Below are positions 1 through 64,000 of a DNA stretch of 64,000 nt, piece by piece. Each line of letters starts with the position of its first letter. Within the stretch, counting starts at the first letter, position 1. Origin of the DNA: Patescibacteria group bacterium. Its GTDB lineage: Bacteria; Patescibacteriota; Patescibacteriia; Magasanikbacterales; GWA2-37-8. The DNA lies in contig SCQK01000014.1 in the NCBI GenBank assembly GCA_004321885.1, positions 64,001 to 128,000 of the forward strand. The letters run 5' to 3'. Both the position numbers and the translations under genes were made by a program. The notes beneath the pieces are model-generated. The model was not told the origin of the DNA and searched no databases. It saw nothing but the letters and a program-made list of their open reading frames with translations.

Positions 1-1
1 C

Positions 2-328
2 ATGAAAATCGCCACTTTGGTCTTGCTTCTGCCAATCGCCCTGGCCGTGGAATTGGGAATACTTTTGCTGGCCGCCAAAAATGGCTGGCTGAAAGAAAAA
101 ATCAGCGCTTACGGATATTGGCTCAAAGCAACCAGTTGGAAATTATGGCTGAAAAAACGCGTGGCTCGGCAGGGCGCGCGCAAGGTCAAAGACAAAGATA
201 TTCTGCGCTCGGCCGAGAGTCGTCTGATTTTCGCGGAAAGAAGTTTCCAAAGTCCGCTCCTAAAATATTTTGGCAATCCGATTATGGCCGCCTGCTGGTT
301 TGTGGCGAAGAAGATAATTTTTTGGTAA
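2..328 (+). CDS. hypothetical membrane-associated protein (possibly 5'-truncated at window edge)
   Basis: ORF-track 108 aa ORF. The N-terminus is hydrophobic. I recognise no family motif. Confidence 0.3.
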   Translation: MKIATLVLLLPIALAVELGILLLAAKNGWLKEKISAYGYWLKATSWKLWLKKRVARQGARKVKDKDILRSAESRLIFAERSFQSPLLKYFGNPIMAACWFVAKKIIFW

Positions 329-329
329 T

Positions 330-1418
330 ATGCGCAAGCTCAAAAAAGCGATACTGACCGGCGGCGGACGGGCGACCCGCTTGCGCCCTCTGACCCATAC
401 CATCAACAAGCATCTTTTGCCTTTGGCCAACAAGCCGATGATTTTTTACGCCATAGAAAAAGCGGTTGAGGCCGGGGTGGAGGAAATTTTTATTAATACC
501 AATCCGGGGGAAGACCAAATTAAAAAAGTGGTCGGCGACGGCGGGCATTGGGGCGTGAGTATAACCTACTTTGAACAAGAGGGCGGGCCCCAGGGCATAG
601 CGCACGTGGTAAAGTGCGCCCAGAAGTTCATCGGCGATGAGCCGTTCATGTTTTATTTGTCGGATAATATCGTGCTGGGCAGTTTGCGCCCGCTGTTCGC
701 GAATTTTGAAAAAAATAACGTTGACTGCCAACTGGCTTTCGCCAAAGTGCCGGACCCGCAAAGATTCGGCGTGCCGGTTTTCGGTCCGGCCGGACAACTG
801 ATTGACGTGGTGGAAAAACCGGCCGCGCCGGCTTCTGATTTCGCCGTGACCGGCATTTATTTGTTCGGGCCGAAAGTATTTTTTGACGCCTTTACGCGCA
901 TCAAAAAGAGCGCCCGCGGCGAGTACGAAATAGCGTCTATTTTTTCTTACTTTTTGAAAAACAATTATAAAGTCGGCTACAGCGAAGTCACTGGCTGGTG
1001 GAAAGACACAGGCAAACCCGAAGATCTGATCATGGCCAATCGTTTGCTTTTAGACGAAATGTCTGTTGAAGAATTTAAAATTGAAGGTCAAGCGGATCAG
1101 GGGTCGTTTATCACCGGCAAAGTGCAGGTTGGCATGGGCACCACGATAGACAAGAGCTGTCGTATTGAAGGACCGGTTATAATCGGAGAGAATTGCACGC
1201 TGGAGTCGTGCCAAATTTTACCCTACACCACCATCGGCGCCGGTTCAATCATAAAAAGGGCGCGTATTAGCAACTCCATATTCTTGAACAGCGGTCAGAT
1301 AGATTGCGATTTGACGATAGACGCCAGCATGGTAGGCGCGAACGTGAGTATAATAAAAAACGGTGGAGAGGGTATCCACCGCGTCATTCTGGGAGACAAT
1401 ACGCTGATACAGATTTAG
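330..1418 (+). CDS. sugar-phosphate nucleotidyltransferase (glucose-1-phosphate thymidylyltransferase-like, long form with C-terminal left-handed beta-helix)
   Basis: N-terminal LTGGGRATRLRPLT matches the GxGxR NTP-transferase motif. The C-terminal 120 aa are hexapeptide-repeat-like. 362 aa. Confidence 0.8.
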   Translation: MRKLKKAILTGGGRATRLRPLTHTINKHLLPLANKPMIFYAIEKAVEAGVEEIFINTNPGEDQIKKVVGDGGHWGVSITYFEQEGGPQGIAHVVKCAQKFIGDEPFMFYLSDNIVLGSLRPLFANFEKNNVDCQLAFAKVPDPQRFGVPVFGPAGQLIDVVEKPAAPASDFAVTGIYLFGPKVFFDAFTRIKKSARGEYEIASIFSYFLKNNYKVGYSEVTGWWKDTGKPEDLIMANRLLLDEMSVEEFKIEGQADQGSFITGKVQVGMGTTIDKSCRIEGPVIIGENCTLESCQILPYTTIGAGSIIKRARISNSIFLNSGQIDCDLTIDASMVGANVSIIKNGGEGIHRVILGDNTLIQI

Positions 1419-2017
1419 TCCGCGTGCGCGCCGCGCACGATAACTTCGGCTTTTTTGTCGCGAGCCAGGTAGCCCACCAGGCGCAGAATTTCTTCCTGCG
1501 CTTTTTTGTTGGCAGCCTCCAGCGCCGCGGTGGTGGCCGATGCCAGCTCGGCTTGTTTGGTTAGTTCGGCGATGGCTTTGTTGTAGCCGTCGTCTTTTTC
1601 CAGCAAACGTTTCAAAATTCCCTGTTTGTTTTCCACGTTCACGTCGCCGGCCACGCGCGAGTTAAAAATCTCGGCTTGAGGCATGTATATTGTTATTTTG
1701 TTCGCGGCAACTCGCACATCGTTGGCCGTCATTTTTTTCAAATCCACGCCCACGTTCACTTCCACCACGGCCTGCGCGCGCACTACCTGGCCCCACAAAA
1801 GTTTTTGCCAAAATGTCTGCTCGCCGCTGTCTATTTTCACGCTTTGGTTGATGATATTTGTTTGGGTCACCAAAAACCCGCGCTCGCGCAGGGCTTCCAA
1901 AATTGTTTGGCTGGTGATAGCCGCCGGTTGGCTTTTTTTATTTATTTTCCAACCCAAAAATATACCCAGGCCGAAGATGGCGAGAAAGAGTATTAAAATT
2001 GTGACGAATTTTTTCAT
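1415..2017 (-). CDS. DUF4230-like membrane-anchored protein
   Basis: The ORF-track ORF 1415..2068 runs into the tRNA. The real start is taken as MKKFVTILILF (ATG 2015-2017), a signal/TM anchor. The composition is typical of DUF4230 proteins. Confidence 0.55.
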   Translation of the reverse strand: MKKFVTILILFLAIFGLGIFLGWKINKKSQPAAITSQTILEALRERGFLVTQTNIINQSVKIDSGEQTFWQKLLWGQVVRAQAVVEVNVGVDLKKMTANDVRVAANKITIYMPQAEIFNSRVAGDVNVENKQGILKRLLEKDDGYNKAIAELTKQAELASATTAALEAANKKAQEEILRLVGYLARDKKAEVIVRGAHAD

Positions 2018-2035
2018 GTCAATATTTGTTACGAG

Positions 2036-2110
2036 TCGGGCTGGCGGGACTTGAACCCGCGGCCTCATGGTCCCGAACCATGCGCGCTACCAACTGCGCT
2101 ACAGCCCGAA
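2036..2110 (-). tRNA. tRNA-Pro(CGG)
   Basis: Manual cloverleaf on the minus strand: acceptor CGGGCUG/CAGCCCG, D-arm GCGC-AGUUGGUA-GCGC, anticodon stem CAUGG/CCAUG, loop UUCGGGA (anticodon CGG), T-arm GCGGG-UUCAAGU-CCCGC, discriminator A. Confidence 0.85.
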
Positions 2111-2117
2111 TTATTAC

Positions 2118-2384
2118 TTATTTCGTTTTGATTAGTTTATCATTAATAATTTTTTCAATATAGTCTCTTCTTTTTAATCTTTTAAGTTTGAGTTCAATTC
2201 GTCTCGCTTCCGTCGTTGTTTCGTAGTGCTGTTTAAATTTTATTATCCATGGGCCTTTATTTTTTGTTGAAGGTGTCTCCCCATTATTGTGTTCAATCAG
2301 CCGGTTTTCCGGATTGTTTGAAGACCCTATATAATACATTCCTGATTTAAGACTTTGCAAGATATAAACGTAAAAACCCTCCAT
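2118..2384 (-). CDS. small GIY-YIG nuclease family protein (COG2827/YhbQ-like)
   Basis: Internal ATG of the ORF-track ORF 2118..2528. MEGFYVYILQSLKSGMYYIGSSNNPENRLIEHNNG carries the GIY..YIG..R..HN motif and a downstream conserved Glu (EARRIE). 88 aa. The stop lies 7 nt before the tRNA-Pro 5' end. Confidence 0.75.
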   Translation of the reverse strand: MEGFYVYILQSLKSGMYYIGSSNNPENRLIEHNNGETPSTKNKGPWIIKFKQHYETTTEARRIELKLKRLKRRDYIEKIINDKLIKTK

Positions 2385-2394
2385 AATTGACTTT

Positions 2395-2462
2395 TTAATA
2401 GAACCCGCGGCCTCCCCGACGTACCGTCGGGGCGCGCTACCAACTGCGCTACAGCCCGATTG
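2395..2462 (-). pseudogene. truncated/degenerate tRNA-Pro-like 5' copy (acceptor 5' strand, D-arm, aberrant anticodon hairpin, variable loop and T-stem 5' strand only)
   Basis: The minus strand reads CGGGCUGUAGCGCAGUUGGUAGCGCGC, identical to tRNA-Pro positions 1-26. Then comes CCCGACGGUACGUCGGGG, a hairpin that is not a valid anticodon arm. AGGCCGCGGGUUC follows and matches the variable loop and T-stem. The T-loop 3' half and the acceptor 3' strand are absent. Confidence 0.6.
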
Positions 2463-2464
2463 TA

Positions 2465-2509
2465 TGGATTCCCGCTTTCCCGCCAAAGGCGGGCAGGCGC
2501 GGGAATGAT
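2465..2509. repeat. family-D palindromic element (CTGGATTCC...GGAATGACA termini) with CCGCCAAAGGCGGGCAGG core
   Basis: The same termini recur at 39467, 40680, 41702, 41817, 50601, 59098, 62862 and 63469. Confidence 0.6.
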
Positions 2510-2610
2510 ACCGACAGTAGGGTATCACGTTTTTTTGCGCTTTTCAAGGGGTAAAATTTGTGATAGAATATGCCCTGTCCGCTGGATTACCAGCGACAGA
2601 TAATTTTTAC

Positions 2611-2650
2611 CCCCACCCAACCTCCCCCTTTTAAGGGGGGAGGGGAGGAG
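2611..2650. repeat. family-A palindromic repeat (CCTCCCCCTTTTAAGGGGGGAGG)
   Basis: Perfect inverted repeat just upstream of pilT. Consensus CCTCCCCTTwTAAGGGGAGG recurs at 15 or more sites. Confidence 0.7.
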
Positions 2651-2656
2651 AAACCT

Positions 2657-3688
2657 ATGAACATAGAATCATATTTCAAGGAAGCCATAAAACAGGACGC
2701 GTCGGATTTGCATTTGGTGGGCGGGGAACTGCCGCGCCTGCGCGTGGAAGGCGAGCTCAAAGAGCTTTCCGACAAGCCGCTGAATAATAAAGAACTGGAG
2801 ACCGCGATTTACACTCTCATCTCCAAAGCCCAGCAAGATAGGTATGAGGAAGACAAGGAACTGGACTTTAGCTATTCCGTGGACCAGACCCGCTTCCGCG
2901 TGAACTTGCACCAGCAGGAAGAAAACATCGGCCTGGCCGCCCGCCTGATTCCCAAAACCATTCCCAAACCAGAAGACTTGCACTTTGAACCAACGCTCTC
3001 CGAACTCACCAAACTGATGGACGGTTTGATACTGGTCACCGGTCCCACGGGTTGCGGCAAATCCACCACCATTGCCAGCCTGATTGAAGAGATAAACAAA
3101 AGCCGCCAGGCGCACATTGTGACCGTGGAAGACCCGATAGAATTTTTGTTTGAAGATAAAAAAAGTTTGATAGAACAGCGCGAGGTGGGCACGGACACGA
3201 AATCGTTTGCCAACGCCCTGAAGTATGTGCTGCGCCAGGACCCGAACGTGATATTCGTGGGCGAAATGCGCGACCCCGAGACAATTTCCACGGTGCTGAC
3301 CGCGGCCGAAACCGGCCACCTGGTTTTTTCTACCCTGCACACGCCCAGCGCGGCCGAGGCCGTGGAGCGCATTGTGGACGTGTTTGAGGGCGGCCGGCAA
3401 AAACAGGTTTTGATTCAGCTGTCGTCGGTACTGCGGGCCGTGGTGGCCCAGCAATTACTGCCGGCCAAAGACGGCGGCCGCGTGCCGGCGCGCGAGATTT
3501 TGATAAACAATTCGGCCGTTTCCAACCTCATCCGCGAAAACAATATCAACCAGATAAAATCTTCCATCCAAACCGGCGCCAAAGACGGCATGGTGACCAT
3601 GGAAAATTCCATCAAGCAATTGCTGAAAGAGGGCTGGATTACCGAGGATACAGCCGAGAAAAGAGCGGGCAAGGCGCGGAGGGTGTAA
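2657..3688 (+). CDS. pilT: type IV pilus twitching-motility ATPase PilT
   Basis: Walker A GPTGCGKSTT. PilT/PilU family motifs VEDPIEF and the His box LVFSTLHT are present. About 343 aa from the internal ATG at 2657; the upstream ORF extension is repeat-encoded. Confidence 0.85.
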   Translation: MNIESYFKEAIKQDASDLHLVGGELPRLRVEGELKELSDKPLNNKELETAIYTLISKAQQDRYEEDKELDFSYSVDQTRFRVNLHQQEENIGLAARLIPKTIPKPEDLHFEPTLSELTKLMDGLILVTGPTGCGKSTTIASLIEEINKSRQAHIVTVEDPIEFLFEDKKSLIEQREVGTDTKSFANALKYVLRQDPNVIFVGEMRDPETISTVLTAAETGHLVFSTLHTPSAAEAVERIVDVFEGGRQKQVLIQLSSVLRAVVAQQLLPAKDGGRVPAREILINNSAVSNLIRENNINQIKSSIQTGAKDGMVTMENSIKQLLKEGWITEDTAEKRAGKARRV

Positions 3689-3802
3689 ATGGATATGGAG
3701 ATGGAAATAAGTTACTCGTGAAAATTGTATTTGGGTTTGTATTTTGGTATAATGAAAGCAGAGGGGAGTTTTAATTTACCGCCAGTGGCGGGTAAAAAAT
3801 AT

Positions 3803-4312
3803 ATGCGCTTGAGAGTCATAATTTTGGCGTTGGTTTTGTTGGTCGCGGGGTTGCTGGCGGTTTTCGCTGGTTATGGATGGTTTTGGGAAAAGCAAAAACG
3901 GGTGGCGGCCGGCACGGCGCGGCCCACGTTTCCATACGGCGATTATTCGCTGGAAGAATTGGCGAAATTGTACCCGCAGACCGTGAACGAGAACGTGCCC
4001 ACCAAACAGGCGCCCGAGGAAACGCACGCGAAGTTTGTGTCTGCGTTGAAAGCGGGAAAAATTGATGAGGCAGTGGAGTGTTGTTTTAGGAAAGGGGATT
4101 GGGGGAAGATGAAAGAAGGATTGAAGAGGGTGAGGGATAAAGGCGAAATGGGCCAGATGATTAAGGATTTGGATGCGGCGATTAAACCTGATTTTGTAGG
4201 AGATACAAAGGCGAGTTATACCTATATCGTTTTAGAGAACGGAAAAAAGATTGGTAATGTTATGACTTTTATAAAAAACATTCAGGGTATCTGGTTGATA
4301 GAGTCATTGTAA
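3803..4312 (+). CDS. hypothetical membrane-anchored protein
   Basis: ATG at 3803 (MRLRVIILALVLLVAGLLAV TM anchor). No recognisable domain. Confidence 0.5.
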   Translation: MRLRVIILALVLLVAGLLAVFAGYGWFWEKQKRVAAGTARPTFPYGDYSLEELAKLYPQTVNENVPTKQAPEETHAKFVSALKAGKIDEAVECCFRKGDWGKMKEGLKRVRDKGEMGQMIKDLDAAIKPDFVGDTKASYTYIVLENGKKIGNVMTFIKNIQGIWLIESL

Positions 4313-4327
4313 TTACCCATTCTTAAT

Positions 4328-4348
4328 CCTCCCCTTGTAAAGAGGAGG
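4328..4348. repeat. family-A palindromic repeat (CCTCCCCTTGTAAAGAGGAGG)
   Basis: Inverted repeat in the intergenic region upstream of the large secreted-protein gene. Confidence 0.6.
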
Positions 4349-4361
4349 GTAATACAGCAAT

Positions 4362-7300
4362 ATGCGAAGAGCGAAAATAATATTTTTCATTATTATCTTC
4401 GCCGCGTTCAGCTCGGCCGCCTTTGGCGGTCGTGTTTTGTCTTTTGACACCAATATCGCTCATCCAAACATCGCGACATTGGCCGTAAAGCTTTACAATG
4501 AGAATTTTGACCCGGATTTAACCGAGGAACAGACGCGTTGGATAGAGCAGGGAGCTGTTGCCGAGGACACGCCCAACCGGTGGTACAACCATTTTTACGA
4601 CCCGGTCTACAATCGTGGCATCTGGTTTGGCAAACAACATTTATCAGCCAAAAATTGGGCTGTTAATCCCCGAGCTCAAACTGGTTTTGCCTTGGGCGAC
4701 AAGAGCTGGCAAAGAGCGCTTGATGATTTTAGAAATAGTGATGAGGAAAAGGCATACAGGGCCCTGGGGCATATTATTCACCTTATTTCAGATATGGCTG
4801 TGCCGGCGCATACCCGAGACGACATTCATCCGCTCGGCGATTCGTTTGAGCAATTTGTGAAAAAGAATTGGGCCAGCGCGACAAAGAATTTGCGCTATGG
4901 AATGATATCTGTATCTGATTTAGATTCAGCTTTTGATTCTGTGGCCAATTATTCAAACAATAATTTTTATAGTGATGATACGATTGAAAATAAAAAATAT
5001 CAGAATCCAGATTTGAATCACATTATACTAAAATATGTGGAAGTTGGAAATGGCATTTCTTATAAATTTTTAGTCAATTCAGTTGGTGGTCAAGAAAGTT
5101 TGCTTTGTAGAACTAATAGCAATAAGAATTGGTTAGACACTCTTGGGGATGACATTCTAAAAGAGTGCAAAGTTGGTGATGATCTCGTTCTCACCGACTA
5201 CTCCCGCCACCTGCTCCCAAAAGCCATCGGTTACAGCGCCGGAATTATTAAACTATTTTTTGACCAAGCCAAGAGTGATAAGGAAGTGGGTAATTTGCCC
5301 GGCAAAAGAACTAGTTTTTCCGGATACCTTGATCAATTTCTTGGTTTCGCTGTCTCGGGAGCGGAAAAATTATACAGCGTGATTAAGATAGCGTTAGGAA
5401 TAGAGCCGGCTTATTCCGAGGGAAGCGCGGAGATTGAGGAACAAGCGCCCTCCCTCCCGCCAGAGGCAGGCAAGCATCAAGGGGAGGGAACGACCACAAC
5501 CACACCAACCACGCCAACCACGACCAACGTCGCGCAGACCACGACCAAACCCAAACCCCCCGCCACCATAAAAAAAGCGGTCGGGAGAAAGACCGGGGCG
5601 TCTGGCGCGCCGGTCGCTGGCTCCATAGTCCCCGACTTAGTCGGGGCTGTGGAGCCCAATGCCAGCACCCTGGCTCCACAGCCTCCTGCGGGGGACAATG
5701 GAGCCAGCCAAGAAGGAACGACGACCACGCCTGTGTATTTTCCTCCATCGTCAAGAGACGGGGGAGCGTATCCGCCAAATACCCCTCCCCTAATAGGGGA
5801 GGGAGATGTTGTGCCTACCACCACCCCGACACCCACCACCACCCCGTCTTCTACAACTACCCCTTCGTCCACCACCACCCCAACCCCCTCCCCCACCACC
5901 ACTCCCACCAGCACTCCGGCTCTGCCACCGCCACCGCTCGTCATCAGCGAAATCGCCTGGGCCGGCACCTCGGCCGCCAGGTCCAACAACGAATGGCTGG
6001 AGCTTTACAACAACTCCACCTCGTCAATAGATTTCACCTCGGGCTGGAAAATTTTTGTTTCCGGCGCCCAGCTCAACATCTCCAATTTTGTTAATCCAGT
6101 CATTTTACCAAAAACATATTACCTGTTGGAACGCACCGACGATTTTACGGTCAAAGAAATTTCCGCGGACGCGATTTACACCGGCGCCCTAAACAATAAT
6201 GGCGCGAAAGTGGAACTCGTCAATCCAAGCGGAGAAACCATAGACACCGTGGACGGCTCCTCGGGCTGGTTCGCGGGTCAGGCCAGTCCCAGTTACGCTA
6301 GTATGGAAAGAAAAGACCTCACCGCCAGCGGTACGAGTCCCGGCAACTGGCAATCCAGCATTGGCGGGCGCGCCACTGGCACGAGCGATGAAATGCCGCC
6401 CAAGCCCATCATGGGCTCGCCCAAACGCCCCAATTTCGGCTACATTGTGCTTACTGGTACCCAAGCCCAAACCACCCGCACACTCACCACAGACAACAGT
6501 CCCTATCTTTTGTGGAGTTACACTATTCCAGCCGGCTTTACATTAAACATCAATCCCGGCGTGGTGATAAAAAGTTACACCCAAAGCGCGGTGATGATTG
6601 TAGATGGGACGCTGAATGTTGGCGGGGGAGACAATAAAGTCATCTTCACCTCGGGCAAAGACCAGTCTTTCACCAGTCCCGACCTCAACCTGATAGACAT
6701 CAATTATCTTTGGACAACTCCCGGGCCGGCTGAAAAAGATTGGCAGGGGCTGTGGTTCAAGCCCGGCTCCCAGGGCAACATCGCCAATACAGAAATCAGA
6801 TACGCGGGCAAAGAGTTTTACCCCACCGGAGGCCCGGCCATGTCCCAGGGCATTCGCGCCGAATCCGGGCTTTCCCTATCAAACTCCACCATCGCCAACT
6901 CCGGCTCCGCGCTTATCTTTCTCCAAAATGCTTCTTCCACCATTACTAACACCAACTTCACCGGCTCCGATCTGGCCATAGAAGCCAACAATTCCCGGCT
7001 CACAATCAACGGCGCGCACTTCACGGGCTTTGGCTCACAGGGCCCTTTGCAAATCAAAGACGCCTGGCCCGAATTTTCCAATCTCACCTACACCACCGGC
7101 ACTGTGCCTTATGCCCGTTTGTACATGGTAAAAACCAGCGCCCCGCAGACCACGGCCAAAAAAGAAATCAATTACCTCTTTGACAACATTGAAGTGGCGT
7201 CTTCCACCACCTTAAACATTGAACCCGGCGCCAACGTCAAAATGACCAACAGCTCCATACTCACGGTCAATGGCGTTCTCAATGCCAATGGCACGCCCAC

Positions 7301-7805
7301 CGACCCCGTCAGTATCGGTCAATTTACCCCGGCCATTCCCAATACTTTATGGGGTTCACTCTACTTCACGGGCAATACTTCCACCATCAAATACACCAAC
7401 ATCTCTGGCGGCGGGCACATACCATCGGGCAGTGGCGTATTCGGCGCCATCACGGCGCAAAATGCCGAAGTCATCATTGAAAACAGCGCCATAAAAAACA
7501 CGGAACAGCCGGGCAATGCCATACAATCCGCCAACGCAGTCATTAGAATAAAGAACAGCGAGATTTCCAATGACACCAAGACGCGCGAAGACCCGCCCGC
7601 GGGCCCGTCGCCTTACAATATCGGGGTCAGCATCGGCGGCGGCAGTCTTCACCTGGACAACACCCTGTTCAAAAATCTCAACATCGGCTTGCAGGGAACA
7701 TACATATCTGGTAGTTTGCCACAGGTGGAGCTGGTCAACATGAATACATCCACTGCGTATTTTCAGAATGTGGGGCGGGTGATGAATCCGTTGGTATGGT
7801 TTTAG
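4362..7805 (+). CDS. large secreted multidomain protein: zinc-dependent phospholipase C / S1-P1 nuclease-like N-domain, Thr/Pro-rich linker, lamin-tail domain (LTD), parallel beta-helix repeats
   Basis: Signal peptide MRRAKIIFFIIIFAAFSSAAFG. HFYDPVYNRG...GHIIHLISDMAVPAHTRDD matches the PLC zinc-ligand pattern. TTTTPTTPTTT and PTPTTTPSSTTTPSS form low-complexity linkers. PPLVISEIAWAGTS...EWLELYNNS...SGWKI carries LTD hallmarks. The C-terminal half is NxT/S-rich beta-helix repeats. 1147 aa. Confidence 0.8.
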   Translation: MRRAKIIFFIIIFAAFSSAAFGGRVLSFDTNIAHPNIATLAVKLYNENFDPDLTEEQTRWIEQGAVAEDTPNRWYNHFYDPVYNRGIWFGKQHLSAKNWAVNPRAQTGFALGDKSWQRALDDFRNSDEEKAYRALGHIIHLISDMAVPAHTRDDIHPLGDSFEQFVKKNWASATKNLRYGMISVSDLDSAFDSVANYSNNNFYSDDTIENKKYQNPDLNHIILKYVEVGNGISYKFLVNSVGGQESLLCRTNSNKNWLDTLGDDILKECKVGDDLVLTDYSRHLLPKAIGYSAGIIKLFFDQAKSDKEVGNLPGKRTSFSGYLDQFLGFAVSGAEKLYSVIKIALGIEPAYSEGSAEIEEQAPSLPPEAGKHQGEGTTTTTPTTPTTTNVAQTTTKPKPPATIKKAVGRKTGASGAPVAGSIVPDLVGAVEPNASTLAPQPPAGDNGASQEGTTTTPVYFPPSSRDGGAYPPNTPPLIGEGDVVPTTTPTPTTTPSSTTTPSSTTTPTPSPTTTPTSTPALPPPPLVISEIAWAGTSAARSNNEWLELYNNSTSSIDFTSGWKIFVSGAQLNISNFVNPVILPKTYYLLERTDDFTVKEISADAIYTGALNNNGAKVELVNPSGETIDTVDGSSGWFAGQASPSYASMERKDLTASGTSPGNWQSSIGGRATGTSDEMPPKPIMGSPKRPNFGYIVLTGTQAQTTRTLTTDNSPYLLWSYTIPAGFTLNINPGVVIKSYTQSAVMIVDGTLNVGGGDNKVIFTSGKDQSFTSPDLNLIDINYLWTTPGPAEKDWQGLWFKPGSQGNIANTEIRYAGKEFYPTGGPAMSQGIRAESGLSLSNSTIANSGSALIFLQNASSTITNTNFTGSDLAIEANNSRLTINGAHFTGFGSQGPLQIKDAWPEFSNLTYTTGTVPYARLYMVKTSAPQTTAKKEINYLFDNIEVASSTTLNIEPGANVKMTNSSILTVNGVLNANGTPTDPVSIGQFTPAIPNTLWGSLYFTGNTSTIKYTNISGGGHIPSGSGVFGAITAQNAEVIIENSAIKNTEQPGNAIQSANAVIRIKNSEISNDTKTREDPPAGPSPYNIGVSIGGGSLHLDNTLFKNLNIGLQGTYISGSLPQVELVNMNTSTAYFQNVGRVMNPLVWF
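5619..5656. repeat. family-C palindromic repeat (GGCTCCATAGTCCCCGACTTAGTCGGGGCTGTGGAGCC) inserted in-frame in CDS
   Basis: Encodes SIVPDLVGAVEP inside the 1147-aa protein. The same unit is in guaA (30514..30551), and the core CCCGACTTAGTCGGG is at 40690 and 50611. Confidence 0.7.
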
Positions 7806-9298
7806 ATAAAATTTTCAAAAAAATTCAGGCAGTGGCCCAAAAAAATAAGACCCCGTGCTATGTGGTGGGCGGTTTTGTGCGCGATATGCTGATGGACAAG
7901 GCGCGGGAAAAAGACGTGGATTTTGTGATTTTGGGAAGCGGGCTGGGGTTTGCCAAAAAATTTGACCAGGCCATGAAGCAAGAGGGGAGTTTAATTGAGT
8001 TTCCGGATTTTGACACGGCGCGGTATATTTTGACCCCTTCTAAATCCTCCCCTTATCAAGGGGAGGATAACGAGCAAATCGTGCTGGAGTTCGCGGGCGC
8101 GCGAGGGGAAGAATATGACGAGAAAAGCCGCAAGCCCAGGGTAAAGCCGGCCACGTTAAAACAAGATTTAGAGCGCCGCGATTTTACCATCAACGCGATG
8201 GCCATGAGTATTGACGACTACCCCTCCGGCCGTCCGCCACAGGGCGGACGGCCGCCTCCCCTTATAAAGGGGAGGCTGATAGACCCGTTCGGCGGGCAGG
8301 AAGATTTGAAAAATAAAATTCTGCGCACGCCGCTTGACCCGGACAAAATATTTTCCGAGGACCCTTTGCGCATGATGCGCGCCGCGCGCTTCGCGGGCCA
8401 GCTTGGTTTTGCCATAGACACTTTTGCTTTGCAGGCCATTTACCGCAACCGCGAGCGCCTGAAAATCGTTTCGGCCGAGCGCGTGCAAGAGGAGCTGTTA
8501 AAAATGCTTTCCACGCCCGAGCCATCTATTTGTCTGGCTCTGCTTTTTCAAACCCACCTGTTGGATTTGGTGTTGCCAGAGGTGGCCAAGCTGGACGGGG
8601 TGGAAGAAATTTACGGCCACCAGCACAAAAACAATTTATCACACACCTTTAAAGTGGTGGACAATATCGCCGAGCGCTCGCCCAAAGTCATGTTGCGCTT
8701 TGCCGGCCTGCTGCACGACATCGGCAAGGCGTCCACTAAAAAATTTATTCCGCGTCAGGGCTGGACTTTTTACCAGCACGAGCACATGGGCAAAAAAATG
8801 GTTTATCAAATCGGCAAGCGCCTGCGCTTGTCCACGGACCACACGGATTATTTGGCCAAAATGGTGCGCTGGCACCAGCAGCCGATAAGCCTGATGGACA
8901 AGGGCATCACGGATTCGGCGGTGCGTCGCCTGATTGTGAATTTGGGTGATGAGTTGGAAGATTTGTTGATACTTGGCCGGAGCGACATTACCACGGGCAA
9001 TCCGTTGAAAAAAGAAAAACGCCTGGGCAATTACGACCGACTGGAAAAGCGCATTGCCGAGGTTTTGGAAAAAGATAAATTGCGCGCCTTTCAGTCGCCG
9101 GTGCGCGGGGAAGAAATCATGAAAGAGTGCGGCTTGAAAGCCGGGCCGACAGTGGGAAAAATAAAAGACGCGATAGAGGAGGCCATTCTTGACGGAATCA
9201 TACCAAATGAGTATGATAAAGCGAGGGAGTACTTGTTTGAAATTAAGAATAAGTATCTGGAAAAAGCCCAGGATTGGGAAAGAGTGAAAAATATATGA
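7796..9298 (+). CDS. cca: CCA-adding tRNA nucleotidyltransferase / poly(A) polymerase family with HD domain
   Basis: GGFVRDMLM...DVDFV is the class II nucleotidyltransferase head. The HD motif LLHDIGK is present. 500 aa. Two in-frame palindromic insertions lie at 8044..8068 and 8226..8276. Confidence 0.85.
   Translation: MVLDKIFKKIQAVAQKNKTPCYVVGGFVRDMLMDKAREKDVDFVILGSGLGFAKKFDQAMKQEGSLIEFPDFDTARYILTPSKSSPYQGEDNEQIVLEFAGARGEEYDEKSRKPRVKPATLKQDLERRDFTINAMAMSIDDYPSGRPPQGGRPPPLIKGRLIDPFGGQEDLKNKILRTPLDPDKIFSEDPLRMMRAARFAGQLGFAIDTFALQAIYRNRERLKIVSAERVQEELLKMLSTPEPSICLALLFQTHLLDLVLPEVAKLDGVEEIYGHQHKNNLSHTFKVVDNIAERSPKVMLRFAGLLHDIGKASTKKFIPRQGWTFYQHEHMGKKMVYQIGKRLRLSTDHTDYLAKMVRWHQQPISLMDKGITDSAVRRLIVNLGDELEDLLILGRSDITTGNPLKKEKRLGNYDRLEKRIAEVLEKDKLRAFQSPVRGEEIMKECGLKAGPTVGKIKDAIEEAILDGIIPNEYDKAREYLFEIKNKYLEKAQDWERVKNI
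8226..8276. repeat. composite palindromic insertion (GGCCGTCCGCC..GGCGGACGGCC plus family-A CCTCCCCTTATAAAGGGGAGG) in-frame within cca
   Basis: Encodes PSGRPPQGGRPPPLIKGRL. Two adjacent perfect inverted repeats. Confidence 0.7.
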
Positions 9299-11022
9299 AA
9301 AGAAAATATTGGATTATCGGGGGAATAGTCGTGTTGGCCATCGGCGGCCTGGTTTATCGCGGCTACAAAAAAAGCCATCCGCCGGCGCAATACGAAACAG
9401 TGAAAATTCAGCGCGGGGATTTGAAACAGACCGTGGAGGTAACCGGCAAGGTGGAGGCAAACGATGATTTGTCTTTGCGTTTTGAGGTGCCTGGCACAGT
9501 GGGCAATGTGGCGGTAAAAGAAGGGCAGAAGGTTAAAAAAGGGCAGACACTGGCGTCTTTGCGTCTGGCCGACCTCAACGCGGCCGTGGCCCAGGCCGCG
9601 GCCAATTTGAACCAAAAATTAGCCGGCGCCACGCAGTCGGAACGGGATTATTACAAGGCCGTGATGGAACAGGCCCAGGCCGACTGGGATAAGGCCAAAG
9701 TGGACACGGCCGCCAGTATTGCCACAGCCGAGTCCGCGTACATCACCGCCAAAAATAATCTTAAGCTGGCCGAGGGCGGGGAAAACAGCCTCATTGTAAA
9801 TAACGCCTACGACAACGCCATCATCACGGCTCAAACTTCCCTTTCGGTTTTAGACGACGGCCTCACCCAGGCCGACAATATCTTGGGCATAGACAACACT
9901 CTGGCCAACGACAGTTTTGAAAGTTATTTATCTTTGCTTGACCTAAACAAATTAAATTTAGCAAAATCCTCTTATGCCACTGCCAAAGAAGCCAAGGCCG
10001 CGGCGCGCGCCGCGATTTCGGCTCTGGCCGTAAAAGTTTCCAGTCATAGCGATGTGGACAGCGCGCTCGTCAAAGCCGCCGATGCCGCGACCAGGATGAA
10101 TACCTTGCTTTCGCAGGTCTCGGAAGTTTTATACAACACCGCGCCCATGGGTTCGCTGACACAAGCCTCTTTGGACGCCAAAAAAACTACTATTGAAACC
10201 ACGCGCGCCAGCGTCAATGCCCAGTATAAAAAAATAGTGGAGGCCCAGCAGGCTATCGTGGACGCCAAGAGCAGTTATTCAAACTACCAGGTGGCCTATG
10301 ATAAAGCGGCCAAAGATTTAGCTGATGCCAAAGCCGCCGCCGAGAGCGCCCTTAAAATAAAAGAAGCGCTGTACAACCAGGCGTACGCGAATTGGCAGAA
10401 TAAAACTAGCCCCACCCGCGCCGTGGACGTGGCCGCCTATCGCGCCGCTCTGGCCCAGGCCGCGGCCAACAGAAACAAGGCTATCATCGCCGCGCCCATA
10501 GACGGCCAGGTGGCCAAGATAAACAAAAAAGTCGGCGAGCTGGTAACCTCGGCCGACGTGATGATAAATTTGATATCCCCGCATTTTGTGATAAAGGTGG
10601 ATGTGCCCGAGACCGATGTTTCCAAGCTGACCGTGGGCGACCAGGCGGCGATAACCTTGGACGCCTGGGGCAGTGACACAAAATTTTCCGGCGGGGTAAC
10701 GGCAATAGAATCCAATTCCACCGAGATTCAGGATGTGGTTTATTACAAGGTTAAAATTCGCATCATGCCGGCCAGCGCGCCGGTTAAAGCCGGCATGACC
10801 GCGAATATTACCGTGGACACGGATGCGCGCGCCGGAGTTTTGTTTGTGCCCCTACGCTCGGTGCGCACCGATGTGGAAGACAAGCGCTTTGTGAAGGTGT
10901 TAGAGAACGGCGAAGAGAAAGACGTGTACGTGAGATTGGGTTTGAAAGCGAATGAGGGGAAGGTGGAAATTTTAGAGGGGCTGACCGAGGGGCAGGAAGT
11001 GATTCTCTCCATAAAAAAATAA
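9295..11022 (+). CDS. HlyD-family efflux transporter periplasmic adaptor subunit (MacA-like)
   Basis: N-terminal TM anchor, a long Ala-rich coiled coil and a C-terminal beta-barrel. It sits upstream of the ABC ATPase and two FtsX-type permeases. Confidence 0.8.
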   Translation: MKRKYWIIGGIVVLAIGGLVYRGYKKSHPPAQYETVKIQRGDLKQTVEVTGKVEANDDLSLRFEVPGTVGNVAVKEGQKVKKGQTLASLRLADLNAAVAQAAANLNQKLAGATQSERDYYKAVMEQAQADWDKAKVDTAASIATAESAYITAKNNLKLAEGGENSLIVNNAYDNAIITAQTSLSVLDDGLTQADNILGIDNTLANDSFESYLSLLDLNKLNLAKSSYATAKEAKAAARAAISALAVKVSSHSDVDSALVKAADAATRMNTLLSQVSEVLYNTAPMGSLTQASLDAKKTTIETTRASVNAQYKKIVEAQQAIVDAKSSYSNYQVAYDKAAKDLADAKAAAESALKIKEALYNQAYANWQNKTSPTRAVDVAAYRAALAQAAANRNKAIIAAPIDGQVAKINKKVGELVTSADVMINLISPHFVIKVDVPETDVSKLTVGDQAAITLDAWGSDTKFSGGVTAIESNSTEIQDVVYYKVKIRIMPASAPVKAGMTANITVDTDARAGVLFVPLRSVRTDVEDKRFVKVLENGEEKDVYVRLGLKANEGKVEILEGLTEGQEVILSIKK

Positions 11023-11023
11023 A

Positions 11024-11074
11024 CCCCACCCTGCCACCACACCAAAGATTTTGGTGTGGTGGCAGGGGGAGGGG
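11024..11074. repeat. family-B palindromic repeat (CCACCACACCAAAGATTTTGGTGTGGTGG)
   Basis: Perfect inverted repeat between the adaptor and the ATPase. Relatives are at 26630/26728, 41395 and 58424. Confidence 0.7.
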
Positions 11075-11081
11075 TATTTTT

Positions 11082-11804
11082 ATGTCGCTCATAGATGTTA
11101 AGAATTTGAGCAAAGAATACAGAAACGGAGAAGTGGTAACGCCGGTCTTGCGCGGGCTTAATTTTGCCATCCAAAAAGGCGAGTTCGCGGCCATTATGGG
11201 GCCGAGCGGTTCGGGCAAATCCACCCTAATGCATATCTTGGGGTTTTTGGACACGCTTTCCTCCGGCCAATATATTTTTGACGGCCGCGACGTTAGCACG
11301 CTTTCCGAAGACGAGCTGGCGGAGATGCGCAGCTGCTCGGTTGGTTTTGTTTTTCAATCCTTTAATTTACTGCCGCGCACCACTGTGCTTGATAACGCCA
11401 TTCTGCCTTTGATGTATACCAAAGACAAGCGCCCGGAGTGGTCGGCCAAAGCCAAAGCGGCGCTTGAAAGCGTGGGCCTGGGCCACCGCCTGCACCACAT
11501 GTCCGACCAGCTCTCGGGCGGGGAAAAACAGCGCGTGGCCATCGCGCGGGCGCTGATAAACAAGCCCGAGCTCATTTTTGCCGACGAGCCCACAGGCAAT
11601 CTTGATTCCAAATCCGGCTTGCAGGTCATGAAAATTTTTCAGGACTTGAACGCGCAAGGCCATACTGTAATTCTGGTAACGCACGAAAAATACACGGCCG
11701 AGCACGCCCAGCGCATTTTGCGCCTCAAGGACGGTGCGTTGGTGGGCGATGAGAAGGTGAGAGACCGCCAGCTCGCGGACGGAAACGGCGAATTGAGGAA
11801 ATGA
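11082..11804 (+). CDS. ABC transporter ATP-binding protein (MacB/LolD/FtsE-like)
   Basis: Walker [10 protein letters not shown], signature [15 protein letters not shown], Walker [12 protein letters not shown]. Confidence 0.9.
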
Positions 11805-11823
11805 ATAGTGAAGGGAATACCTT

Positions 11824-13062
11824 ATGCACTACGGCAACAGCATGCATTGTTCGTGGAAAACGCTCGCGGCTAATAAGGCGCGTTCTTTTTTGTCTATGCT
11901 CGGCGTGATTATCGGCGTGATGGTCGTCATTATCATTATTTCCGTGGGCGCGGGCGCGCAAAGCTTGATTTTGAATCAGATCAAGAGTTTGGGCTCAAAT
12001 TTAGTCGGGGTTTTGCCCGGCCAGTCCGAGGAAAAAGGCCCGCCCGTGGCCGCCCTGGGCGTGGTTATCACCACTTTGAAATATGAAGACGGCAAAGCCA
12101 TTGCCCAGTCTGGCAATCCGCATATCATTGGCGTGGCCTCTTATGTGCGCGGCATTGATACGGTTGTTGTTGGAGATAAAAAAACAGATACGAATTTTTT
12201 GGGCACTACGGCCAGCTATATCAATGTGGAAGACGCGAACGTGGAAACCGGCAGATTTTTTACCGAGGAAGAAGAGCGGGCCATGGGCCGGGTGGCGGCG
12301 CTGGGCAGCCAAGTGGCGCAGGATTTGTTTGGCAATGATGACCCGCTCGGCAAACAAATAAAAATTAAGCGCACGCCGTTTACGATTATCGGCGTGATGA
12401 AAGCGCGCGGGGTGAGCGGTTTTCAAAACCAGGATAATCAGATTTTTGTGCCCCTGCCCGCGGCGCAAAAATTACTGCTCGGCATCAATCATGTCAGTTT
12501 TATGCGCGTAAAAGTTGACAGCGGCGAGTATGTGGACAGCGCCATGGATTTCGTGAAACAGATTTTGCGCGCAGAGCACGGCATTACGAACGCGGCTGAC
12601 GATGACTTTACCGTGCGCTCGGCCACCGATGGTTTGGCCGCGCTCACTCAAATTACCAATGCCCTGCGTTTTTTCCTGGCCGCGGTGGCCAGCATCGCGC
12701 TGGTGGTGGGCGGATTTGGCATAATGAATATCATGCTGGCGGCTGTTACCGAGCGCACCCGCGAAATCGGTTTGCGCAAAGCAGTCGGGGCGCGTCACAG
12801 CGATATCACGCGTCAGTTTTTGGTGGAGACCGTTACCATTACTTTGTCCGGCGGCATTATCGGGGCGCTGTTTGGCATTTTGCTCTCGGTAATCGCGGCC
12901 ACGGTGGCGCAAAATTTGGGCTATAAATGGGATTTGGTCGTCACGTTTTCCTCGGTGCTCTTTGCCGGCGCGGTGTCTGTCGCCATCGGACTTATTTTTG
13001 GCATTGTGCCGGCCCGCCGCGCCAGCCGCCTCAATCCGATAGAAGCCTTGCGGTACGAGTAA
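11824..13062 (+). CDS. ABC transporter permease (MacB_PCD plus FtsX domain)
   Basis: N-terminal TM, a large periplasmic domain and a C-terminal FtsX-like four-TM bundle ending PIEALRYE. Confidence 0.85.
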   Translation: MHYGNSMHCSWKTLAANKARSFLSMLGVIIGVMVVIIIISVGAGAQSLILNQIKSLGSNLVGVLPGQSEEKGPPVAALGVVITTLKYEDGKAIAQSGNPHIIGVASYVRGIDTVVVGDKKTDTNFLGTTASYINVEDANVETGRFFTEEEERAMGRVAALGSQVAQDLFGNDDPLGKQIKIKRTPFTIIGVMKARGVSGFQNQDNQIFVPLPAAQKLLLGINHVSFMRVKVDSGEYVDSAMDFVKQILRAEHGITNAADDDFTVRSATDGLAALTQITNALRFFLAAVASIALVVGGFGIMNIMLAAVTERTREIGLRKAVGARHSDITRQFLVETVTITLSGGIIGALFGILLSVIAATVAQNLGYKWDLVVTFSSVLFAGAVSVAIGLIFGIVPARRASRLNPIEALRYE

Positions 13063-13065
13063 CTT

Positions 13066-14310
13066 ATGAATAAAACCATTTTTCAATTAGCCATTACTGC
13101 TTTGCGGCGCCAGAAAACGCGCGCCATTTTAACCATGGTCGCCATCAGCATTGGCATCGCGGCTGTCGTGGTAATGTCTGCGGCCGGCAAGGGGCTGGAA
13201 AAAATGGTCATTAGCGAGCTTGATGTTTTTGGGCCCAATACGATTGAAATAGAAGTAAAGGTGCCGAGCGTGAAAAAAACTTCTAGCGAAAACGCCATGG
13301 GTCTTTCCACGGGCATTACCATTACCACGCTTAAGGACCGCGACATTGATTCGGTGCGCCAGCATCCCAACATTGAATACGCCAACGGCTCGGTGATGGG
13401 GCAGGAATCGGTGAGCTACGGCGGGCAAATAAAAAAAGTGGTGCTGATGGGGCACGGCTGGGAGCAGGCACTGATAGACGACGTGAAATTTGCCAGCGGC
13501 CGTTTTTTTACCAAAGAAGAAGAAGAGTCGCTGAATTCGGTGGCGGTGCTGGGCAACGCGGTCAAGCAAAAAATGTTTGGCGATGACGAGGCAATCGGCA
13601 AAACCATTTACGTGAAAGGCAAGCCTTTCAAGGTGGTGGGCGTGATGGCCAAGCGCGGGGCCGCTTTTTTCTTTGACATAGACAACATGGTTACCCTGCC
13701 CACCAAAACAATGCAAAAAAAACTTTTAGGCATCAATTATGTCATGTACATCATGGCCAAGATGAAAGACCGTACGCAAGCCAAGCAGACCGCGGTCGAG
13801 CTCACGGAAATAATTCGCGCCAATCACGGCATCACGGACCCGGACAAAGATGATTTCGCTGTCAATACCATGGAAGAGGCCAAAGCCATTTTGAAAACCA
13901 TTATCGGCGCGCTGACCCTGCTTCTCATCGCGCTGGTGTGCATTTCGCTGGTGGTGGGCGGGGTGGGTATTATGAATATAATGTATGTGTCCGTGGCCGA
14001 GCGTAAATTTGAAATCGGCCTGCGCAAATCCGTGGGCGCCAGGCGTCAGGATATTTTATGGCAATTTTTGGACGAAGCTGTCATTCTCACCACCGGCGGA
14101 GGAGTGCTGGGAATTGTTTTGGGCGCCCTGCTCGCGTTTGTCATCTACATTGTGGCAATATCCTACGGCTTCAAATGGTCGTATATTTTGCCGTTCTCTT
14201 CCATTTTATTATCCCTCGGCTTCTCGGCCTTTATCGGCATTCTTTTTGGTGTTTACCCGGCCAAAAAAGCCGCCTCACTAAACCCCATTGAGGCCTTGCG
14301 CCGGGAGTAA
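13066..14310 (+). CDS. ABC transporter permease (MacB_PCD plus FtsX domain), paralogue
   Basis: Same architecture as the preceding gene. C-terminus NPIEALRRE. Confidence 0.85.
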   Translation: MNKTIFQLAITALRRQKTRAILTMVAISIGIAAVVVMSAAGKGLEKMVISELDVFGPNTIEIEVKVPSVKKTSSENAMGLSTGITITTLKDRDIDSVRQHPNIEYANGSVMGQESVSYGGQIKKVVLMGHGWEQALIDDVKFASGRFFTKEEEESLNSVAVLGNAVKQKMFGDDEAIGKTIYVKGKPFKVVGVMAKRGAAFFFDIDNMVTLPTKTMQKKLLGINYVMYIMAKMKDRTQAKQTAVELTEIIRANHGITDPDKDDFAVNTMEEAKAILKTIIGALTLLLIALVCISLVVGGVGIMNIMYVSVAERKFEIGLRKSVGARRQDILWQFLDEAVILTTGGGVLGIVLGALLAFVIYIVAISYGFKWSYILPFSSILLSLGFSAFIGILFGVYPAKKAASLNPIEALRRE

Positions 14311-14332
14311 GAGCTTGGTATGCTATGCCCGT

Positions 14333-16147
14333 ATGACCGACACTCAAGCCATCAAAGACCGGCTGGATATTGTGCAAATCATCGGCGAATATCTGCAGTT
14401 GAAAAAAGCCGGGGCCAACTGGAAGGCCAACTGCCCATTTCATCAGGAGAAAACCCCGTCTTTTATGGTGCACCCGGAAAAGCAGATATTTCATTGCTTT
14501 GGCTGCGGCAAAGGCGGGGATGTTTTTACCTTTGTGCAGGAAATGGAAGGGTTTGATTTTCCCGAAGCCCTGAAATTTTTGGCTGACCGCGCCGGGGTGA
14601 AGATAGACACGTATCGCAGTGAAATAGACAAAAGCCAGCGCAACCGGATTTTGGAAATCAACAACAAGGCCGCGTATTTTTTTCATCATTTTTTACTGGA
14701 AATGCCCGGGGCGCAAAAGGCCCGCGATTATTTAACGGAAAGAAAATTAAAACCCGAAACAATAGAAGAATGGCAGGTGGGCTTTGTGCCTGACCAGTGG
14801 GACTTGCTTACGCAATATTTATTAAAAAAAGGATTTGGCATAGATGATTTGGTTTTAGCGGGGTTGACCATAAAAAGAGAAGGGGCCAGCTTGTACTCGG
14901 GCAAGGGTTTTTACGACCGTTTTCGCGGTCGCATCATGTTTCCCATTTGGGACGCGCACGATAATGTCGTCGGTTTTACGGGCAGGATTTTGGTGGAAAC
15001 CGAACATTCCGGCGGCAAGTACGTCAATACTCCCCAAACCCTGGTTTATGATAAGTCACGCGTGCTTTACGGCATAAACAAGGCCAAACAAGAAATAAAA
15101 GCCAAAGATTTGGCTGTGCTAGTGGAAGGACAAATGGACGTCATCGCTTGCCATCAGGCCGGCATGAAAAATGTCTTCGCGGTTTCGGGCACGGCCCTGA
15201 CTGCGGAGCAGATAAAATTAATAAAGCGATACACCAACAACGCGGCCTTTGCTTTTGACGTGGACGCGGCCGGGCAAAACGCGGCCAAGCGAGGGATAGA
15301 CGCGGCCATAGAACAAGGCTTGAACACAAAAATTGTTCAACTACCCGAAGGCGCCGGCAAAGACGCGGATGAGTGTATAAAAGCAAATTCACAAATTTGG
15401 TTCAAGGCTGTGGAACAAGCCAAGGATGTGATGCAATGGCTGTTTGAAAAAAATTTGGCCGGGGTGGATATAGTCGACCCCAAGCAAAAACAGAGAGCCG
15501 GGCACAATTTACTCATAGAAATCAGCCGTTTGCCTTATGCTTTGGAACGCGACCATTGGCTAAAAGTATTGGCTGAGCGCCTGCGTGTGGACGAGGAAGT
15601 ATTGAGAGAAGAAATGAAGAGCGCGGCCAAAGACGCGGCCAAAGAAGACAGGCGCGGCGGTTCCCCTCCCATTGATAAGAAGAGGGATGGGGAGGGGTCT
15701 GTGAACACATTAGTTGTTCAAACCCGCTATGACCTGCTCCTGCAGAATCTGTGGGCTTTGCTTCTTAAATACCCCTCGCTCATTAGCGCGTTTTGGAGCT
15801 CGCTGAAAGAGGACTATTTTTCCGGCACAGGGTTTGGATTGCTTTACGATTTGGCGAAAAAGAGGTATAATACCGGCAGTGTGTCGCCCGAGGATTTGAG
15901 GGCTGATTTTGGCAACCAAGAGCAAAATTTTATTGATGTTTTATTGCTCAAGGCAGACACCATTTATGGCGATTACAAAGAGAGTGAGAGCGCGAAAGAA
16001 ATTGAATTGATTTTGGCCGAGTTAAATAAAAGCTGGGTGAAAAACAAGCGTGAACAGCTGATGGAAAAATTGAAAGAAGCGCAAAAAAACGGGGATTTGG
16101 GCGAGGTTAAAGATATTTTGTATAAAATTATTGAGTTAAACGAATAA
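14333..16147 (+). CDS. dnaG: DNA primase DnaG
   Basis: CHC2 zinc finger CPFHQEKTPSF...HCFGCGKGGD. TOPRIM EGQMDVIA. ATG at 14333. One in-frame family-A insertion at 15663..15697. Confidence 0.9.
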   Translation: MTDTQAIKDRLDIVQIIGEYLQLKKAGANWKANCPFHQEKTPSFMVHPEKQIFHCFGCGKGGDVFTFVQEMEGFDFPEALKFLADRAGVKIDTYRSEIDKSQRNRILEINNKAAYFFHHFLLEMPGAQKARDYLTERKLKPETIEEWQVGFVPDQWDLLTQYLLKKGFGIDDLVLAGLTIKREGASLYSGKGFYDRFRGRIMFPIWDAHDNVVGFTGRILVETEHSGGKYVNTPQTLVYDKSRVLYGINKAKQEIKAKDLAVLVEGQMDVIACHQAGMKNVFAVSGTALTAEQIKLIKRYTNNAAFAFDVDAAGQNAAKRGIDAAIEQGLNTKIVQLPEGAGKDADECIKANSQIWFKAVEQAKDVMQWLFEKNLAGVDIVDPKQKQRAGHNLLIEISRLPYALERDHWLKVLAERLRVDEEVLREEMKSAAKDAAKEDRRGGSPPIDKKRDGEGSVNTLVVQTRYDLLLQNLWALLLKYPSLISAFWSSLKEDYFSGTGFGLLYDLAKKRYNTGSVSPEDLRADFGNQEQNFIDVLLLKADTIYGDYKESESAKEIELILAELNKSWVKNKREQLMEKLKEAQKNGDLGEVKDILYKIIELNE

Positions 16148-16153
16148 CGCGTT

Positions 16154-17482
16154 ATGTCTAGAAAAAGAGGGAAAAAGGTTTTGGCGCGAAAAAAATTGAA
16201 GGTTACGAAGCGCCAAGCGCCAAAGCGCGCCGTAAAAAAAATCAAGCGGGTCAAGAAAAAAGCGCGCGCCTCCAAAGGCCGCAAAATAAAAAAGACGTTT
16301 AGGTCCGCGAAAAAGCCTGCCCATGCGGCAGGCAGGCCTGTTTTTGTTAAAGGTAAAAAATCCATACCGCCGCTGGAAGTTATCGCCGAGCCGACCGGCG
16401 AGCAAATTTGGGCGCTCATTGCCAAGGGGCGCAACCGCGGTTTTATCACCCAGATGGAATTGGAGCAGTTATTCTCTCGTCCCGAGCGCTATTTAGATTT
16501 GTACGAGGGTTTTATAGAAACGTTGGATAAAAACGGGGTCTCGCTGGTAGAGCACGTCGGCGGTCTTTTGGCCGACAAAAAAGACAAGCAGATAGTTTTG
16601 AAACAATTTCAGGGAGAACAACCGGACATGGATTCACCTTTTGATTTAGGGCAAATTTCTTCGGATTCAATTCAGATGTACTTGCGCGAAATCGGCAAGA
16701 TTCCGTTGCTTACCGGCGAGGAAGAAGTGTCTTTAGCCAAGCGTAAAGAGCGCGGCGATAAAGAGGCCGAGCAGAAATTAATTTCGGCCAATTTGCGCCT
16801 GGTGGTTTCTATTGCTAAAAAATTTATCGGCAAATCCCTGTCTTTGCTGGATTTGATTCAGGAAGGCAACATCGGCCTGTTTCGCGCCGTCAAAAAATTT
16901 GACTACCGCAAGGGCTATAAATTTTCCACCTACGCCACCTGGTGGATTCGTCAGGCCATTACCCGCGCCTTGGCGGACCAGAGTCGCACTATCCGCATTC
17001 CGGTGCACATGGTGGAAACCATCAACCGCTTCCAGCAGGTGCAGAGGCGGCTGTTGCAGGATTTGGGGCGCGACCCCACGCCCGAAGAATTGGCCGCCGA
17101 GATGGGCGAAGAGGTGGGCAAGATAAATCACATCATCAAAATTTCGCAGGAGACCGTGTCTTTGGAAATGTCCGTGGGCGACGACGATGACGATGATTCG
17201 TCTTTGCAGGATTTTGTGGAGGACGTGAAAAACTTGTCGCCGGACCGCGTGGCCGGCATGGAGATTTTGCGCGATTATGTCAAAGACGCCATCAAAGACC
17301 TGTCCCCGCGCGAGCAGAAAATTTTGGAAATGCGCTTTGGCCTCACCGACGGCGTAACCCACACCCTGGAAGAAGTGGGCAAGGAATTTGACGTGACCCG
17401 CGAGCGCATCCGCCAGATAGAAGCCAAGGCCCTGGAAAAAATCAAAGCCATGGGCATTATCAGCAAGTTGAGGGATTATTAA
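16154..17482 (+). CDS. rpoD: RNA polymerase sigma factor RpoD (sigma-70) with basic N-terminal extension
   Basis: Regions 2-4 conserved ([29 protein letters not shown]...TRERIRQIE). This is the classic dnaG-rpoD arrangement. Confidence 0.9.
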
Positions 17483-17498
17483 TCACAAACCTGTCAAT

Positions 17499-19106
17499 AT
17501 GGCAGAGAAACCGTCGCCCTTGTATTTACACAAGGAAAGCAGGGCTCTTGAACAACTGAGAGACGCTTCTTTGAGTAAGGAAAAATTAACATCCGAAGAT
17601 GTTAAGGAATATGTTGACGGGGTTTTGGATGAAATAAAAACCGCCACCAGTAAAAGAAAAAAAGAAAGTATTTTGGCGAAGGCTTTGGATAAAGAAATCG
17701 TCTTGCGATATTTAAGTACGGAAGAAAGTATTTTTGATGAACAATCTAAGGATGAAATTGAGGCCAAGGCCGATGTCGACGTCAGGACAATGGTTGCCGA
17801 GCGTCTTTTGAAGGCGATAATGGAAGAATTCCAGAAGAGGGGCGAGCACGATATTAATCTTTATACTCTATTGCATGGCAGAGGGATGATTAGCAGACTG
17901 GAAAGAACAGGGGGCGTTAATAGGATATACAAAGAGCATTTAACCAAGAGAGAAGGCATGCAGGAAGCAGACAAGCAGGCAAAGTATGGCGAAGGCCTGG
18001 AGGCGGCTAAAAAGACCATGCAAAAGTATATGCGCATGCCGAAAAGCGAGCATTTATTGCATGTATTCAAATTTGATCCTGACACCATGGCAGTGATAGT
18101 TCCGGAAATTCCGAATTATACCACTTTGGCGGATGTTGCTGATTTTCCAGAAAGAAATAAGTTAGCGGAGGCGTTGAAGATTTTGCTTGGAGGGATTGAA
18201 GGCGTGGAAGAATTAAGGAGGGCGGGCTTTATCATGCAGGATATCAAGGGGCTCAATATCGTAAAAATAGAGATTGTTAGAGAAGTAGAGGATACAGAGG
18301 GCAAAAAGACAATCATAAAAGAAACAAGCGGCGCGCTTCCCGATCTTGACGGTCTCACCCGAGAAAAAGATATTAAGAAAAATACGCGGTTATTTTTTGG
18401 AACACCGGGGCACGTGCCGCCGGAACTGGGAGAGGAAAAACAAACGCGAACAGCCGAAACCGGGCAGACCGTTTCTTTGGAGAGTCCGCCGATGGCTATA
18501 GCTGATGATGAAAGTGGTCGGGTCGATTCAGGGGATACCGAAATCAATGCCGCGCCGTCGACTACAGCAGAAGACGTCGCTCCCGGCGGTATTGATAAAG
18601 GGCAGGAAAATAAAGATATTTCTCGCGACCGCACGGTATTGGCTCCGACAGCGGCCATTTCTCCGGAAGATAGCAGTCATTTAAGGCCTAAGGTTATTTC
18701 CGAATTTAACCAAGGCGGTTACAAAGAAGAGGTTTTTCAATTAGGGAGATGTCTTGAGGATATCGTGGTTGCTTTACCGCATGAAATGGAAGACAAAAAC
18801 GCGGCTTCTCGCTTAAAGGATAATTATGCGGATCTAAAGGGTTTGCCTGGGAAAGACAGGAGGTCATTTATGGCGGAACTTTCTTCTTTATATCTAAAAA
18901 TGAAACAGAGGGACCCAAAAAAAAGGCCGAATTTAGAAGAGGTTAGCGCGATTTTAAGCGGTCTCATCAGGCGGTTGGAAAGTCGAGGCGCTGATACGCA
19001 GGCAATTGCCGAAATCTCAAGAAGAATTGAAGAGATGACGCCAACTGTTTCTGATACGACGAAGACGGCGATTGTTGACACAAAAATAGTAAAAAAAGCC
19101 GCATGA
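17499..19106 (+). CDS. hypothetical protein with degenerate eukaryotic-like protein kinase fold motifs
   Basis: FIMQDIKGLNIV resembles the HRDxKxxN catalytic loop (D, K, N retained; HR replaced by MQ). LPDLDG is DFG-like. FGTPGHVPPE is GTPxYxAPE-like. Confidence 0.55.
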   Translation: MAEKPSPLYLHKESRALEQLRDASLSKEKLTSEDVKEYVDGVLDEIKTATSKRKKESILAKALDKEIVLRYLSTEESIFDEQSKDEIEAKADVDVRTMVAERLLKAIMEEFQKRGEHDINLYTLLHGRGMISRLERTGGVNRIYKEHLTKREGMQEADKQAKYGEGLEAAKKTMQKYMRMPKSEHLLHVFKFDPDTMAVIVPEIPNYTTLADVADFPERNKLAEALKILLGGIEGVEELRRAGFIMQDIKGLNIVKIEIVREVEDTEGKKTIIKETSGALPDLDGLTREKDIKKNTRLFFGTPGHVPPELGEEKQTRTAETGQTVSLESPPMAIADDESGRVDSGDTEINAAPSTTAEDVAPGGIDKGQENKDISRDRTVLAPTAAISPEDSSHLRPKVISEFNQGGYKEEVFQLGRCLEDIVVALPHEMEDKNAASRLKDNYADLKGLPGKDRRSFMAELSSLYLKMKQRDPKKRPNLEEVSAILSGLIRRLESRGADTQAIAEISRRIEEMTPTVSDTTKTAIVDTKIVKKAA

Positions 19107-19176
19107 AAATATCCAAAGATATTTTCATGATTCGTTCGGAAATAGCCGCTTACAGCGGCTATTTCCCTCACTCATT

Positions 19177-20256
19177 ATGAAAATAATGTTTTCCGGCGGG
19201 GGGACTTTGGGGCCGGTGACGCCGCTTTTGGCGGTGCACGAGATTTATCGCCGCCGCAATCCGGGGGCGAAATTTGTGTGGGTGGGCACAAAGCGCGGCC
19301 CAGAGAAAAAAATTTTGGAAAAATATAACATAGTTTTTTACGCGGTCACATCGTGCAAGTGGCGCCGCTATTTTTCTTTGCGCAACATCATAGACGCGAT
19401 TAAATTCGGCGTTGCTTTTTTCCAGTGTTTGATTTTGCTGTGGATAGAAACGCCCGACCTGCTTGTTTCCGCCGGCGGGTTCGTGAGCGTGCCTTTGCAT
19501 TGGGCCGGCGCCCTGCTGGGCATACCGGCCTGGGTTCATCAGCAAGACCCGAGCGTGGGATTGGCCAACAAATTGAACGCGCGTTTTGCCAAGAAAATTA
19601 CCACGGCCCTGCGCGACACCGCGCGATTTTTTCCCGAGAAAAAAACCGAATGGCTGGGCAACCCGGTGCGCGACCTGACAGTGGGCGATGCGCAAGCGGC
19701 GCGCGGGCGTTTGGGTTTGCCGCTGACCGGCCCGGTTATTTTTGCCTTGGGCGGCGGCACCGGGGCCTCAAAATTAAACGAGCTGGTGTTGCAATCCTTG
19801 GCTTCTCTGCCCAAGGATTGGCAGGTCATTCATCTGCTCGGCGACAGACCCATGGAAATGGCCGAGCGGGCCGCGCAGACATTTACCAATTACCATCCGC
19901 GCCAATTTTTTACTCACGAGATGAAAGACGCCTACGCGGCGGCTGATGTGGTTATCGCGCGCGCCGGTTTTGGCACCATCAGCGAGCTGGCGGCCCTGGG
20001 CAAGGCCGCGGTCATAATTCCTATGCCCGGCTCGCATCAGGAAGAAAACGCGAAATTGCTTTCAGCCAACAAAGCGGCCATCGTGCTCCGCGAAGAAACA
20101 GCTAACGGAATGAAGCTGGCGCATATCGTGGATGAGATTGCGCGCTATCCGGAATTCAAAGATTATCTCGGCAACCGCTTGCGCTCTATTTTACCGCCGG
20201 CTAGGCCCGAGAGGGTCGTGGAAATTATTGAAGAACTTACAGAATCAAAGAAATAA
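19177..20256 (+). CDS. murG: UDP-N-acetylglucosamine--N-acetylmuramyl-(pentapeptide) pyrophosphoryl-undecaprenol N-acetylglucosamine transferase MurG
   Basis: N-terminal FSGGGTLGPVTPLLAV (GT28 G-loop). The C-terminal half is GT-B. 359 aa. Confidence 0.85.
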   Translation: MKIMFSGGGTLGPVTPLLAVHEIYRRRNPGAKFVWVGTKRGPEKKILEKYNIVFYAVTSCKWRRYFSLRNIIDAIKFGVAFFQCLILLWIETPDLLVSAGGFVSVPLHWAGALLGIPAWVHQQDPSVGLANKLNARFAKKITTALRDTARFFPEKKTEWLGNPVRDLTVGDAQAARGRLGLPLTGPVIFALGGGTGASKLNELVLQSLASLPKDWQVIHLLGDRPMEMAERAAQTFTNYHPRQFFTHEMKDAYAAADVVIARAGFGTISELAALGKAAVIIPMPGSHQEENAKLLSANKAAIVLREETANGMKLAHIVDEIARYPEFKDYLGNRLRSILPPARPERVVEIIEELTESKK

Positions 20257-20299
20257 AAATTTGAACGGTGAATCGCTCGGAGAATTTGGGATTCAATGT

Positions 20300-21631
20300 T
20301 CAAATTTTTATTTCTTTGATTTTATTTTGTAAAGTTTGTTTTGATTTTACTCGCACCCGCACAAATTCCGGCGTATATCCCGCGAAGTAGCCGGATTTTT
20401 TTTGTTCAAACAGTACTGGGCGGGTTTTGCCGGTGAATTTGGCCGCGAATTTTTTGGCCTCGGCTTTGGAAATTTTGAGCAGTTTTTTTACGCGTTCGGT
20501 TTTGATTTTGTCCTGCACTTGGTTTGGCATTTTGGCCGCGGCAGTGCCAGGGCGCGGAGAAAAAGGGAAAACGTGTATTTTGGCAAAGCCCCCGCCAAAG
20601 GCGGGTCCGTCTTGGGCGGACATTTTTTTTACAAACGCGCAGGTCTCGGTGAATTCTTTTTCGGTCTCGCCCGGGAAGCCGACGATAATGTCGGTGGTAA
20701 AAGAAAACAGGGGATTGGCCTGGCGCAGTTTTTGAACAATTCCAAGATATTGTTTCGCGTTATATCCGCGCCGCATCCGTTTGAGCATTGTGTCCGAGCC
20801 CGATTGCAAGGACAAATGCCAATGCGGCATCAATCTGTTTTGTCCCCCCTTTTTAAGGGGGGAATAAAAGGGGGGTAAGAATAATTTTATTAATTTTTCC
20901 GAAATCAGCCGCGGGTCCAGCGAACCGAGCCGGATGCGCTCTATTTTTGTTTCTCGTAAAATTTTTTTCAGCAGTTCGGCCAAGTCTCCCCCACTGCCAG
21001 AGGGGGGGACGAAGGGGGGGTGGGAGCTGTCTTTGTATTGGCAAATATTTACTCCGGTCAGTACCGCTTCTTTATAGCCGTCTTTTTCCGCTTCTTTGAT
21101 TTTTTTTATCACCGCCTCGGATGGCACACTTCGCGTTCGGCCGCGGAAAGATGGAATAATACAATAGGCGCAGTTAAAATTACAGCCGGTTTGGATTTTG
21201 ATGAGAGTGCGTGTTCTATCATTGCGTAGCCGAGCGGTCGGATGTGTTCGTAGCGCCTTATGCCGCCGCAGCGGCATGGCCGAGGCCTCGCGGCCGAGGG
21301 AAGCGAGAACACATCCGACCGCTCCTCTGCGAGCTTCGCAATGGCTCACAACTTCCTCATTCCCTCTCGCCACAAAATCAATCTCGGGCAAATCCTTGTT
21401 TTCCAGACAGCCAACCGCGATTACGTACGCCCCGCGCCGTTTGGCCCGCCGAATCATCTCGCGCGTGGTCTGACTGGCGTCCACGGTCACTCCGCAGGCG
21501 CGCACCACGGCTACGTCTTCGTGCGCGCCAAAAAGCACGACAGAAAAACCTCGCTGTACGAGGTCTTTTTTCAGTTCTTCTGTCTCGGCTTGATTCAATT
21601 TGCACCCCAGGGTGTGGAATGAAATTTTCAC
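20300..21631 (-). CDS. radical-SAM tRNA methylthiotransferase (MiaB/MtaB family) with TRAM domain
   Basis: CNFNCAYCIIP is the radical-SAM CxxxCxxC box. The MTTase N-domain and C-terminal TRAM are present. Three in-frame palindromic insertions lie near 20846-20880, 20990-21030 and 21200-21340. Confidence 0.85.
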   Translation of the reverse strand: MKISFHTLGCKLNQAETEELKKDLVQRGFSVVLFGAHEDVAVVRACGVTVDASQTTREMIRRAKRRGAYVIAVGCLENKDLPEIDFVARGNEEVVSHCEARRGAVGCVLASLGREASAMPLRRHKALRTHPTARLRNDRTRTLIKIQTGCNFNCAYCIIPSFRGRTRSVPSEAVIKKIKEAEKDGYKEAVLTGVNICQYKDSSHPPFVPPSGSGGDLAELLKKILRETKIERIRLGSLDPRLISEKLIKLFLPPFYSPLKKGGQNRLMPHWHLSLQSGSDTMLKRMRRGYNAKQYLGIVQKLRQANPLFSFTTDIIVGFPGETEKEFTETCAFVKKMSAQDGPAFGGGFAKIHVFPFSPRPGTAAAKMPNQVQDKIKTERVKKLLKISKAEAKKFAAKFTGKTRPVLFEQKKSGYFAGYTPEFVRVRVKSKQTLQNKIKEIKI

Positions 21632-21632
21632 G

Positions 21633-22277
21633 CTATTCCATTAAAATGTAAGACCGAAAGCCGCCTCCATAACTCGATTCCGCGAATTGTTTTACAAAGT
21701 CATTCATCACCCTTCTGGTTGGTTCGTCTTTGATGTTTTCGTGCTGTTTGATCAGGTTGTTCAGCACGAATTTGTCCCTAAAGTCGCCTTTGCTGTTTAG
21801 GTTGGTATTGCCTATGTTGTAATGTTCAAAGAAAAATTGGTGGTCCATCTGGTCTATTATTCTTGCCACTTTCGTCTCGTCCGAATCCCCGTGTTCAAAT
21901 TCGTTGAACAGTTCCTTGAGTTCGCGTCCATCCGGTTCTTCCAGGTAGCCGGCCAAAAGCTCCATCGCTTTTTCTCCAATTTTGTTTTTATATTCGGTAA
22001 GTTCTGGGTAGCGGCGGTGCAAGGGCGCAGAGATATCACCTCCGAAAAGTTCACCCAAATCATGCACCAAGAGCATGGACATTATTTTTTCGCCGTCAAT
22101 TTTTCCGCCCTCCCTCTTTATTTTTTTCAGTAAAAAATAGGCGATAATGCAGGCGCCATAATGATGCTCGGCCAGGGTTTCAACCTCGTGCAGGCGGATG
22201 CCGCCCAAAAGATAGCCGGTGAGCGGCTGTTCTTTGGTGAGTTGTAAGATGGAAAAAAGTTTGACGAGATTTTGCAT
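21633..22277 (-). CDS. HD-domain phosphohydrolase (YfbR-like 5'-deoxynucleotidase family)
   Basis: H...HD...D motifs (LAEHHYGA, LVHDLGELFGGD). The internal ATG at 22275-22277 lies immediately after the tRNA-Lys 3' remnant. The upstream part of the 270-aa track ORF crosses tRNA-like DNA. Confidence 0.75.
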   Translation of the reverse strand: MQNLVKLFSILQLTKEQPLTGYLLGGIRLHEVETLAEHHYGACIIAYFLLKKIKREGGKIDGEKIMSMLLVHDLGELFGGDISAPLHRRYPELTEYKNKIGEKAMELLAGYLEEPDGRELKELFNEFEHGDSDETKVARIIDQMDHQFFFEHYNIGNTNLNSKGDFRDKFVLNNLIKQHENIKDEPTRRVMNDFVKQFAESSYGGGFRSYILME

Positions 22278-22280
22278 ATT

Positions 22281-22299
22281 TGTGACCCGGCTGGGATTT
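22281..22299 (-). repeat. duplicated 3' end of tRNA-Lys (T-arm 3' strand plus acceptor 3' strand)
   Basis: TGTGACCCGGCTGGGATTT equals bases 22471..22489 at the 3' end of the intact tRNA-Lys, which lies 175 bp away. Confidence 0.6.
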
Positions 22300-22473
22300 G
22301 GCCTCGCCTCTCGCTCGCTTCCGCTCGCTCGGGCTGGCCACCGCCTCGCGGTTTGGCTCGCCCATAAGCTCGCCAAACATCGCTCCGGCGTTCGAATCCC
22401 ACCGCGAGCAAAACTATTTGCTCGCTGCCGGTTCCCAAAATTCAAATCCGCCTAATTGCGGATTTTAATTTTG

Positions 22474-22546
22474 TGACCCGGCTGGGATTCGAACCCAGGA
22501 CCTCTTCCTTAAAAGGGAATTGCTCTACCAACTGAGCTACCGGGCC
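22474..22546 (-). tRNA. tRNA-Lys(UUU)
   Basis: Manual cloverleaf: acceptor GGCCCGG/CCGGGUC, D-arm GCUC-AGUUGGUA-GAGC, anticodon loop CUUUUAA, T-arm CUGGG-UUCGAAU-CCCAG, discriminator A. Confidence 0.85.
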
Positions 22547-22634
22547 GTCACTTCACTTTTAACTTATTAAATGATATACTAAATTCACAAGAAAATCAAG
22601 AGTCTGGCGTCGTTAAGACGCTATATTACGTATT

Positions 22635-23207
22635 ATGCTCAATAAAAAGTATTTTCAAAAAGTCCGGGGAGATTTGTTAAATTATGCCGGCGTGCACCGT
22701 GAGGTGATAAAAATTTGCGGTGATGCCCAGCATTTAGCCAAAAAAGCCATTTTTGCCATGCAAAGAGACGGGGGCAAAGACGCGGACAAGCTTTTGGAGC
22801 AGGCGCGCGCGCTTTTGGCCGGTCTGCAAAAAAAGCACGCCAAAGACAGCCGCGTGTTTGACGAGGGCGCCTACAAAGCGGCTATGGAGGAGTTCGCGGA
22901 AGCGGCGCTGTTTTCGGAATATTTGCGGGGCGAAGAAATGGGTGAAATAAAAAATTTAAACGTCAGTTCGGAAAGTTTCGTCGGCGGTTTGTGTGATGTG
23001 CCGGGCGAACTCTTGCGTTATGCCATCAAGTCGGCCACGGAAAAGGATTTCAAAAAAGTAAAAAAATGTTTTGACGCGGCCGATGCTGTTTTGCGTGAAT
23101 TAATGGACATGGACTTGACCGGATACAACCGCCAGAAATTTGACCAGGCCAAACAGGCCTGGTACAAGCTGGAGCAGGTGGCGTATGAGGTGAGCATGAA
23201 GGGGTGA
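22635..23207 (+). CDS. hypothetical alpha-helical protein
   Basis: 190 aa. No confident family assignment. Confidence 0.5.
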   Translation: MLNKKYFQKVRGDLLNYAGVHREVIKICGDAQHLAKKAIFAMQRDGGKDADKLLEQARALLAGLQKKHAKDSRVFDEGAYKAAMEEFAEAALFSEYLRGEEMGEIKNLNVSSESFVGGLCDVPGELLRYAIKSATEKDFKKVKKCFDAADAVLRELMDMDLTGYNRQKFDQAKQAWYKLEQVAYEVSMKG

Positions 23208-24499
23208 GTATGAAGAGAATGTTTCATTTGTTAATCGCGTGGCTGGCCTATTGGTTTTACGGCCGGCCGGCGAGAAAATTGATTGTGGTGGGCGTTACCG
23301 GCACCAAGGGTAAATCCACCGCCTGCCGGCTCATCGCTTCGGTGATGGAAGCCGGCGGGCACAAAGTCGGTCTGCTTACCACGGTGGAGTTTCAAATAGC
23401 GGACAAGCGCTGGGCCAATGACAAAAAAATGACCATGCTCGGGCGCGGGCAGATTCAAAAAATGCTGGCGGAAATGGTGAAAGCTGGTTGCCGCTATGCC
23501 GTGGTAGAGACATCGTCAGAGGGAATTTTGCAATTTCGGCATTATGGTTTGAATTACGACATCGCCGTGTTCATGAATTTGGGCGAAGAGCACAGCGAAC
23601 GTCACGGCGGATTTGCCAATTTGAAACGTGATAAGGGAAAAATGTTCGCCGGTCTGAACCGGGCGCGCCGCAAAATTATCGGCGGCAAATCAGTGCCTAA
23701 AGTTATCGTGGCAAACGTTGACGATGAAAACGCGAAATACTACATGTCTTTCGCGGCTGATGAAAAATACGAATTTGGAATGCGCGACGCGAACATTACA
23801 AAGAGCGATGAAAGCGGCGTGGAGTTCGCGGCGCAAAATGTAAAATACAAAATAAATTTAGTGGGTGAGTTCAATGTTTATAACGCCTTGGCCGCGATAG
23901 CCGTGGGCAAGTCGCAAGGAATAAGCGAAGCGCAAATCGCGGCCGGATTGGCGAGCGTGAAACTGGTGCCGGGCAGGATGGAGTTTATAAACGAAGGGCA
24001 GGATTTCAAAGTGGTGGTTGACTACGCTCATGAGCCGATGAGTTTGACCGAACTATTCAAAACTTTGCGCCGGCTGATTGGGCCGCAGAACAAAATTATC
24101 GCCGTGGTCGGCTCGGACGGCGGCGGCCGCGACAAAGGCAAGCGCGCTAAAATGGGCGAGATAGCGGGCCGGCTCACCGACCGCGTGGTTATCACTGATG
24201 TAAATTGTTTTGATGAAGATCCCAAGTCCATTGCCGAGATGCTCGCGGCCGGGGCGCGCGCGGCCGGCAAAACAGAGAGCATTGATTTGTTTATAGAGCT
24301 GGACCGTGCCAAGGCGATGGAAAAAGCAATGTCGCTGGCCGGCGCTGGCGACGCCGTGGTTATCACGGCCAAAGGCACCGAGCAGTGGATTGCCGTGGCC
24401 AAGGGCAAGAAAATTCCGTGGGACGACAGAGAAGTGGCGCGAAAAATTTTGAATCAAATACCCAGCCCAAGCAAGTGTATTAGTGTGATTAGTGAATAA
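23204..24499 (+). CDS. Mur ligase family protein (MurE/MurF-like UDP-N-acetylmuramoyl-peptide ligase)
   Basis: Mur ligase P-loop VGVTGTKGKST. Middle and C-terminal Mur ligase domains present. 431 aa. Confidence 0.75.
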   Translation: MSMKRMFHLLIAWLAYWFYGRPARKLIVVGVTGTKGKSTACRLIASVMEAGGHKVGLLTTVEFQIADKRWANDKKMTMLGRGQIQKMLAEMVKAGCRYAVVETSSEGILQFRHYGLNYDIAVFMNLGEEHSERHGGFANLKRDKGKMFAGLNRARRKIIGGKSVPKVIVANVDDENAKYYMSFAADEKYEFGMRDANITKSDESGVEFAAQNVKYKINLVGEFNVYNALAAIAVGKSQGISEAQIAAGLASVKLVPGRMEFINEGQDFKVVVDYAHEPMSLTELFKTLRRLIGPQNKIIAVVGSDGGGRDKGKRAKMGEIAGRLTDRVVITDVNCFDEDPKSIAEMLAAGARAAGKTESIDLFIELDRAKAMEKAMSLAGAGDAVVITAKGTEQWIAVAKGKKIPWDDREVARKILNQIPSPSKCISVISE

Positions 24500-24512
24500 G
24501 ATTAGTGGTTCT

Positions 24513-25151
24513 ATGTCTCTCATTAAAAAAATCCAGCCGCGCGAGGGCGAGCTCGTGGTGCGCGCGGTCTATCGCTACCAGCTGACAAACTGGTGGAAGT
24601 ACATGCTGGGTTTCGCGCTCTTGTTCGCGGCCTCGTTTTTCATGTTTCGGTTTTTTTCCTGGGGGCTTTTCGGTTACGGGCTTTTCGGCGTTTGTGTTCT
24701 TGTCGGTGCCATGTTCATTTTAAGAACATACATATTCAATCGCACGAATTGCCTTGTTATCACCGACCAGAGGGTCGTTGACATCAATCGCGTCAGCATG
24801 TTTGACGAGGTGATTTCTTCGGTCGGGCATCATGATATTTTGGACGTTTCAGCCAGGCGCAACGGCATTTTGGAAAATATTTTCAATTACGGCGGCATCA
24901 GCATTCATACCAAAAACAGCCAGTTCGCGCTGGATATCGTGAAAGTGCGCCGTCCGATTGACGTGCAGGCTGTCATTTTGGAGCTGGGCGACCGCCACTT
25001 GCGCGCCCGCGCCGCGAGCGATTCGGCCGCCGTTTGCCGCGGCTTTATCAAAATAATTCCCGAACTCTCGCAGAAAGACCTTATAGCTATCGGCAATTTG
25101 ATAAATGAACAGATAGATAAGGTTTCGCCTTTCGGAGAGCGTCAAATATGA
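24513..25151 (+). CDS. bacterial PH-domain (DUF304/YdbS-like) membrane protein
   Basis: Two TM helices followed by a bPH_2-like region. Confidence 0.55.
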   Translation: MSLIKKIQPREGELVVRAVYRYQLTNWWKYMLGFALLFAASFFMFRFFSWGLFGYGLFGVCVLVGAMFILRTYIFNRTNCLVITDQRVVDINRVSMFDEVISSVGHHDILDVSARRNGILENIFNYGGISIHTKNSQFALDIVKVRRPIDVQAVILELGDRHLRARAASDSAAVCRGFIKIIPELSQKDLIAIGNLINEQIDKVSPFGERQI

Positions 25152-25570
25152 CGAGACAAGATCGGGGCTGGAAAAAAATTTTTAATTCGCGCTTGTTTTT
25201 GTTCGCTTTGACAGGCGCGGCCGTGTTTGTAATTTTTGTTTACGTCAAAACTTATTATCAGGACTTCTTGGTGCGCCAGGAAATAGCGCGCCTGCAGGAA
25301 AGCGCCGCTGTTTTGCAGGCCAGAAAATTGGAATTGGCCCAGGCCTTGCAATACGCCAAATCCAGCTCTTTTGTGGAGGAAAAAGCGCGCACCGAGCTGA
25401 ATATGGCCAAGCCGGGCGAGCGCGTTTTGATTATCCCGGATGCCGCGGCCGGTCCGGCCGGCGTTAACGGGGAAAGCGGACAAAAAATTTATGGACAAGC
25501 CGGGAAAACTGTGGTACAATCGTCAAACGAATCAAATTTTTACAAGTGGTGGAAATTTTTTACAAGATAA
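25148..25570 (+). CDS. septum formation initiator family protein (FtsB/DivIC-like)
   Basis: Single TM plus a coiled coil (QEIARLQESAAVLQARKLELAQAL). 140 aa. Confidence 0.5.
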   Translation: MTRQDRGWKKIFNSRLFLFALTGAAVFVIFVYVKTYYQDFLVRQEIARLQESAAVLQARKLELAQALQYAKSSSFVEEKARTELNMAKPGERVLIIPDAAAGPAGVNGESGQKIYGQAGKTVVQSSNESNFYKWWKFFTR

Positions 25571-25580
25571 AAATTAAATT

Positions 25581-26594
25581 ATGCAAGAGCAAAACATGTC
25601 AGGAGGAGCGGAAAATTTTAATCAGGAGAAAAAATTTAACGGCAAAATGTTTTTGCTGGGTCTCTTGGGATTTTTGGCTTTGGCTTTGGCCGCGGCGCTG
25701 GCCGTGGGCATTTACCGCGTTTACGCCAAGGCGGCCACAGACGGCTTTACCCTGACCGTGGCCAGGGTTTTACGTTTGCCCGCGTTTAAGGCGGATGACA
25801 AGGCCGTGCTGTACGTGGATTATGCCGATGACCTGCGCGCCATTCGCGCGATGAGAGACTTTGACAAGAAAAATAACGGCGAAAACGCCGAGCTCACGGA
25901 CCAGCAGATGTCGGACCAGGTTTTGTGGCGACTGCTGAATAATGTTTTGCTGGACAAAGCCGCCAAAACATATAATTTGAAAGTGCAGGAAAGCGATTTG
26001 CGCGATTTGAAGCGCCAGGTGATGCAGAATTTCAAGAATGAAGACGAAGCGAATAAGGAAATTAAAGAAAGATACGGCTGGGATTTTGCCACCTATCAAA
26101 AAAAGGTGATGAGCCAGTATGTCTTGCAAAGCAAGCTTGACCAGGAGGTGCAGGGGGATAAAAAATTGCTTGACGAACAGTTTGTTTTGGCGAATAAAGT
26201 ACTGACCGAGGTAAAGGGCGGGGCGGATTTTGCCGAGCTGGCGAAAAAATACGGGCAGGACGGCACGGCCGCGGCCGGGGGCGATTTGGGCTGGTTTGCC
26301 AAAGGCGAAATGGTGCCGGCGTTTGAAACCGCCGCGTTCGCGCTAAAGAAAGGCGAGCTGGCCAAAGACCCGGTAGAAACCGAATTTGGTTTTCATGTTT
26401 TGAAAGTGACTGACAAGAAAACCGAGAAGAAAAAAGACGCCAAGGGCAAGACAACCTCGGTGGCGCAAGTGCGAGCCAGTCATATTCTTTTCCGTCGGCC
26501 CAACGCGTCGCAATATCTGGACAAGCTGGCGCGGCAGGCCAATTTACATTTATATATAGCCGTGCACGACCCGTTTGCCGGGTTGAAGAAATAA
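25581..26594 (+). CDS. peptidyl-prolyl cis-trans isomerase, parvulin type (SurA/PrsA-like)
   Basis: TM anchor. PpiC domain (GGDLGWFAKGEMVPAFETAAF...FGFHVLKV). Confidence 0.75.
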   Translation: MQEQNMSGGAENFNQEKKFNGKMFLLGLLGFLALALAAALAVGIYRVYAKAATDGFTLTVARVLRLPAFKADDKAVLYVDYADDLRAIRAMRDFDKKNNGENAELTDQQMSDQVLWRLLNNVLLDKAAKTYNLKVQESDLRDLKRQVMQNFKNEDEANKEIKERYGWDFATYQKKVMSQYVLQSKLDQEVQGDKKLLDEQFVLANKVLTEVKGGADFAELAKKYGQDGTAAAGGDLGWFAKGEMVPAFETAAFALKKGELAKDPVETEFGFHVLKVTDKKTEKKKDAKGKTTSVAQVRASHILFRRPNASQYLDKLARQANLHLYIAVHDPFAGLKK

Positions 26595-26635
26595 TTGGAG
26601 CGGGATACGAGAATCGAACTCGCATCTCTTGCTTG

Positions 26636-26748
26636 CCCCCACACCAATAATATTGAGCGGACGATGGGAATCGAACCCACGCCTCAACCTTGGGAAGGTC
26701 GCATACTACCATTATACTACGCCCGCGTATCGCACTATTGGTGTGGGG
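26636..26748 (-). mobile_element. palindromic-repeat-bounded insertion carrying a complete tRNA-Gly(CCC), flanked by 5-bp direct repeat CAAGC
   Basis: Terminal inverted repeats GCCCCCACACCAATA / TATTGGTGTGGGGGC (family B). CAAGC is present on both flanks (26631..26635 and 26749..26753). Confidence 0.55.
26656..26726 (-). tRNA. tRNA-Gly(CCC) (inner, intact)
   Basis: Acceptor GCGGGCG/CGUCCGC, anticodon stem CGACC/GGUUG with loop UUCCCAA, T-arm GUGGG-UUCGAUU-CCCAU, discriminator U. Confidence 0.85.
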
Positions 26749-26792
26749 GCTTGGGAAGCAAGCATACTGCCACTGTACTAATCCCGCGATTG

Positions 26793-26865
26793 AGCCGACC
26801 ATGGGACTCGGACCCATAACCTACGGTTTACGATACCGTTGCTCTACCAGTTGAGCTAGGTCGGC
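26793..26865 (-). tRNA. tRNA-Thr(CGU)
   Basis: Acceptor GCCGACC/GGUCGGC, D-arm GCUC-AACUGGUA-GAGC, anticodon stem ACGGU/ACCGU with loop AUCGUAA, T-arm UAUGG-GUCCGAGU-CCCAU... (T-loop variant). Confidence 0.8.
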
Positions 26866-26913
26866 GTTACTGCATACATTTTGCCAGAAAAACTGGCGCG
26901 GGTCAATGACCTG

Positions 26914-26922
26914 TGGTATAAT
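26914..26922 (+). promoter_or_regulatory. extended -10 promoter element (TGgTATAAT) upstream of ftsE
   Basis: TGGTATAAT lies 17 nt upstream of the ftsE ATG at 26939. Confidence 0.4.
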
Positions 26923-26938
26923 ATCGTCATCCCGTCGT

Positions 26939-27619
26939 ATGATTACCATCAGCGGAGTGACAAAAATTTATCCCACCGGCACGCCCGCTTTGCGCAACGT
27001 GAACCTGCATATCAATGCGGGCGATTTTGTTTCTATCGTGGGCCAGAGCGGCACCGGCAAATCCACGCTGGTGAAATTGATGATTGCCGAAGAAAAGCCG
27101 TCCAAGGGCACGATAGACATCGGCGGCTGGGATATCACGCGCATCAGGCGCGGCGACGTGCCGTTTTTCCGCCGGCAAATCGGCGTGGTCTTTCAGGATT
27201 ACAAGCTTCTGCCGAAAAAGACCGCCTACGAAAACATTGCCTTTGCTTTGGAAGTGGCCGGCGAAACTTATCGCCGCATTCACAAAATCATTCCGCAGGT
27301 GCTTGACATCGTTGGTCTCTCGCACAAGCACAACAGCTATCCTTTTCAGCTTTCCGGCGGTGAACAACAGCGCATCGCCATCGCGCGTTCTTTGGTGCAC
27401 CGGCCTAAAATCATCGTGGCCGACGAGCCCACGGGAAATTTAGACGCCATCAACGCGGCCGAGATTGTTTCTATCCTCAAAAAAATAAACGAATTCGGCA
27501 CCACGGTTTTACTGGTCACGCACAACCGCGAAATCGTCAATCATTTGCGCCGCCGCGTCATCACCCTGCACGGCGGAGAAATCGTCAACGACGAACAGGA
27601 AGGAAAATACCGTTTATAG
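26939..27619 (+). CDS. ftsE: cell division ATP-binding protein FtsE
   Basis: Walker A GQSGTGKST, signature LSGGEQQRIAIARSL, Walker [12 protein letters not shown]. Immediately upstream of ftsX. Confidence 0.9.
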   Translation: MITISGVTKIYPTGTPALRNVNLHINAGDFVSIVGQSGTGKSTLVKLMIAEEKPSKGTIDIGGWDITRIRRGDVPFFRRQIGVVFQDYKLLPKKTAYENIAFALEVAGETYRRIHKIIPQVLDIVGLSHKHNSYPFQLSGGEQQRIAIARSLVHRPKIIVADEPTGNLDAINAAEIVSILKKINEFGTTVLLVTHNREIVNHLRRRVITLHGGEIVNDEQEGKYRL

Positions 27620-27620
27620 T

Positions 27621-28529
27621 ATGCTCGCTCTACTGCGCATCATCAAATACGCCCTGCAAGACATTTGGCGCAACATCAGTCTGTCGTTCATGACGGTTTT
27701 TATTTTGGTGCTGATGCTACTTTCGGTAAACACCCTGTGGTCACTGGATGTTTTAACCAAAGAAGCCGTGGGCCTGGTGAAAAAACAGGTTGACGTCAGC
27801 TTTTATTTTTACGCCGGCGCCAATCCCAAAGACGTGGCCGAGATAAAAAAATATCTGGGCTCGTTTCCCGAAGTGGTTTCAGTGGCGGTGCAGTCGCCCG
27901 AGGACGTGCTGAAATCTTTTAAGGAGCGGCACAAAGACGAAAGCGACGTGGAAAACGCTCTGACCGAATTGGGCGAAAATCCGTTCGGTCCCACGCTCAC
28001 CGTGAAAACCAAAGAGCCGAAGGATTACCAGAAAATAATGACGGCGATGAACGTGCCTGAGTACAAAAATTTGATAGAAAAGCGCAGTTTTGAGAATCAC
28101 GAGGCGGCCATAGAACGTTTGCAAAACATTATCAACCGCATAGAAAAAATCGTGCTGGGCCTCACCGCCATGTTCGCCATTATTTCTTTCTTGATTATTT
28201 TCAACACCATCCGCGTGGCCATCAACACCCAGCGCGTGGAAATCAGCATCAAGCGCCTGGTGGGAGCCAGCAATTGGTTTATCCGCGGGCCGTATATAGT
28301 GGAGTCGTTTTTATTTACCTGCCTAAGCGTGGCGGCCACCGTCTTTTTGGTTTTTTTCGCTTTGCAATACCTGGACCCTTATTTGGCCGCTGTTTTGCCC
28401 GCGGGTTCATCCTTGACAAATTACTACAATTCGCATATATTCGTCCTGTTCGGCGTGCAAACAACGGCCGTGCTCCTGCTTACTATCGCTTCCAGCGTTT
28501 TGGCGATGAGGAAGCAGTTGAAGGTGTAA
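27621..28529 (+). CDS. ftsX: cell division permease FtsX
   Basis: TM1, a periplasmic domain and three C-terminal TMs. One-base gap from ftsE. Confidence 0.85.
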   Translation: MLALLRIIKYALQDIWRNISLSFMTVFILVLMLLSVNTLWSLDVLTKEAVGLVKKQVDVSFYFYAGANPKDVAEIKKYLGSFPEVVSVAVQSPEDVLKSFKERHKDESDVENALTELGENPFGPTLTVKTKEPKDYQKIMTAMNVPEYKNLIEKRSFENHEAAIERLQNIINRIEKIVLGLTAMFAIISFLIIFNTIRVAINTQRVEISIKRLVGASNWFIRGPYIVESFLFTCLSVAATVFLVFFALQYLDPYLAAVLPAGSSLTNYYNSHIFVLFGVQTTAVLLLTIASSVLAMRKQLKV

Positions 28530-28530
28530 T

Positions 28531-28601
28531 TCCGGGGTCGTCCAATGGCAAGACAGAGGCCTTTGAAGCCTCTTATCCAGGTCCGAATCCTGGCCCCGGA
28601 A
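28531..28601 (+). tRNA. tRNA-Gln(UUG)
   Basis: Acceptor UCCGGGG/CCCCGGA with the Gln-type U1-A72 pair. Anticodon stem GAGGC/GCCUC, loop CUUUGAA. T-arm CCAGG-UCCGAAU-CCUGG. Short 3-bp D-stem. 71 nt. Confidence 0.65.
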
Positions 28602-28658
28602 CACAGTTAATTGTGCAGTCGCTTTTAAGGCGGCTTTTTGGTATAATGCCAGAATCGT

Positions 28659-29111
28659 ATGGAAATTAATTATTCAAGAGCCAACAGGCGCGATAAGCAA
28701 GATGTTTATGAGCTTAGCTTGTTGTTGAACAAAGGGGACGATACCAAAACAACCAAAGACATAGAAGAATCTGTTAATAGGGCGCTGAAAAATAATTTGG
28801 TGTGGTCGGCGAAAGACGAAGACAGAATCATCGGTTATGTTCTTTGTGAATTGTTTGATGAGACCCAATTGAATTTTCCGAACTCAATTTTTATTTCCGA
28901 ACTTTATGTAGTTGACGCGTTTCGCAAGCAAGGAGTTGGTAAAGAGCTCGTTAAAATGGTGCTATCCAATAAATTTCCAAAAAAGTATTACTATTTTTCC
29001 GTAACACACGATCCTAAGGCGTTTTATTTAACTGATTTTTATAAATCCTGCGGGTTTGAAGAAAAGGGCATAACGAATGCGGGAAATATAAAATTAACGA
29101 GAAAAATATAA
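28659..29111 (+). CDS. GNAT family N-acetyltransferase
   Basis: Acetyl-CoA-binding motif VVDAFRKQGVGKELVKMV (Q/RxxGxG/A). 150 aa. Confidence 0.75.
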   Translation: MEINYSRANRRDKQDVYELSLLLNKGDDTKTTKDIEESVNRALKNNLVWSAKDEDRIIGYVLCELFDETQLNFPNSIFISELYVVDAFRKQGVGKELVKMVLSNKFPKKYYYFSVTHDPKAFYLTDFYKSCGFEEKGITNAGNIKLTRKI

Positions 29112-29128
29112 TTAACATCAAAAATAAT

Positions 29129-29968
29129 ATGGAGAAAACAAAAATCGCAATTTTTAAGGGCAAAAAAGTTCGCAAGATTCTATTTCAAAAAGAGTGGTGG
29201 TTTGTCATAAATGATGTCATTGAAATGTTGACGGATTCAGGTGATCCAGCCCAATACTTTAAGAGATTAAAAGAAAGAGACGAGGAGCTGGCAAAAATCG
29301 TAGACAAAGGGGGGGTACAATTTGTACCACCCCTCATGCTTGTTGTAGAAACTGCCGGTGGCAAGCAAAAAATGTATTGCTGGAATACTGAGGGTATTTT
29401 TCGTCTTGTACAATCAATCCCGTCGCCAAAAGCCGAGCCATTTAAGCGCTGGCTGGCCAGGGTGGGCTATGAGCGTGTGCAGGAAATTGAGAACCCGGAA
29501 TTGGCCACTAAACGAACGCGGATGTTATACAAGTTAAAAGGCTATCCTGATAGTTGGATAGAAAAACGAATGCGCGGCATTGAAGTGCGCGAAACCCTGA
29601 CTGACCAGTGGCAAAAACACGAAGTGAAACTGCAAAAAGAGTACGAAATACTAACCGCCGAAATCGCCCGTGCCACTTTCGGCCTTACTCCAAGCCAGCA
29701 TAAAAAAGTTAAAGGTTTAAAAAGAGAAAATCTGCGCGACCACATGAACGACTTGGAGTTGATTTTTTCCATGCTTGGCGAAGCCGCCACCACGGAAATC
29801 GTCCGCAACGAACATCCGCTTGGATTTGTGAAAAATAAAAAAGTTGCCAAACGCGGCGGCGGCGTGGCCGGTTTGGCCAGAAAGAAGATGGAAATAGAAA
29901 CCGGTAAAAAAGTAGTGAGCAAAGAAAATTATCTGCCGCTGATAAAAAGAAAAAAGCGGTTAAAATAA
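29129..29968 (+). CDS. Bro-N domain-containing protein (phage antirepressor-like)
   Basis: IAIFKGKKVRKILFQKEWWFVINDVIEMLTDSGDPAQYFKRL matches the BRO-N pattern. Confidence 0.6.
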   Translation: MEKTKIAIFKGKKVRKILFQKEWWFVINDVIEMLTDSGDPAQYFKRLKERDEELAKIVDKGGVQFVPPLMLVVETAGGKQKMYCWNTEGIFRLVQSIPSPKAEPFKRWLARVGYERVQEIENPELATKRTRMLYKLKGYPDSWIEKRMRGIEVRETLTDQWQKHEVKLQKEYEILTAEIARATFGLTPSQHKKVKGLKRENLRDHMNDLELIFSMLGEAATTEIVRNEHPLGFVKNKKVAKRGGGVAGLARKKMEIETGKKVVSKENYLPLIKRKKRLK

Positions 29969-29972
29969 TTTT

Positions 29973-31802
29973 TTACTCCCACTCAATAGTTCCGGGTGGT
30001 TTGTTGGTGAGGTCGTAGAAGATGAAGTCCACGGCGTTTAGAGCGTGGATTTTTTTGATGATTTTTTTCAGAGTGGGCGAGGGTATGACGCCAAACGAGA
30101 CGGTCATCGCTTCTTCTGATTCCACGGGTCGCAGGACAATTGATTCGCCGTGCTTGTGCCCAAACGGCACGAGCACCGTGGGCATTTGCCAGATTTTTTG
30201 GCATTGCTTGTCGGTCAAAATGGCGCTGTCGGCGATGTCATCTATTTTTCGCAAAAGGTCCAGCCGTTTTTTGGTAAGATACGCTTTTTTCAGCGTGGCT
30301 TTTGGCAATGATTTTTTGTCGCCGGAAACAAGCAGTAGAACGCGGTTGATGTCTTTGTGGGCGTTGGTGATTTTAGGAGAAAGGGATTGATAATACCCCC
30401 ACCCGGCCTCCCCCTTATAAAGGGGGAGGGGACCTGTGATAACGGCGGGGTGGGCGTAGGAGCGCTCGTCGCCTTGCACGCCCACGGATTTGATGGGGAG
30501 ACGCCAAATTGTTGGCTCCACAGCCCCGACTAAGTCGGGGACTATGGAGCCAGCGTCGTTTGATCCTTCCGAGCACAGACAGCGAATGGCCAGGCCCGGG
30601 CCCGGAAAGGGATGGCGGTTTATCAATTTTTGCGGCAGACCGAGCTTAAGGCCGATGGCGCGCACTTCGTCTTTGTACAAATCCTTAATCGGCTCTATGA
30701 TTTTTCCTTCGGCGATCATTTGTTTTATCCGCGGTACGCGATTGTGATGCGTTTTTATGACGTCGGCGTTTTTGGTGCCGCCCGATTCAATAGTGTCGGG
30801 ATAAATGGTGCCTTGGCCGACCAACCATTTGTCTCCGGTCAATTTTTTTCTACCAGACCCGCCTTTGGCGGGTTCGGCCATTACTTTGTCCACAATATCC
30901 AAAAACAAATCGCCGATGATTTTTCTTTTTTGTTCCGGATCAGACACGCCTTTGAGCGCGGATAAAAATTCTTTTTCGGCGTTATACACCCGCAAGTTGT
31001 CTCCCAGTCGCTTCAGAGCCGCTATGATTTTTTTTGTCTCATCCAACCGCATCAGGCCGCTGTCAATGTGCAAGCCGAAAACCCTTTTTTCGCCAAGCAC
31101 TTTTCGCAATAGGGCGAAACAAACCGTGGAATCAACGCCGCCGGAGACGAGCAAGAAAACATTTTTACCGCCCGCTTCCTTTTTTATATTTTTTTCAATT
31201 TGATCCAGCATTGTCTCTGTCGTCCAGTTTTTTTCCGCCCCGCAAATATTTAAAATAAAATTGGCCAGAATTTTTTTTCCTTCTTTCGTGTGATTTACTT
31301 CCGGATGAAACTGAAAGCCGAAGAACTTTTTTGATAAATTTTGCATGGCCGCCACCGAACGGTTGCCGGTTGAAGCGATTGGCGTAAAACCGAACGGCAG
31401 TTTGTCCACGTGATCGCCGTGGCTCATCCAGACAACGGTATTTTTACTTACGCCCGAAAAAATCGGCGAGGCGCTGACGGATAATTTCGCCAAACCGTAT
31501 TCACGCGCCTTGCCCGATTCAACGCGCCCGCCAAAAAAATCTGCCATCAACTGATGCCCGTAGCACAGACCCAAAATCGGCGCGCTGAGCGTAAAAATTT
31601 TTTTATCAAAAGGCAAACGCGCGTCGCGCACCAGCGAACGCGGACCGCCGGAAAGGATGATTCCACACGCGTTTTTCAATCGTTCGGCTTTGACGTTATT
31701 CGGGTAAATACGTGAAATAACGCCCAGTTCGCGCACGCGACGGGCGATGAGATGGGTGTACTGGGAACCGAAATCAAGGATGGCGATTTCACTTTTTGGC
31801 AT
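29973..31802 (-). CDS. guaA: GMP synthase (glutamine-hydrolysing) GuaA with repeat insertions and internal C-terminal duplication
   Basis: GATase MPKSEIAILDFGSQYT...GLCYGHQL. ATP-PPase SGGVDS. C-terminus KPPGTIEWE. ATG at 31800-31802; the 734-aa track ORF over-extends across the guaB start. Inserts at 30395..30425 and 30514..30551. Confidence 0.9.
   Translation of the reverse strand: MPKSEIAILDFGSQYTHLIARRVRELGVISRIYPNNVKAERLKNACGIILSGGPRSLVRDARLPFDKKIFTLSAPILGLCYGHQLMADFFGGRVESGKAREYGLAKLSVSASPIFSGVSKNTVVWMSHGDHVDKLPFGFTPIASTGNRSVAAMQNLSKKFFGFQFHPEVNHTKEGKKILANFILNICGAEKNWTTETMLDQIEKNIKKEAGGKNVFLLVSGGVDSTVCFALLRKVLGEKRVFGLHIDSGLMRLDETKKIIAALKRLGDNLRVYNAEKEFLSALKGVSDPEQKRKIIGDLFLDIVDKVMAEPAKGGSGRKKLTGDKWLVGQGTIYPDTIESGGTKNADVIKTHHNRVPRIKQMIAEGKIIEPIKDLYKDEVRAIGLKLGLPQKLINRHPFPGPGLAIRCLCSEGSNDAGSIVPDLVGAVEPTIWRLPIKSVGVQGDERSYAHPAVITGPLPLYKGEAGWGYYQSLSPKITNAHKDINRVLLLVSGDKKSLPKATLKKAYLTKKRLDLLRKIDDIADSAILTDKQCQKIWQMPTVLVPFGHKHGESIVLRPVESEEAMTVSFGVIPSPTLKKIIKKIHALNAVDFIFYDLTNKPPGTIEWE
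30514..30551. repeat. family-C palindromic repeat in-frame within guaA (encodes SIVPDLVGAVEP)
   Basis: GGCTCCACAGCCCCGACTAAGTCGGGGACTATGGAGCC is the reverse complement of the copy at 5619..5656. Confidence 0.7.
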
Positions 31803-31857
31803 ACTTGCAATAAAATCGGCTATACTATACCATACAACCAATTTACAGCCAATATTT

Positions 31858-33321
31858 ATGCGTGAAACACTTACATTTGATGATGTTTTGCTGGTGCCGC
31901 AGAAGTCCGACGTTCTGCCCAAAGACGCCCATCTGACCAGTTTTTTAACACACGAAATCAAATTGAATTTGCCGTTTTTGAGCGCGCCCATGGACACGGT
32001 CACCGAACACGGTATGGCTATTGCTTTGGCCCTCTCCGGCGGCCTGGGCATTATCCACAAAAATTTGTCTTTGGAACAGCAGGTAGCCGAGGTGCGTTGC
32101 GTAAAAAGATTTGAAAACGGTTTTATAGAAAATCCGGTTACGGTAAAACCGGATGACAAAATTTTGAAAGTTGACAAAATAAAAAGCGAGCTGGGTTTTA
32201 AGAAAGTGCCGGTCTGCGACGAAGGCGGCCGGCTGGTCGGCCTTATTTCCGACGTGGATTATTATATGCCCGACGACGCCGAGGCGCCGGTGCGGGAAAG
32301 AATGCGCCCGCTTGGCGAACTGAAAATCGCGGTGGGTAAAATTGAACTGGACGAAGCCAACAGATTATTGCGGATGTTTCGCCTCAAAACTTTGTGCGTG
32401 GTGGATGAGAGCGGCAAGTTGGCGAGCATTGTCACGCGCAAGGATTTGGAAAAAAATCAAACCTATCCATTGGCCTGCAAGAACAAGCATAAGCAATTGC
32501 GGGTGGGCGCGGCCATTGGCGCCGGCGAGTTTGCTTTGGCGCGGGCCGACGCCCTGGTGGCGGCCGGCGCCGACGCTCTGGTGATAGACACGGCCCACGG
32601 ACACTCCGAGGGCGTTTTGGAAACCCTGCGCCGGGTCAAGCAAAAATATCCTTATCAGCCGGTGCTCGCCGGCAATATCGCCACCGGCGCCGCGGCCAGG
32701 GATTTGATAGAAGCCGGCGCCGACGCTATAAAAGTTGGTATCGGGCCCGGTTCAATCTGTACCACGCGCGTTGTTTCTGGCGTGGGCATGCCCCAGCTCA
32801 CGGCCATTATGGACGTGGCCGAAACCGTCAGGGCCATGGGCAGCCAAACGCCGCTCATTGCCGACGGAGGCATTAAAAATTCCGGCGATATCGTGAAAGC
32901 CCTGGCCGCCGGCGCCAGCTCGGTGATGATGGGCAATATGTTCGCCGGCACCGACGAAGCCCCGGGCCGCGTGGAATTTTTGAACGGGCGCATGTATAAA
33001 GTCTATCGCGGCATGGGCAGTTTGGAAGCGATGGACAGGGGAAGTAAAGACCGCTATGGCCAATGCGATGTCAGCGAAAAAAATAAGCTCGTGCCCGAAG
33101 GCGTCAGCGGCCGCGTGCCGTACAAGGGCCACGTGGCGCGCATTATTTTTCAGCTGGCCGGCGGGGTAAAAAGCGGCATGGGCTACCTGGGGGCGCGCAC
33201 CATTCCAGCACTTCAGCAAAAAGCCGAATTTATAAAAATTTCTTCGTCAGGCGTGCGCGAAAATCATCCGCACGACCTGCTTTCGTTTGACGCGGCGCCC
33301 AACTACCGCGCCGATGAATAG
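31858..33321 (+). CDS. guaB: IMP dehydrogenase GuaB
   Basis: [18 protein letters not shown]-terminus. CBS pair. Catalytic loop [11 protein letters not shown]. Divergent from guaA with a 55-bp spacer. Confidence 0.9.
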
Positions 33322-33341
33322 CGTTGACAATAATTTTTTAT

Positions 33342-34700
33342 ATGACCGAGCCAATCAATCAAACAGAAACACCAAAGGAACAGCGTAATTTCATCAGGGT
33401 CACAAAAAAAATCGCGGCGATTTTTGTGATACTTTTGCTCATTGGTTTGGGTGCGATGCTTTACGTGGGCGCCCAGGCCGGCCATTGGGCCTATGCTAAT
33501 TTTTTGCATTGGAAAAATAAAAATGCCGGGTCGTTTATTTTTAATCCGGCGCAAAAAATAAAAGACTTGTTTCGGGCGCCGCAAAAAACCGCGCCGGCAG
33601 CCGCGCCGGCGCAAACCGTGCGCGTGGTCAGCGAGGAGTCGGCCGTGATAGATGTGGTAAAAAAAGCCTCGCCGGCCGTGGTCAGCGTCATCGCCAGCGA
33701 GGAAGTGCCCAAATTGGAGCAGTGTTTTGAGGATTACAACAGCGGCTTGCCGCCCCAGTTGCGCGATTTTTTTAATTTTGATTTCCGGGTGCCCGGCTTG
33801 TGCCAGCGCGGCACTGAAATTCAGCGGGTGGGCGCGGCCTCGGGTTTTATCGCTTCCGCCGACGGCTATATTCTGACCAACAAGCACGTGGTGGAAAATG
33901 ATAGGGCCGAGTACACCGTGGTGCTAAACGATGAGAAAAATTTCGGCAAAAAAGTGAAGGCCCTGGTGGTGGCGCGCGACCCCGCTAACGACATTGCCGT
34001 GCTTAAAATAAATTTGAGCGGACTGCCTGAATTGGATTTCGGCGATTCGGATAAATTGCAGGTGGGGCAAACCGCCATTGCCATCGGCTATTCTTTGGGG
34101 CAGTTTGAAAATACCGTGAGCAAGGGAGTGGTTTCTGGCTTGCTTCGCTCCATCACCGCCGCGGGCTCGCGCGCCGGCGCGGAAAGACTGCGCGGCCTGA
34201 TTCAAACCGACGCGGCCATCAATCCGGGCAATTCGGGCGGTCCGCTTTTGGATATCGGGGGCAATGTCATTGGCATGAATGTGGCCGTGGCCGACGCGCA
34301 AAGCATTGGTTTCGCCATTCCGATAAATGCCGTGAAAAAAGTTTACGATGAAGTGAGAACGACCGGCAAAATCAGCGCGGCCAAACAGCCGTTTTTGGGG
34401 GTGCGCTATGTGCCGGTAAATGAAGAACTAAAAAAGAATTATAAATTATCCTACGATTACGGTATGCTTTTGGTGAAAGGCAAAGACGTCAGCGAGCCGG
34501 CTGTGGCGCCGGGTTCTCCGGCCGACCAAGCCGGGCTCAAAGAAGGGGATATTATTTTGGAAGCCGGCGGGAAAAAGTTGGATGAAAGAAATTTGCTTGG
34601 CGATGTGATAGCCGAACGCAAGATTGGCGATGACATTTCACTTTTGGTTTTTAGCGGGGGACAAACCAGAGATATAAAAGTAAAATTGGGAGAAAAATAG
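33342..34700 (+). CDS. HtrA/DegP-family serine protease with PDZ domain
   Basis: Catalytic His (LTNKHVV), Asp (NDIAVL), Ser (GNSGGPL). C-terminal PDZ. Confidence 0.85.
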   Translation: MTEPINQTETPKEQRNFIRVTKKIAAIFVILLLIGLGAMLYVGAQAGHWAYANFLHWKNKNAGSFIFNPAQKIKDLFRAPQKTAPAAAPAQTVRVVSEESAVIDVVKKASPAVVSVIASEEVPKLEQCFEDYNSGLPPQLRDFFNFDFRVPGLCQRGTEIQRVGAASGFIASADGYILTNKHVVENDRAEYTVVLNDEKNFGKKVKALVVARDPANDIAVLKINLSGLPELDFGDSDKLQVGQTAIAIGYSLGQFENTVSKGVVSGLLRSITAAGSRAGAERLRGLIQTDAAINPGNSGGPLLDIGGNVIGMNVAVADAQSIGFAIPINAVKKVYDEVRTTGKISAAKQPFLGVRYVPVNEELKKNYKLSYDYGMLLVKGKDVSEPAVAPGSPADQAGLKEGDIILEAGGKKLDERNLLGDVIAERKIGDDISLLVFSGGQTRDIKVKLGEK

Positions 34701-34726
34701 TCTATTCATTCCGAAGAATTTAAGCT

Positions 34727-35452
34727 GTGAAAATATTTATTCGCGACGACGCGGACCAAAGCGTGTATAACGAAATTTTTAAGCTGGGCGAATATCGCGC
34801 CGCGGACAAAGCCATAAAAAACGCGCGTGAACCCGTTATAGACGTCGGCGCGCACGCCGGCTTTTTTAGTTTGTATTGCCGCGCGCTCAATCCCCAGGTG
34901 AAAATTTTCGCCATTGAACCCGAGCCGGAAAATTTTAAGCAGTTACAAAAACACATCGCGGGCAACAATATTAAGGGCGTGGAGCCGGTGCCAGCCGCTT
35001 TGGCCGGCGAGACCGGGGAGAGGGAGTTGATAATATCCAAAGACAATCATAATCATCGGCTCCGATTACCCCCTCCTCGCCTCCCCCTTATAAAGGGGGA
35101 GGACAATTTCCCTCCCCTTGATAAGGGGAGGGCGAGGGAGGGGTACTGGGTCGCGGCTTTTTCCTTGGGTGATTTTTGCCGGCGTTATAAAATCAAAAAC
35201 GTCGCTTTGCTCAAAATGGACATAGAAGGAGGAGAGGAAGAAACGTTCAAAAGTGCGAGCGCGTCTGATTTGGCTATGGTAAAAAACGTAATTTTGGAGT
35301 ATCATGGTAATAACTTCGCGCCAATAGAACAAAAATTGCGCGAAAACGGTTTTGGAGTACAGAAATTTCCGTCCAAGTTTGATAATAAAATGGGTTTTTT
35401 GTTTGCACGCAATAAAAGGTATGTCTCACCAAGCATGGATAGTGGCGGTTGA
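34727..35452 (+). CDS. FkbM-family methyltransferase (alternative GTG start) carrying tandem in-frame palindromic insertions
   Basis: IDVGAHAGFFS and KMDIEGGE motifs. Insert 35069..35143 encodes PPPRLPLIKGEDNFPPLDKGRAREG. Confidence 0.65.
   Translation: MKIFIRDDADQSVYNEIFKLGEYRAADKAIKNAREPVIDVGAHAGFFSLYCRALNPQVKIFAIEPEPENFKQLQKHIAGNNIKGVEPVPAALAGETGERELIISKDNHNHRLRLPPPRLPLIKGEDNFPPLDKGRAREGYWVAAFSLGDFCRRYKIKNVALLKMDIEGGEEETFKSASASDLAMVKNVILEYHGNNFAPIEQKLRENGFGVQKFPSKFDNKMGFLFARNKRYVSPSMDSGG
35069..35143. repeat. two tandem family-A palindromic repeats in-frame within the FkbM MTase gene
   Basis: CCTCCCCCTTATAAAGGGGGAGG followed by CCCTCCCCTTGATAAGGGGAGGG. Confidence 0.7.
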
Positions 35453-36746
35453 CATGGGCTATGGCCACCAGCGCGCGGCCCACCCTTTGCGCCACTTGTC
35501 GCCCACGGGCAAGGTGATTACGGCCAACAACTACGCGGGCATTCCGGTCAAAGACCAGAAAATCTGGCAGGATTCCGAGACTTTTTACGGGCATGTTTCG
35601 CGTCTGTCCAATCTGCCGCTTATTGGCCATTGGTTATTCGGCCTGTACGATAAATTGCAAAGCATTGCCGAGTTTTATCCGCGCCGCGATTTGTCCAAAC
35701 CCAATTTTCAGCTCAAACAAATGTACCGGCTGATTGGCAGGGGCTGGGGCAAAGATTTGGTGAATTTTTTGAACACGCGGGATGTGCCGCTTATCACCAC
35801 TTTTTTCTTGGTGGCTTTTTTCGCTGAAGAACACGGCTTCAAAAACGATATTTACTGCGTGCTCTGCGACGCCGACATCAGCCGCGCCTGGGTTGGTTTC
35901 AATCCGCCCAAGAGCAGAATCAAATATCTGGCGCCCTGCCGGCGCGTAGTGGAGAGGCTGAAGCTTTACGGCGTGCCCGAGAAAAATATCTATCTCACAG
36001 GCTTTCCCTTGCCCGAAGAAAATCTGGGCGGCGCCCAGCTGCATTCTCTAAAAAGCGATTTGTCCGAGCGCATTATTAATTTGGATCCCCAAAATCGGTA
36101 TCGCCAAAAATATTTCCAGACCGTGAAGCATTTTTTGAAGGACGCGAACAAGGAAGAGGCGCACAGCCATCCGCTCACCCTCACTTTCGCCGTGGGCGGA
36201 GCCGGCGCGCAGAGAAATCTGGCCAAGGACATTTTGCGCAGCTTAAAGAAAAAATTATTGGATGAAGAAATCAATCTGAATCTGGTCGCCGGCAATCGCA
36301 ACGACGTGTATTTGTATTTCCGCGACCATATCGCCGAGACTGGTTTGGGCAAGTTGGCGGGCCGTAATCTGAATATAATTTTTGATGTCAATAAGGAAGA
36401 TTATTTTACCAAGTTTAACAGTTGTTTGCGCAGTACCGATATTTTGTGGACCAAGCCGAGCGAGCTGGTGTTTTACACGGCCCTGGGATTGCCCATTATT
36501 ATGGCGCCGTCTCTGGGGTCGCAGGAGGTTTTCAACCGCACCTGGCTAAAAACCATCGGCGGGGGCATTTCGCAAAACGAGCCGCGCTACACGCGCGAGT
36601 GGCTGATGGACTGGGTGGATTCGGGCTGGCTGGCCGAAGCGGCCATGGCCGGTTTTCTTGACGGCCGGCAGTTCGGGGTGTACAACATTATGGACGTGGT
36701 TTTTAACGGCGTGAGAGAGCCGGCCAAGAGCTATCAGTTGTTGTAG
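35421..36746 (+). CDS. GT28-family glycosyltransferase (MGDG synthase / UgtP-like)
   Basis: N-terminal VAVDMGYGHQRAAHPL matches the GxGHxxxAxAL motif of MGDG-synthase-type GT28. ATG at 35421 overlaps the upstream gene end. Confidence 0.6.
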   Translation: MSHQAWIVAVDMGYGHQRAAHPLRHLSPTGKVITANNYAGIPVKDQKIWQDSETFYGHVSRLSNLPLIGHWLFGLYDKLQSIAEFYPRRDLSKPNFQLKQMYRLIGRGWGKDLVNFLNTRDVPLITTFFLVAFFAEEHGFKNDIYCVLCDADISRAWVGFNPPKSRIKYLAPCRRVVERLKLYGVPEKNIYLTGFPLPEENLGGAQLHSLKSDLSERIINLDPQNRYRQKYFQTVKHFLKDANKEEAHSHPLTLTFAVGGAGAQRNLAKDILRSLKKKLLDEEINLNLVAGNRNDVYLYFRDHIAETGLGKLAGRNLNIIFDVNKEDYFTKFNSCLRSTDILWTKPSELVFYTALGLPIIMAPSLGSQEVFNRTWLKTIGGGISQNEPRYTREWLMDWVDSGWLAEAAMAGFLDGRQFGVYNIMDVVFNGVREPAKSYQLL

Positions 36747-36813
36747 TCGTCAATAGACCCTCTCCTATTAGGAGAGGGATACAGGGTGGGGTTTGTATTA
36801 AATAATTTTTTGA

Positions 36814-38748
36814 TTGCTTATGCCCATAAGACTTTCGCCGGAAGTCAATATACCAGAGCCGAAAATGGAACAAAAGCCAGTCTCGGAATTATCGCGATTG
36901 CGCCATGAGTTGGATTTTGCGGACAAGATAAAAGGTTTTGAGGCCGGAGTGGAAAGTCCGAATGATGGGCGGATAATGGCCGATGTTTTGGAAAGGCGCG
37001 ATTGGGGGCATTTGTTCAGGGAAGCCAAGAAAGGACGAAGAATACTCACGTTCAAGACGCCAAGCGACGAGGTTTATAATTTAAAGAAAATGAATGACAA
37101 GGTTTTGGGCCCGACCAGGGTTGATGAAATCTTTATTTTTCGGCGTAAATTAATGGATGAAGCGGCAAAGAAAATCGGGGCGAAAGTCGTCATCAATCCG
37201 GTTGTCGCCGATGTCATGATTATAGATGAAGCTCGGAAGAATATAACCGAGGATGAATTAACAGAGATTGCGCGGGAAATTAAAGAGAAAATGACAGCCA
37301 AGATTTTGGCCCTGGCCGAGTCGGCGCAAGAGCCGGGCCGTCGCGAGGCGGCCGCGGCCTTTATAAAAGAATTTAAGAAAAGCGGGTATGAAGTCAGGTT
37401 TGGTGTGGCCGATATTGAAGGCGACGACGAAGCGGCTAAAATTTCGGCTGTCAGCCGGTCTTTGCAAGCGTGTAAAATGGCAGCCGAGGGCGAATTTGGA
37501 AGCGTGTACAATCCGGAAAAAATCCTGCAAACCTTAGAGAGGATTTCGGTTTTAACGGAAGAAATTGATAAAGCGGGCAATGAAATTACCGATGCAAATG
37601 GCTTTTCGTATTACATTATGATACAAGGAAGCATAAACATAGATGTTTTGCGCATGGCGCGCAGTTATTCCTTGAAAGTCAAAAAAGGCGACACAGACGG
37701 GGCAAAACAGCTAAGCCGTATTTTGGAGTATCTCAGCTTGATAAATAATTTGGATAATGTCAAACCCTTTACGATGAAAGAGGTTGACGCGGGCGAGACC
37801 AAAAAACGAATAGCCCGCCATGAAGCGTTGGCAGAGAAAGTTAGAAGCGGCGATCTATCGGATGACGAGAGAGCCGAGGCGGCCAAAAGCATTGAGAGAG
37901 ATGAAAAGGACGGCCGCTTCACCGCCAGGAGCATTTTTCACCAAAGGGCTTCCGCGATGAGCCATTGCCATTACATATTGATAGACGTTCGCGATATCGG
38001 AGTTGAGCAGTTAAAAAAATACGAGAGAAGGACTTTGGCTATCGCCCAGTTGAAAGACGACGCCACCAAAGTTGAGGCGTATGAGCAGGCGTCATTGGAG
38101 GCGGACGATGACACTACGGAAAAATTGCGTCGTTTTAGGGATGTCATCGTGGAGACAGTCAGGGAAAAATTTTCTTTGTCCGAGGCGGAAGAAATTTTGG
38201 GTTTTGTGGGCGGGGACGAGCTTAACTTGGCGATTGACGGCGACAAGTTTGGCCAGGAAAAAGTGGATGAATTGATTTTTGCGATAAAAGCCAGGCTGGC
38301 GGCGGGCGGAGTGGAAGCGAGAATCCAGACAGTTGTTTCACAGGCCGAGAAAGACATTGACAGCGCGAGCGGCCAGGAAGAAAAATTACAGGCTCATTTT
38401 GAATCGCTTAAAATGGCCGAAGAAGGCGCGGATATCGCCAAAGCCGTGGAGGATTTGGAGCGGAAATTGAATTACTATTTAATTAGGGGAGAAGAATATC
38501 CGGAGGAAGGAGTGGCGCCGGAGCGGCTGAAGGACTTTTTGGGCGACTTGAATTGGCTTTTTGAATTTCAAAATAAGAAGTTTAAGTGCGTTGATTTTAA
38601 GGTTGAAGCGCTCGGCGATGAACGGGTCAATATTGTGGGCCGCAAATCGTCTTTGCAATATTCCAAAAAGGAAATTAAGGCAAAATTGGAGAGTTTTATA
38701 ACTCCGAACGATGTGGCAAAGATGCCAAAGGAGCTGAAGATGGCGTAA
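36814..38748 (+). CDS. large uncharacterised protein with C-terminal GGDEF-like palm-domain motifs
   Basis: HYILIDVRDIG...FRDVIVETVRE...ILGFVGGDELNLAI parallels llDiDhFK...GDevL...RyGGDEFavll of nucleotidyl cyclases. Otherwise novel. 644 aa. Confidence 0.55.
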   Translation: MLMPIRLSPEVNIPEPKMEQKPVSELSRLRHELDFADKIKGFEAGVESPNDGRIMADVLERRDWGHLFREAKKGRRILTFKTPSDEVYNLKKMNDKVLGPTRVDEIFIFRRKLMDEAAKKIGAKVVINPVVADVMIIDEARKNITEDELTEIAREIKEKMTAKILALAESAQEPGRREAAAAFIKEFKKSGYEVRFGVADIEGDDEAAKISAVSRSLQACKMAAEGEFGSVYNPEKILQTLERISVLTEEIDKAGNEITDANGFSYYIMIQGSINIDVLRMARSYSLKVKKGDTDGAKQLSRILEYLSLINNLDNVKPFTMKEVDAGETKKRIARHEALAEKVRSGDLSDDERAEAAKSIERDEKDGRFTARSIFHQRASAMSHCHYILIDVRDIGVEQLKKYERRTLAIAQLKDDATKVEAYEQASLEADDDTTEKLRRFRDVIVETVREKFSLSEAEEILGFVGGDELNLAIDGDKFGQEKVDELIFAIKARLAAGGVEARIQTVVSQAEKDIDSASGQEEKLQAHFESLKMAEEGADIAKAVEDLERKLNYYLIRGEEYPEEGVAPERLKDFLGDLNWLFEFQNKKFKCVDFKVEALGDERVNIVGRKSSLQYSKKEIKAKLESFITPNDVAKMPKELKMA

Positions 38749-38870
38749 AATACTTAATACAAAAATAGCCTTGAATTTAGGGCTATTTTTTTGCGTTTAG
38801 TTTATCCACAGGCCAGCCCTTGATTTTTTTTCGGCTTTATGCTATGTTGGTTTGTCCCTATAATGGGGAA

Positions 38871-39260
38871 GAGAGGAGACCCTACGGATGTGTGCTCGGC
38901 GATGGTTTTTTAGAATCGCCGGGCTGAAAGTCCGGCGGGTTGCATGGGACCCGCGTTCGCGGGAACTATGCTTGGAGTTTTGTTGCAGTGAGCTTGGAAA
39001 CGGAGTTTCCAGCCCACTGCTTAGCCGCAAGGTCTGGCACGGGATTTTTGGGGATTTGCGCAAGCTTATCCTCAAGCCAGACCACATAGACACGTATACG
39101 TTGAAGCCAGTGTCTATGAGGCCGTTGGTGCCGGGCAGTTTGGCGCCTGATCCCGGGGGCGAAATGCGAGTGAGACTCGTTTTCGCCGTTGGCCCGGGCG
39201 GGGCGAGCACTGACAGGGCCGGTGCGGAAAACGCGGCCGCGTTAATAGAATGGGAGTGGC
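38871..39260 (+). ncRNA. candidate RNase P RNA (rnpB-like) / structured ncRNA
   Basis: TATAAT at 38859..38864 precedes a ~390-nt GC-rich stretch with no convincing ORF. P4-like motifs GAAAGUCCGG (38926..38935) and GACAGGGCCGG (39212..39222) are ~290 nt apart, as in bacterial RNase P RNA. A P3-like hairpin GGCGAUGGUUUUUUAGAAUCGCC is present. Confidence 0.35.
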
Positions 39261-39466
39261 CGCGTTGGTGGCGCAAGATGCTCTTCTTTTTTAAGGGAGA
39301 AGAGCAAGCCATGAGCTTGACGCCCGTGGATGACGTTGCCGCGGACACAATCGCGGCAAACAAATAAAATTACGCCCGACAGAGCATCAGAGCATCGCCG
39401 GGCGAGCACATCAAGGAGAAAGGAGGAAAACCCGGCAGTTCGTCTGACCGGGTTTCGTATTTTTAC

Positions 39467-39516
39467 TGTCATTCCAGCCCGCCTTTAGTCCCAGCGAAAG
39501 CTGGGATGGAATCCAT
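39467..39516. repeat. family-D palindromic element (TGTCATTCC...GGAATCCATTC) with CCAGC..GCTGGG core
   Basis: Termini shared with the other family-D copies. Confidence 0.55.
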
Positions 39517-39523
39517 TCGCTGG

Positions 39524-40678
39524 TCATTTTTTCTCCTGCCCCAGCCAGTAGGCCGCCAGCAAAGTGGCGATGGGCACGGATAGGGCCACGCCGATACTGC
39601 CCACCAGGGTGCGCACGATTTCCGTGGCAATGGTTTCGTTGTTTATGGCTTGGGCCCAAGAGAGCGGCGGGTCGCGTTGAATATGAAACAGCAGTAAAAC
39701 AGGCAAAGACGCTCCGGCGTAGGTTAAAAACAAAGTATTGACCAAGGCGCCCAAATGCGCGTTGCCGATTTTATAGGCTGATGTAAAAACTTGCGCGGGC
39801 GACAGCGACGGATTCGCGTTTTTTATTTCCCGCACTGCTTCAATTTGCCCCACGATTACATCATCAAGCACGCCGATGGCGCCGATAAGTATGCCGGATA
39901 GTAACAGGCCCTGAAAATTTATGGCGCCCTTGTTCGCGCCGATTAAAAACATGGCCTCTTCCTGCCCCAGGCCGGAAAGCCGCGCCAGTTTCGTGAAAAG
40001 CCAAGACAGAAAAAACGTGGCCGCCAGCGAGAGCAAAACACTGACAATGGCCAGGTGGGATTTTTTATTCCAGCCTTCGTTTAAGTAAATAATGATGGCC
40101 AGCACCGCGAAGGCGCCAAACAAGGCGATGGGCAGGGGACTGACGCCTTTCATGAGCAAGGGCACAATTATTTTGATAATTAAAAAAAAGCTGATGGCCA
40201 AGCCGACCAGGGCCAGCAGGCCTTTTTTCTTGCCCACCAAAAGAACCACGAGCGCGAAAATGAGAGTCAGCCACAACAGGGGAGTCTGGCGCACGTAATC
40301 TACTGCGTAAAAATTTTCCGTGCCATCGCTGCGCTTGACATAATTTACCAAAACCTTGTCGTTGACTTTATAAACTCCGGACGAGAGCACATCCAAATCG
40401 GAAATGCCGCTCACATTAAATTCTTTGTCTTCCCATTTTCCCTCCAGCCCGCGCAGAAGCAGATTTTGTTGGACGGCTTGGCGGCCGTCCGGGCGCGTCG
40501 TTTCTTTTTGTTCCAGTATTTTTATTACTTTGGCTTTGAAAACCGCTTCTGTTTCATTGGCCGCATACGTACCGGCTGGCAGAAACAAAATAAAAAACAG
40601 CGTCAAAATAAAAATAATGAATCGTTTACGTCCCTCCCTTAGGGGGAGGATAGAAGGGGTATGCATGATGTTATACAA
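39524..40678 (-). CDS. YibE/F family membrane protein
   Basis: N-terminal periplasmic domain plus a ~7-TM C-terminal region. The N-terminal codons are repeat-derived (PLREGRK from CCTCCCTAAGGGGGAGG). Confidence 0.7.
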   Translation of the reverse strand: MYNIMHTPSILPLREGRKRFIIFILTLFFILFLPAGTYAANETEAVFKAKVIKILEQKETTRPDGRQAVQQNLLLRGLEGKWEDKEFNVSGISDLDVLSSGVYKVNDKVLVNYVKRSDGTENFYAVDYVRQTPLLWLTLIFALVVLLVGKKKGLLALVGLAISFFLIIKIIVPLLMKGVSPLPIALFGAFAVLAIIIYLNEGWNKKSHLAIVSVLLSLAATFFLSWLFTKLARLSGLGQEEAMFLIGANKGAINFQGLLLSGILIGAIGVLDDVIVGQIEAVREIKNANPSLSPAQVFTSAYKIGNAHLGALVNTLFLTYAGASLPVLLLFHIQRDPPLSWAQAINNETIATEIVRTLVGSIGVALSVPIATLLAAYWLGQEKK

Positions 40679-40679
40679 C

Positions 40680-40712
40680 AGTCATTCCCCCGACTTAGTC
40701 GGGGGAATCCAG
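40680..40712. repeat. family-D element with family-C core (GTCATTCCCCCGACTTAGTCGGGGGAATCCAG)
   Basis: Shows the modular relationship between families C and D. A mirror copy is at 50601..50633. Confidence 0.65.
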
Positions 40713-40719
40713 TCGTCAA

Positions 40720-41358
40720 CTAAAACAATATCGCCGCATGCGGCATTCTCGCTTTCAAAGTCCTAATCGCGCTCTTGGGAATGGGATTGCCGATAAGGTT
40801 CAGCTCGGTCAGATTTTTTAATCCGGCGATGCCGGCGGGAACGGACGTTAATTTGTTGTAAGAAAAATCCAAAATTTGCAGTGATTTAATTTCTAAAATT
40901 TTTGCCGGGATTGAGCGGTAGGTATTTTTGGCCAGAGATAAATGTGTGAGTTTTTTCAGGTTGGCGATTTCATCGGGCATGGTGTCAATTTTGTTTTCGC
41001 CGTAGTTTAGGGTTTCCAGGTTGCCGAGCTGGCCGATTTCGGCCGGGATGCCGGTCATATTATTATTGCTCGCGTCCAAGAATTTCAAATTTTGCAAATG
41101 GCGGATTTCGGCCGGCAAGGCGCCGGTGAGATTGTTGCCGGACAAGTCCAAAATTTCCAGCGCGGTTTTGCTAAAAATATCCATGGGTACTTTGGATAAG
41201 CCGCGCTCGCTAAGGTCAAGCTGGGTCTGGCTTTGCGGTATGCGCGGCGCGAAAGTTTTCAGCGCCCCATCCCGCGATTTGGCAAAGTATAAAATACCGG
41301 CCGCGGCCACAACGAGCAAAGCAATAATCGCTCCAAGCGTTACTTTTTTTTGAGGCAT
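40720..41358 (-). CDS. leucine-rich repeat (LRR) protein, membrane-anchored
   Basis: Repeated LxxLxLxxNxL units (LEILDLSGNNLTG..., LKFLDASNNNMTG...). ATG at 41356-41358. The upstream extension is repeat-encoded (HQNFWCG). Confidence 0.7.
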   Translation of the reverse strand: MPQKKVTLGAIIALLVVAAAGILYFAKSRDGALKTFAPRIPQSQTQLDLSERGLSKVPMDIFSKTALEILDLSGNNLTGALPAEIRHLQNLKFLDASNNNMTGIPAEIGQLGNLETLNYGENKIDTMPDEIANLKKLTHLSLAKNTYRSIPAKILEIKSLQILDFSYNKLTSVPAGIAGLKNLTELNLIGNPIPKSAIRTLKARMPHAAILF

Positions 41359-41370
41359 ATATTTGTGGTT

Positions 41371-41440
41371 CCTCTCCCCTTTACAAGGGGGAGGCTTGTC
41401 ACCACACCAAAAATTTTGGTGTGGTGACAGAGAGGGGGTA
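41371..41440. repeat. composite family-A plus family-B palindromic repeats
   Basis: CCTCTCCCCTTTACAAGGGGGAGG followed by CTTGTCACCACACCAAAAATTTTGGTGTGGTGACAGAG. Confidence 0.7.
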
Positions 41441-41446
41441 ATCCTC

Positions 41447-41695
41447 TCACATTTCAATATCTTTTCTCATTTCCGCGAATTGCGCTTTGGTTATTTCGCC
41501 TTTGACGTATCTCTCTTTGAGAATGGCGAGCGCGTCGGCGCGCGTTGGGCTAGTTCTGGGCGGTTCGTGGTCGCGGCGCTCGCGCGAACCCTGCACCAGT
41601 GAAACAATACCCCATATCAGCGCCATCCAAAAAAGCAGCATAAACACCGGGCCGATAATTCCGTATCCTCCCCAGTTGGTAAATGGGAACATCAT
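41447..41695 (-). CDS. SHOCT domain-containing small membrane protein
   Basis: TM helix plus C-terminal ILKERYVKGEITKAQFAEMRKDI (SHOCT signature). Confidence 0.6.
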   Translation of the reverse strand: MMFPFTNWGGYGIIGPVFMLLFWMALIWGIVSLVQGSRERRDHEPPRTSPTRADALAILKERYVKGEITKAQFAEMRKDIEM

Positions 41696-41701
41696 AAATT
41701 A

Positions 41702-41736
41702 TTGTCATTCCGGTCGCCTGCGGCGGCCGGAATCCA
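41702..41736. repeat. family-D palindromic element (TGTCATTCCGGTCGCCTGCGGCGGCCGGAATCCAG)
   Basis: Near-identical inverted copy at 59098..59132. Confidence 0.7.
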
Positions 41737-41861
41737 GTTAATTAGCTCATTCTATCTTAACAGATTATAATTTTTTGTCCATAATTGACATTTTCGCTAT
41801 TTTTTTCTATAATAGTTGTCATTCCGGACTTGATCCGGAATCCAGCTCCTTTGAAAATAAA

Positions 41862-41905
41862 TTCCGGGGTAGCGCTCCGCCAGCCGGCGGAGGTAGCGCA
41901 GTTGG
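41862..41905 (+). pseudogene. truncated tRNA-Asn-like 5' fragment with 17-nt hairpin insertion
   Basis: UCCGGGGUAGCGC equals tRNA-Asn positions 1-13. Then the hairpin UCCGCCAGCCGGCGGAG. Then GUAGCGCAG, which matches tRNA-Asn 17-25, before the sequence diverges into the GIY-YIG ORF. Confidence 0.5.
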
Positions 41906-42156
41906 CTGTGTATACTGTTTACGCTATTTACAATCAAAAAAACGATAAAATTTATATTGGACAAACAAAAGACATGGCCGAACGATTAAGGTTGCATAAT
42001 GAAAAAATCCTTCTTGGTTATACTTATAGATTTGATGGAAATTGGAAATTAATTTATAGTGTACAGATCGAGAATAGACAAAAAGCTTTACAAAGAGAGA
42101 GACAACTTAAAAGTTTTAGAGGCAGAGAATTTATAAAACAATTTATTCCGGGGTAG
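41902..42156 (+). CDS. small GIY-YIG nuclease family protein (COG2827/YhbQ-like), TTG/GTG start
   Basis: VYTVYAIYNQKNDKIYIGQTKDMAERLRLHNE (GIY-YIG..R..HN) and a downstream Glu (RERQLK). GGAGGT Shine-Dalgarno sits 7 nt before the TTG at 41902. The stop TAG lies inside the first 10 nt of tRNA-Asn. Confidence 0.65.
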   Translation: MAVYTVYAIYNQKNDKIYIGQTKDMAERLRLHNEKILLGYTYRFDGNWKLIYSVQIENRQKALQRERQLKSFRGREFIKQFIPG

Positions 42157-42218
42157 CGCAGCGGTAGCGCAGAGGACTGTTAATCCTTTGGTCGTGGGTT
42201 CGAATCCCACCCCCGGAG
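42147..42218 (+). tRNA. tRNA-Asn(GUU)
   Basis: Acceptor UCCGGGG/CCCCGGA, D-arm GCGC-AGCGGUA-GCGC, anticodon stem GAGGA/UCCUU with loop CUGUUAA, T-arm GUGGG-UUCGAAU-CCCAC, discriminator G. Confidence 0.85.
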
Positions 42219-42220
42219 CA

Positions 42221-42350
42221 AAAACAAAAATACTGGTAATATCCAGTATTTTTGCTTTTGCTCGGAATACACGAAAAAATACGAACGGATTTGGGCGAAT
42301 TTTAGGGCGCGGGCGAAATTCCCTCCCCACACCCCTTCCTTTCGCCCGCG
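42221..42350. repeat. left ~130-bp inverted repeat (includes tRNA terminator hairpin AAAAATACTGGTAATATCCAGTATTTTT)
   Basis: About 88% identical to the reverse complement of 47421..47550. Confidence 0.7.
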
Positions 42351-42528
42351 AAGCGAAACGGGGGCTCTGGTGGACAAAAACTGCCAAAGAACCCGTAAAA
42401 AATGTCGGCCGAACTTTATGTTGGCCAAAAGCAAACTTTTCTCTTTGATATTGAATTACGATTGTTAAAGTGATATAATCAAGTCAATGAGCGTCCCATT
42501 CTTGCTATCTTATGTATACTATCATACT

Positions 42529-42735
42529 ATGGAAGAAAAGAAAACAATCGGCGAAAAAATAAAAAAATGGAGAGCGAAGAAAGATTTGACACAAGACGCC
42601 TTGGCAAAAAAGGCGGATATTCCATATAGCACGATTGCTAAAATTGAATCAGATGTTATTACGAGGCCAACAATACAGACAGTGCAAAAGCTGGCCGTTG
42701 GTTTGGGTATAACACTTGATGAATTATTAAAATAG
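42529..42735 (+). CDS. XRE-family HTH transcriptional regulator (candidate RM controller C-protein)
   Basis: KIKKWRAKKDLTQDALAKKADIPYSTIAKIE is an HTH_XRE. 68 aa. Directly upstream of the MTase. Confidence 0.7.
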   Translation: MEEKKTIGEKIKKWRAKKDLTQDALAKKADIPYSTIAKIESDVITRPTIQTVQKLAVGLGITLDELLK

Positions 42736-42736
42736 T

Positions 42737-43618
42737 ATGGTTAAAGGTCACAAAGTGAAAAATGAAAAAATCGATAAAAAAATAGCTTTTGGTTGGTATG
42801 GCGGTAAGTTTAGTCATCTTGACTGGCTTTTGCCGCTGTTGCCGGAAACCGATCATTTTTGTGAGCCGTTTGGTGGCTCTGCTGCCGTTATCATAAACAG
42901 AAATCCTTCTTTAATCGAAACATATAATGATTTAGATGGCGAGGTAGTTAATTTCTTCAGAGTATTAAGGGAACATCCTAACGATCTTATAAGACAAATT
43001 GGGCTTACTCCATTTTCGAGGGAAGAATTCAAATATGCTATTGAACACGAAGATGATAAAAATCTTTCAGATATTGAGAGGGCTAGGTCTTTTTTTATCC
43101 GCGCAAGGCAGGTTAGGACTGGACTTGCTCAAAAAGCTACTTCTGGTAGATGGGCAAATTGTAAATTAACTTCCAGAGCCGGAATGTCAGGTGCGGTCTC
43201 GAGGTGGTTGGGAAGTGTTGACGGGCTAACAGAGATTGCGGAAAGGCTTTTACGAATACAAATTGAAAATGCTCCTGCAATTGAAGTTGTAAGGCGATAT
43301 GATAGCCCACAGACCTTATTTTACTGTGATCCTCCGTATACACATGATTCTCGAGGTGATATAAATGCCTATAAATTTGAAATGGACAGGGATGCGCATG
43401 TCGAACTGGCCGAAACACTAAAACAGGTTAAGGGGTTAGTCGCTATATCGGGTTACGACTCTCCCCTAATGAACGAGCTGTATCAAGGATGGAAAAAAAT
43501 CGCTGGGCCAGTAAAAAATGCAAATTCTATACAACAACCTAGACAAGAAATTTTATGGGTTAATTATAATATTAATGATAAATCTTTATGGAAAAAGCAG
43601 CAAAGATCCTTGATATAA
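42737..43618 (+). CDS. DNA adenine methyltransferase, Dam/D12-class (N6-adenine)
   Basis: Motif I FCEPFGGSAAV. Motif IV FYCDPPYT (DPPY). Confidence 0.85.
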   Translation: MVKGHKVKNEKIDKKIAFGWYGGKFSHLDWLLPLLPETDHFCEPFGGSAAVIINRNPSLIETYNDLDGEVVNFFRVLREHPNDLIRQIGLTPFSREEFKYAIEHEDDKNLSDIERARSFFIRARQVRTGLAQKATSGRWANCKLTSRAGMSGAVSRWLGSVDGLTEIAERLLRIQIENAPAIEVVRRYDSPQTLFYCDPPYTHDSRGDINAYKFEMDRDAHVELAETLKQVKGLVAISGYDSPLMNELYQGWKKIAGPVKNANSIQQPRQEILWVNYNINDKSLWKKQQRSLI

Positions 43619-44709
43619 TTTTGAAAAAAACTAATGGGCATCTAGAAAAACCTTTTATAAAAAATAGGGAGATTTTGCGGAAAATAGAATTTATTTCTCA
43701 TAATATTCAAAATCGAGCCGGCGTCCGCCTTATTATGTCTTGCTTACTGGCGAAACTTGACGATCCAAAAGTTGATGTAAGAAAACCTTATACGGAGATT
43801 GGCAGTCGTGATAGTTTTTCGGGCAGAACATATGACGAGGCCTATGTCGGCAGTTTTATCACTAAACATCACTTGCCGTGTAATCCAACAACAGCGTTTT
43901 TGACGCCAGCTCTACGTAATAGAAATATTGTACTTACGCCAAAAGTAAATTTAGTCGGCAGGCCACCAGAAATTTATCAATACGTTCTCGACCTCCTAGA
44001 ATTAGTATTTAAAGGATTTCTTGCCCCAGCCATTCTGCTTGCGGAAATAATGCGACAACTTGTTCTTTTACGAGATGAAAATCAAAAACGTATAAAATCT
44101 TTGTTAAAGAATCTCGGGAAAAATGGTAGTGTGCCTCTTTCGGGTGAAGACATAATAAAACTTATTGAGCAACATTTAAATTGCAAAGGAGCCAGCAGAC
44201 TTCCCGTACTTATCGTGGCCGCTGCTTACAACACTATTGGAAATTTCATCCAAGAAAAAGTATTACCTATCTTTTCTCACAATTCTGCAGATAAACAAAC
44301 TGGTGCGCTCGGCGATATACAAATTACGTTAATTAATGACGAGAATGTAGTAACTAGTTATGAGATGAAGATGAAGAAGGTCACAAAGGACGACATTGAT
44401 ATCGCTCTGCAAAAAATTTCGGGAGTTAAGTACAAAATAGATAATTATATTTTTATAACGACGGATATAATAGATGATTCGGTAAAAGAATATGCGAAAT
44501 CACTTTATGAGCAAACCGGCGGAATAGAGATAGTTGTCTTAGATTGTATTAGTTTTCTTAGGCATTTTATTCATTTATTCCACCGCTTCAGATTGCCATA
44601 TCTTGAAGAGTATCAAAAGTTGGTGATGGGTGAAGCAGACAGCGCGGTCAGTCAGCCCCTTAAAGAGGCATTTCTTGCTCTTCGACAGGCAACAGAAAGC
44701 GCGAATTAA
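43588..44709 (+). CDS. putative type II restriction endonuclease (PD-(D/E)xK-like)
   Basis: Overlaps the MTase 3' end. Candidate GD...(17 aa)...EMK motif (ALGDIQITLINDENVVTSYEMKMK). Confidence 0.45.
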   Translation: MEKAAKILDIILKKTNGHLEKPFIKNREILRKIEFISHNIQNRAGVRLIMSCLLAKLDDPKVDVRKPYTEIGSRDSFSGRTYDEAYVGSFITKHHLPCNPTTAFLTPALRNRNIVLTPKVNLVGRPPEIYQYVLDLLELVFKGFLAPAILLAEIMRQLVLLRDENQKRIKSLLKNLGKNGSVPLSGEDIIKLIEQHLNCKGASRLPVLIVAAAYNTIGNFIQEKVLPIFSHNSADKQTGALGDIQITLINDENVVTSYEMKMKKVTKDDIDIALQKISGVKYKIDNYIFITTDIIDDSVKEYAKSLYEQTGGIEIVVLDCISFLRHFIHLFHRFRLPYLEEYQKLVMGEADSAVSQPLKEAFLALRQATESAN

Positions 44710-44802
44710 TGCAATAAAATAGTAAAAATGCAACCTTTTTCGGTGTGCGACGTTATATTATTGGGAGCTAAATATGACGATTATTAAAAAGTGTTTATCT
44801 TT

Positions 44803-45447
44803 ATGGATATTGAAGCCGAAAAAGAACAAATCGTGAAGGCCCAAAGTAATATCAAGGAGTTTGCGCCTTTATTTGATGAATATTACCCCCAAATACTTAA
44901 ATATTTAATAGGGCGTATCCGCAGTGTGGAAATTGCCCAGGATATTGCATCTGTTACATTCTTGAAAGCCTTAGAGAATATAAAAAAATTTAACTGTCGG
45001 GGGATTAGCATATCATCGTGGCTGTACCGAATAGCTACGAACGAGGTCACTACATATTTTAGAAAAAATAAAACCCTTTCACTCGATGAGATAAGGGCAT
45101 GTGAAAATTTTGATCCGCCCGCTATCGGCAACCCGTACATTGAAATTGTCCAGGCGCAGGAAAAAATTGAAAATGATAAAAAATTTTTGAATCTACAAAA
45201 TGAGATTCTAAAATTACATATAAATTATCAAGAAGTCATAATGTTGCGATATTTCGAGAAAAAACAAATAAATGAGATAGCAGAAATTTTAAATAAAAGC
45301 GAGGGGACGATTAAATCTCTCCTCCATCGAGGTTTGAAAAAATTAAAAAAAAATTTTCAACTACACAACAGTGACGCCAGAACGCAACCTTTTCAAAATA
45401 AAAACGTTCTAAATATAGAACAGGTACTAGTACCCATAAAATTATGA
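44803..45447 (+). CDS. ECF-type RNA polymerase sigma-70 family factor
   Basis: Region 2 (WLYRIATNEVTTYFRK) and region 4 HTH (EVIMLRYFEKKQINEIAEILNKSEGTIKSLLHRGLKKLK). Confidence 0.75.
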   Translation: MDIEAEKEQIVKAQSNIKEFAPLFDEYYPQILKYLIGRIRSVEIAQDIASVTFLKALENIKKFNCRGISISSWLYRIATNEVTTYFRKNKTLSLDEIRACENFDPPAIGNPYIEIVQAQEKIENDKKFLNLQNEILKLHINYQEVIMLRYFEKKQINEIAEILNKSEGTIKSLLHRGLKKLKKNFQLHNSDARTQPFQNKNVLNIEQVLVPIKL

Positions 45448-45686
45448 ATGACCTACAGGAGTTAGAAAAAATGTTAGAGGAGATCGAGGTTCCGTCTGTG
45501 GACTTAAATATAAATAAGGAGTTGTTGAAGAGTTACCTATTTAGAAATGAGCGGGTTGAATTTGAGAGCAGCAAACAAGATAACTCCATATTTGCCCCGC
45601 AGTTTGAATTTTTACCTTGTCCGTCATTTACGTATGATTATTTAATTAATGATTTTAATTCAACTACATATGTCCTTAGTTATTAA
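45444..45686 (+). CDS. small hypothetical protein, translationally coupled to ECF sigma (candidate anti-sigma/partner)
   Basis: ATGA start/stop overlap with the sigma gene. 80 aa. Confidence 0.4.
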   Translation: MNDLQELEKMLEEIEVPSVDLNINKELLKSYLFRNERVEFESSKQDNSIFAPQFEFLPCPSFTYDYLINDFNSTTYVLSY

Positions 45687-46632
45687 TGTAACCACACCCG
45701 AAGGAATTGTGTTAGCAGCTGATAGTCGTCAAAGCTACCGCAACCAAAAAGGCGCAGCCCGTATAGGCAGCGATAACGCTTCGAAACTGTTTAAATTAAA
45801 CGACCGGATAGCTGTTGCAGCTACAGGCATGGCCTTTTTACCTGAAAAAGGAATGCTTAAAAATATAAGTAAATTTATAGAACAATTTAAAAAAATTGAA
45901 ATTGAAAAAATAGAAAATATATCAGTTAAGGAAACGGCAGAAAAAATTCATGAATATTTCAAAAGTATATACAAAGTAGAAGACCAGATAAGGGCAATTG
46001 AGCAGCAAATTACAAATGATATCGCAAAAAACGGGGGTAAAATATTGAGAACAGACGCTAAAAAAAATATAGTTATTGTAGAGTTTGAAGATGCAAATGG
46101 GAAAAAAGGTGTTGCCAACGTAGTTCTGGAGCCCTTGAATTTCATGGTGGCTGGTTTTAATAGCAATTTCGATTCGCACGAGGTTTACACGTGTAGAATA
46201 CCGGGGGGGATAGAATTAAAAAGAAATAGTAGCGTGGATAATAAAGAGTATGGCGCCTCGTGGGAAGGGCAAAATGATGTGGTAGCGCGAATTGTCTTGG
46301 GTTTTGATCCTAGGATAGGGAATATAAAATTTGTACAAGAAGCAGCGGAAAAAATTGGGAAGGATCAAATTAATGAACAGCTTAGAAATTTAGAATACGC
46401 AATACAATGGGGCACCATGACTTTGCAAGATGCTATCGACTTTTGTGTGTTAATTATAAAAACAACCTCAGCCATTCAAAGATTTTCGGATGGCATTAAA
46501 GCTGATCCTGGTGCAATCCCTGGCGTGGGCGGCTCCATCGATGTGGTGGTCATCAGACCAGAAGAGGGGTTTAATTGGGTAAGTAAAAAGAAGTTATCTA
46601 TCAATGAAAATTGTTCAGAAATAAATTTTTAA
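45670..46632 (+). CDS. proteasome beta-subunit/HslV-like Ntn-hydrolase family protein with C-terminal extension
   Basis: MSLVINV-TTPEGIVLAADSRQS...SKLFKLNDRIAVAATGMA aligns with the 20S-beta TTIVG..GVVLAAEKR...RKIFQIDDHIGCAMSGLA (Thr1, Asp/Glu17, Lys33). Confidence 0.5.
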   Translation: MSLVINVTTPEGIVLAADSRQSYRNQKGAARIGSDNASKLFKLNDRIAVAATGMAFLPEKGMLKNISKFIEQFKKIEIEKIENISVKETAEKIHEYFKSIYKVEDQIRAIEQQITNDIAKNGGKILRTDAKKNIVIVEFEDANGKKGVANVVLEPLNFMVAGFNSNFDSHEVYTCRIPGGIELKRNSSVDNKEYGASWEGQNDVVARIVLGFDPRIGNIKFVQEAAEKIGKDQINEQLRNLEYAIQWGTMTLQDAIDFCVLIIKTTSAIQRFSDGIKADPGAIPGVGGSIDVVVIRPEEGFNWVSKKKLSINENCSEINF

Positions 46633-46656
46633 TAAATTATTTTTAACTAATAGTTT

Positions 46657-47301
46657 ATGAAAAAACCTCTTTATATAATGCTCCATCACTCGGCTGTTTC
46701 ATACGACAAAAATCCAGATCAATTTGATGCAAATAATAATTACCATAAAGCACAGTGGAATTTTAAAGGTTCCCTTGGTTTTTATCTTGGTTACAATTAC
46801 GAAATATCTAAAACCGGCCTGACACGACAAGCCCGAGCAGACGGTGAAGTTACGGCAGCATGCTATCAAAAAGATATGAACGATGGTAGGTGTATACATA
46901 TTTGTATGGATGGCCACTTCGATCAAGAAAAACCAACGCCAGAACAAATAGAGGCGTTAAGAAAATTGCTAAAACAAAAATTCGAGGAGCACAATATCAA
47001 AAGAGAGAACTTAATTTTTCATAGGGATTACGCCCCTAAAACCTGTCCGGGGTCTAATTTAGACATAAAAAATATTCGCGATCTTGCCACACCGGAAGGC
47101 AATGAATTGTACGCAGCCGCATTGACGCTTATGAAAGAGAATAATTCACCAGCTATTTACTTTTTCGGTTTTGATAATATGTGGCACGGACTTGGGGATA
47201 TGGATATTTTAAAATCATTAAAAGGAAACTATAATCCAGTAGAAATAATGAAAGTAGAAAATCTCCCTGATAATATTTCATTTTCAATAGGCAAACAATA
47301 A
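46657..47301 (+). CDS. N-acetylmuramoyl-L-alanine amidase, Amidase_2/PGRP (phage T7 lysozyme-like)
   Basis: Zn-ligand pattern LHHSA...HRDYAPKTCPG. 214 aa. Confidence 0.75.
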   Translation: MKKPLYIMLHHSAVSYDKNPDQFDANNNYHKAQWNFKGSLGFYLGYNYEISKTGLTRQARADGEVTAACYQKDMNDGRCIHICMDGHFDQEKPTPEQIEALRKLLKQKFEEHNIKRENLIFHRDYAPKTCPGSNLDIKNIRDLATPEGNELYAAALTLMKENNSPAIYFFGFDNMWHGLGDMDILKSLKGNYNPVEIMKVENLPDNISFSIGKQ

Positions 47302-47420
47302 AAAGCTGCGTTTCCGCCAAAGCCGAGCGAAGCTCGGTATCCCGCCGCAACAAGTAGCGTCGGGATGAAAAACTGGAAATCGTCATTCGTCGGAGATCCC
47401 TCCGCCCAAGGCGGGCAGGC

Positions 47421-47550
47421 ACCGCGGGCGGAAGGAAGGGGTGTGGGGAGGGAATTCCGCCCGCGCCCTAAAATTCGCCCAAATCCGTTCGTATCTTTTC
47501 ATAAGTCCCGAGCAAAAGTAAAAATACTGGTAATATCCAGTATTTTTTGT
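47421..47550. repeat. right ~130-bp inverted repeat (inverted copy of 42221..42350)
   Basis: CCGCGCCCTAAAATTCGCCCAAATCCGTTCGTAT...AAAAATACTGGTAATATCCAGTATTTTTT. The hairpin loop is retained in the same plus-strand orientation. Confidence 0.7.
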
Positions 47551-47573
47551 TACTATGTTAGTAAATAAAATTT

Positions 47574-48197
47574 ATGCTTGGCCTGACAAAATCCGAACTG
47601 AAAATTTTAAAAAGACTCAACACGCCCATAAAAATTCAGAATTTTTTGGATACCTTTCCGATAAATTGGGAAAAGAAAGGCGAGACATACATGTCGCCCG
47701 GCCGGTCGCTTGGCGCGCGCAAGATACATTGTTTTGAGGGCGCGCTTTTGGCGGCCGCGGCTTTGTGGATAAACGGCGAACAGCCGTTGCTTTTAGACCT
47801 AAAAGCCAAAGGCGACTTTGACCATGTGGTGGCGCTGTACAAACGAAACGGCTATTGGGGGGCGATAAGCAAAACCAATCACGCCACTCTGCGTTGGCGC
47901 GACCCGGTGTATAAAACCCTGCGTGAGCTGGCCGTGTCGTATTTCCACGAATACTTTGACAACAAGTTTTACAAAAAACGCCTGGTCAGTTTTTCCCGGC
48001 CGTTTAACTTAAAAAAATACGGCGCCAAGTGGATGGCGGCCGAAGAAGACCTGCACGAGCTGGTGGATGCTTTGGACCACTGCCCGCACGAAAAAATCTG
48101 CCCGCCCAAAAACGCGAAATATATCCGCCGGGCGGACAAAATGGAGCGTCGCGCCGGCCGGCTGATTGAGTGGAAAAAATCTCATCCGCGTACTTGA
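47574..48197 (+). CDS. hypothetical protein (possible Cys-His hydrolase fold, weak)
   Basis: 207 aa. HCFEGALLAAAAL...DHVVALY motifs. No confident family. Confidence 0.45.
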   Translation: MLGLTKSELKILKRLNTPIKIQNFLDTFPINWEKKGETYMSPGRSLGARKIHCFEGALLAAAALWINGEQPLLLDLKAKGDFDHVVALYKRNGYWGAISKTNHATLRWRDPVYKTLRELAVSYFHEYFDNKFYKKRLVSFSRPFNLKKYGAKWMAAEEDLHELVDALDHCPHEKICPPKNAKYIRRADKMERRAGRLIEWKKSHPRT

Positions 48198-48353
48198 CGT
48201 TAGTAGGCGCGTCTCCGATATGGGGCGCGCTGTTTGCGCGGAGTAAGATTTTTTGCTATAATGGAAATGAGCGAAAATAATAAATTGCTTGCAGTTTACT
48301 ATTGAGCGAATGACATTATATGTGGCCGTAGGCCACCTATACTAATTTCATTT

Positions 48354-49274
48354 ATGCAAGCCCAAAGCTATCTGTTAATCGTATTCGCCGGTATTATTAT
48401 CGGTTTTTTGATATTTGACCTGGGTTTTCTAAATCGTCAAAGCCACAAAATTGAATTCAAGCCCGCTTTACTTCAGTCCATTTTTTGGATCGCGGTCGCC
48501 CTTATTTTCGGGCTTTTGATTTTAAGATTCATGGACCAAACCCTGGCCGCGGAATTTTTCAGCGCCTATGTCACCGAAAAAATGCTGTCCGTGGACAATC
48601 TGTTCGTGATGATGCTCATATTCAGCTATTTCGGTCTGGAAGAAAAGTACCACCACAAGGCGCTGTTTTGGGGAATAATGGGAGCCATCATTTTTCGCGG
48701 CATTTTTATCAGCGCCGGCTCTTTCATCGTCGGCCAGTTTCATTGGGTGCTTTACATTTTTGGCGCGATTTTAATTTACACGGCCTTCAAAATTTTGAAA
48801 GACAAAAAAGAAGAGCATATTGATTTCAGCCGCAACAAAGTTATCAGGCTGGCGCGCAAATATCTGCCCTTCACCGCCAGCCATCACGGGGGCAAATTTT
48901 TCTTCAGAGAAAAAGGCAAATTTTTCTTCACCTCGCTGTTTTTGGTGGTACTGCTCGTGGAAGCCACCGACATAATTTTCGCCGTTGATTCCATTCCGGC
49001 CGTGTTCGCCATATCGCAAAATTTATTCATCGTGTTCACCTCCAACATTTTCGCCATCATGGGTTTGCGCGCCCTTTTCTTCCTCATAGAAAACGTCTTG
49101 CACCAATTTCACCACCTGCAAAAGGGACTGTCCTTTATTTTATTTTTCATCGGCGCTAAAATGCTTTCCGGCATTTTCGGTCTGCACATCTCTTCGCTTA
49201 TCTCTTTTGGCATAATCATGTTAGCCCTCGCTTTATCCATAATTCTCTCGGTTGTGTTCCCGAAAAAGATTTGA
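48354..49274 (+). CDS. TerC-family integral membrane protein
   Basis: Multiple TMs with the conserved TerC segment EKMLSVDNLFVMMLIF. 306 aa. Confidence 0.8.
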   Translation: MQAQSYLLIVFAGIIIGFLIFDLGFLNRQSHKIEFKPALLQSIFWIAVALIFGLLILRFMDQTLAAEFFSAYVTEKMLSVDNLFVMMLIFSYFGLEEKYHHKALFWGIMGAIIFRGIFISAGSFIVGQFHWVLYIFGAILIYTAFKILKDKKEEHIDFSRNKVIRLARKYLPFTASHHGGKFFFREKGKFFFTSLFLVVLLVEATDIIFAVDSIPAVFAISQNLFIVFTSNIFAIMGLRALFFLIENVLHQFHHLQKGLSFILFFIGAKMLSGIFGLHISSLISFGIIMLALALSIILSVVFPKKI

Positions 49275-49382
49275 CCGCCCCGGCTTGATTATTTCGCCCT
49301 TTTGTGGTATACTGTTGGCATACCTTAATAGAAATGTCGTCAATTTCTGTTCGGTATATTTTATTCACCAGAGAACATTTCT

Positions 49383-49583
49383 ATGAAAGGCACCATCAAG
49401 ACCATCATTGCCGAGAAGAATTTTGGCTTTATCACGCCCGAAGACGGCGCCAAAGACATCTTCTTTCACGCCACTTCTTTAAGCGGCGTTGAATTCAGCC
49501 AGTTAAAGACCGGCGATGCCGTAAACTTTGATGTGGAAGAATCGGAAAAAGGCCCGCGCGCGGCCAATGTCACGTTAGCTTAA
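49383..49583 (+). CDS. cspA: cold-shock protein (CspA family)
   Basis: MKGTIKTIIAEKNFGFITPEDGAKDIFFH is the RNP1/RNP2 cold-shock domain. 66 aa. Confidence 0.9.
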   Translation: MKGTIKTIIAEKNFGFITPEDGAKDIFFHATSLSGVEFSQLKTGDAVNFDVEESEKGPRAANVTLA

Positions 49584-49595
49584 CATCAAAAAAAA

Positions 49596-49636
49596 CAAAC
49601 CCTGCGCCGACAAAGCGCGGGGTTTTGTTTTTTTGA
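49596..49636 (+). terminator. intrinsic terminator after cspA
   Basis: Hairpin CCCTGCGCCGACAAAGCGCGGGG followed by TTTTGTTTTTTT. Confidence 0.7.
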
Positions 49637-49733
49637 AAAATTGTGCTATACTATTTAGGGCCTGTCGCCGGATACGCTTTCGTGACGAAATGGTATTCGG
49701 CGACAGGCCCATTTATGAAGAAGAATCATTTGT

Positions 49734-50573
49734 ATGAAAAAAATCATTGTCTCTTTGCTCGTGCTGGGAATCGCGGTTTTGGGTTTTGTGTTGTTCAGGG
49801 AATTTAGAAAAAATTTCGGGCGCGTGGCCGGGCCCGCGGGACAGACCGGCGAAACCGCCGGGCCCGAGGCAGGGGCCTACAAAATTTCCGACGCCGCGCT
49901 TAAAGAAGACAGCGCGCGTTATGTTATCATCGCCAAGTATCCGCGCCTCTTGGGCTTGTCGCCTGCGGCCGACAAAAATTTCAATGACGCGATGTTGGCC
50001 TTAATCAATCAGAATGTCAGCGATTTTAAGAAAAATGTGGCCGAAACGCCCGACACGCAGGTAAACAGCAGTCTGGAAACCAACTTTGACATCGTGGAAG
50101 AAAATGAAAATTTTGTCAGCATTCTTTTGATTGTTGATTCGTACGTGGCAGGCGCGGCTCATCCCGCGCGCCGTCTGGCCAGCTTTAATTTTGATTTGGA
50201 AAAAGGCGCGGTGTTTGGGCTCAAAGATGTTTTCAAATCCGGCGCGCCATATTTGGAACGGCTGTCGCAATTCGCGCGCGCCGAGCTTTTAGAGTCCAAC
50301 AAACAGGAGCCGTTTACCGACGAAGCCACCATCAACGCCGGCACCGAGCCGAAAGAGGAAAACTTTCAGGTGATAAATTTTTCCGCGGCTGGCATTGCGA
50401 TAGTTTTTAATGAATATCAGGTGGCGGCCTACGCGGCCGGGCCGCAAATGGTGGAGATTGATTACGAAAGCGTGAAGGATATTTTGAACGAAGAAGGCCC
50501 GCTGGCGCTGTTTTTAGCCAAGACCGAGGAGGAAGCGGAGCCGTCGCTGGATTCAGGGTCAAGCCCGGAATGA
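49734..50573 (+). CDS. DUF4163/DUF3298 (RsiV-like) membrane-anchored protein
   Basis: TM anchor. YVIIAKYPRLLGL is DUF4163-like. VAGAAHPARRLASFNFDL matches the DUF3298 GGAHG hallmark. Confidence 0.5.
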   Translation: MKKIIVSLLVLGIAVLGFVLFREFRKNFGRVAGPAGQTGETAGPEAGAYKISDAALKEDSARYVIIAKYPRLLGLSPAADKNFNDAMLALINQNVSDFKKNVAETPDTQVNSSLETNFDIVEENENFVSILLIVDSYVAGAAHPARRLASFNFDLEKGAVFGLKDVFKSGAPYLERLSQFARAELLESNKQEPFTDEATINAGTEPKEENFQVINFSAAGIAIVFNEYQVAAYAAGPQMVEIDYESVKDILNEEGPLALFLAKTEEEAEPSLDSGSSPE

Positions 50574-50638
50574 CAATAAAAATATTTTTTAATAAATAAA
50601 CTGGATTTTCCCGACTTAGTCGGGGGAATGACAAGTGT

Positions 50639-53515
50639 ATGCCTAAGAGAAAAAAGAGGGATAGACGCGTAAGGTACGCGTTTTTGGCGATAGTTTTGTG
50701 TTTGGCCGCGGGCGGTGCCGGCGCGGCCGTGTATTTAACATCAAAGGCCAGTTCGGCGAATTTTAGCGCGCAAATTTACGGCGCGGTTTCGCCGCGATTA
50801 AACGTTATAGACGTGGATTTTTTGCGCGACAATAATTTGAAGTTCACGCAGGACAAAAAAACCAATTTCGTGCGCTCGCTTTCGGCCCTGGGCCAGCCCA
50901 TTCCTTTAAGCAAAGGAAATTTGGTCAGCGACTTGGCGGTCAGCAATCAATTTTTGAAAGACTACGCGCGCTTTTTCGGAGTGGGCGACAGCAAACAACT
51001 CATACTGCATTCGTCCAAGAAAGACGAGCTGGGGCTAAGTCACATAAAATACCAGCAAAAAATCGGCGGGGTGCCGGTGTTTGGCGCACAGATGCTGGTG
51101 CACGTAAAAGAGGACCTGTCCGTCAATTCAGCGGCCGGCAAACTATTGGCCAATGTTTCCATCAATACCAATCCCAAAATCACGGGGCGCGCGGCCGGCG
51201 ACGCGGTGAAGCGTTCGTGGCAAAAGAGCGACAAGGCGCCCAAAGTTTCGGCGGGCAAGCTGTATATTTTCAACAAGAACCTTTTGGACGCTCGGTTTGA
51301 AAATAAAAATCATCTAACCTGGGAGATAAAGGCCGTGGACGCGGATTCGGGCTTTTCCGAAACCTATTACATAGACGCAACCAGCGGAGCAATTTTGCAG
51401 AAAATTTCCAATGTCAAACAGATTAGCCGTCGGATTTTTAATTGCGGCAACAATCGCAACCGTACTACCTGCCGAAACATGCTGGGCGCCGCGGCCAGCC
51501 GGGCGCAAAACGACCGGGCCGAGGGCTGGGCCGCCGCGGGCGTGGCCGAGGTTGACAACGTCTATCAAATGATGAACCAGGCGCATAATTATTTTCAAAA
51601 CACCTTTGGCATAGACGGCGCCAACGGCCGCGACGGCATTGGCGACAACACCGACGGCCATCCGCGCACCTCCACCGACGTTTATGCTGATTGGCTTATC
51701 CCCGCCAGCTGGGGTTTTAATTGTCCCAATTCTTTCTTTTTCGAAAACAAGCTGATGTTCTGCAACAACACGGTCAATCTGCCGGTGGTGGGACACGAAT
51801 ACATGCACGGCGTGGCGCACTTCAACGGCCCGCCCCTCACTTACGCCTACGAGTCCGGCGCCATTGAAGAGGCCAATGCCGACATCTTTGGCCAGGCCCT
51901 GGAAAATGCCGTGACCGGCTCTTCCAGCTGGCGCATCGGCCCCACTGGCGGAAATCTGTGGCGCAATATCGTCAATCCCGCTTCGCTCAATGACCCGGAC
52001 CGGTTTTACAGCAACAATTTTTATTGCGGAGATAATGACGAGGGCGGGGTGCACAACAATTCCAATGTCATTTCACACGCCGCGTATTTGCTTGCCACCG
52101 GCGGCAGTTTCAACGGCTGTTCCATAGACAGCATCGGCCAAAACAGAATGGAAAGAATTTTCTACCGCGCCCTGACAGTTTACCTCACGGCCAGTTCGGA
52201 TTTCAATGATTTGTACGACGCGCTGGACAATGCCTGCGGCGACCTGTATTCCGACGCGATTTGCGCGCAAGTGCGCCGCGCCTTGCAGGCCGCGGAAATA
52301 GACCAGCCCGGGCGATGCAGCGGCACAGCGGCCGCGCCCAAGCCAACCTGTTTTCCGCCGTATATTCTTTCGGTGTCGGCGAATGCCGGGCATTATCGGG
52401 CCAATCAAAGTATTACATTGAGGTTTAAGTTTTCCAAGCCCGTGCGCACGGCCGGCGCCGTGGATGTGTTCGCGGTCTTAAACGGCCGCACGGCCGAAAA
52501 AATTTGCTCCCTTGATTTGAGCTCGCGCGCCGACGACGTGTCATGCTCGTTTAAGGTAAATGACGGCGACAGCGGCCGTCTGCGCGTGGACAGAATTGAG
52601 TGGGATGTCAAGAGGCCGATTTTGGACGCTGATTCAAGCGAGCTTACCGATATGGTGCCGGCCGAGCAGTTTCCCAAGGGCGACGTGATTATAGACACCG
52701 CCAAGCCAACCGGAAGCGTTACCATCAATAGCGGGGCTAAAACCACGGCCAGCCATATAGTGGAGCTGGCGCTAAGTTCAAACGACGACAAAGCCGGGTT
52801 GCTATACCGCGTTTCCAACAACGGCGTCAGTTACAGCCGTTGGGATGATTTTGCGGCAACGACGTCGTGGAATTTGTACAACGCGGACGCGGGCGGCGGG
52901 GTGTTTCCCACCACCAACAGTGGATATCCGCGCACGGTTTATGTTCAGTTCAAAGACCAGGCCGGCAATGTTTCCGACACGTATTCGGCCAATATCACCT
53001 TTAGCCGGCTGACGATTTTAATAGAAGAGCCGGCGCAACTTGCGGTTCCAACTTCATCACAGCCGAATGGCGCGAATCTCCTACTCAATATTCCCCCCAG
53101 CGCCCTGACCATCCCCGGCGTCAATGTTACAGTTACGCAGACAAGCGCGGTGGTTCTGCCGCAGATTTCCACGACCACTGTCAATTTGAATCCGGCGATT
53201 TCTTCTTCGCTTATTGATGTTGTCAGTGTTCCGGATTTCACGATTTCCGTAAAGCAGGGCGGGCTGACAACATATTTGAGCGGCGCCATAAATTATTGGG
53301 GCAAGGGGGCAAAATGCGAGGGCCCGCGAACTTATGACGCGGTAGTAGCGAACTGGGGCGATGGCGCATCAGCCAAGCCCGCGCGCAAGGATAAAACATT
53401 CTATGCTTCGCATACTTACGCCAAGACCTTTGGCTCGTACAAGATTTTGGTAAAGGTTTACAACAGTTGCGGTGGCAGCGCGAGCAAATCTTTGTACGTA
53501 AAGCCGCAGATATAA
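50639..53515 (+). CDS. M4 family (thermolysin-like) zinc metalloprotease with N-terminal propeptide and C-terminal extension domains
   Basis: HEXXH VVGHEYMHGVAH plus downstream GAIEEANADIFG (third Zn ligand Glu). Signal anchor. 958 aa. Confidence 0.85.
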   Translation: MPKRKKRDRRVRYAFLAIVLCLAAGGAGAAVYLTSKASSANFSAQIYGAVSPRLNVIDVDFLRDNNLKFTQDKKTNFVRSLSALGQPIPLSKGNLVSDLAVSNQFLKDYARFFGVGDSKQLILHSSKKDELGLSHIKYQQKIGGVPVFGAQMLVHVKEDLSVNSAAGKLLANVSINTNPKITGRAAGDAVKRSWQKSDKAPKVSAGKLYIFNKNLLDARFENKNHLTWEIKAVDADSGFSETYYIDATSGAILQKISNVKQISRRIFNCGNNRNRTTCRNMLGAAASRAQNDRAEGWAAAGVAEVDNVYQMMNQAHNYFQNTFGIDGANGRDGIGDNTDGHPRTSTDVYADWLIPASWGFNCPNSFFFENKLMFCNNTVNLPVVGHEYMHGVAHFNGPPLTYAYESGAIEEANADIFGQALENAVTGSSSWRIGPTGGNLWRNIVNPASLNDPDRFYSNNFYCGDNDEGGVHNNSNVISHAAYLLATGGSFNGCSIDSIGQNRMERIFYRALTVYLTASSDFNDLYDALDNACGDLYSDAICAQVRRALQAAEIDQPGRCSGTAAAPKPTCFPPYILSVSANAGHYRANQSITLRFKFSKPVRTAGAVDVFAVLNGRTAEKICSLDLSSRADDVSCSFKVNDGDSGRLRVDRIEWDVKRPILDADSSELTDMVPAEQFPKGDVIIDTAKPTGSVTINSGAKTTASHIVELALSSNDDKAGLLYRVSNNGVSYSRWDDFAATTSWNLYNADAGGGVFPTTNSGYPRTVYVQFKDQAGNVSDTYSANITFSRLTILIEEPAQLAVPTSSQPNGANLLLNIPPSALTIPGVNVTVTQTSAVVLPQISTTTVNLNPAISSSLIDVVSVPDFTISVKQGGLTTYLSGAINYWGKGAKCEGPRTYDAVVANWGDGASAKPARKDKTFYASHTYAKTFGSYKILVKVYNSCGGSASKSLYVKPQI

Positions 53516-53626
53516 CGAGTAAAAAAACAAGGCCTTGGGATAATCCCCAAGGCCTTTTGGTTGTGCCTGCCCGTGGCAGGCAGGGGCCGCCCCGCGTGAA
53601 GAAGCGGGGCGGCCATGAGGCGCTGG
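53516..53626. terminator. bidirectional terminator hairpin cluster between convergent genes
   Basis: AAGGCCTTGGGATAATCCCCAAGGCCTTTT, GCCTGCCCGTGGCAGGCAGG and GGCCGCCCCGCGTGAAGAAGCGGGGCGGCC. Confidence 0.55.
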
Positions 53627-54319
53627 TCAGGTACAACCCGGGATCGGGTTGTTTTTGCACCCGATGCTGGGAATGCACTCGTTGGTGGTGCAGGCATTCC
53701 CATCATCGCAGAAGTCCGGACAAGAGCCGCAACTTCCGGCGATACTGGTCCAGGTGCAAAATCCGTTGACGCACCCGACTTGGGTACACCCCACGTAGTA
53801 GTTGACGCATGGGGTCGTCGGGAGCGAACAAGCGACCTTGGCGCAAGCGCCTGACACACAGTGCAGCCCCTTGTTACAGAAGCTGTTGTTGCCGCTACAC
53901 TTGCCGCTGGGCAGGCAGTTGTAGCACCGCGCGCCCTCGGAGCCCTGGGCCGGCTGGACATCGGGCTTGACCACGATGCTGTCCGGCGGCGGTTTCTTGT
54001 CTGGCGCCGGCTTGTCCGGCAGTGGCTTAGTGTCGTGCGTCGGCTTGGTGTCTGGCGTGCCCTTGTCCGGGCCAAGGTCCGCGCCCAGCTCGCGGCCTGC
54101 TTCACGCTTCGGCGTGAACGCGTCAGCCGCCATGTCGGGCATGCCGCCCTCCACGCTGGCTGCGCTGTCTTGCCAGCTGTCAGCGACAGCGGCGTCAATG
54201 CCGCTGTCCAGCCGGTTCTTGTCGGCCTGGGCGTCCACCGACGCCGCCGGGTTGTAGCCAAAGAGCAGGTGGCACCCGCCGGCGCCCAGCGCCAGCATTG
54301 CGATGAAAAGAGCCTTCAT
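53627..54319 (-). CDS. cysteine-rich secreted lipoprotein (Cys-rich repeat modules), GC-rich
   Basis: Lipobox MLALGAGGC. Pro/Asp/Lys-rich linker. Repeated CxxCxxGxC / DGNACTTNEC modules. Local GC is markedly higher than the flanks. Confidence 0.55.
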   Translation of the reverse strand: MKALFIAMLALGAGGCHLLFGYNPAASVDAQADKNRLDSGIDAAVADSWQDSAASVEGGMPDMAADAFTPKREAGRELGADLGPDKGTPDTKPTHDTKPLPDKPAPDKKPPPDSIVVKPDVQPAQGSEGARCYNCLPSGKCSGNNSFCNKGLHCVSGACAKVACSLPTTPCVNYYVGCTQVGCVNGFCTWTSIAGSCGSCPDFCDDGNACTTNECIPSIGCKNNPIPGCT

Positions 54320-54490
54320 GTTCTCTCCTTTTCTTGAAGCGCCCTATCCATAAGGACGCTTGTTTGTTTTTGTCAAGTTTTGCCTATTTTGGCCAAAACT
54401 CGGGCGTATCATATCTTGCGCCTGGCCAAAAAACAAGCAGAACCTATTATTTAATACACAAAAAGCGAGAGTTGTCAACCTTGCGCCAAT

Positions 54491-55093
54491 ATGGTAAATA
54501 TGGTAAAATTGTTGGCGATGGATTCCGGCTCGGGGGCCGGAATGACACGACTGGTTATGTTTGAAAAAATTGTTCAGTTGGATAAATATCTAAATCAGGA
54601 GTTCGTCGGTTCCGGCGGAAAATTTTTGCAGGGATTGGGAATTTTTATTGATTCGGCTTCGGGCATGGTTGTTTTTGGCGTCATCGGCCTAATCGCGGCG
54701 CTGTATTTTTGCAAAACAAAAAAATGGCGCGAGCTGGCCTTGTTTTTCGCGGCCGGGGCCGGCGCGGTTTTTTGGGAATTATTTTTGAAATGGGTTTTTG
54801 GCCGGCCGCGCCCGGGCGCGCTGTCGCCGACCGATGGTTTTAGTTTCCCCAGCGGGCACGCGACTGTTTCCCTGGCTGTCTTTGGCGCTATAATATATTT
54901 GTTTGCTCCGCGCATAAAAAATAAAAATTGGCGCAAGATTTTTATCGGCGCTTGCGCTCTGTTTATTCTTCTCATCGGCGTCAGCCGCGTGTATCTGGGG
55001 GTGCATTGGTTTAGCGATGTAGTGGCCGGCTTTGCTCTCGGTTTAGTTTGGCTTTGGCTGGTAATTTTTGGCTTCAAACGATTTTGGCGATAG
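54491..55093 (+). CDS. PAP2-family phosphatase (undecaprenyl-diphosphatase / phosphatidic acid phosphatase type 2)
   Basis: PAP2 motifs KWVFGRPRP, PSGHAT, SRVYLGVHWFSDVVAG. Confidence 0.75.
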   Translation: MVNMVKLLAMDSGSGAGMTRLVMFEKIVQLDKYLNQEFVGSGGKFLQGLGIFIDSASGMVVFGVIGLIAALYFCKTKKWRELALFFAAGAGAVFWELFLKWVFGRPRPGALSPTDGFSFPSGHATVSLAVFGAIIYLFAPRIKNKNWRKIFIGACALFILLIGVSRVYLGVHWFSDVVAGFALGLVWLWLVIFGFKRFWR

Positions 55094-55098
55094 TGATA

Positions 55099-55144
55099 CC
55101 CCTCCCTTTAACCCTCCCCTTAATAAGGGGAGGGAGGGGTGGGG
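55099..55144. repeat. family-A palindromic repeats (tandem), intergenic
   Basis: CCCCTCCCTTTAACCCTCCCCTTAATAAGGGGAGGGAGGGGTGGGG. Confidence 0.65.
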
Positions 55145-55182
55145 TTTGCTTTTTTAGGTTCGCGAGTATATTATAAAAATGT

Positions 55183-56292
55183 ATGGACGAGCAATTTTCC
55201 TACAAATTTTTTAATACCACCAGGACGGCCTGGGACGCGATGTACGCCGCCATTTCCCGCGCCCAAAAATCCATTTATTGGGAGGTGTATATTTTTGTTG
55301 ACGATGCTTCGGGCGCGCGCTTCGTGGATTTGCTTTGCGAAAAAGCCCGGGCCGGTCTGGACGTAAAAATCGTGGTGGACGCGCTGGGTAGCAAAGGGCT
55401 TTCCAACTCGGGCATCAAGCGCCTGAAATCCAGCGGCGCGAAAGTGCTGGCGTTTCACCGCCTGGCGCCGGATTTTAATTTGCGCGGCTGGTGGAACGAT
55501 GTCTGGCGCCGCACCCACCGCAAGGTGCTTATCATAGACAGCGCCGAGGCGTTTATCGGCGGGGTGAACGTGGAGCACGGCTCGGCCGAATGGGACGACC
55601 TGCTCTTGGAGCTGTCCGGAGAAAAAATCATCCGGCCGCTGGCGCGCGGATTCGCCAAAAGTTATTTGCGTTCGGGCGGGGAGCGCAAAGACGTGCGCGA
55701 ACTGCTGCACCCCAAAATCACGCGCGGCCTGGAAGAGTGGCGCGAGAAAATAAATTTTATTTTGCACTCGCCGGTAAAAGTAACGCGCCATTCGCCCCTG
55801 CAGAATTTTTACGCCAAGGCCCTGGGGGTGGCCAAAGAAAGTTTTAATTTGCTCACGCCCTACTACGCGCCGGACCGGAATTTTTTGGAGCTGGTGTCGC
55901 GCGCGCGCAAGCGGGGAGTGAAAGTAAATATCATTATGCCCTGGCGCACCGACGTGAAGCTGATGGAATATATGGCGCGCGCCCTGTATGGGGTTTCGGA
56001 AAAAGCCGGCGCCGCCTTTCATTTTTTGCGCAAAATGAATCACGGCAAGGCTGTTAGTGTTGACAGCGCCCTGGGCATGGTAGGCAGCGCCAATCTCACC
56101 CCGCGCAGTTTATTTATGAACCAGGAAGCGGGCGTGGTTTTTTCCGATGCCAAAATGGTGGACGAACTCAACCATATTTTGGACGACTGGAAAAGCCAGG
56201 CCGACCCGCTTTTGGAAGTGGGTTTCAAAAAGCGCGGCTGGGCCAAGCGGTTTAAGGATTGGTGGGTAAAAAGATTACGCGATTATGTCTAA
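55183..56292 (+). CDS. phospholipase D / cardiolipin synthase family protein
   Basis: Two HKD motifs: HRKVLIIDSAEAFIGGVN and HGKAVSVDSALGMVGSANL. Confidence 0.85.
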   Translation: MDEQFSYKFFNTTRTAWDAMYAAISRAQKSIYWEVYIFVDDASGARFVDLLCEKARAGLDVKIVVDALGSKGLSNSGIKRLKSSGAKVLAFHRLAPDFNLRGWWNDVWRRTHRKVLIIDSAEAFIGGVNVEHGSAEWDDLLLELSGEKIIRPLARGFAKSYLRSGGERKDVRELLHPKITRGLEEWREKINFILHSPVKVTRHSPLQNFYAKALGVAKESFNLLTPYYAPDRNFLELVSRARKRGVKVNIIMPWRTDVKLMEYMARALYGVSEKAGAAFHFLRKMNHGKAVSVDSALGMVGSANLTPRSLFMNQEAGVVFSDAKMVDELNHILDDWKSQADPLLEVGFKKRGWAKRFKDWWVKRLRDYV

Positions 56293-57502
56293 CGCGCCTT
56301 TGGCCGACCGCCTGCGCCCGCGCGATTTTTCCGAATTCGCGGGACAGTCGGAAATCGTCGGCCCGGACAAATTACTGCGCAAGCTGATAGAAAACGACGA
56401 GCTGTCGTCAATTATTTTTTGGGGCCCGCCGGGCACGGGCAAGACCACGTTGGCGCGCATTATCGCCGGCGAAACCGCGGCGCGATTTGAAATGCTCTCG
56501 GCTGTGATGAGCGGCAAAGAGGAACTGCGCCGGATAATCGCCGAGGCGAAAAAATTGCTGGAGCAGGAAAAGCGCACCGTGCTGTTTGTGGATGAAATCC
56601 ATCGTTGGAACAAGGCCCAGCAGGACGCGCTGCTGCCTTTCGTGGAAAACGGCACGATTATTTTAATCGGCGCCACGACCGAAAATCCGTCTTTTGAAAT
56701 CATCGGCGCCCTCTTGTCGCGCTCGCGCGTTTTTATTTTGAAACATTTAAGTCGAGGGGATATAATAAAGATAATTGAACGGGCTCTAACCGACGAAGAC
56801 AGGGGATTGGGTAGATTAAAAATAAAAATGCCGGACGAGACGAAGGAATTACTGGCCGAGCTGTCGGGCGGCGATGCGCGCGTGGCCCTAAACGGTTTGG
56901 AGCTGGCGGCCAAGGCGATGGGGAATAAAAAATCCATTCTCGGCGAGGACATCAAAGAAGCCCTGCAACGCACGCATCTCATTTTTGACAAAAGGGGAGA
57001 GGAGTTTTACAATTTAATATCAGCCCTGCACAAATCCATGCGCGGGTCTGACGCCAACGCGGCGTTGTACTGGCTGGCGCGCATGCTGGAAGGCGGGGCC
57101 GATCCGCTCTACGTGGCGCGCCGGGTACTACGTTTTGCCAGCGAAGACATTGGCATGGCCAACAGCGAAGCCCTGGTGCAGGCCAATGCGGCCTATGACG
57201 CCTGCCACAAAATCGGCATGCCAGAGTGCGCGGTGCATCTGGCCCAGGCCGTTGTTTATTGCGCCAAGTCCACAAAATCAAATTTGCTCTATGTCGGTTA
57301 CGGACGGGCGGCGTCTGACGCGCGCCAGACATCGCATTTGGGCGTGCCCCTGCACTTGCGCAACGCCCCCACTGATTTTATGAAAGATATCGGTTACGGC
57401 AAGGATTATAAATATTCCCCCGAATTCGACTATAAAGAAAAGCAGGAGTATATGCCGAAAGAATTAAAGGGGAGAAATTATTTAAAATTCAATTCCCAAT
57501 GA
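56285..57502 (+). CDS. rarA: replication-associated recombination protein A (AAA+ ATPase RarA/MgsA)
   Basis: Walker [10 protein letters not shown], Walker B LFVDEIHR, and the C-terminal MgsA helical domain. Confidence 0.9.
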
Positions 57503-57580
57503 CCAATGTCCAATCAATTTCCAAGTTTCAATGTTCAAAACGGACATTGGAAATTGTGATTTGGAAATTTAAAAAATTTT

Positions 57581-58132
57581 ATGTCAATAAAATTTTTATT
57601 ACATGCCTGCTGCGCGCCGTGCAGTATCGCGGTGATAGATGAGCTGAAATCAAAGTTCGTTTTGACCGTGTTTTTTTACAATCCCAACATCCATCCGGAA
57701 GAAGAATACAAAAAAAGAAAAGCCGAATTGGTGAAAGTTTGTAAAGAATGGGGCGTGCCGATGGTGGACATGGATTACGACGCAGACCGGTGGCACAAGA
57801 TCGTGGGTGAAGGCCTGTCTGCCGAGGGCGAGGGCGGCACGCGCTGTTTCTTGTGTTTCAAATTTCGTTTAGCCAAGGTGGCCGATTATGCCGCCAAAAA
57901 CTGTTTTCAGTATTTCGGCACCTCGCTTTCCAGCGGCCGCAATAAAAACGCCGAGGTAATAAACGACGTTGGCCGGTCTTTCGCGGCGCATTATAAAATA
58001 AAATACTACGCCGCTGATTGGAAAAAAGGCGGACGGCAGGAAAAGGCGCGCCAGATGGCGGCCGAGCGGGGGATTTACCGCCAGGATTATTGCGGCTGTG
58101 TTTATTCTTTTCGCGACAAGCGCGAGGAATAG
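57581..58132 (+). CDS. queH: epoxyqueuosine reductase QueH (DUF208)
   Basis: LLHACCAPCS N-terminal motif and downstream Cys cluster (CFLCFKFR...CGC). Confidence 0.8.
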   Translation: MSIKFLLHACCAPCSIAVIDELKSKFVLTVFFYNPNIHPEEEYKKRKAELVKVCKEWGVPMVDMDYDADRWHKIVGEGLSAEGEGGTRCFLCFKFRLAKVADYAAKNCFQYFGTSLSSGRNKNAEVINDVGRSFAAHYKIKYYAADWKKGGRQEKARQMAAERGIYRQDYCGCVYSFRDKREE

Positions 58133-58153
58133 GCGTGCGCCCTCCTCCCCCTT

Positions 58154-58708
58154 TTAGAGCCTGTCCCGAACTTGTTTCGGGAGGGAGGATAGAGGAGGGA
58201 GTATGTGTATTTTTCTCTTGTTCCCTCCCGCGTATTCAATTCTGACGGTTATTATTTTCGGCCCTTGGCCGATATTTTTCAAAAGCTCTTTTATTTTCTC
58301 CGGCCACTCAATCGCGCAAATCGTATCCGGCCTGCCCAAATAATCCAGCGCGCCGATTTCCACAAGTTCGTGCTCATTTTTTAGCCGGTAGGTATCTATA
58401 TGGACGAATTTTTGTGTCCCCCTGCCCCCACACCAAAATTTTTGGTGTGGGGGCCTGCCCGAGGGGGACTTTGAGGGGGGTGGGAGCAAGTACACATTCA
58501 TCAACGCGAACGTCGGACTGGTAATTTTTTCTTTGACGCCCAAGCCGGCGGCAATGCCTTTCACCAATGCAGTTTTGCCCGCGCCCAGTTCGCCGTAAAG
58601 CAATAAAATATCGCCGCCGCGCAATTTTCGCGCCAAAGCCGCGCCAAACGCAAATGTTTCTTTTTCGTTTTTCGTGATAATTTTTTGATTGTTTTGACGG
58701 GTTGACAT
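58154..58708 (-). CDS. tsaE: tRNA threonylcarbamoyladenosine biosynthesis protein TsaE
   Basis: P-loop GELGAGKT and SPTF motif. ATG at 58706-58708. Contains a ~35-aa in-frame repeat-encoded insert (58415..58485). Confidence 0.8.
   Translation of the reverse strand: MSTRQNNQKIITKNEKETFAFGAALARKLRGGDILLLYGELGAGKTALVKGIAAGLGVKEKITSPTFALMNVYLLPPPSKSPSGRPPHQKFWCGGRGTQKFVHIDTYRLKNEHELVEIGALDYLGRPDTICAIEWPEKIKELLKNIGQGPKIITVRIEYAGGNKRKIHILPPLSSLPKQVRDRL
58424..58454. repeat. family-B palindromic repeat in-frame within tsaE (GCCCCCACACCAAAATTTTTGGTGTGGGGGC)
   Basis: Encodes PPHQKFWCGG within TsaE. Perfect 14-bp arms. Confidence 0.7.
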
Positions 58709-58982
58709 AGAAAAGCGATTACCTGTAATATATAGATGGTGGGCGCGGAGCGGCGGAAAAAATGTTCTACAACTTTTTTTCATAGGTTCGCCAATATCTG
58801 TTTGGCCCTTGGGTCAAACGTGCGGCTTACCACCTACTATCACGGGACACGTGACGCCGCTTGCGCGCTTAACCCTTTTTTGATTTTACAGTAAAACTGA
58901 AAAAAAGCAACGGGTTATACTGCGTATAGCCCGTTCTCGCTCGGAAACGCAAAATTAAAATTTTGCGTTTCGCTCGCTCGAA

Positions 58983-59055
58983 CGGGCTATAGCGAAGTTG
59001 GTATCGCGCATGCATGGGGTGCATGAGACCGTGGGTTCAAGTCCCACTAGCCCGA
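58983..59055 (+). tRNA. tRNA-Pro(GGG)
   Basis: Acceptor CGGGCUA/UAGCCCG, D-arm GCG-AAGUUGGUA-UCGC, anticodon stem CAUGC/GCAUG with loop AUGGGGU, T-arm GUGGG-UUCAAGU-CCCAC, discriminator A. Confidence 0.8.
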
Positions 59056-59062
59056 CTAACAC

Positions 59063-59094
59063 AAACTACTCCGCCCGGGCGGAGTAGTTTTTTG
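59063..59094 (+). terminator. intrinsic terminator after tRNA-Pro(GGG)
   Basis: AAACTACTCCGCCCGGGCGGAGTAGTTTTTT. Confidence 0.65.
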
Positions 59095-59097
59095 CTA

Positions 59098-59132
59098 CTG
59101 GATTCCGGTCGCCTGCGACGACCGGAATGACA
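59098..59132. repeat. family-D palindromic element (inverted orientation)
   Basis: CTGGATTCCGGTCGCCTGCGACGACCGGAATGACA. Confidence 0.7.
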
Positions 59133-59136
59133 ATTT

Positions 59137-59667
59137 TTACTCAATGCAACAGTCAATCGCTTTTTTGACCAGCGTGCGCAAACGGCCCATCAGCCCGGCC
59201 TTTTCCTCGTCGTGCCGGTTGAGAGCGTTGTCGTCTATCTTTTTAATGTCGTCGGTTTTTATCAATTTCATGTTCACGCCCCAAAACAGCGAATACAAAT
59301 CATAAGCCTTTTGAAACAAATCGCGCGCCTCGTCTTTTTTGCCCATGCCCATTTGCTTGGCGCCCACTTCCATCAGGCGCATGCTGGCGGCCAGCAAATG
59401 TTTGGAAATGCACCAGACTTCGCCTTCGTATTCTTTTATAATTTTTCGCAAAAGTTCTCCCCTTATCTGCCGCACTTCTTGAAGCAAATCATAATATTCG
59501 GGCTTGCCGGTTTTGGCGCCGGTAAAGAAAAAATGCTCTTCAATGCTAATCAGGTTCATGATGGCGATGGACAAATCCTGGTCCGAAGACAAATCCAGCT
59601 TGTCCTGTTTTTTCATGCCGTCAACTTTTTTGACGAGCTCGTCCAAATTTTGAATGGGATTGTCCAT
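59137..59667 (-). CDS. hypothetical protein
   Basis: 176 aa, alpha-helical. No recognised motif. Confidence 0.45.
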   Translation of the reverse strand: MDNPIQNLDELVKKVDGMKKQDKLDLSSDQDLSIAIMNLISIEEHFFFTGAKTGKPEYYDLLQEVRQIRGELLRKIIKEYEGEVWCISKHLLAASMRLMEVGAKQMGMGKKDEARDLFQKAYDLYSLFWGVNMKLIKTDDIKKIDDNALNRHDEEKAGLMGRLRTLVKKAIDCCIE

Positions 59668-59670
59668 AAT

Positions 59671-60177
59671 TTAACGTGTTATAAAATAAAACAGCGCGCT
59701 GAGGGCGACCAGCGGCCCCACGGACAGCGCTATTTTTTCAAAGGGAAAATGCGCGTGCCCGTTGTTTTTAGTTTTGAGATAAAAATATAAATTGGCGCCG
59801 GCGTAAAATACCACACTGCCGATGATGATGCCGAGCAGTAGTTTGTCCATGCCCCACAGGGTATTGTATGGATGTCCTATGACATTCATCCAGAACAGGG
59901 GAACAATGGTGAGGCCATAATAAACAATCGCGAAAACAATGCCGCTTAATTTGAAGTTTTTGCCTTTTTTGATAAGCCAGTTTTTTGTCCACATTGTCAG
60001 CGCGGCCAGCAGGCCGCCCACCCACAAGCCGGTAATGGCATCATCCACGCCCAGCCAGCGCGACAGCCCCACGCCCGCCCCCACGGCCACGGCGCAGACA
60101 GGGCACACTGCTTTGGCCGGAGCCGCGGCGGCAAGAATGACGAGGATACTAATTAGCGACGTTTTTTTGTTTAACAT
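59671..60177 (-). CDS. hypothetical polytopic membrane protein with N-terminal CPVC motif
   Basis: Four or five predicted TMs. CPVCAV lies in the first TM. Confidence 0.45.
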   Translation of the reverse strand: MLNKKTSLISILVILAAAAPAKAVCPVCAVAVGAGVGLSRWLGVDDAITGLWVGGLLAALTMWTKNWLIKKGKNFKLSGIVFAIVYYGLTIVPLFWMNVIGHPYNTLWGMDKLLLGIIIGSVVFYAGANLYFYLKTKNNGHAHFPFEKIALSVGPLVALSALFYFITR

Positions 60178-60520
60178 ACTGAAATAAATAATCTCTCACC
60201 TGGTCTTCTCCGACGTGGCAAGAAGCGCCGTCTGACAAAAACGGCACCCCCACCTGCCCGCCCGGCAGACCGCATTTTTTGGCGGCCCTGGCCATGTCCA
60301 GGGCATTGCCCTGGTCGTGATAAACTTCTTTGCGGTTGATGGTTATTTTTTCGTCCAGCTTGTTGCTTTGAATGAAAGCGTCTATGTTGGCGCAGTGCGG
60401 GCATTCGCGACCGTAATATAAAACAATCTCTCCGGCCGCGGCTGGTTTTTCGCGGAAAAGAAAAATTACGCCGGCGATGGCCGCGAGAGAAATGATGACA
60501 AGCAGGGTTGTTTTTTTCAT
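60149..60520 (-). CDS. membrane-anchored thioredoxin-fold protein (CPHC active site)
   Basis: ATG at 60518-60520. TM anchor, then YYGRECPHCANI. Confidence 0.6.
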   Translation of the reverse strand: MKKTTLLVIISLAAIAGVIFLFREKPAAAGEIVLYYGRECPHCANIDAFIQSNKLDEKITINRKEVYHDQGNALDMARAAKKCGLPGGQVGVPFLSDGASCHVGEDQVRDYLFQYVKQKNVAN

Positions 60521-60528
60521 GTTAATCC

Positions 60529-60705
60529 TTAGGCCGCCTTTTTGGCCAGAGTGCGCCGGCAGGTGGAGCAGACGCGCGCGGAAACGCCGTCCAGCTTTAT
60601 CATCTGCAAGTTCGGCTTTTGGCGCCGCGGCGTTTTGATGTTGGAGTGGCTGACGCTGTTGGCGCGGGCCGCTTTTTTTCCGCACAAGTCGCAGGTTCGG
60701 GACAT
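60529..60705 (-). CDS. rpmB: 50S ribosomal protein L28
   Basis: MSRTCDLCGKK...RVCSTCRRT (L28 zinc-ribbon). 58 aa. Confidence 0.85.
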   Translation of the reverse strand: MSRTCDLCGKKAARANSVSHSNIKTPRRQKPNLQMIKLDGVSARVCSTCRRTLAKKAA

Positions 60706-60790
60706 AGTGAGCAAATTATACTAAACTTGGCATTTACTGTCAAGTATGGTATTATGAAGACAATTCATTTTTTTCATATTTTGCGTTTGT

Positions 60791-62038
60791 ATGCCGTCAA
60801 AAATTCAAAAAGAAGGGCCGTTTGAAGGGGCGCTGAAACAACTGGAAAAAACGCGCAAGCTCATCAGCCTGGAAGAAAATATTTACGCTCAGCTCAAAGC
60901 GCCGAAGCGGTTTTTGCAAGTGTCCATTCCGGTGCGCATGGACAATGGCTCGGTGCGGGTCTTTACCGGCTATCGTTCGCAGTATAACGACAGCCGCGGG
61001 CCGTACAAGGGCGGTATTCGTTTTCATCCGGATGTGAACGAAAGTGAAGTCAAGGCCTTGAGTATGTGGATGACTTGGAAGTGCGCCGTGGTCGGCATTC
61101 CTTTGGGCGGCGGCAAGGGCGGGGTGATTGTCAATCCCCGCGAGCTGTCGGTCGGCGAGCTGGAGCGCCTGTCGCGCGGCTATATTCAGGCCGTGTTTGC
61201 GTTTTTGGGTCCGCAACTGGATGTGCCGGCCCCGGATGTTTACACTGACCCGAAAATCATGGGCTGGATGCTGGATGAATACGAAAAATTGCTGGGTCAT
61301 CACGCGCCCGGAGTAATTACCGGCAAGCCCCTTTCTATCGGCGGTTCAGCGGCGCGCGGCTACAGCACGGCCCAGGGCGGGGTTTATGTTTTAAGCAATG
61401 CCGCGGCCAAATTAAAATTAAGCAAAGACGCCAAGGTGGCTATCCAGGGTTTTGGCAACGCCGGTTCCAATATGGCTGATTTGCTGGCCAAAAAAGGATA
61501 CAAAATTGTGGCTGTGAGCGATTCCAAGGGCGCTATTTACAAGGCCAAGGGATTGGACGTGGCGGCTTTAGCGGCGCACAAACAAAAAACCGGCGGGGTG
61601 GCCAATTTTGCCGGTGCGCAAAAATTGGAAGACATCATCGGCTGTGATTGCGATATTTTGGTTTTGGCGGCTTTGGAAAATTCCGTCACTTTGGAAAATG
61701 CGAAAAGCATCAAAGCGAAATTGGTGTTTGAGCTGGCCAATGGGCCGGTTTCGCCCGGGGCCGATGAGGTTTTGGCAGGCGACGGAGTTTCGATAATACC
61801 GGATATTTTGGCCAACGCCGGCGGAGTGGCCGTGAGCTATTTTGAACAGGCGCAAAATGCGAGCAATTATTATTGGACCGAAGCAGAGGTTTTGCAAAAA
61901 CTGGAAAAGCTGATGAACGATGCTTTTGACGCGGTATGGGAAAGAAAAGAAAAATATAAAACGACCTTGCGCCTGGGCGCGCATATTTTGGCCGTGGAGC
62001 GCGTGGCCCAGGCGATGAGGGATAGGGGATTGAATTAA
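60791..62038 (+). CDS. gdhA: Glu/Leu/Phe/Val-family glutamate dehydrogenase
   Basis: Catalytic region KGGIRFHP and GGGKGG. C-terminal Rossmann GFGNAGS. Confidence 0.9.
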   Translation: MPSKIQKEGPFEGALKQLEKTRKLISLEENIYAQLKAPKRFLQVSIPVRMDNGSVRVFTGYRSQYNDSRGPYKGGIRFHPDVNESEVKALSMWMTWKCAVVGIPLGGGKGGVIVNPRELSVGELERLSRGYIQAVFAFLGPQLDVPAPDVYTDPKIMGWMLDEYEKLLGHHAPGVITGKPLSIGGSAARGYSTAQGGVYVLSNAAAKLKLSKDAKVAIQGFGNAGSNMADLLAKKGYKIVAVSDSKGAIYKAKGLDVAALAAHKQKTGGVANFAGAQKLEDIIGCDCDILVLAALENSVTLENAKSIKAKLVFELANGPVSPGADEVLAGDGVSIIPDILANAGGVAVSYFEQAQNASNYYWTEAEVLQKLEKLMNDAFDAVWERKEKYKTTLRLGAHILAVERVAQAMRDRGLN

Positions 62039-62159
62039 AATGACCAATTTCAAATTACAAATGTCAAATTAATGTCAAAATTACAATGTCCAATTTGATA
62101 TTAAAATTAGTCATTGGACATTGATTGGAAATTGGAAATTTGGATTTTGAAATTTTCGT

Positions 62160-62855
62160 ATGCTGTCTTACATCTGGTTCACTTTCCTGTATCAGCCGCT
62201 GTTTAATGCCTTGGTTTGGCTTTACGTAAACGTGGCGCATCAAAATTTGGGCTGGGCTGTGGTTTGGCTGACAATTTTTTTGCGCGTTCTGCTTTTGCCG
62301 TTCACAATAATTTCTTACCGCGACGTTGGGCGCCAGGAAAAAGCCCAGCTGGAGGCCTTAAAAGCGGCGCGGGCGTACCAGGGCGATTTAGTGGCGCAGA
62401 AAGAAATTATCCGCGATATCATGAGGAAAAACCGCATTTCGCCCTGGGCCAAGGTTTTGACTTTGGGCGTTCAGCTTTTGGTTTTGGTCCTGCTCTATCA
62501 GGTTTTCGTGCGCGGCATTACCGGCGAGAAGGTCATTAAAATTCTTTACCCGAGCATTGATTTTCCGGGCAAAATCAACACTGAATTTTACGGTTTTGAC
62601 ATCGGCGCTAGGCATGATTTTATCTGGGCCGGCGCGGCCGCGCTCTATTTGTTTATTTCCATAATGTTCGCCAGCCGGCATCGCAAGCATTGGGACGGCG
62701 CTTCGGCCGTCTATGTGGTGCTTTTTCCGCTGGCCACTTTTTTCGCGCTTTGGCTTTTGCCTATGGTTAAATCGCTCTTCATTTTGACAACCATGATTTT
62801 TTCTGATACAATATCCGTGTTAAAAGCGCTTTTATTCCCCGCTAAAAAAACCTAG
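62160..62855 (+). CDS. yidC: YidC/Oxa1-family membrane protein insertase (short form)
   Basis: About 5 TMs with the conserved LLLPFTI segment. 231 aa. Confidence 0.7.
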   Translation: MLSYIWFTFLYQPLFNALVWLYVNVAHQNLGWAVVWLTIFLRVLLLPFTIISYRDVGRQEKAQLEALKAARAYQGDLVAQKEIIRDIMRKNRISPWAKVLTLGVQLLVLVLLYQVFVRGITGEKVIKILYPSIDFPGKINTEFYGFDIGARHDFIWAGAAALYLFISIMFASRHRKHWDGASAVYVVLFPLATFFALWLLPMVKSLFILTTMIFSDTISVLKALLFPAKKT

Positions 62856-62861
62856 TATAAT

Positions 62862-62889
62862 TGTCATTCCCGCGAAAGCGGGAATCCAG
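62862..62889. repeat. family-D palindromic element (TGTCATTCCCGCGAAAGCGGGAATCCAG)
   Basis: Minimal form of family D. Intergenic. Confidence 0.7.
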
Positions 62890-62894
62890 CAAAT

Positions 62895-63467
62895 ATGTCC
62901 GCCGACTCATTGGACAAACTGATGTATTCGTTCGTGATGGAGGATGTTTTGAAAGGCATTTTTATCACAGTGCCGCCCGGGTATGTGGCGTGCGTTTACG
63001 ATTACGGCCGGGGAGTGCTGAAAAAAGTTTTGACTCCGGGTTTGCATTTGAAAATTCCGTTTTGGCAGAAGGCCAAATTGTTTAACACACAGACCTTGGA
63101 ATACAGCATTTCGCGCAACTTTAATCCCGAGCACGAAAAGTCTTTGGGCGATATTCCCATCGCGGCCGTAACCAAAGACAGCCAGCGCGTGGGCGTGGAA
63201 GGCACAATTTTACTTCGCCTGGACGTGCACCAGATTCCCAGCATTTGGCAGACCATTGGCGAGGATTTTGTGGTCAAGATAGTGCGGCCCAGCATACGTA
63301 GCCGCATCCGCATGGTCTTTTCGCACTATGATTTTCAGGAAATTATCACGGTGAAGCGCGACGCCGTGGAAATGGAACTAAAAAACGAGCTTGAGCGCAT
63401 CTTTTACGCGCGCGGCATTTACGTGGAGAATGTATTGCTCTCCGAGATTTCACAGATAAGGCAGTAA
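62895..63467 (+). CDS. SPFH/Band-7 domain protein
   Basis: The prohibitin-homology core fits the PGYVACVYDYGRGV...LKIPFWQKAKLF pattern. Confidence 0.65.
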   Translation: MSADSLDKLMYSFVMEDVLKGIFITVPPGYVACVYDYGRGVLKKVLTPGLHLKIPFWQKAKLFNTQTLEYSISRNFNPEHEKSLGDIPIAAVTKDSQRVGVEGTILLRLDVHQIPSIWQTIGEDFVVKIVRPSIRSRIRMVFSHYDFQEIITVKRDAVEMELKNELERIFYARGIYVENVLLSEISQIRQ

Positions 63468-63468
63468 T

Positions 63469-63499
63469 GTCATTCTGGCTCGGGAGCCAGAATCCATCA
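63469..63499. repeat. family-D variant palindromic element (TGTCATTCTGGCTCGGGAGCCAGAATCCATC)
   Basis: Same outer termini with a different palindromic core. Confidence 0.6.
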
Positions 63500-63647
63500 T
63501 TCAATTCAAACCGGCAGTATCACTGCCGGTTTTTATTATTGACTTTTTTATGTTAGTGGTATATTATAATGGGTCTTTTCGGATTCACGTCCGAGGGATA
63601 GTTTGAAAACCAGCCGCTTGCAAGCGGCACAACGATGGAGGGAAATC

Positions 63648-64000
63648 ATGATCGCTCTTTTTATCGTGCTGACGCTCTGTGCCTTGGCAGGCAAGGTGTA
63701 CCTCACCTTCTTCAAAGAGGAGGAATGGTGGGGGAATGTTTGTCTGTTATTCGGGCTGGTCTTTAGTGTGGTCATCGCGACGTTTCTGGCGTATAATGAC
63801 CAGAAACGTGACTGGGAGAAAAAAGTGGCAAATGCTAAAACTGTTACAGGAATCGTGCAAAGAGTGTCGGTGGAGGTTGCTACTCCAAGTAACTTCGCCA
63901 CCTTCTATATCTACTTGCGCGGCGACTCTAAGCTCTATCGTTTGTCGAGGAATATTTCCGACGAGCTGCCGTCCACACGTGAAGGCGACAGGGTGCGTGT
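63648..64000 (+). CDS. hypothetical membrane protein (3'-truncated at window end)
   Basis: ATG at 63648 preceded by GGAGGG. Open to the window end (MIALFIVLTLCALAGKVYL...). Not in the ORF track because no stop lies within the window. Confidence 0.45.
   Translation, partial: MIALFIVLTLCALAGKVYLTFFKEEEWWGNVCLLFGLVFSVVIATFLAYNDQKRDWEKKVANAKTVTGIVQRVSVEVATPSNFATFYIYLRGDSKLYRLSRNISDELPSTREGDRVR

What the first reader, a model, noticed from the sequence alone, without database searches (positions are those of the whole stretch)
30395..30551. guaA carries an internal degenerate tandem duplication of its C-terminal dimerisation segment, bracketed by two different palindromic elements
After GPGLAIR the protein reads [family-C insert SIVPDLVGAVEP] - IWRLPIKSVGVQGDERSYAHPAVITG - [family-A insert PLPLYKGEAGWG] - YYQSLSPKITNAHKDINRVLLLVSGDKKSLPKATL. 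The canonical tail then follows: LDLLRKIDDIADSAIL...IWQMPTVLVPFGHKHGESIVLRPVES...FIFYDLTNKPPGTIEWE. The inserted copy has the near-perfect conserved SVGVxGDxRxY motif but a degenerate PPATIEWE end. The downstream native copy has a degenerate motif (FGHKHGESIV) but a perfect KPPGTIEWE end. This looks like repeat-mediated recombination or patch duplication inside an essential gene.
Basis: partly seen in the sequence, partly recalled or inferred. Interest (0 to 1): 0.5.

Follow-up and report, generated by a model that had tools for sequence, protein, structure and literature searches.

The report
Human-type GuaA with in-frame palindromic inserts
The "duplicated tail" of this candidate-phyla-radiation GMP synthase is the ancient two-subdomain (D1/D2) form known from human GMP synthase. 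The two palindromes are short dispersed repeats that sit in frame in two surface loops, so no recent rearrangement of an essential gene has occurred.

Summary
guaA (29973-31802, minus strand, 609 aa) reads as quoted and contains two palindromes that recur elsewhere in the window.

The "internal duplication" is not recent and not repeat-mediated. All 118 orthologues aligned carry both segments. The best solved-structure match is human GMP synthase (2VXO), collinear through its D1 and D2 subdomains. A profile of the extra segment matches human D1 and also the single dimerisation domain of bacterial enzymes. D1 is therefore an ancient paralogue of that domain. D1 keeps the SVGVQGDxRSY arginine motif and D2 keeps KPPGTIEWE. 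The two copies share no detectable protein or DNA similarity with each other.

The palindromes do not bracket the duplicate. Family C lies in the linker before D1, and family A lies inside D1 between strand 2 and its helix. Each is a 42-nt stretch translated in frame, at a length-variable loop where model confidence dips.

Family A fits the known intrastrand triplex motif class (BoxC/PIT/TMECO). Related elements sit in the same guaA loop in scattered lineages, and in other housekeeping genes of this window. This behaviour resembles Rickettsia palindromic elements.

The D1-type enzyme is described in reviews as absent from bacteria.

The parts
29973..31802 (-). guaA, glutamine-hydrolysing GMP synthase, 609 aa plus stop. 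Identical to an NCBI 'Patescibacteria group bacterium' protein.
   Evidence: ORF and translation. Pfam GATase, NAD_synthase-like ATP-PPase and GMP_synt_C. 100% hit P0001.
31248..31781 (-). Class I glutamine amidotransferase domain (residues 8-185).
   Evidence: Pfam PF00117, E 2e-44. C80, H166 and E168 are invariant in 118 orthologues.
30567..31214 (-). ATP pyrophosphatase core (about residues 197-412), including the P-loop SGGVDS (31128-31145) and the flexible lid loop.
   Evidence: Alignment to 2VXO, 5TW7 and 3TQI. Invariant S220 G221 G222 D224 S225. Coordinates.
30843..30875 (-). Third in-frame palindrome inside guaA. The hairpin ACCCGCC-AAA-GGCGGGT lies at 30857-30873. The stretch encodes EPAKGGSGRKK, about +8 aa relative to the orthologue consensus.
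   Evidence: Pattern hits at 30857, 20590 and 2478 against 0.02 expected. Consensus spacing. pLDDT dip to 62 at residues 311-320. DNA fold -8.6 kcal/mol.
30513..30555 (-). Family C palindromic element. It is a 42-nt block identical to the copy at 5615-5656 and is translated as AGSIVPDLVGAVEP (residues 417-430) in the linker between the ATP-PPase core and D1.
   Evidence: DNA hairpin -18.6 kcal/mol, z -7.5. The same peptide occurs in ORF 4362-7805. An intergenic copy occurs in L037. pLDDT 69 at residues 421-430.
30291..30509 (-). D1 subdomain (residues 432-504), with strand-strand-helix-strand order. It is an ancient paralogue of the dimerisation domain and carries SVGVQGDERSY (30456-30488), whose R447 aligns with human R524.
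   Evidence: Collinear with human GMPS 514-603. The D1 profile also hits bacterial dimerisation domains at E 6e-11 to 3e-5. Secondary structure E432-434, E449-455, H465-481, E485-493. Present in all 118 orthologues.
30393..30434 (-). Family A element, a class II intrastrand triplex motif on the coding strand: CCTCCCCCTT-TAT-AAGGGGGAGG, spacer CCG, third block GGTGGGGGTA. It is translated as GPLPLYKGEAGWGY (residues 457-470) between strand 2 and the helix of D1.
   Evidence: 10/10 triads. This loop is 32 aa against a mode of 25 aa in orthologues. pLDDT 70 at residues 461-470.
30195..30290 (-). Inter-subdomain helix (residues 505-536, LTKKRLDLLRKIDDIA...). It corresponds to the helix that precedes the dimerisation domain in single-domain enzymes.
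   Evidence: H511-530 in the model. Weak second stretch of the D1 profile on 5TW7 414-436 and 3UOW 446-468.
29976..30194 (-). D2 subdomain (residues 537-609), the canonical C-terminal dimerisation/XMP-binding domain ending in KPPGTIEWE (29976-30002).
   Evidence: Pfam GMP_synt_C covers 536-608, E 9e-18. Aligns with human 611-697 and bacterial C-termini.
5615..5656 (+). Second window copy of family C. It lies inside the 1147-aa lamin-tail-domain protein (4362-7805, plus strand) and is read in the same element orientation and frame (AGSIVPDLVGAVEP).
35066..35145 (+). Family A doublet: arm, hairpin, spacer, hairpin, arm. It lies in frame inside an FkbM-type methyltransferase gene (34727-35452) and encodes LPPPRLPLIKGEDNFPPLDKGRAREGYW.
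   Evidence: DNA fold -29.8 kcal/mol, z -5.2.
2606..2643 (+). Family A copy (arm TACCCCCACCC plus hairpin). It lies just upstream of the likely start (about 2657) of a PilT-like ATPase, outside its conserved domain.

Best explanation
guaA encodes an intact GMP synthase of the long, human-like type. After the ATP-pyrophosphatase core come two subdomains, D1 and D2. Both descend from one ancient duplication of the dimerisation domain.

By homology with human GMPS, D1 plays the part of the partner subunit. It supplies the arginine of SVGVQGDxRSY to the XMP site within the same chain. D2 supplies the C-terminal KPPGTIEWE loop. This division of labour explains why each copy keeps only one of the two motifs. 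This step is inferred, not shown.

Separately, this genome is colonised by several families of short G+C-rich palindromic repeats. Three copies persist inside guaA because they landed in frame in tolerant surface loops, where each is translated as a loop segment of about 11-14 residues:
- Family C, a plain 42-nt hairpin, in the linker before D1.
- Family A, a pyrimidine/purine hairpin followed by a mirror-image G/T block, between strand 2 and the helix of D1. This layout matches the BoxC/PIT/TMECO intrastrand triplex kind.
- A 17-nt hairpin in the ATP-PPase core.

They behave like Rickettsia palindromic elements. Insertions elsewhere in the gene would be lost to selection. As a result, different lineages show different repeats at the same two loops.
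For: Architecture:
- The best PDB sequence hit is human 2VXO. Its second stretch aligns query 433-609 with human 514-697.
- Foldseek ranks 2VXO first at E 1.5e-56.
- The AlphaFold model has pLDDT 89.2 and strand-strand-helix-strand order in both D1 and D2.
- All 118 orthologues contain both segments, with R447 and K601-E609 invariant.
- The D1 profile hits human D1 at E 1.9e-12 and single bacterial, archaeal and Plasmodium dimerisation domains at E 6e-11 to 3e-5.
- In human GMPS, D1 and D2 superpose at 2.2 A, D1 R524 contacts XMP, and the enzyme is a monomer (PMC10526850).

Repeats:
- Copies recur in the window above chance.
- The same DNA is found in frame in unrelated genes, upstream of a gene, and intergenic in the window and elsewhere.
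- The guaA family A core is 23/23 identical to the copy in the FkbM gene.
- The loop holding family A is 32 aa against a modal 25 aa. The linker holding family C is 28 aa against 21-23 aa in the nearest clade.
- Orthologues P0014, P0041, P0058, P0055 and P0076 carry family-A-type hairpins with a mirror block at the same loop, with different stems and loops. P0003 is empty at that site.
- These carriers are scattered on a neighbour-joining tree, and their sisters lack the insert.
- All three guaA inserts coincide with local pLDDT dips.

Triplex-motif class:
- 56 of 75 pyrimidine/purine hairpins in the DNA held have a third block with at least L-1 allowed triads, and the spacer is 3 nt in 46 of them.
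- The third blocks are specific to their own stems (0 of 5000 permutations reach the observed match).
- The layout matches the motif of Holder et al. 2015 (PMC4666352).
Against: - No empty site from a close relative is available. The nearest orthologue is only 72% identical, so the insertion events and element ends are inferred from protein alignments.
- The net gain at each of the two loops is only 7 aa, against 14 aa of repeat-derived sequence. Either native residues were replaced or deleted, or the ends are misjudged.
- The conserved Trp of the D1 helix is encoded by the family A third block, in exact register with orthologues. This points to trimming after insertion, or to a less simple history.
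- No target-site duplication or transposase was identified, so mobility is not shown.
- Family C has only two copies in the window and one hit elsewhere.
- Monomeric state, the role of R447 and triplex formation are all inferred by homology. None was tested here.
Confidence: 0.85

Rival explanations
1. One reading: a recent patch duplication of the C-terminal dimerisation segment inside guaA, produced by recombination between the flanking palindromic repeats.
For: Two dimerisation-like segments with complementary motif decay exist. Repeats lie nearby.
Against: - The extra segment is in all 118 orthologues and in human GMPS.
- The copies show no similarity to each other by BLASTP, hhalign or blastn.
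- The two palindromes belong to different families, so they cannot recombine with each other.
- They flank only 26 aa, not the roughly 120-aa extra segment.
Confidence: 0.02
2. Assembly artefact: the region was mis-joined or collapsed across short repeats.
For: The source is a metagenome-assembled genome, and the protein is known from a single contig.
Against: - The reading frame is intact and all catalytic motifs are present.
- The model is confident.
- The repeats are 42 nt, shorter than usual read lengths.
- The same architecture, and analogous inserts at the same loops, occur in independent assemblies from four sources.
Confidence: 0.02
3. The palindromes are not selfish insertions. They are functional elements kept at these positions. 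Possible roles are DNA or RNA structures that pause transcription or translation at subdomain boundaries, or triplex-forming sites that promote local variation.
For: - Elements recur at the same two loops in several lineages, in the same orientation for six family-A-type guaA copies.
- The stem and third block covary.
- The native YAHPA codons are complementary to the third block (inverted repeat I2, 87%).
- TMECO motifs are linked to local genome instability in E. coli (PMC4666352).
Against: - Most orthologues lack any insert at the family A loop: 48 of 118 have the 25-aa minimum form.
- Sister taxa differ in presence.
- The same elements occur in unrelated genes and intergenic DNA in both orientations.
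- Purine-motif triplexes are reported not to form in RNA (PMC4666352).
- Two of the five carrier orthologues examined (P0058, P0055) lack the arm-like YAHPA codons.
Confidence: 0.1

Closest known systems
Human-type (D1/D2) GMP synthetase, PDB 2VXO (Welin et al. 2013, as summarised in PMC10526850 and PMC9312489)
   Same: - An extra subdomain lies between the ATP-PPase core and the C-terminal dimerisation domain.
- D1 keeps the VGVQGDxRSY arginine motif and D2 keeps KPPGTxEWE.
- The alignment is collinear over both subdomains.
- It is the best sequence and fold match.
   Different: - The host is a bacterium of the candidate phyla radiation, whereas the reviews describe D1 as absent from bacterial, archaeal and protozoal enzymes.
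- The segment before D1 is short: 28 residues here between C410 and S439, against a longer helical stretch in human GMPS and in more distant orthologues.
- Overall identity is about 36%.
- The oligomeric state was not tested.
Rickettsia palindromic elements (Ogata et al. 2000 and 2002, as summarised in PMC10969869)
   Same: They are dispersed palindromic repeats found in frame inside unrelated housekeeping genes. They are translated as extra loop peptides at positions compatible with the fold, and also occur outside genes.
   Different: - The phylum is different and no sequence relation is known.
- The elements here are much shorter, about 42 nt against roughly 100-150 bp.
- One family has triplex-motif geometry.
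- Repeated occupation of the same loop in different lineages is seen here.
BoxC / PIT / TMECO intrastrand triplex motifs (Hoyne and Maher 2000; Holder et al. 2015, PMC4666352)
   Same: - The layout is a C-rich stem, a loop, a G-rich stem, a spacer of about 3 nt, then a mirror-image G-rich third block.
- They are multi-copy.
- They also occur as inverted doublets.
- They are spread across phyla.
   Different: - The E. coli analysis in the paper concerns copies near or between genes. Here most window copies lie in frame inside genes.
- The stem sequence differs from the TMECO pattern: CCTCCCCCTT against CCCTCNCCC.
- Triplex formation was not tested for these copies.
REP/REPIN elements mobilised by RAYT transposases (from general knowledge, not tested)
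   Same: Short hairpins with a conserved flanking arm, occurring as singlets and as inverted doublets.
   Different: No RAYT gene was sought or found. REPs are extragenic by definition and usually species-specific, whereas the family A core is identical across distant phyla.

Membership tests
Glutamine-hydrolysing GMP synthase (GuaA) | Class I amidotransferase domain with a Cys-His-Glu triad. | tested here: met
   PF00117, E 2e-44. C80, H166 and E168 are invariant.
Glutamine-hydrolysing GMP synthase (GuaA) | ATP-PPase P-loop SGGxDS and the C-terminal KPPxTIEWE signature. | tested here: met
   SGGVDS at residues 220-225 and KPPGTIEWE at 601-609. PF00958, E 9e-18.
D1-containing (human-type) GMP synthetase | An extra subdomain inserted between the ATP-PPase core and the C-terminal dimerisation domain, homologous to human D1. 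| tested here: met
   Query 433-609 is collinear with human 514-697. The D1 profile hits human 514-603 at E 1.9e-12.
D1-containing (human-type) GMP synthetase | D1 has the same fold as D2 and mimics the dimer interface. | tested here: inconclusive
   The model shows the same strand-strand-helix-strand order in both, and the D1 profile matches canonical dimerisation domains. The two subdomains were not superposed, and the interface was not inspected.
D1-containing (human-type) GMP synthetase | Monomer in solution, with the D1 arginine contacting XMP in the same chain. | not testable with these tools
   R447 aligns with human R524. No biochemistry is available.
Recent tandem or patch duplication | Detectable DNA or protein similarity between the two copies, and absence from relatives. 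| tested here: not met
   No BLASTP hit. hhalign probability 0.5%. Only chance blastn words. Present in all 118 orthologues.
Class II intrastrand triplex motif (BoxC/PIT/TM; ITxF criteria in PMC4666352) | Three consecutive blocks: pyrimidine stem, purine stem and third strand. Block length 6-15 nt, loops 1-6 nt, at most one mismatch, with triads G.G-C, A.A-T or T.A-T. | tested here: met
   guaA copy: 10-nt blocks, loops of 3 and 3 nt, 10/10 triads. Family-wide covariation.
Class II intrastrand triplex motif (BoxC/PIT/TM; ITxF criteria in PMC4666352) | Exact TMECO pattern CCCTCNCCC N3-6 GGGNGAGGG N3 GGGNGAGGG. | tested here: not met
   The window copies have CCTCCCCCTT or CCCTCCCCTT stems. The guaA copy in L030 is close but has a 5-nt second loop.
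Class II intrastrand triplex motif (BoxC/PIT/TM; ITxF criteria in PMC4666352) | Formation of a triplex in single-stranded DNA. | not testable with these tools
   The folding tools model Watson-Crick pairs only. The hairpin part is predicted at -11.5 kcal/mol.
Rickettsia palindromic elements | Sequence membership in one of the ten RPE families (about 100-150 bp, Rickettsia). | not tested
   No RPE sequences were available for comparison. The length (42 nt) and the host differ, so only the behaviour is compared.
MITE | Terminal inverted repeats plus a target-site duplication and a cognate transposase. | tested here: inconclusive
   The elements are palindromic. No direct repeat is evident at the ends of the two family C copies. 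No transposase was searched for.

The most novel reading that the evidence does not exclude
Two linked points that I did not find in the literature I could search.

(1) The D1/D2 'monomeric' GMP synthetase, described in reviews as eukaryote-only, is the standard form in a large group of candidate-phyla-radiation bacteria. It also appears in MAGs labelled archaeon and Oligoflexia. The duplication would then predate eukaryotes or have been exchanged with them.

(2) Triplex-motif (BoxC/PIT-type) repeats and other short palindromes in these reduced genomes are routinely translated inside housekeeping enzymes. They repeatedly occupy the same permissive loops of guaA in independent lineages. This would be a second, phylogenetically remote case of the Rickettsia-type phenomenon, using a different class of repeat.
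Probability: 0.45. Interest if true: 0.55.

Novelty: new variant of a known kind. Interest (0 to 1): 0.4.

Why it matters
For annotation: the odd-looking tail of this guaA is a normal, functional architecture. It should not be flagged as rearranged or as a pseudogene.

For enzymology: bacterial examples of the D1/D2 enzyme would give simple systems to study the pseudo-dimer. They would also constrain when the duplication arose.

For genome biology: candidate-phyla-radiation genomes appear to tolerate short structured repeats inside essential coding sequence. This affects gene calling, protein-family alignments and length statistics. It also offers natural insertion scans that mark permissive loops. 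If the triplex motif forms in vivo, these genes contain built-in sites of replication or recombination stress.

Tried and rejected
- Direct comparison of the two segments by BLASTP, hhalign and blastn found nothing. Homology had to be shown through the canonical domain instead.
- Rfam: no family reaches threshold on either palindrome. Only generic hairpin and miRNA-precursor matches appeared, far below their cut-offs.
- The first metagenome scan with the exact 23-nt family C core found nothing. A degenerate 38-nt pattern found one intergenic copy.
- The genome scan for family A did not recover the window's own genome, so the rest of the 159-kb contig could not be surveyed.
- I considered that the native YAHPA codons act as a pseudo-arm that guides insertion (I2). 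I set this aside because two of the five carrier orthologues examined (P0058, P0055) have non-matching codons there.
- Fold energy is not informative for family A (z -1.3), because shuffled C/G runs also pair.
- The taxonomy of D1-type proteins is only sketched. Two of the ten cluster representatives looked up carried names.
- Literature searches for in-frame palindromes or GMP synthase in this phylum returned nothing relevant. The library is incomplete, so this is weak evidence of novelty.
Full report
**What is at the coordinates**

The region lies inside one long ORF on the minus strand, 29973-31802. It encodes a 609-aa protein that begins MPKSEIAILDFG.

Pfam finds a class I amidotransferase domain, an ATP-pyrophosphatase region and the GMP synthase C-terminal domain. 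An identical protein is on record as a GMP synthase of a 'Patescibacteria group bacterium', on a 159-kb contig. The nearest relatives are labelled Magasanikbacteria. IMP dehydrogenase lies divergently upstream, as it does in related contigs.

**The two palindromes are real**

- CCTCCCCCTT-ATA-AAGGGGGAGG lies at 30407-30429.
- An imperfect 15-nt-arm palindrome lies at 30513-30552.
- The first core recurs at 35080 (identical) and at 2621. The second recurs at 5627. Fewer than 0.02 such matches are expected by chance.
- The two family C copies share a 42-nt identical block.

**The 'duplication'**

All 118 orthologues that I aligned are 569-661 aa long (the full hit list of 120 runs to 792 aa). 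All contain both segments:
- LPIKSVGVQGDERSY...INRVL, followed by a helix LTKxRLDLLRKID.
- IWQxPVVL...PPGTIEWE.

The best solved-structure match by sequence is human GMP synthetase 2VXO. Its second aligned stretch runs collinearly from query 433-609 to human 514-697, which covers the human D1 and D2 subdomains. An AlphaFold model built on the orthologue alignment is confident (pLDDT 89.2, pTM 0.89). It shows strand-strand-helix-strand order twice, at 432-493 and at 542-597. Foldseek ranks 2VXO first.

The two segments of this protein are not detectably similar to each other:
- BLASTP finds no alignment.
- Profile-profile comparison gives 0.5% probability.
- blastn finds only chance words.

A profile of the first segment behaves differently. 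It matches human D1 at E 1.9e-12 over positions 2-91. It also matches the single dimerisation domain of Neisseria, E. coli, Thermus, Plasmodium and archaeal enzymes over the whole strand-strand-helix-strand core, at E 6e-11 to 3e-5.

D1 is therefore a true but ancient paralogue of the dimerisation domain.

[quoted passage not shown] In human GMPS, D1 and D2 superpose at 2.2 A and mimic the dimer, D1 R524 contacts XMP in the same chain, and the enzyme is a monomer (PMC10526850, PMC9312489). Here R447 aligns with R524 and is invariant, as is K601-E609.

The recent, repeat-mediated origin is refuted. An old duplication followed by division of labour is supported.

**Position of the palindromes relative to the subdomains**

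Family C encodes residues 417-430, in the linker before D1 strand 1. Family A encodes residues 457-470, between D1 strand 2 and its helix. They flank only the 26-aa strand-turn-strand piece, not the extra subdomain. Being of different families, they could not have recombined with each other.

**What the palindromes are**

Both sit at the two most length-variable places of the orthologue alignment.
- The loop between R447 and N480 is 25 aa in 48 of 118 sequences and 32 aa here.
- The linker is 21-23 aa in the nearest clade and 28 aa here.
- All three low-confidence dips of the model outside the known flexible lid loop and the arginine turn (residues 441-450) coincide with palindromes: 311-320, 421-430 and 461-470.
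- The dip at 311-320 revealed a third in-frame hairpin, ACCCGCC-AAA-GGCGGGT, which encodes part of EPAKGGSGRKK. Similar hairpins occur at 20590 and 2478.

The same DNA occurs in other contexts.
- The second family C copy lies inside a 1147-aa lamin-tail-domain protein. It is read in the same orientation and frame, giving the same AGSIVPDLVGAVEP.
- A third family C copy, in a groundwater metagenome contig, is intergenic, directly after a stop codon.
- Family A copies lie as an inverted doublet inside an FkbM-type methyltransferase domain, and upstream of a PilT-like gene.
- A scan for pyrimidine/purine hairpins found eleven in the window. These include two in the head domain of a CCA-adding enzyme, one in a MiaB-like radical SAM enzyme and two in intergenic DNA.

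This pattern is that of dispersed repeats that survive in coding sequence only where they are in frame and tolerated. That is the behaviour described for Rickettsia palindromic elements (PMC10969869).

**Recurrent occupation of the same loop**

I fetched the DNA of seven orthologous genes.
- P0014, P0041, P0058, P0055 and P0076 each have, at the same loop after RSYAHPA, a C-rich/G-rich hairpin followed by a G-rich block. The stems and loops differ between them.
- P0003 has none.
- P0002, the nearest relative, has only a decayed pyrimidine-rich stretch.
- On a neighbour-joining tree built without the variable loops, carriers are scattered and their sisters lack the insert.
- The linker likewise holds unrelated palindromes in different lineages.
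- The guaA family A core is 23/23 identical to the copy in the FkbM gene of the same genome.

This favours insertion from a local pool, or conversion by it, over inheritance from a common ancestor.

**Family A is a triplex-type motif**

In every well-preserved copy, the purine arm of the hairpin is followed, after about 3 nt, by a block that is its mirror image, with A answered by A or T. For the guaA copy the coding strand reads CCTCCCCCTT-TAT-AAGGGGGAGG-CCG-GGTGGGGGTA, which gives 10 of 10 allowed triads.

Over all DNA held, 56 of 75 such hairpins have a third block with at most one mismatch, and the spacer is 3 nt in 46 of them. Across 14 different stem cores, the third blocks fit their own stems far better than swapped ones (0.97 against 0.67, with 0 of 5000 permutations reaching the observed value). 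The observed fraction is inflated because it was computed on the selected set. The permutation shows specificity only.

This is the layout of the intrastrand triplex motifs known as BoxC, PIT or TMECO. Those motifs were shown to fold as a triplex in vitro and were linked to local genome instability in E. coli (PMC4666352). The genome scan also found the exact 23-nt core, with the same flanking arm, in distant phyla.

I did not test triplex formation. A simple outer Watson-Crick arm is an alternative reading for copies that have both arms.

**Caveats**

- The net gain at each of the two loops is 7 aa, although 14 aa are repeat-derived.
- The conserved Trp at the start of the D1 helix is encoded by the third block, in exact register with orthologues. 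This implies replacement or later trimming of native sequence.
- No close empty site, target duplication or transposase is available.
- The six family-A-type guaA copies share one orientation, but other genes in the window do not follow this.

**A side result**

Both reviews state that D1 is absent from bacterial, archaeal and protozoal enzymes. Here it is universal in the 118 orthologues. The D1 profile finds 269 clusters at 50% identity with E up to 1e-10. Two of the ten cluster representatives looked up carried names, and they come from MAGs labelled archaeon and Oligoflexia. I found no paper in the searchable library on this, or on in-frame palindromes in this phylum.

**Verdict**

The gene is an intact human-type GMP synthase that carries three short dispersed palindromes in tolerant loops. 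Interest is moderate. It rests on the bacterial occurrence of the D1/D2 form and on the Rickettsia-like, recurrent, in-frame occupation of loops by triplex-type repeats.

Noticed in passing
window 30843-30875 (-): A third in-frame palindrome inside guaA, ACCCGCC-AAA-GGCGGGT. It encodes part of EPAKGGSGRKK, about 8 aa more than the orthologue consensus, at a pLDDT dip. Similar hairpins occur at 20590 and 2478.
   Followed up: partly
window 8045-8080 and 8255-8275 (gene 7715-9298, +): Two pyrimidine/purine hairpins lie in frame inside the head domain of a CCA-adding / poly(A) polymerase family enzyme. The domain match is 157 aa long against a 126-position profile.
   Followed up: partly
window 20843-20880 (gene 20300-21640, -): A triplex-type element (TCCCCCCTT-TTT-AAGGGGGGA ... 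AGGGGGGTA, 9/9 triads) lies inside the radical SAM domain of a MiaB-like enzyme.
   Followed up: partly
window 35066-35145 (gene 34727-35452, +): An inverted doublet of family A (arm, hairpin, spacer, hairpin, arm) is translated inside an FkbM-type methyltransferase domain. The layout resembles REPIN-like or 'palindromic TMECO' doublets.
   Followed up: partly
window 5615-5656 and 5783-5803 (gene 4362-7805, +): The 1147-aa lamin-tail-domain protein carries a family C copy, giving the same peptide as in guaA, and a further CCCTCCCC hairpin. Both lie in a Thr/Pro-rich low-complexity region.
   Followed up: partly
window 36758-36795 and 55095-55150: Intergenic triplex-type elements. The one at 55112 has both a 5' pyrimidine arm and a 3' G/T block (10/10 triads on both strands).
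   Followed up: partly
window 30444-30458 versus 30394-30408: The native codons for Y-A-H-P-A (TACGCCCACCCCGCC) are 87% complementary to the third block of the family A element. The element could therefore also close a longer Watson-Crick hairpin. Two of the five carrier orthologues examined lack this complementarity.
   Followed up: partly
L001-L029 (genome scan): The exact 23-nt family A core, with the same flanking arm (ACCCCCTCC or GGAGGGGGT), occurs in Marinomonas, Cellvibrionaceae, Aliivibrio, Acidobacteriota, Spirochaetota, a Methanoregulaceae archaeon, Saccharibacteria and Magasanikbacteria. This is an unusually wide spread for a short repeat.
   Followed up: partly
P0145, P0256: D1-type GMP synthases also occur in MAGs labelled 'archaeon' (577 aa) and 'Oligoflexia bacterium' (702 aa). 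The distribution beyond the candidate phyla radiation is unresolved.
   Followed up: partly
window 11015-11081, 41397-41429, 58424-58454: Another palindrome family shares CACCACACCAAAA / TTTTGGTGTGGTG. Its position relative to genes was not examined.
   Followed up: no
window 40685-40707: The hairpin TTCCCCCGACTTAGTCGGGGGAA resembles the inner stem of family C (CCCCGAC-TAA-GTCGGGG). It lies inside a 130-aa ORF with no Pfam match.
   Followed up: no
L032 4001-5863 and L030 1001-2986 (orthologous guaA linkers): Other lineages carry unrelated long palindromes in the same linker. Examples are VIPSVTRNP...SVMPRDD in P0058 (fold -53.8 kcal/mol) and HPERSEGSL in P0014. Several repeat families use this site.
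   Followed up: partly

Follow-up and report, generated by a model that had tools for sequence, protein, structure and literature searches.

A putative nucleotide-signal-making enzyme with a GGDEF-like palm domain in Magasanikbacteria

One gene in the stretch of Patescibacteria DNA analysed here (64 kb in all, referred to below as the window), which comes from an uncultured, ultra-small CPR bacterium of the Magasanikbacteria type, probably encodes an enzyme of a new kind, a putative producer of a nucleotide signal with two palm domains in a single chain. The second palm is predicted to have the GGDEF fold together with the two-metal centre of that superfamily, i.e., an invariant aspartate at the end of strand b1 and a GGDE hairpin. 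The preferred reading, held with somewhat less than even confidence, is that the protein is an active nucleotidyl transferase or cyclase of the GGDEF/Cas10/class III cyclase palm superfamily with a composite two-palm site, and that it makes a nucleotide product for lineage-specific signalling.

The gene and its family

The open reading frame flagged in an earlier, sequence-only reading of this DNA was found as described, and all three strings picked out in that reading, HYILIDVRDIG, FRDVIVETVRE and ILGFVGGDELNLAIDG, are present in its translation. The frame, the likeliest coding sequence within it and the flanking hairpins are as follows.

36814..38748, + strand: open reading frame, 644 codons from a TTG, stop included
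36865..38748, + strand: likeliest coding sequence, ATG start (MEQKPV...), 627 aa plus stop
36758..36778, + strand: perfect 9-bp hairpin 5' of the gene, CCCTCTCCT-ATT-AGGAGAGGG, read from the sequence
38761..38790, + strand: terminator-like hairpin, 13 pairs and then a T run, 13 nt past the stop codon

The ATG at 36865 appears likelier as the start than the TTG at 36814, and a protein of identical sequence to the 627-aa product, P0001, was predicted on a Logan contig obtained independently (SRR8426592). Residue numbers refer to this 627-aa frame, to which 17 must be added to obtain the 644-aa numbering used previously. The product appears to be a soluble protein of ~627 aa, and its description as Ala/Glu-rich and helical agrees with the composition (E 11.6%, A 10.2%, K 9.9%) and with the secondary structure of the predicted model, which is mostly helical.

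The protein had been called an orphan, a view contradicted by an exhaustive HMMER search (phmmer), in which 107 representative clusters were recovered at E<=1e-3; of these, 90 reached E<=1e-10 and 50 reached E<=1e-30. A word-index homology search recovered the target alone, whether the query was the protein or a 70-sequence alignment; the candidate list of such a search is probably swamped by Ala/Glu/Lys-rich words. The family alignment used throughout comprises 70 members with an overall identity of ~25-30%, and the conserved unit of the family, ~500 residues long, runs from a degenerate palm 1 through a helical middle domain and a catalytic palm 2 to a variable tail. Related genome loci were recovered using the 12 closest sequences, giving twelve loci; eight of the locus names refer to Magasanikbacteria/Magasanikiibacteriota, one to the Parcubacteria group, one to the Patescibacteria group, one to a plain “bacterium” and two to “uncultured Gammaproteobacteria”. 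The family is mainly one of Magasanikbacteria (CPR), and the recovered loci are almost all from Magasanikbacteria/Patescibacteria MAGs.

Pfam and NCBIfam gave no meaningful match for the target (hemK_rel_arch scored 17 bits where the cut-off is 87, which is chance level), PHROGs gave a chance-level match only (E 0.014) and PADLOC gave none, and the family was previously without annotation in all four collections. None of the 70 members matched a Pfam model at E<=0.01, and the family profile found no match among PDB sequences at E<=10, GGDEF being included in both searches. Sequence profiles reveal no link between the family and GGDEF, Cas10 or cyclases, and the case for one is made below from conserved residues and predicted structure.

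The GGDEF-like palm and its catalytic centre

The C-terminal third of the protein, in which a GGDEF-like palm domain had been suspected, contains the following elements.

37915..38499, + strand: palm domain 2, the GGDEF-like catalytic domain, residues 351-545
37984..37986, + strand: Asp374 codon, where b1 ends, in D374-x-x-D377-x-G379, candidate first metal-binding aspartate
38095..38142, + strand: LEADDDTTEKLRRFRD, start of helix a2, family motif A-G-D415-x-x-T418-x-x-x-R422-x-x-R425
38209..38220, + strand: GGDE signature of the b2-b3 hairpin (codons of G449-G450-D451-E452), 70/70 at each position
38389..38454, + strand: QAHFESLKMAEEGADIAKAVED in helix a4, with near-invariant H511, K526 and E529

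In the AlphaFold model predicted from the family alignment (a single-sequence AF2 model, with a pLDDT of 41, was of no use), palm 2 is made up of a0 (355-363), b1 (367-375), a1 (378-394), an extra helix (399-411), a2 (415-436), b2/b3 (446-458), a3 (464-480), b4 (489-497) and a long a4 (504-544), which is the b1-a1-a2-b2-b3-a3-b4-a4 order of a GGDEF-type palm fold. Both of the sites proposed as metal-binding are invariant: D374, the penultimate residue of strand 367-375, is conserved in 70/70 members (D377 in 60/70 and G379 in 69/70), and the equally conserved GGDE is located between strands 446-448 and 452-458, so placed, at the end of b1 and in the b2-b3 hairpin, that both match their sites in diguanylate cyclases. 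The residue after GGDE is L in 28, V in 11, I in 11, F in 8 and A in 7 of the 70 members, i.e., four of the five positions of the GG[DE][DE]F signature agree, and the fifth is, in comparison with GGDEF domains (PF00990), more often L, V or I than F. From the composition of the target, 0.018 occurrences of GGDE would be expected by chance, and GG[DE]E[FLIVM] occurs only once across the six frames of the window, at 38209. When hhalign was run against five E. coli GGDEF domains, a local 21-column match on the hairpin (P 2.6e-4, probability 42%) put GGDE onto GGEEF; global alignments of each palm with the E. coli domains were not significant. The fold and the invariant residues support a GGDEF-like palm here, and the placement of D374 and GGDE is in keeping with the divergent nucleotide cyclase or polymerase-like enzyme that had been proposed.

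The order of the motifs in the sequence-only reading stood, its spacing and its middle motif did not. D374 and GGDE are 75 residues apart in the target, as against 41 in E. coli DgcZ, and 64-89 apart across the family (mode 66), the distance being longer because of the extra helix 399-411, an insertion that adds ~25-35 residues relative to PF00990. The conserved middle element is not FRDVIVETVRE but the A-G-D415...R425 motif (ADDDTTEKLRRFR in the target) that lies just upstream of it, with D415 in 68/70, T418 in 69/70 and R425 in 63/70 members; D415 was aligned to the Asp of GHxxGD in GGDEF enzymes by greedy hhalign, a motif-based match and not a superposition. In helix a4, H511 (68/70), K526 (69/70) and E529 (67/70) could serve in phosphate binding or as a general base.

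Degenerate receptors are numerous among GGDEF-fold domains, and the present protein might likewise be a catalytically dead scaffold, or a nucleotide receptor that keeps the palm fold. The clearly degenerate palm 1 (see below) would suit this, as would the substitutions in the target, which differs from the consensus of the family at 10 of 52 well-conserved columns (D58R, K267S, R485A, G414D and others); these also count against the preferred reading, in that the target may be a functionally drifting member. This explanation is nevertheless very unlikely indeed, in that the Asp and GGDE are retained in 70/70 members at ~25-30% identity, and that D377, G379, D415, T418, H511, K526 and E529 are conserved as well and, like D374 and GGDE, all intact in the window protein; such conservation of the Asp, the GGDE and the set from D377 to E529 is the pattern produced by purifying selection on an active site.

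A degenerate first palm and a composite site

The remainder of the protein, reported earlier as matching nothing, is organised as follows.

36865..37026, + strand: residues 1-54, a helical hairpin at the N-terminus formed by helices 8-26 and 32-53 (model)
37027..37509, + strand: palm domain 1, degenerate, residues 55-215 (model, column statistics, collinear Foldseek matches)
37078..37134, + strand: palm 1 motif NLKKMNDKVLGPTRVDEIF, consensus S-I-K74-x-L-N77-D78-x-x-F-G82-x-x-x-T-D87-x-I-I
37510..37914, + strand: middle domain, mostly helical, residues 216-350
37660-37662, 37744-37746 and 37753-37755, + strand: codons of R266, N294 and D297, family-invariant in the alignment
38500..38745, + strand: residues 546-627, the C-terminal tail, modelled as one helix and five short strands with helices at the end

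The earlier statement is superseded because residues ~55-215 form, as it appears, a second and degenerate palm. The assignment is drawn from the predicted topology (b1-a1-a2-b2-b3-a3-(a)-b4-a4), a weak motif match with P 0.014 and marginal Foldseek E-values of 1e-4 to 1e-2. In the model, the order b-a-a-b-b-a-b-a is common to residues 59-205 and 367-544; the global hhalign of palm 1 against palm 2 gave no significant match, and for that reason an internal duplication is not demonstrable by sequence. Palm 1 is without the catalytic acids, with Pro66 after b1 and a hairpin that reads Q-D-Y-K in the family and N-P-V-V in the target. Its motif is well kept (K74 68/70, N77 69/70, D78 56/70, G82 63/70, D87 59/70), can also be seen in the distant members P0105, P0108 and P0096, and resembles the base-binding motif F-K-x-x-N-D-x-x-G-H-x-x-G-D of GGDEF enzymes; it was a weak local hhalign match, that with P 0.014, which placed SIKxLNDxxFGxxxTDxII on FKxINDxxGHxxGDxvL of the E. 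coli GGDEF profile. Going by motif and greedy hhalign alignments, and not by a superposition, palm 1 would have both members of the Asn and Asp pair of GGDEF enzymes, as N77 and D87, and palm 2 would have D415 only, with Leu/Gln at the presumed position of the guanine-binding Asn in F-K-x-x-N-D. In the palm superfamily, guanine is recognised by Asn and adenine by Ser (PMC12657218).

Besides the invariant R266, N294 and D297, the middle domain has near-invariant N258, Y289, K300, P301 and K267, the last of which is Ser in the target. A Cys-rich zinc motif was not found in it, and two CxxC motifs occur in 0/70 members. Relatives have ~90 extra variable residues at the N-terminal hairpin, and the C-terminal tail is the least conserved part, with a mean identity to the target of 0.15 as against 0.31 for palm 2.

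The best full-length Foldseek matches were tandem-palm proteins, namely Cmr2 (3w2w_A, E 2.8e-4 over 652 columns), Cas10 (9lq5_B), AC9 and soluble AC. The palm1-middle-palm2-tail layout of the target is collinear with both Cas10 (Csm1/Cmr2), which also has two palms per chain and a GGDD-type hairpin in the second, and the tandem class III nucleotidyl cyclases (ADCY10, membrane AC C1-C2). The TM-scores against Cas10 and the tandem cyclases were 0.17-0.28, and so the model does not reproduce their two-domain packing; for Cas10 the values were only 0.17-0.21. The target further differs from Cas10 in lacking an HD domain (by Pfam) and a zinc-finger domain between the palms, and in having GGDE instead of GGDD, and its domain fold is nearer to GGDEF than to Cas10. 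Class III cyclases (PF00211) gave no profile match and are not the closest structural similarity.

In Cas10, the active site is at the Palm1/Palm2 interface, with the triphosphate of one ATP on GGDD-Mg2+ and the other ATP on Palm1 residues (PMC11734703). By analogy, palm 2 of the target would bind NTP-Mg2+ and catalyse the attack of a 3'-OH on the alpha-phosphate of the NTP, while palm 1, with no catalytic acids of its own, would hold the second nucleotide by means of its K-x-x-N-D...G...D motif. From these two roles it would follow that one chain forms a composite, pseudo-dimeric active site, as do Palm1/Palm2 of Cas10 and C1/C2 of the cyclases. R266, N294 and D297 of the middle domain may help to bind the substrate or the product. 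The product itself would be a di- or oligonucleotide, either linear or cyclic, that probably includes G.

Alternatively, the protein could be a divergent classical diguanylate cyclase, in which palm 2 forms a homodimer with one GTP each, c-di-GMP or another cyclic dinucleotide is made, and palm 1 is regulatory; this seems possible and rather doubtful. The fold and the Asp/GGDE centre are common to palm 2 and the GGDEF diguanylate cyclases (PF00990; PleD 1w25, DgcZ 4h54/3tvk, SadC 4wxo), and composite GGDEF-EAL proteins contain degenerate GGDEF domains that serve as sensors of GTP or c-di-GMP. Palm 2, however, appears to lack the guanine-binding Asn, as noted, and it has no RxxD inhibitory site, an allosteric I-site that lies five residues before the signature in many GGDEF members, though not in all: positions 440-448 are variable, with no conserved R or D among the 70 members. 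In contrast to PF00990 proteins, which the family does not match by profile, there are two palms per chain with a conserved middle domain of 135 residues between them, the target has no sensor domain (REC, PAS, GAF, membrane), and among the ~50 window ORFs scanned there was no EAL, HD-GYP or PilZ partner, nor any CARF or SAVED domain. Finally, the palm 1 pocket is near-invariant across phyla, which a substrate site would explain no less well than a regulatory site.

It is also conceivable, and on the whole unlikely, that the palm scaffold serves another chemistry, either hydrolysis or ring opening of GTP in the manner of GTP cyclohydrolase III, or else template-independent nucleotidyl transfer to RNA, DNA or protein (Thg1-like or polymerase-like), so that no free signalling nucleotide is made. 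GTP cyclohydrolase III (MJ0145, 2qv6), a hydrolase with a single domain, acts in riboflavin/F420 biosynthesis of archaea; the target has only 8% identity to it over the aligned region and no biosynthetic context. The mCpol of Panoptes (OptS) is likewise a different kind of protein, a single domain of ~120 aa that oligomerises, is nearly without the GGDEF motif and has a membrane effector in a defence operon; the target has 627 aa, two palms and a complete GGDE, and neither a partner gene nor a PADLOC match.

Genomic setting and possible roles

The target stands alone amid housekeeping genes. The neighbourhood in relatives, inspected as the sequence-only reading had suggested, is similar: in the 12 related loci, the sampled neighbours are housekeeping genes or lack a Pfam match, and they vary between sub-clades, with synteny kept inside each. 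An upstream DUF6938-like gene is retained only in the closest sub-clade, and three loci of that sub-clade have a 107-aa ORF that is missing in the window. The 12 loci show no conserved receptor, degrading enzyme or partner gene beside the target, and an operon-based function was rejected, as the neighbours differ between sub-clades. The 36758..36778 hairpin sits between the end of the upstream gene (36746) and the start of the target and suggests a separate transcription unit; owing to the flanking hairpins and the synteny within sub-clades, the target appears to be a stand-alone, vertically inherited chromosomal gene, and it is for this reason that the product, on the preferred two-palm reading, would most likely serve lineage-specific signalling. 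An RNase P RNA was suspected from the string GAAAGTCCGG 3' of the target and was rejected, there being no Rfam match at E<=1; in the predicted fold, the string falls within a simple local hairpin. A putatively structured region spans 38850-39445.

A CRISPR/cas context was rejected as well, since the window has no repeat array and the ~50 window ORFs scanned have no cas domains; nor were Csm/Cmr genes or a CRISPR array found in the related loci, which again sets the target apart from Cas10. The defence role considered earlier found no support: beside the absence of a PADLOC match and of a defence-island context, a viral-contig scan showed no relative. A Foldseek search of the BFVD viral fold library gave no match at E<=1e-3.

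Two distant members point in another direction. In P0105, a full-length member, the complete two-palm module comes after an eCIS core domain at the N-terminus (PF13699/DUF4157, E 5.6e-32), and P0090 is a giant protein of 5,536 aa with the two-palm module, GNAT and protein-kinase domains, whose gene is flanked by a Fic gene and another giant ORF. [quoted passage not shown] The two-palm module might then be an effector or toxin acting on another cell (the host of the episymbiont, or a competitor), which is compatible with any chemistry and would agree with the divergence of the target, 33% identical to its syntenic counterparts as against 69-82% for the flanking genes. Such a role is nonetheless judged improbable: among 107, only these two distant members carry the fusions, and only P0105 has the eCIS core domain; the window protein and its 70 aligned relatives have no signal peptide, membrane helix or DUF4157; no injection or secretion genes and no conserved immunity-like gene are adjacent; and in the sub-clade L009/L011/L012 the divergence of the gene does not exceed that of the genes around it. 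Less probable still is the combination of a CRISPR-independent Cas10-like enzyme, making an undescribed linear or cyclic oligonucleotide from a composite two-palm site, with a fast-evolving host effector of ultra-small episymbiotic bacteria, the module of which is delivered in other lineages as an eCIS toxin (P0105) or a giant protein (P0090). If true, it would be a nucleotide-signal “weapon” and not a housekeeping messenger.

Most known bacterial nucleotide messengers are made by palm enzymes of the GGDEF, Cas10, mCpol and class III cyclase types, and new branches of these have repeatedly given new molecules, e.g., 2',3'-c-di-AMP from mCpol. The present family, with ~100 clusters, joins a GGDEF-type centre to a Cas10-like two-palm layout outside any CRISPR context. 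Should its product be ordinary c-di-GMP, the sequence space in which diguanylate cyclases are sought would be widened. Its members are found mostly in CPR bacteria, about whose signalling and interaction with hosts next to nothing is known, and, if active, the enzyme would be a clonable candidate for a new nucleotide product and would offer a handle on signalling or host manipulation by these reduced-genome symbionts.

The gene and its relatives

The sequence-only reading had taken the product of this locus for a 644-aa orphan with a cryptic GGDEF-like palm domain near its C-terminal third. The flagged open reading frame begins at a TTG. The first ATG with independent support gives a protein of 627 residues (P0001); an unrelated 4.4-kb Logan contig (run SRR8426592) encodes the identical protein. 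Residues are numbered here from that ATG, and adding 17 converts them to the 644-aa numbering.

36758-36778: perfect 9-bp hairpin between the upstream gene and the target gene
36814-38748, + strand: originally flagged reading frame, 644 codons from TTG
36865-38748, + strand: supported reading frame from ATG, 627 aa
38761-38790: terminator-like 13-bp hairpin 3′ of the stop codon
39524-40678, - strand: YibE/F gene

Because it is flanked by the two hairpins, the target gene looks like its own transcription unit. The three motif strings quoted in the sequence-only reading were all found in the translated frame. [quoted passage not shown]

The protein did not turn out to be an orphan. Among 1.84 billion cluster representatives, searched exhaustively with phmmer, 107 proteins reached E<=1e-3, of which 90 also passed 1e-10 and 50 passed 1e-30; most are 600-800 aa long, ~25-35% identical and cover query residues ~10-560; a fast word-index homology search matched the protein only to itself, and failed in the same way when seeded with the family alignment. 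When one genome per GTDB species was scanned by pattern, homologues turned up at 12 loci, whose names include eight Magasanikbacteria/Magasanikiibacteriota, one Parcubacteria group, one Patescibacteria group and one “bacterium”. Two loci carry the label “uncultured Gammaproteobacteria”; for one of them (L003) this looks, by sequence, like a mis-assignment, because its homologue is 77% identical to one from Magasanikiibacteriota. The sole named cluster member is a “hypothetical protein” of Candidatus Magasanikbacteria, the kind of organism from which the window also comes, and no description of the family was found in the literature searched. No family in Pfam, NCBIfam, PADLOC or PHROG matched the protein, none of 70 relatives matched Pfam at E<=0.01, and the family profile retrieved nothing from the PDB sequences at E<=10.

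Of the 52 columns with conservation of 80% or more, the window protein departs from the consensus at 10 (A54, R58, F90, V109, M252, S267, A354, D414, A485 and S514), which puts it towards the divergent end of the family, at about rank 63 of 70. It is without the ~90-residue N-terminal extension of its relatives, and a 107-aa reading frame, found in the related loci L002-L004 between the DUF6938-like gene and the homologue, is missing from the window.

Genomic setting

No conserved partner gene was found across the neighbourhoods of the related loci. In the closest sub-clade (the window, L002, L003 and L004) a DUF6938-like gene lies directly upstream of the family member; a second sub-clade has a U32 peptidase, GreA and a HI0933-like flavoprotein as neighbours, and a third an Ig-domain protein, QueH, TsaE and an O-antigen-ligase-like protein. 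Synteny is maintained inside each sub-clade, which argues for vertical chromosomal inheritance and against a mobile island. The target diverges faster than its neighbours, with 33% identity to L002 and L004 versus 69-82% for three syntenic genes (ABC-transporter, FtsX and DUF6938-like). The L002-L004 pair of homologues is 47.5% identical versus 79-85% for neighbours, and the L006-L008 pair 64% versus 65-96%; in L009, L011 and L012 the family member diverges about as fast as QueH and TsaE.

34727-35452, + strand: FkbM-family methyltransferase, upstream of the DUF6938-like gene, with a related reading frame there in L002/L006
~35454-36746, + strand: DUF6938-like protein, ~430 aa, directly after the FkbM gene

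The DUF6938-like protein is far more conserved than the adjoining target, with 70-74% identity in L002, L003, L004 and L006; its only NCBIfam match, a glycosyltransferase-like one, is weak.

Directly downstream of the target, between its terminator and the YibE/F gene, lies a GC-rich stretch of ~600 nt (38850-39445, + strand) with a minimum free energy of -276.1 kcal/mol versus -221.1 +/- 6.7 for shuffled sequences (z -8.2; 0 of 100 shuffles); for the - strand the value is -238.5 (z -7.7). Positions ~38887-38905 and ~39395-39415 form a terminal stem of ~19 bp. Rfam yielded no match, whether at gathering score or with E<=1, the overlapping reading frames (159 aa on +, 173 aa on -) had no family matches and no homologues in 12 related loci, and the structured stretch is not conserved beside the target's homologues. 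It is a candidate for a large structured RNA of no assigned class, or for an orphan reading frame.

The rest of the window carries ordinary chromosomal genes (DnaG, RpoD, MurG, guaA/guaB, HtrA, a type IV pilus ATPase and seven tRNAs), alongside several loci of separate interest.

2570-3688: type II/IV secretion ATPase gene, adjoining the next gene
4362-7805, + strand: lamin-tail-domain protein, 1,147 aa
22635-23207, + strand: Translin-family protein, 190 aa (PF01997, E 8e-17)
28531-28602: tRNA-Gln
29129-29968, + strand: BRO-N-domain protein, 279 aa (PF02498)
29973-32177, - strand: guaA as listed, 734 aa from TTG
31747-33321, + strand: guaB
40720-41457, - strand: leucine-rich-repeat protein, 245 aa
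41785-42156: GIY-YIG protein, just before tRNA-Asn
42147-42219: tRNA-Asn
42737-43618: D12-class N6-adenine DNA methyltransferase
43588-44709: SacI-like restriction endonuclease

The 1,147-aa protein, with Pro/Thr-rich tandem repeats (5497-5935; periods 12, 18 and 21 nt), probably sits on the cell surface. Translin is most familiar from eukaryotes. BRO-N domains are usually phage- or virus-associated, and the gene here sits in a low-GC 2-kb block (43%, 28001-30000) just after tRNA-Gln. The listed guaA overlaps guaB by ~430 nt, and its GMP-synthase profile does not begin until residue ~131, which puts the true start further downstream and makes the overlap an artefact of frame extension; the two-piece match of its C-terminal GMP-synthase domain (to residue 618, then 661-733) suggests an insertion. 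The best NCBIfam similarities of the 245-aa protein are to the leucine-rich-repeat regions of the type III effectors XopAC/AvrAC, XopL and XopAE; it is unusual content for a reduced-genome bacterium and a possible host-interaction protein. Beginning at tRNA-Asn, a low-GC island (42147-48200; 35-41% versus ~50%) also encodes an ECF-type sigma factor, a proteasome-subunit-like protein and an N-acetylmuramoyl-L-alanine amidase, and is probably a horizontally acquired restriction-modification island.

Predicted fold and conserved residues

AlphaFold2 failed without an alignment (pLDDT 41) and, with the 70-sequence family alignment, gave a model with pLDDT 91.9 and pTM 0.90.

Residues 1-54: N-terminal helical hairpin
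Residues 55-215: palm 1, a first β-α-α-β-β-α-β-α unit (strands 59-64, 106-110, 115-120, 178-183)
Residues 216-350: middle domain, mostly helical
Residues 351-545: palm 2, a second such unit (strands 367-375, 446-448, 452-458, 489-497), with an additional helix (399-411) and a 40-residue last helix (504-544)
Residues 546-627: small, β-rich C-terminal tail

The GGDEF-like palm read from the raw sequence was correct. Palm 2 carries D374 and a GGDE hairpin. Ten columns are invariant in the 70-member alignment (G180, R266, N294, D297, F358, D374, G449, G450, D451 and E452). D374 closes strand β1, inside D-V-L-D377-L-G379, and GGDE occupies the β2-β3 hairpin, followed in the family by L (28), V (11), I (11), F (8) or A (7); diguanylate cyclases and Cas10 arrange their two-metal centre in this way (PMC12657218, PMC11734703). 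Near-invariant in palm 2 are A-G-D415-x-x-T418...R422...R425 at the start of helix α2, R485, H511, K526 and E529. Two details of the sequence-only reading did not hold: its middle motif, FRDVIVETVRE, lies inside helix α2, yet is not the conserved element there, and the spacing differs, the distance from Asp to GGDE being 64-89 residues in the family versus 41 in DgcZ. Palm 2 has no RxxD I-site. Against a small E. coli GGDEF profile of five domains (DgcZ, DgcF, CdgI, DgcJ and DgcP), hhalign aligned palm 2 only locally, over 21 columns (P 2.6e-4, probability 42%), pairing VGGDEltlA with RlGGeEFai.

Palm 1 is without the catalytic acids, with Pro66 after β1 and Q-D-Y-K in the family hairpin. It retains S-I-K74-x-L-N77-D78-x-x-F-G82-x-x-x-T-D87-x-I-I (K74 in 68 of 70 members, N77 in 69, D87 in 59), which hhalign aligned weakly (P 0.014), at the correct place in the fold, to F-K-x-I-N-D-x-x-G-H-x-x-G-D-x-v-L of the E. 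coli profile. The motif is recognisable by eye in the distant homologues P0105, P0108 and P0096, which points to the two-palm module as the evolutionary unit. Conservation ranks palm 2 first, followed by the middle domain, the N-terminal hairpin, palm 1 and, far behind, the tail; long hydrophobic segments and zinc-finger-like Cys patterns are absent from all aligned members.

The top Foldseek matches, aligned over the full chain, were two-palm proteins: Cmr2 (3w2w_A, E 2.8e-4, 652 columns), Cas10 (9lq5_B and 8s9t_C), adenylyl cyclase 9 and soluble adenylyl cyclase. The TM-scores to these were just 0.17-0.28, and therefore the domain order is common but the packing is not. No viral structure matched the model, and no relative was found on viral contigs.

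Possible chemistry and place among known families

By computation, one domain of the protein has the GGDEF fold and an invariant two-acid centre, another is palm-like and keeps a conserved remnant of a nucleotide motif, and the domains follow a Cas10-like order. In Cas10, Palm1 residues hold one ATP and the GGDD-Mg2+ centre carries the other (PMC11734703). By analogy, palm 2 would bind NTP-Mg2+ and catalyse attack of a 3′-OH on the α-phosphate, and palm 1 would hold the other nucleotide; such a composite nucleotidyl-transfer site in one chain is a serious, if tentative, possibility. The Asn/Asp pair of palm 1 suggests guanine, because in the same superfamily Asn reads guanine and Ser reads adenine (PMC12657218). 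Since TM-scores against Cas10 and soluble adenylyl cyclase are low, there is full room for the main rival, a classical homodimeric cyclase pairing palm 2 with palm 2, with palm 1 as a regulatory nucleotide sensor, which we consider rather unlikely. A different chemistry, either hydrolysis or transfer to a macromolecule, is more doubtful. The presumed active-centre residues are all intact in the window protein, and that it is a dead scaffold is highly improbable.

Orthogonal to the chemistry is the role. P0105 (949 aa, E 3.4e-4 to the query; locus L015, 329-3178) carries at its N-terminus an eCIS core domain (PF13699, formerly DUF4157; E 5.6e-32), then a hydrophobic segment and a complete two-palm module with all motifs; eCIS-associated toxins typically begin with DUF4157 and have the toxin part C-terminally (PMC8213781). 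P0090 (5,536 aa; locus L018, 7-16617) has the module at 293-808 plus GNAT and protein-kinase domains, and adjoins a Fic gene and a second giant reading frame (DUF4214). In P0108 (Omnitrophica, 1,366 aa) and P0096 (2,047 aa) it lies inside larger proteins in housekeeping surroundings. The module can act as an effector domain in some lineages; the fusions do not extend this to the window protein, which is itself not an eCIS toxin, and an effector or toxin role for it is improbable.

Relative to GGDEF (PF00990), the protein has the fold and the signature but fails to match by sequence profile. It shares the domain order of Cas10, but has no HD domain, zinc finger or CRISPR context; no CRISPR array was found in the window, and no cas, CARF, SAVED, EAL, HD-GYP or PilZ domain among the ~50 window reading frames scanned. 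It is neither an mCpol nor a class III cyclase. It is therefore a new, unannotated family inside a known superfamily, predicted from the model to work like a GGDEF/Cas10-type enzyme. As a candidate for new nucleotide chemistry the protein is clean and testable, and its bacterial lineage is poorly understood, although the superfamily is well known.

Follow-up and report, generated by a model that had tools for sequence, protein, structure and literature searches.

Results

A GIY-YIG gene lies between a partial and a complete tRNA-Asn gene

The 64-kb stretch of DNA analysed here, which we call the window, carries on its forward strand a partial copy of the 5' end of a tRNA-Asn gene that is interrupted by a palindrome, followed by a small open reading frame (ORF) for a GIY-YIG nuclease and an intact tRNA-Asn(GUU) gene that overlaps the end of this ORF. 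A sister unit is found on the reverse strand next to tRNA-Pro(CGG) (Table 1).

Table 1. Features of the two tRNA-linked GIY-YIG units in the window.
Feature	Position	Strand	Remarks
Sigma-70-type promoter	41785..41813	+	TTGACA-17-TATAAT, 12/12 consensus; pattern match, putative function
Leader hairpin	41820..41842	+	CATTCCSG...CSGGAATC repeat type
Asn stub, part A	41863..41875	+	Exact tRNA-Asn positions 1-13; sequence match
Perfect palindrome TCCGCCAGCCGGCGGA	41876..41891	+	TCCGCC-AGCC-GGCGGA; subfamily-specific
Asn stub, part B	41892..41909	+	Overlaps both candidate start codons
GIY-YIG nuclease ORF	41908..42156	+	82 aa from GTG 41908, or 84 aa from TTG 41902
Intact tRNA-Asn(GUU)	42147..42219	+	ARAGORN; Rfam 73.4 bits
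Intrinsic-terminator-like hairpin, then T-run	42225..42254	+	Closes putative transcription unit
Sister stub	2401..2458	−	tRNA-Pro(CGG) 1-27, hairpin, positions 44-56
Sister hairpin CCCCGACGGTACGTCGGGG	2432-2414	−	Occupies place of anticodon arm
Sister GIY-YIG ORF	2118..2384	−	88 aa, own stop TAA; 27% identical to Asn-side protein
Intact tRNA-Pro(CGG)	2035..2108	−	9 nt past ORF stop

The initial annotation had read the upstream tRNA copy, here called the stub, as a remnant in three parts. The first of these begins, as claimed, with tRNA-Asn positions 1-13: the identity with the 5' half of the intact gene is exact, covers the 5' strand of the acceptor stem, U8, A9 and the 5' strand of the D-stem, and starts at 41863, base 41862 being the T at tRNA position -1. 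The 13-mer TCCGGGGTAGCGC is present in exactly two copies in the 64 kb (41863-41875 and 42147-42159), where about 0.03 matches would be expected by chance. This low expectation, together with the presence of the same architecture in independent NCBI, JGI, ENA and Logan assemblies, leaves a negligible probability for chance similarity or an assembly artefact, in favor of which the shortness of the repeat speaks and nothing else. The second part had been described as a 17-nt perfect hairpin; it is a perfect palindrome, but one of 16 nt, which stands for three nucleotides of the D-loop (AGC, positions 14-16/17), and TCCGCCAGCCGGCGGA has no other close match within the window. That the third part is again a stretch of tRNA held up as well, but its extent had to be revised from positions 17-25 to positions 18-27 (GGTAGCGCAG, 41892-41901), with similarity continuing to 41909: GGTAGCGCAGTTGGCTGT (41892-41909) gives an 18-nt match to the tRNA-Asn of a related locus, L070, as opposed to 10 nt to the local tRNA, and TTGGCTGT, which continues GGTAGCGCAG, matches the anticodon stem and loop of such an L070-like allele. 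Taken together, the matches of both parts mean that the upstream copy represents tRNA positions 1-27 in which the AGC triplet has been swapped for 16 nt.

At the other end of the unit, the last codons of the ORF (ATT CCG GGG) and its stop coincide with tRNA-Asn positions 1-10, and the TAG at 42154-42156 is at the same time U8-A9-G10 of the tRNA (positions 8-10), in agreement with the proposed termination within the first 10 nt of the complete gene, which both ARAGORN and Rfam recognize as intact. Nothing except tRNA was returned by an Rfam search of 41700-42300 with E values up to 1, and a group I intron with an endonuclease ORF was discarded as an explanation, given that Rfam detects no intron RNA fold in this interval. 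The promoter match upstream of the stub is, judged from the sequence, probably the resident promoter of tRNA-Asn and would now drive the stub, the ORF and the tRNA; this consensus promoter and the terminator-like hairpin downstream make the three look like one transcription unit. The leader of the unit folds better than shuffled sequence (z = -2.8). The repeat type to which the leader hairpin belongs has five strict-pattern copies in the window and a variant that precedes the tRNA-Pro stub. Directly downstream of tRNA-Asn there is a restriction-modification-like gene pair.

The ORF encodes a bare GIY-YIG domain

The reading frame that opens after the stub does encode a GIY-YIG protein, as had been proposed (PF01541, 58.8 bits against a cut-off of 22.6), the domain comprising residues 4-73. 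The proposed translation start fared less well. GGAGGT (41889-41894) does sit 7 nt before TTG 41902, but the same hexamer is formed wherever the conserved palindrome (GGCGGA) joins the GGT of the D-loop and is found in nearly all relatives, at 20-45 nt from their start codons. A role as a Shine-Dalgarno sequence was therefore rejected as a feature of the family. The family consensus MYxVYAIYN and the 82-aa length of the database protein P0001 point to GTG 41908 as the start, and TTG 41902 with its apparent Shine-Dalgarno sequence is probably not a genuine one.

Residues Y7, Y18, G20, R28, H32 and E66 are invariant in 31 sequences, and the N-terminal motifs line up with Y6, Y17 and R27 of I-TevI; no counterpart of the C-terminal Asn was identified. 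A separate DNA-binding domain is absent, the proteins being 82-88 aa long with no room beyond the GIY-YIG domain. By profile comparison, the nearest solved structures are the UPF0213 proteins EF2693 and BH0048 and the I-TevI catalytic domain, with weak matches (E ~1e-3). A profile of the clade run against 1.84 billion cluster representatives gave 827 matches at E <= 1e-10 and 10,582 at E <= 1e-3. A scan of viral contigs yielded no true relatives; what it picked up were ordinary phage GIY-YIG genes that match in the N-terminal motif only.

A second subfamily is linked to Pro, His and Val tRNAs

The parallel that the initial annotation had drawn with a tRNA-Pro gene proved apt, since stub, hairpin, ORF and tRNA-Pro(CGG) are all present on the minus strand, with the stub breaking off in the T-loop at 2401. 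The Pro-side protein likewise matches PF01541 (57.3 bits against a cut-off of 22.6), and a pairwise alignment of the two window proteins (27% identity) identifies them as distant relatives. A protein search returned 65 Pro-type relatives; seven were looked up and gave 10 loci at eight distinct places. When the window copy is counted, a tRNA adjoins all nine distinct Pro-type loci, and the tRNAs that follow the ORFs are Pro(CGG), Pro(GGG) twice, His, Val(GAC) and Val(UAC) twice. Every stub contains at least one YCCGAC-N5-GTCGGR hairpin, the palindrome of this subfamily, which takes the position of the anticodon arm in the tRNA-Pro loci and lies in the D-loop in the His and Val loci. Four loci (L087, L090, L092 and L093) again have TAG at tRNA positions 8-10 as their stop. 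L088 and L089 encode the same protein, and the 3' end of the ORF is also found upstream of the stub in L089 only. The intact tRNA of L092 is followed by a second full-length tRNA-Val copy, the D-loop of which accommodates nested hairpins that together exceed 150 nt. One Pro-type locus is annotated as part of an Omnitrophica genome.

The Asn-type unit recurs at tRNA genes of CPR bacteria

A family of tRNA-targeting GIY-YIG elements had been suspected from the two window copies, and a family of tRNA-linked elements was indeed found: it consists of two subfamilies at Asn, Lys, Pro, His and Val tRNAs, and its members are predicted to cleave tRNA-gene DNA. The Asn-type unit of ~290 nt (stub, palindrome and an 82-residue ORF running into the tRNA) is present at roughly a hundred loci of CPR/Patescibacteria, and 182 Asn-type relatives of ~82 aa were retrieved by protein search; these are named only as Patescibacteria/CPR GIY-YIG proteins. 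We scanned 84 Asn-type loci, comprising 4 genome and 80 metagenome loci. ARAGORN placed a same-strand tRNA directly after the ORF in 70 of these (66 Asn(GUU), three Lys(UUU) and one Lys(CUU)), and most of the loci where no tRNA was called carry a tRNA-Asn that is interrupted after CTGT of the anticodon loop, so the homologues nearly always adjoin a tRNA. In all three loci tested, Rfam identified this interruption as a group I intron, which lies in the anticodon loop, away from the ORF.

The overlap between ORF and tRNA is exactly 10 nt, as in the window, in 54 of the 84 loci, and about 68 have TCCGCC-N4-GGCGGA at 28-62 nt upstream of the ORF. The C-termini of the Asn-type relatives nearly all read I-P-x-stop, which implies that their ORFs enter a tRNA starting with UCC and take U8-A9-G10 as the stop codon. 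Upstream, the loci share a common plan: the native flank is followed by tRNA positions 1-13/14, the palindrome, GGTAGAGC with 0-9 further tRNA nucleotides, a short AT-rich spacer and the start codon. Acceptor stems vary widely among loci, and the first 9 nt of the stub equal the local tRNA in 47 of 55 distinct loci. We found no sign that the duplication extends beyond the tRNA: within a locus, the 10-nt flanks preceding the stub and the intact tRNA are about as alike (4.96/10) as they are between loci (4.5/10), and a duplication reaching the upstream flank or the 3' end of the ORF was rejected on the ground that flank likeness does not exceed the between-locus level. L004, with 13 shared nucleotides, is the exception.

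The four Lys-linked proteins each have an Asn-linked protein as their nearest neighbor and not one another, which points to independent changes of target; these loci carry Lys stubs together with Lys tRNAs. The window also contains Lys and Pro(GGG) tRNA genes without a cassette.

The palindrome is conserved and replaces three nucleotides of its target

In the initial annotation the hairpin was no more than an incidental feature of the remnant, a view that we had to abandon, the palindrome being the most conserved non-coding part of the unit. Among the units of 74 distinct ORFs, whose mean DNA identity is 63%, the arms TCCGCC and GGCGGA are identical in 64 and the central 4 nt vary; for comparison, the best-conserved 16-nt window within the ORF reaches a mean column conservation of 0.87. 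Of 35 distinct clean junctions, 31 show the replacement of exactly three target nucleotides (AGC in nine, AAT in eight, AGT in six, AAC in three, GTT and ATC in two each and GTG in one). The replaced triplets lie mostly at tRNA positions 14-16 and in three cases at positions 9-11. Two Saccharibacteria-like proteins that carry KSGNGR in place of KS[FY]RGR are accompanied by a compensated symmetric palindrome (...GCTGnnCAGC...), and this pairing of a palindrome variant with a protein variant hints at cognate recognition.

Nested palindromes are frequent, with a second copy placed at the center of the first and three nucleotides again replaced (TCCGCC[TCCGCCAGTTGGCGGA]TGGCGGA and variants), and L028 may contain a third layer. 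We considered and rejected the possibility that the palindrome center is a retained D-loop triplet, as the center does not track the local D-loop: in L012, L023 and L033 the target is AAT and yet the center is AGC. Nor is the palindrome a dispersed REP-like repeat, with one close copy in the 64-kb window; extra copies within the loci mostly belong to further tRNA stubs or are apparently chance in-frame occurrences.

Cassettes are stacked at tRNA genes and one occupies leuS

In four loci (L003, L015, L032 and L067), the ORF is separated from the tRNA by another palindrome-bearing stub. In L082, two different cassettes, each with its own palindrome, are stacked before a single tRNA-Asn; the second, which has the palindrome CCTGCCTGCCGGCAGGCAGG and a different GIY-YIG ORF, is inserted into the formerly intact tRNA behind the first. 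At L064, an Asn-type protein and its palindrome are found in the same layout at the 5' end of a protein-coding gene, leuS. Here, codons 1-10 of leuS are followed by an in-frame palindrome (read as IRQLAE), a few leuS-like codons, the GIY-YIG domain, which is thereby fused in frame to the leuS start, and the intact leuS gene, the ATG of which overlaps the stop codon (ATGA). The replaced leuS segment AATGGCAACGTATT holds AATGGCA, a sequence also seen in the D-loop of numerous tRNA-Asn genes. Synonymous differences separate the leuS stub from the intact gene, so that neither is a recent copy of the other. As a separate observation in the window, a tRNA-Gly gene lies between inverted repeats and inside another tRNA-Gly gene.

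Discussion

We propose, with a probability of roughly 60%, that these units form a family of minimal selfish cassettes, each composed of a GIY-YIG nuclease reduced to its catalytic domain and a subfamily-specific palindrome, which sit on the 5' side of essential genes. Their mobility, i.e., the spread of the cassette, is what we infer from its distribution. We consider this the most economical reading because the same architecture recurs at five tRNA species and one protein gene, leuS, with 16 nt in the place of three, because it occurs in stacked, tandem and nested copies and with foreign-looking stub alleles, and because the catalytic motif is intact and under purifying selection. Foreign alleles are seen both in the window, where the stub is closer to the anticodon stem of the L070 tRNA-Asn than to that of the local gene, and in the synonymous differences of the leuS stub.

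Many of these observations also bear on a quite different explanation, namely a domesticated and vertically inherited operon in which a small GIY-YIG protein has a cellular job and the stub with its hairpin is a leader that acts in regulation, by pairing with the tRNA that follows or through control of processing and translation. Such an operon would account for a layout that is near-universal at tRNA-Asn over many CPR phyla, for the conserved stop codon inside the tRNA and for a leader that folds better than shuffled sequence (z = -2.8), and co-variation of stub and tRNA would be expected if the acceptor strand of the stub must pair with the 3' strand of the tRNA. However, the pairing is lost where the stub differs from the tRNA (L014 and L051), and the palindrome arms keep one sequence instead of co-varying. 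The same layout is moreover found at Lys, Pro, His and Val tRNAs and at the protein gene leuS, and tandem, stacked and nested copies as well as decayed stubs are hallmarks of repeated insertion. We therefore regard a domesticated operon as unlikely.

If the unit is a selfish cassette, its insertion would turn the 5' part of the resident gene into an upstream stub that bears the promoter and in which a few nucleotides are exchanged for the palindrome, and would place a complete gene right after the nuclease ORF. The host would thus keep its tRNA and lose nothing essential, and the nuclease would be transcribed from the tRNA promoter and so gain a strong one. The D-loop sequence, AATGGCA in leuS and the palindrome center AGCTGG resemble each other, which suggests that the nuclease may cut an A-R-Y/GG-like motif as it occurs in the D-loop coding sequence. 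Repair of the break from a cassette-bearing template, with the tRNA sequence as homology, could then copy the cassette in, similar to homing, and if the cut were staggered by 3 nt, left 5' overhangs and were then resected from the 5' ends, exactly 3 nt could be lost. The palindrome arms may serve as the recognition site of the protein or, alternatively, as a site-disrupting insert that travels with the ORF. RNase P processes tRNA 5' ends and trans-translation deals with non-stop mRNAs; given a stop codon that lies inside the tRNA, processing by RNase P would leave a non-stop mRNA, which may hold nuclease levels low.

Several points speak against the selfish-cassette reading. The intact tRNA retains the presumed target, so that a simple homing endonuclease would keep cutting the host gene, and an 82-aa protein without a DNA-binding domain is unlike the known homing GIY-YIG enzymes. 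In addition, simple homing by double-strand breaks leaves several observations unexplained: the entry of a lone 16-bp palindrome into older palindromes with both arms duplicated, a palindrome-in-palindrome structure that simple misaligned repair would not yield either; the correct stub and the precise +1 junction of ORF and tRNA at a new tRNA species; and the extra tRNA 3' ends that a few loci have beyond the intact tRNA. There is also no candidate for a transfer vehicle, as relatives on viral contigs are lacking. It is conceivable, and we advance this tentatively as something that falls short of an even chance, that the ~290-nt unit represents a new class of autonomous element, in which an 82-aa nuclease recognizes a 16-bp palindrome, makes a precise 3-nt replacement and acts as a natural 'cut and restore' drive that duplicates the 5' end of its target, captures the promoter and leaves an intact gene behind, be it a tRNA or leuS. 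If this is true, the insertion and nesting of palindromes would amount to a DNA transaction that has not been described for GIY-YIG enzymes, and we see a substantial chance that the chemistry of palindrome insertion makes the element a new class.

The extra tRNA 3' ends are what would be expected from a 'cleave and rescue' scheme of disruption and replacement, in which palindrome, ORF and a complete replacement tRNA insert together into a resident tRNA gene, the 5' part of which remains upstream, whereas its 3' part comes to lie downstream and usually decays. Second copies of the tRNA 3' end are present within 400 nt downstream in five loci (L001, L039, L068, L070 and L079), L092 has a full-length tRNA-Val copy with a cluster of hairpins in its D-loop after the intact tRNA, and in four loci (L014, L051, L053 and L081) the stub is unlike the intact tRNA. 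The scheme would also fit an ORF/tRNA junction that is inherited nearly unchanged, the reliance of the ORF on the TAG of the tRNA, and the window tRNA-Gly that is flanked by inverted repeats and embedded in a second tRNA-Gly, an arrangement with the same logic. On the other hand, 50 of the 57 loci surveyed have no 3' remnant, the stub sequence after the palindrome agrees in most cases with the local tRNA, and a cassette that brings its own tRNA-Asn would kill a tRNA-Lys gene, whereas the Lys loci have Lys stubs and Lys tRNAs. Overall, we find disruption and replacement quite unlikely.

Among known systems, the selfish cassette that we favor appears akin both to free-standing homing-type nuclease genes and to elements that target tRNA genes. 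The Seg proteins of T4-like phages are reportedly free-standing GIY-YIG homing endonucleases; SegB lies in the tRNA gene cluster of T4, and Seg proteins exceed 200 aa and possess DNA-binding modules. The likeness consists in an intron-free, tRNA-associated GIY-YIG gene beside a conserved gene that is its presumed target, an arrangement known as 'intronless homing', in which seg genes spread through repair of the cut. In contrast, the cassette encodes a catalytic domain of ~80 aa alone, is chromosomal in CPR bacteria and has no relatives on viral contigs, and Seg loci are not known to have a partial duplication of the target, a palindrome or an ORF that enters the tRNA. The UPF0213/YhbQ-like proteins (PDB 1ywl, EF2693; 1zg2, BH0048) are of the same size and domain content, their function is likewise unassigned, and they are the best PDB profile matches, yet weak ones (E ~1e-3); we know of no description of a tRNA linkage or a palindrome for them. 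REP/RAYT and IS200/IS605-derived palindromic elements rely on an HUH Y1 transposase, and REPs are dispersed in hundreds of copies. The cassette shares with these elements a short palindrome tied to one small nuclease-type gene and palindromes that enter palindromes, hairpin loops being the apparently preferred target; it differs in that its enzyme is a GIY-YIG protein and its palindrome occurs once in the 64-kb window and almost only beside its ORF.

Islands and prophages that target tRNA genes by means of a tyrosine integrase carry a replacement tRNA fragment, duplicate the 3' part of the gene, are kilobases long and encode the integrase. The cassette resembles them in its insertion at a tRNA gene, the restoration of an intact tRNA and a partial copy that forms a direct repeat, but it duplicates the 5' part (positions 1-27), measures ~290 nt and encodes a nuclease only. 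Integrative elements are classically recognized by the partial duplication of a tRNA, and this, along with the restriction-modification-like gene pair just past tRNA-Asn, could favor a reading of the repeats as an attL/attR-type scar left by the integrase of a genomic island, with the GIY-YIG gene as incidental cargo. We regard such a scar as highly improbable and effectively refuted by the anatomy of the unit: the repeat is the 5' and not the 3' part of the tRNA, its copies are only ~285 nt apart and enclose just an 82-aa ORF and no integrase, and the 290-nt unit recurs at about 90 independent loci. Between the Asn repeats of the window, no site-specific recombinase was found and the GIY-YIG ORF is the only gene.

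The nearest published report concerns CPR rRNA genes, in which small GIY-YIG ORFs occur in insertions that are neither group I nor group II introns, most of the insertion sites lying at the top or the base of a stem-loop (PMC11270868). Compared by description, these ORFs resemble the ones studied here in their CPR hosts, their small size and their association with structured-RNA genes, but they are located within the rRNA gene, from whose transcript they are presumably excised, whereas the cassette stands between a 5' stub and a whole gene. A full-text search, for which most subscription journals were outside the scope, found no published account of small tRNA-linked GIY-YIG genes with a stub and a palindrome.

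Small stand-alone GIY-YIG proteins are very numerous and annotated merely as 'GIY-YIG nuclease family protein'. For the CPR clades described here there is now a testable genomic context, consisting of a cassette at tRNA 5' ends and a cognate palindrome. Should the cassette prove mobile, few known selfish elements that are self-contained would be as small, and it would illustrate how an essential single-copy tRNA gene in a tiny genome can be occupied without being destroyed. Another point of possible interest is the enzyme with its site, potentially a very small nuclease that is specific for a sequence or a structure; nuclease activity is predicted from the catalytic motif. With respect to genome annotation, ORFs that terminate within tRNAs are real and not errors, and the conserved palindrome offers a simple marker for locating such units. 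Conversely, tRNA 5' stubs and palindromes have been translated as false N-terminal extensions, for example ALRQLAEV in the protein P0104.

GIY-YIG cassettes at leuS and in stacked arrangements

The association of GIY-YIG genes with palindromes extends beyond tRNA genes. At L064, a locus encoding a relative of the Asn-side GIY-YIG protein, we found the same GIY-YIG and palindrome as at the tRNA loci placed at the 5' end of leuS, where the GIY-YIG frame is fused in-frame with leuS codons 1-10 and the translated palindrome, and where its stop overlaps the start of the intact leuS in the sequence ATGA. In addition, a palindrome of a third type, CCTGCCTGCC/GGCAGGCAGG, goes with a different GIY-YIG ORF (N-terminus MYYVYAI); at L082, this palindrome and its ORF are stacked behind the first cassette, and the tRNA stub of L011 also contains the palindrome. 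Some GIY-YIG ORFs (database proteins P0104 and P0119, among others in protein alignment A1) were over-extended upstream by gene callers through the stub and palindrome, yielding false N-terminal peptides such as ALRQLAEV and SSLYSEGR.

Features in the window and in loci of relatives (L-numbers) encoding related GIY-YIG proteins
Feature	Source	Positions	Strand
GIY-YIG and palindrome at leuS 5' end	L064	1438-1790	
Third palindrome type	L082	1740-1839	
Third palindrome type	L011	about 1400-1460	
Decayed/disrupted additional tRNA copies 3' of intact tRNA	L001	3345-3625	
Decayed/disrupted additional tRNA copies 3' of intact tRNA	L092	about 1335-1600	
Split tRNA-Asn(GUU), group I intron	L020	1703-1969	
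Split tRNA-Asn(GUU), group I intron	L054	1731-1969	
Split tRNA-Asn(GUU), group I intron	L072	1762-1961	
Split tRNA-Asn(GUU), further loci	L003, L009, L044, L055, L067		
Nested tRNA-Gly(CCC)	window	26595-26790	-
CATTCCSG...CSGGAATC, strict	window	41706-41734, 41820-41842, 54521-54544, 59101-59129, 62865-62886	
CATTCCSG...CSGGAATC, variant	window	2465-2505	
tRNA-Pro(GGG) leader with self-complementary sequences	window	58925-58995	
Three ORFs immediately 3' of tRNA-Asn	window	42487-44709	

Additional, split and nested tRNA genes

In L001, the intact tRNA is followed by two 3' ends of tRNA-Asn; the palindrome precedes each of them, and each has a terminator of its own downstream. L092, which belongs to the Pro-type sister subfamily, has a full-length tRNA-Val copy downstream of its intact tRNA, and in the D-loop of this copy nested hairpins of two types occupy more than 150 nt. 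Moreover, in many CPR relatives a group I intron splits tRNA-Asn(GUU) at the anticodon loop (Rfam scores of 56-88 bits at the three loci tested); these split genes escape ARAGORN, and the L003 insert encodes an HNH-type endonuclease.

Within the window, the tRNA-Gly(CCC) call at 26655-26726 is enclosed by a second, tRNA-Gly(CCC)-like gene, in which the 5' half, GCGGGATTAGTACAGTGGCAGTATGCTTGCTTCCCAAG, is followed by an insert and then by the 3' half, CAAGCAAGAGATGCGAGTTCGATTCTCGTATCCCGCTCCA. The insert has 14-bp inverted repeats at its ends (CCCCCACACCAATA / TATTGGTGTGGGGG), holds the intact tRNA-Gly and may be flanked by a CAAG duplication at its junctions. The insert resembles a repeat-delimited element that carries a replacement tRNA to the anticodon loop of the paralogous gene.

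Hairpin repeats and neighboring features

The strict CATTCCSG...CSGGAATC pattern occurs five times in the window, where none is expected by chance. Each of the window's two GIY-YIG cassettes has one hairpin copy of this type between the promoter region and the stub, the variant copy encloses another, nested hairpin, and one copy immediately follows tRNA-Pro(GGG). The 5' end of this tRNA is complementary to sequences in its own leader (TATAGCCCGTT / AACGGGCTATA), which also contains a 13-nt perfect inverted repeat (GAAACGCAAAATT / AATTTTGCGTTTC); judging from these pairings, the leader could sequester the acceptor 5' strand.

The ORFs downstream of tRNA-Asn encode a small HTH protein, a DNA methyltransferase-like product in which DPPY is present and a 373-aa protein, and could represent a restriction-modification island adjoining the tRNA.
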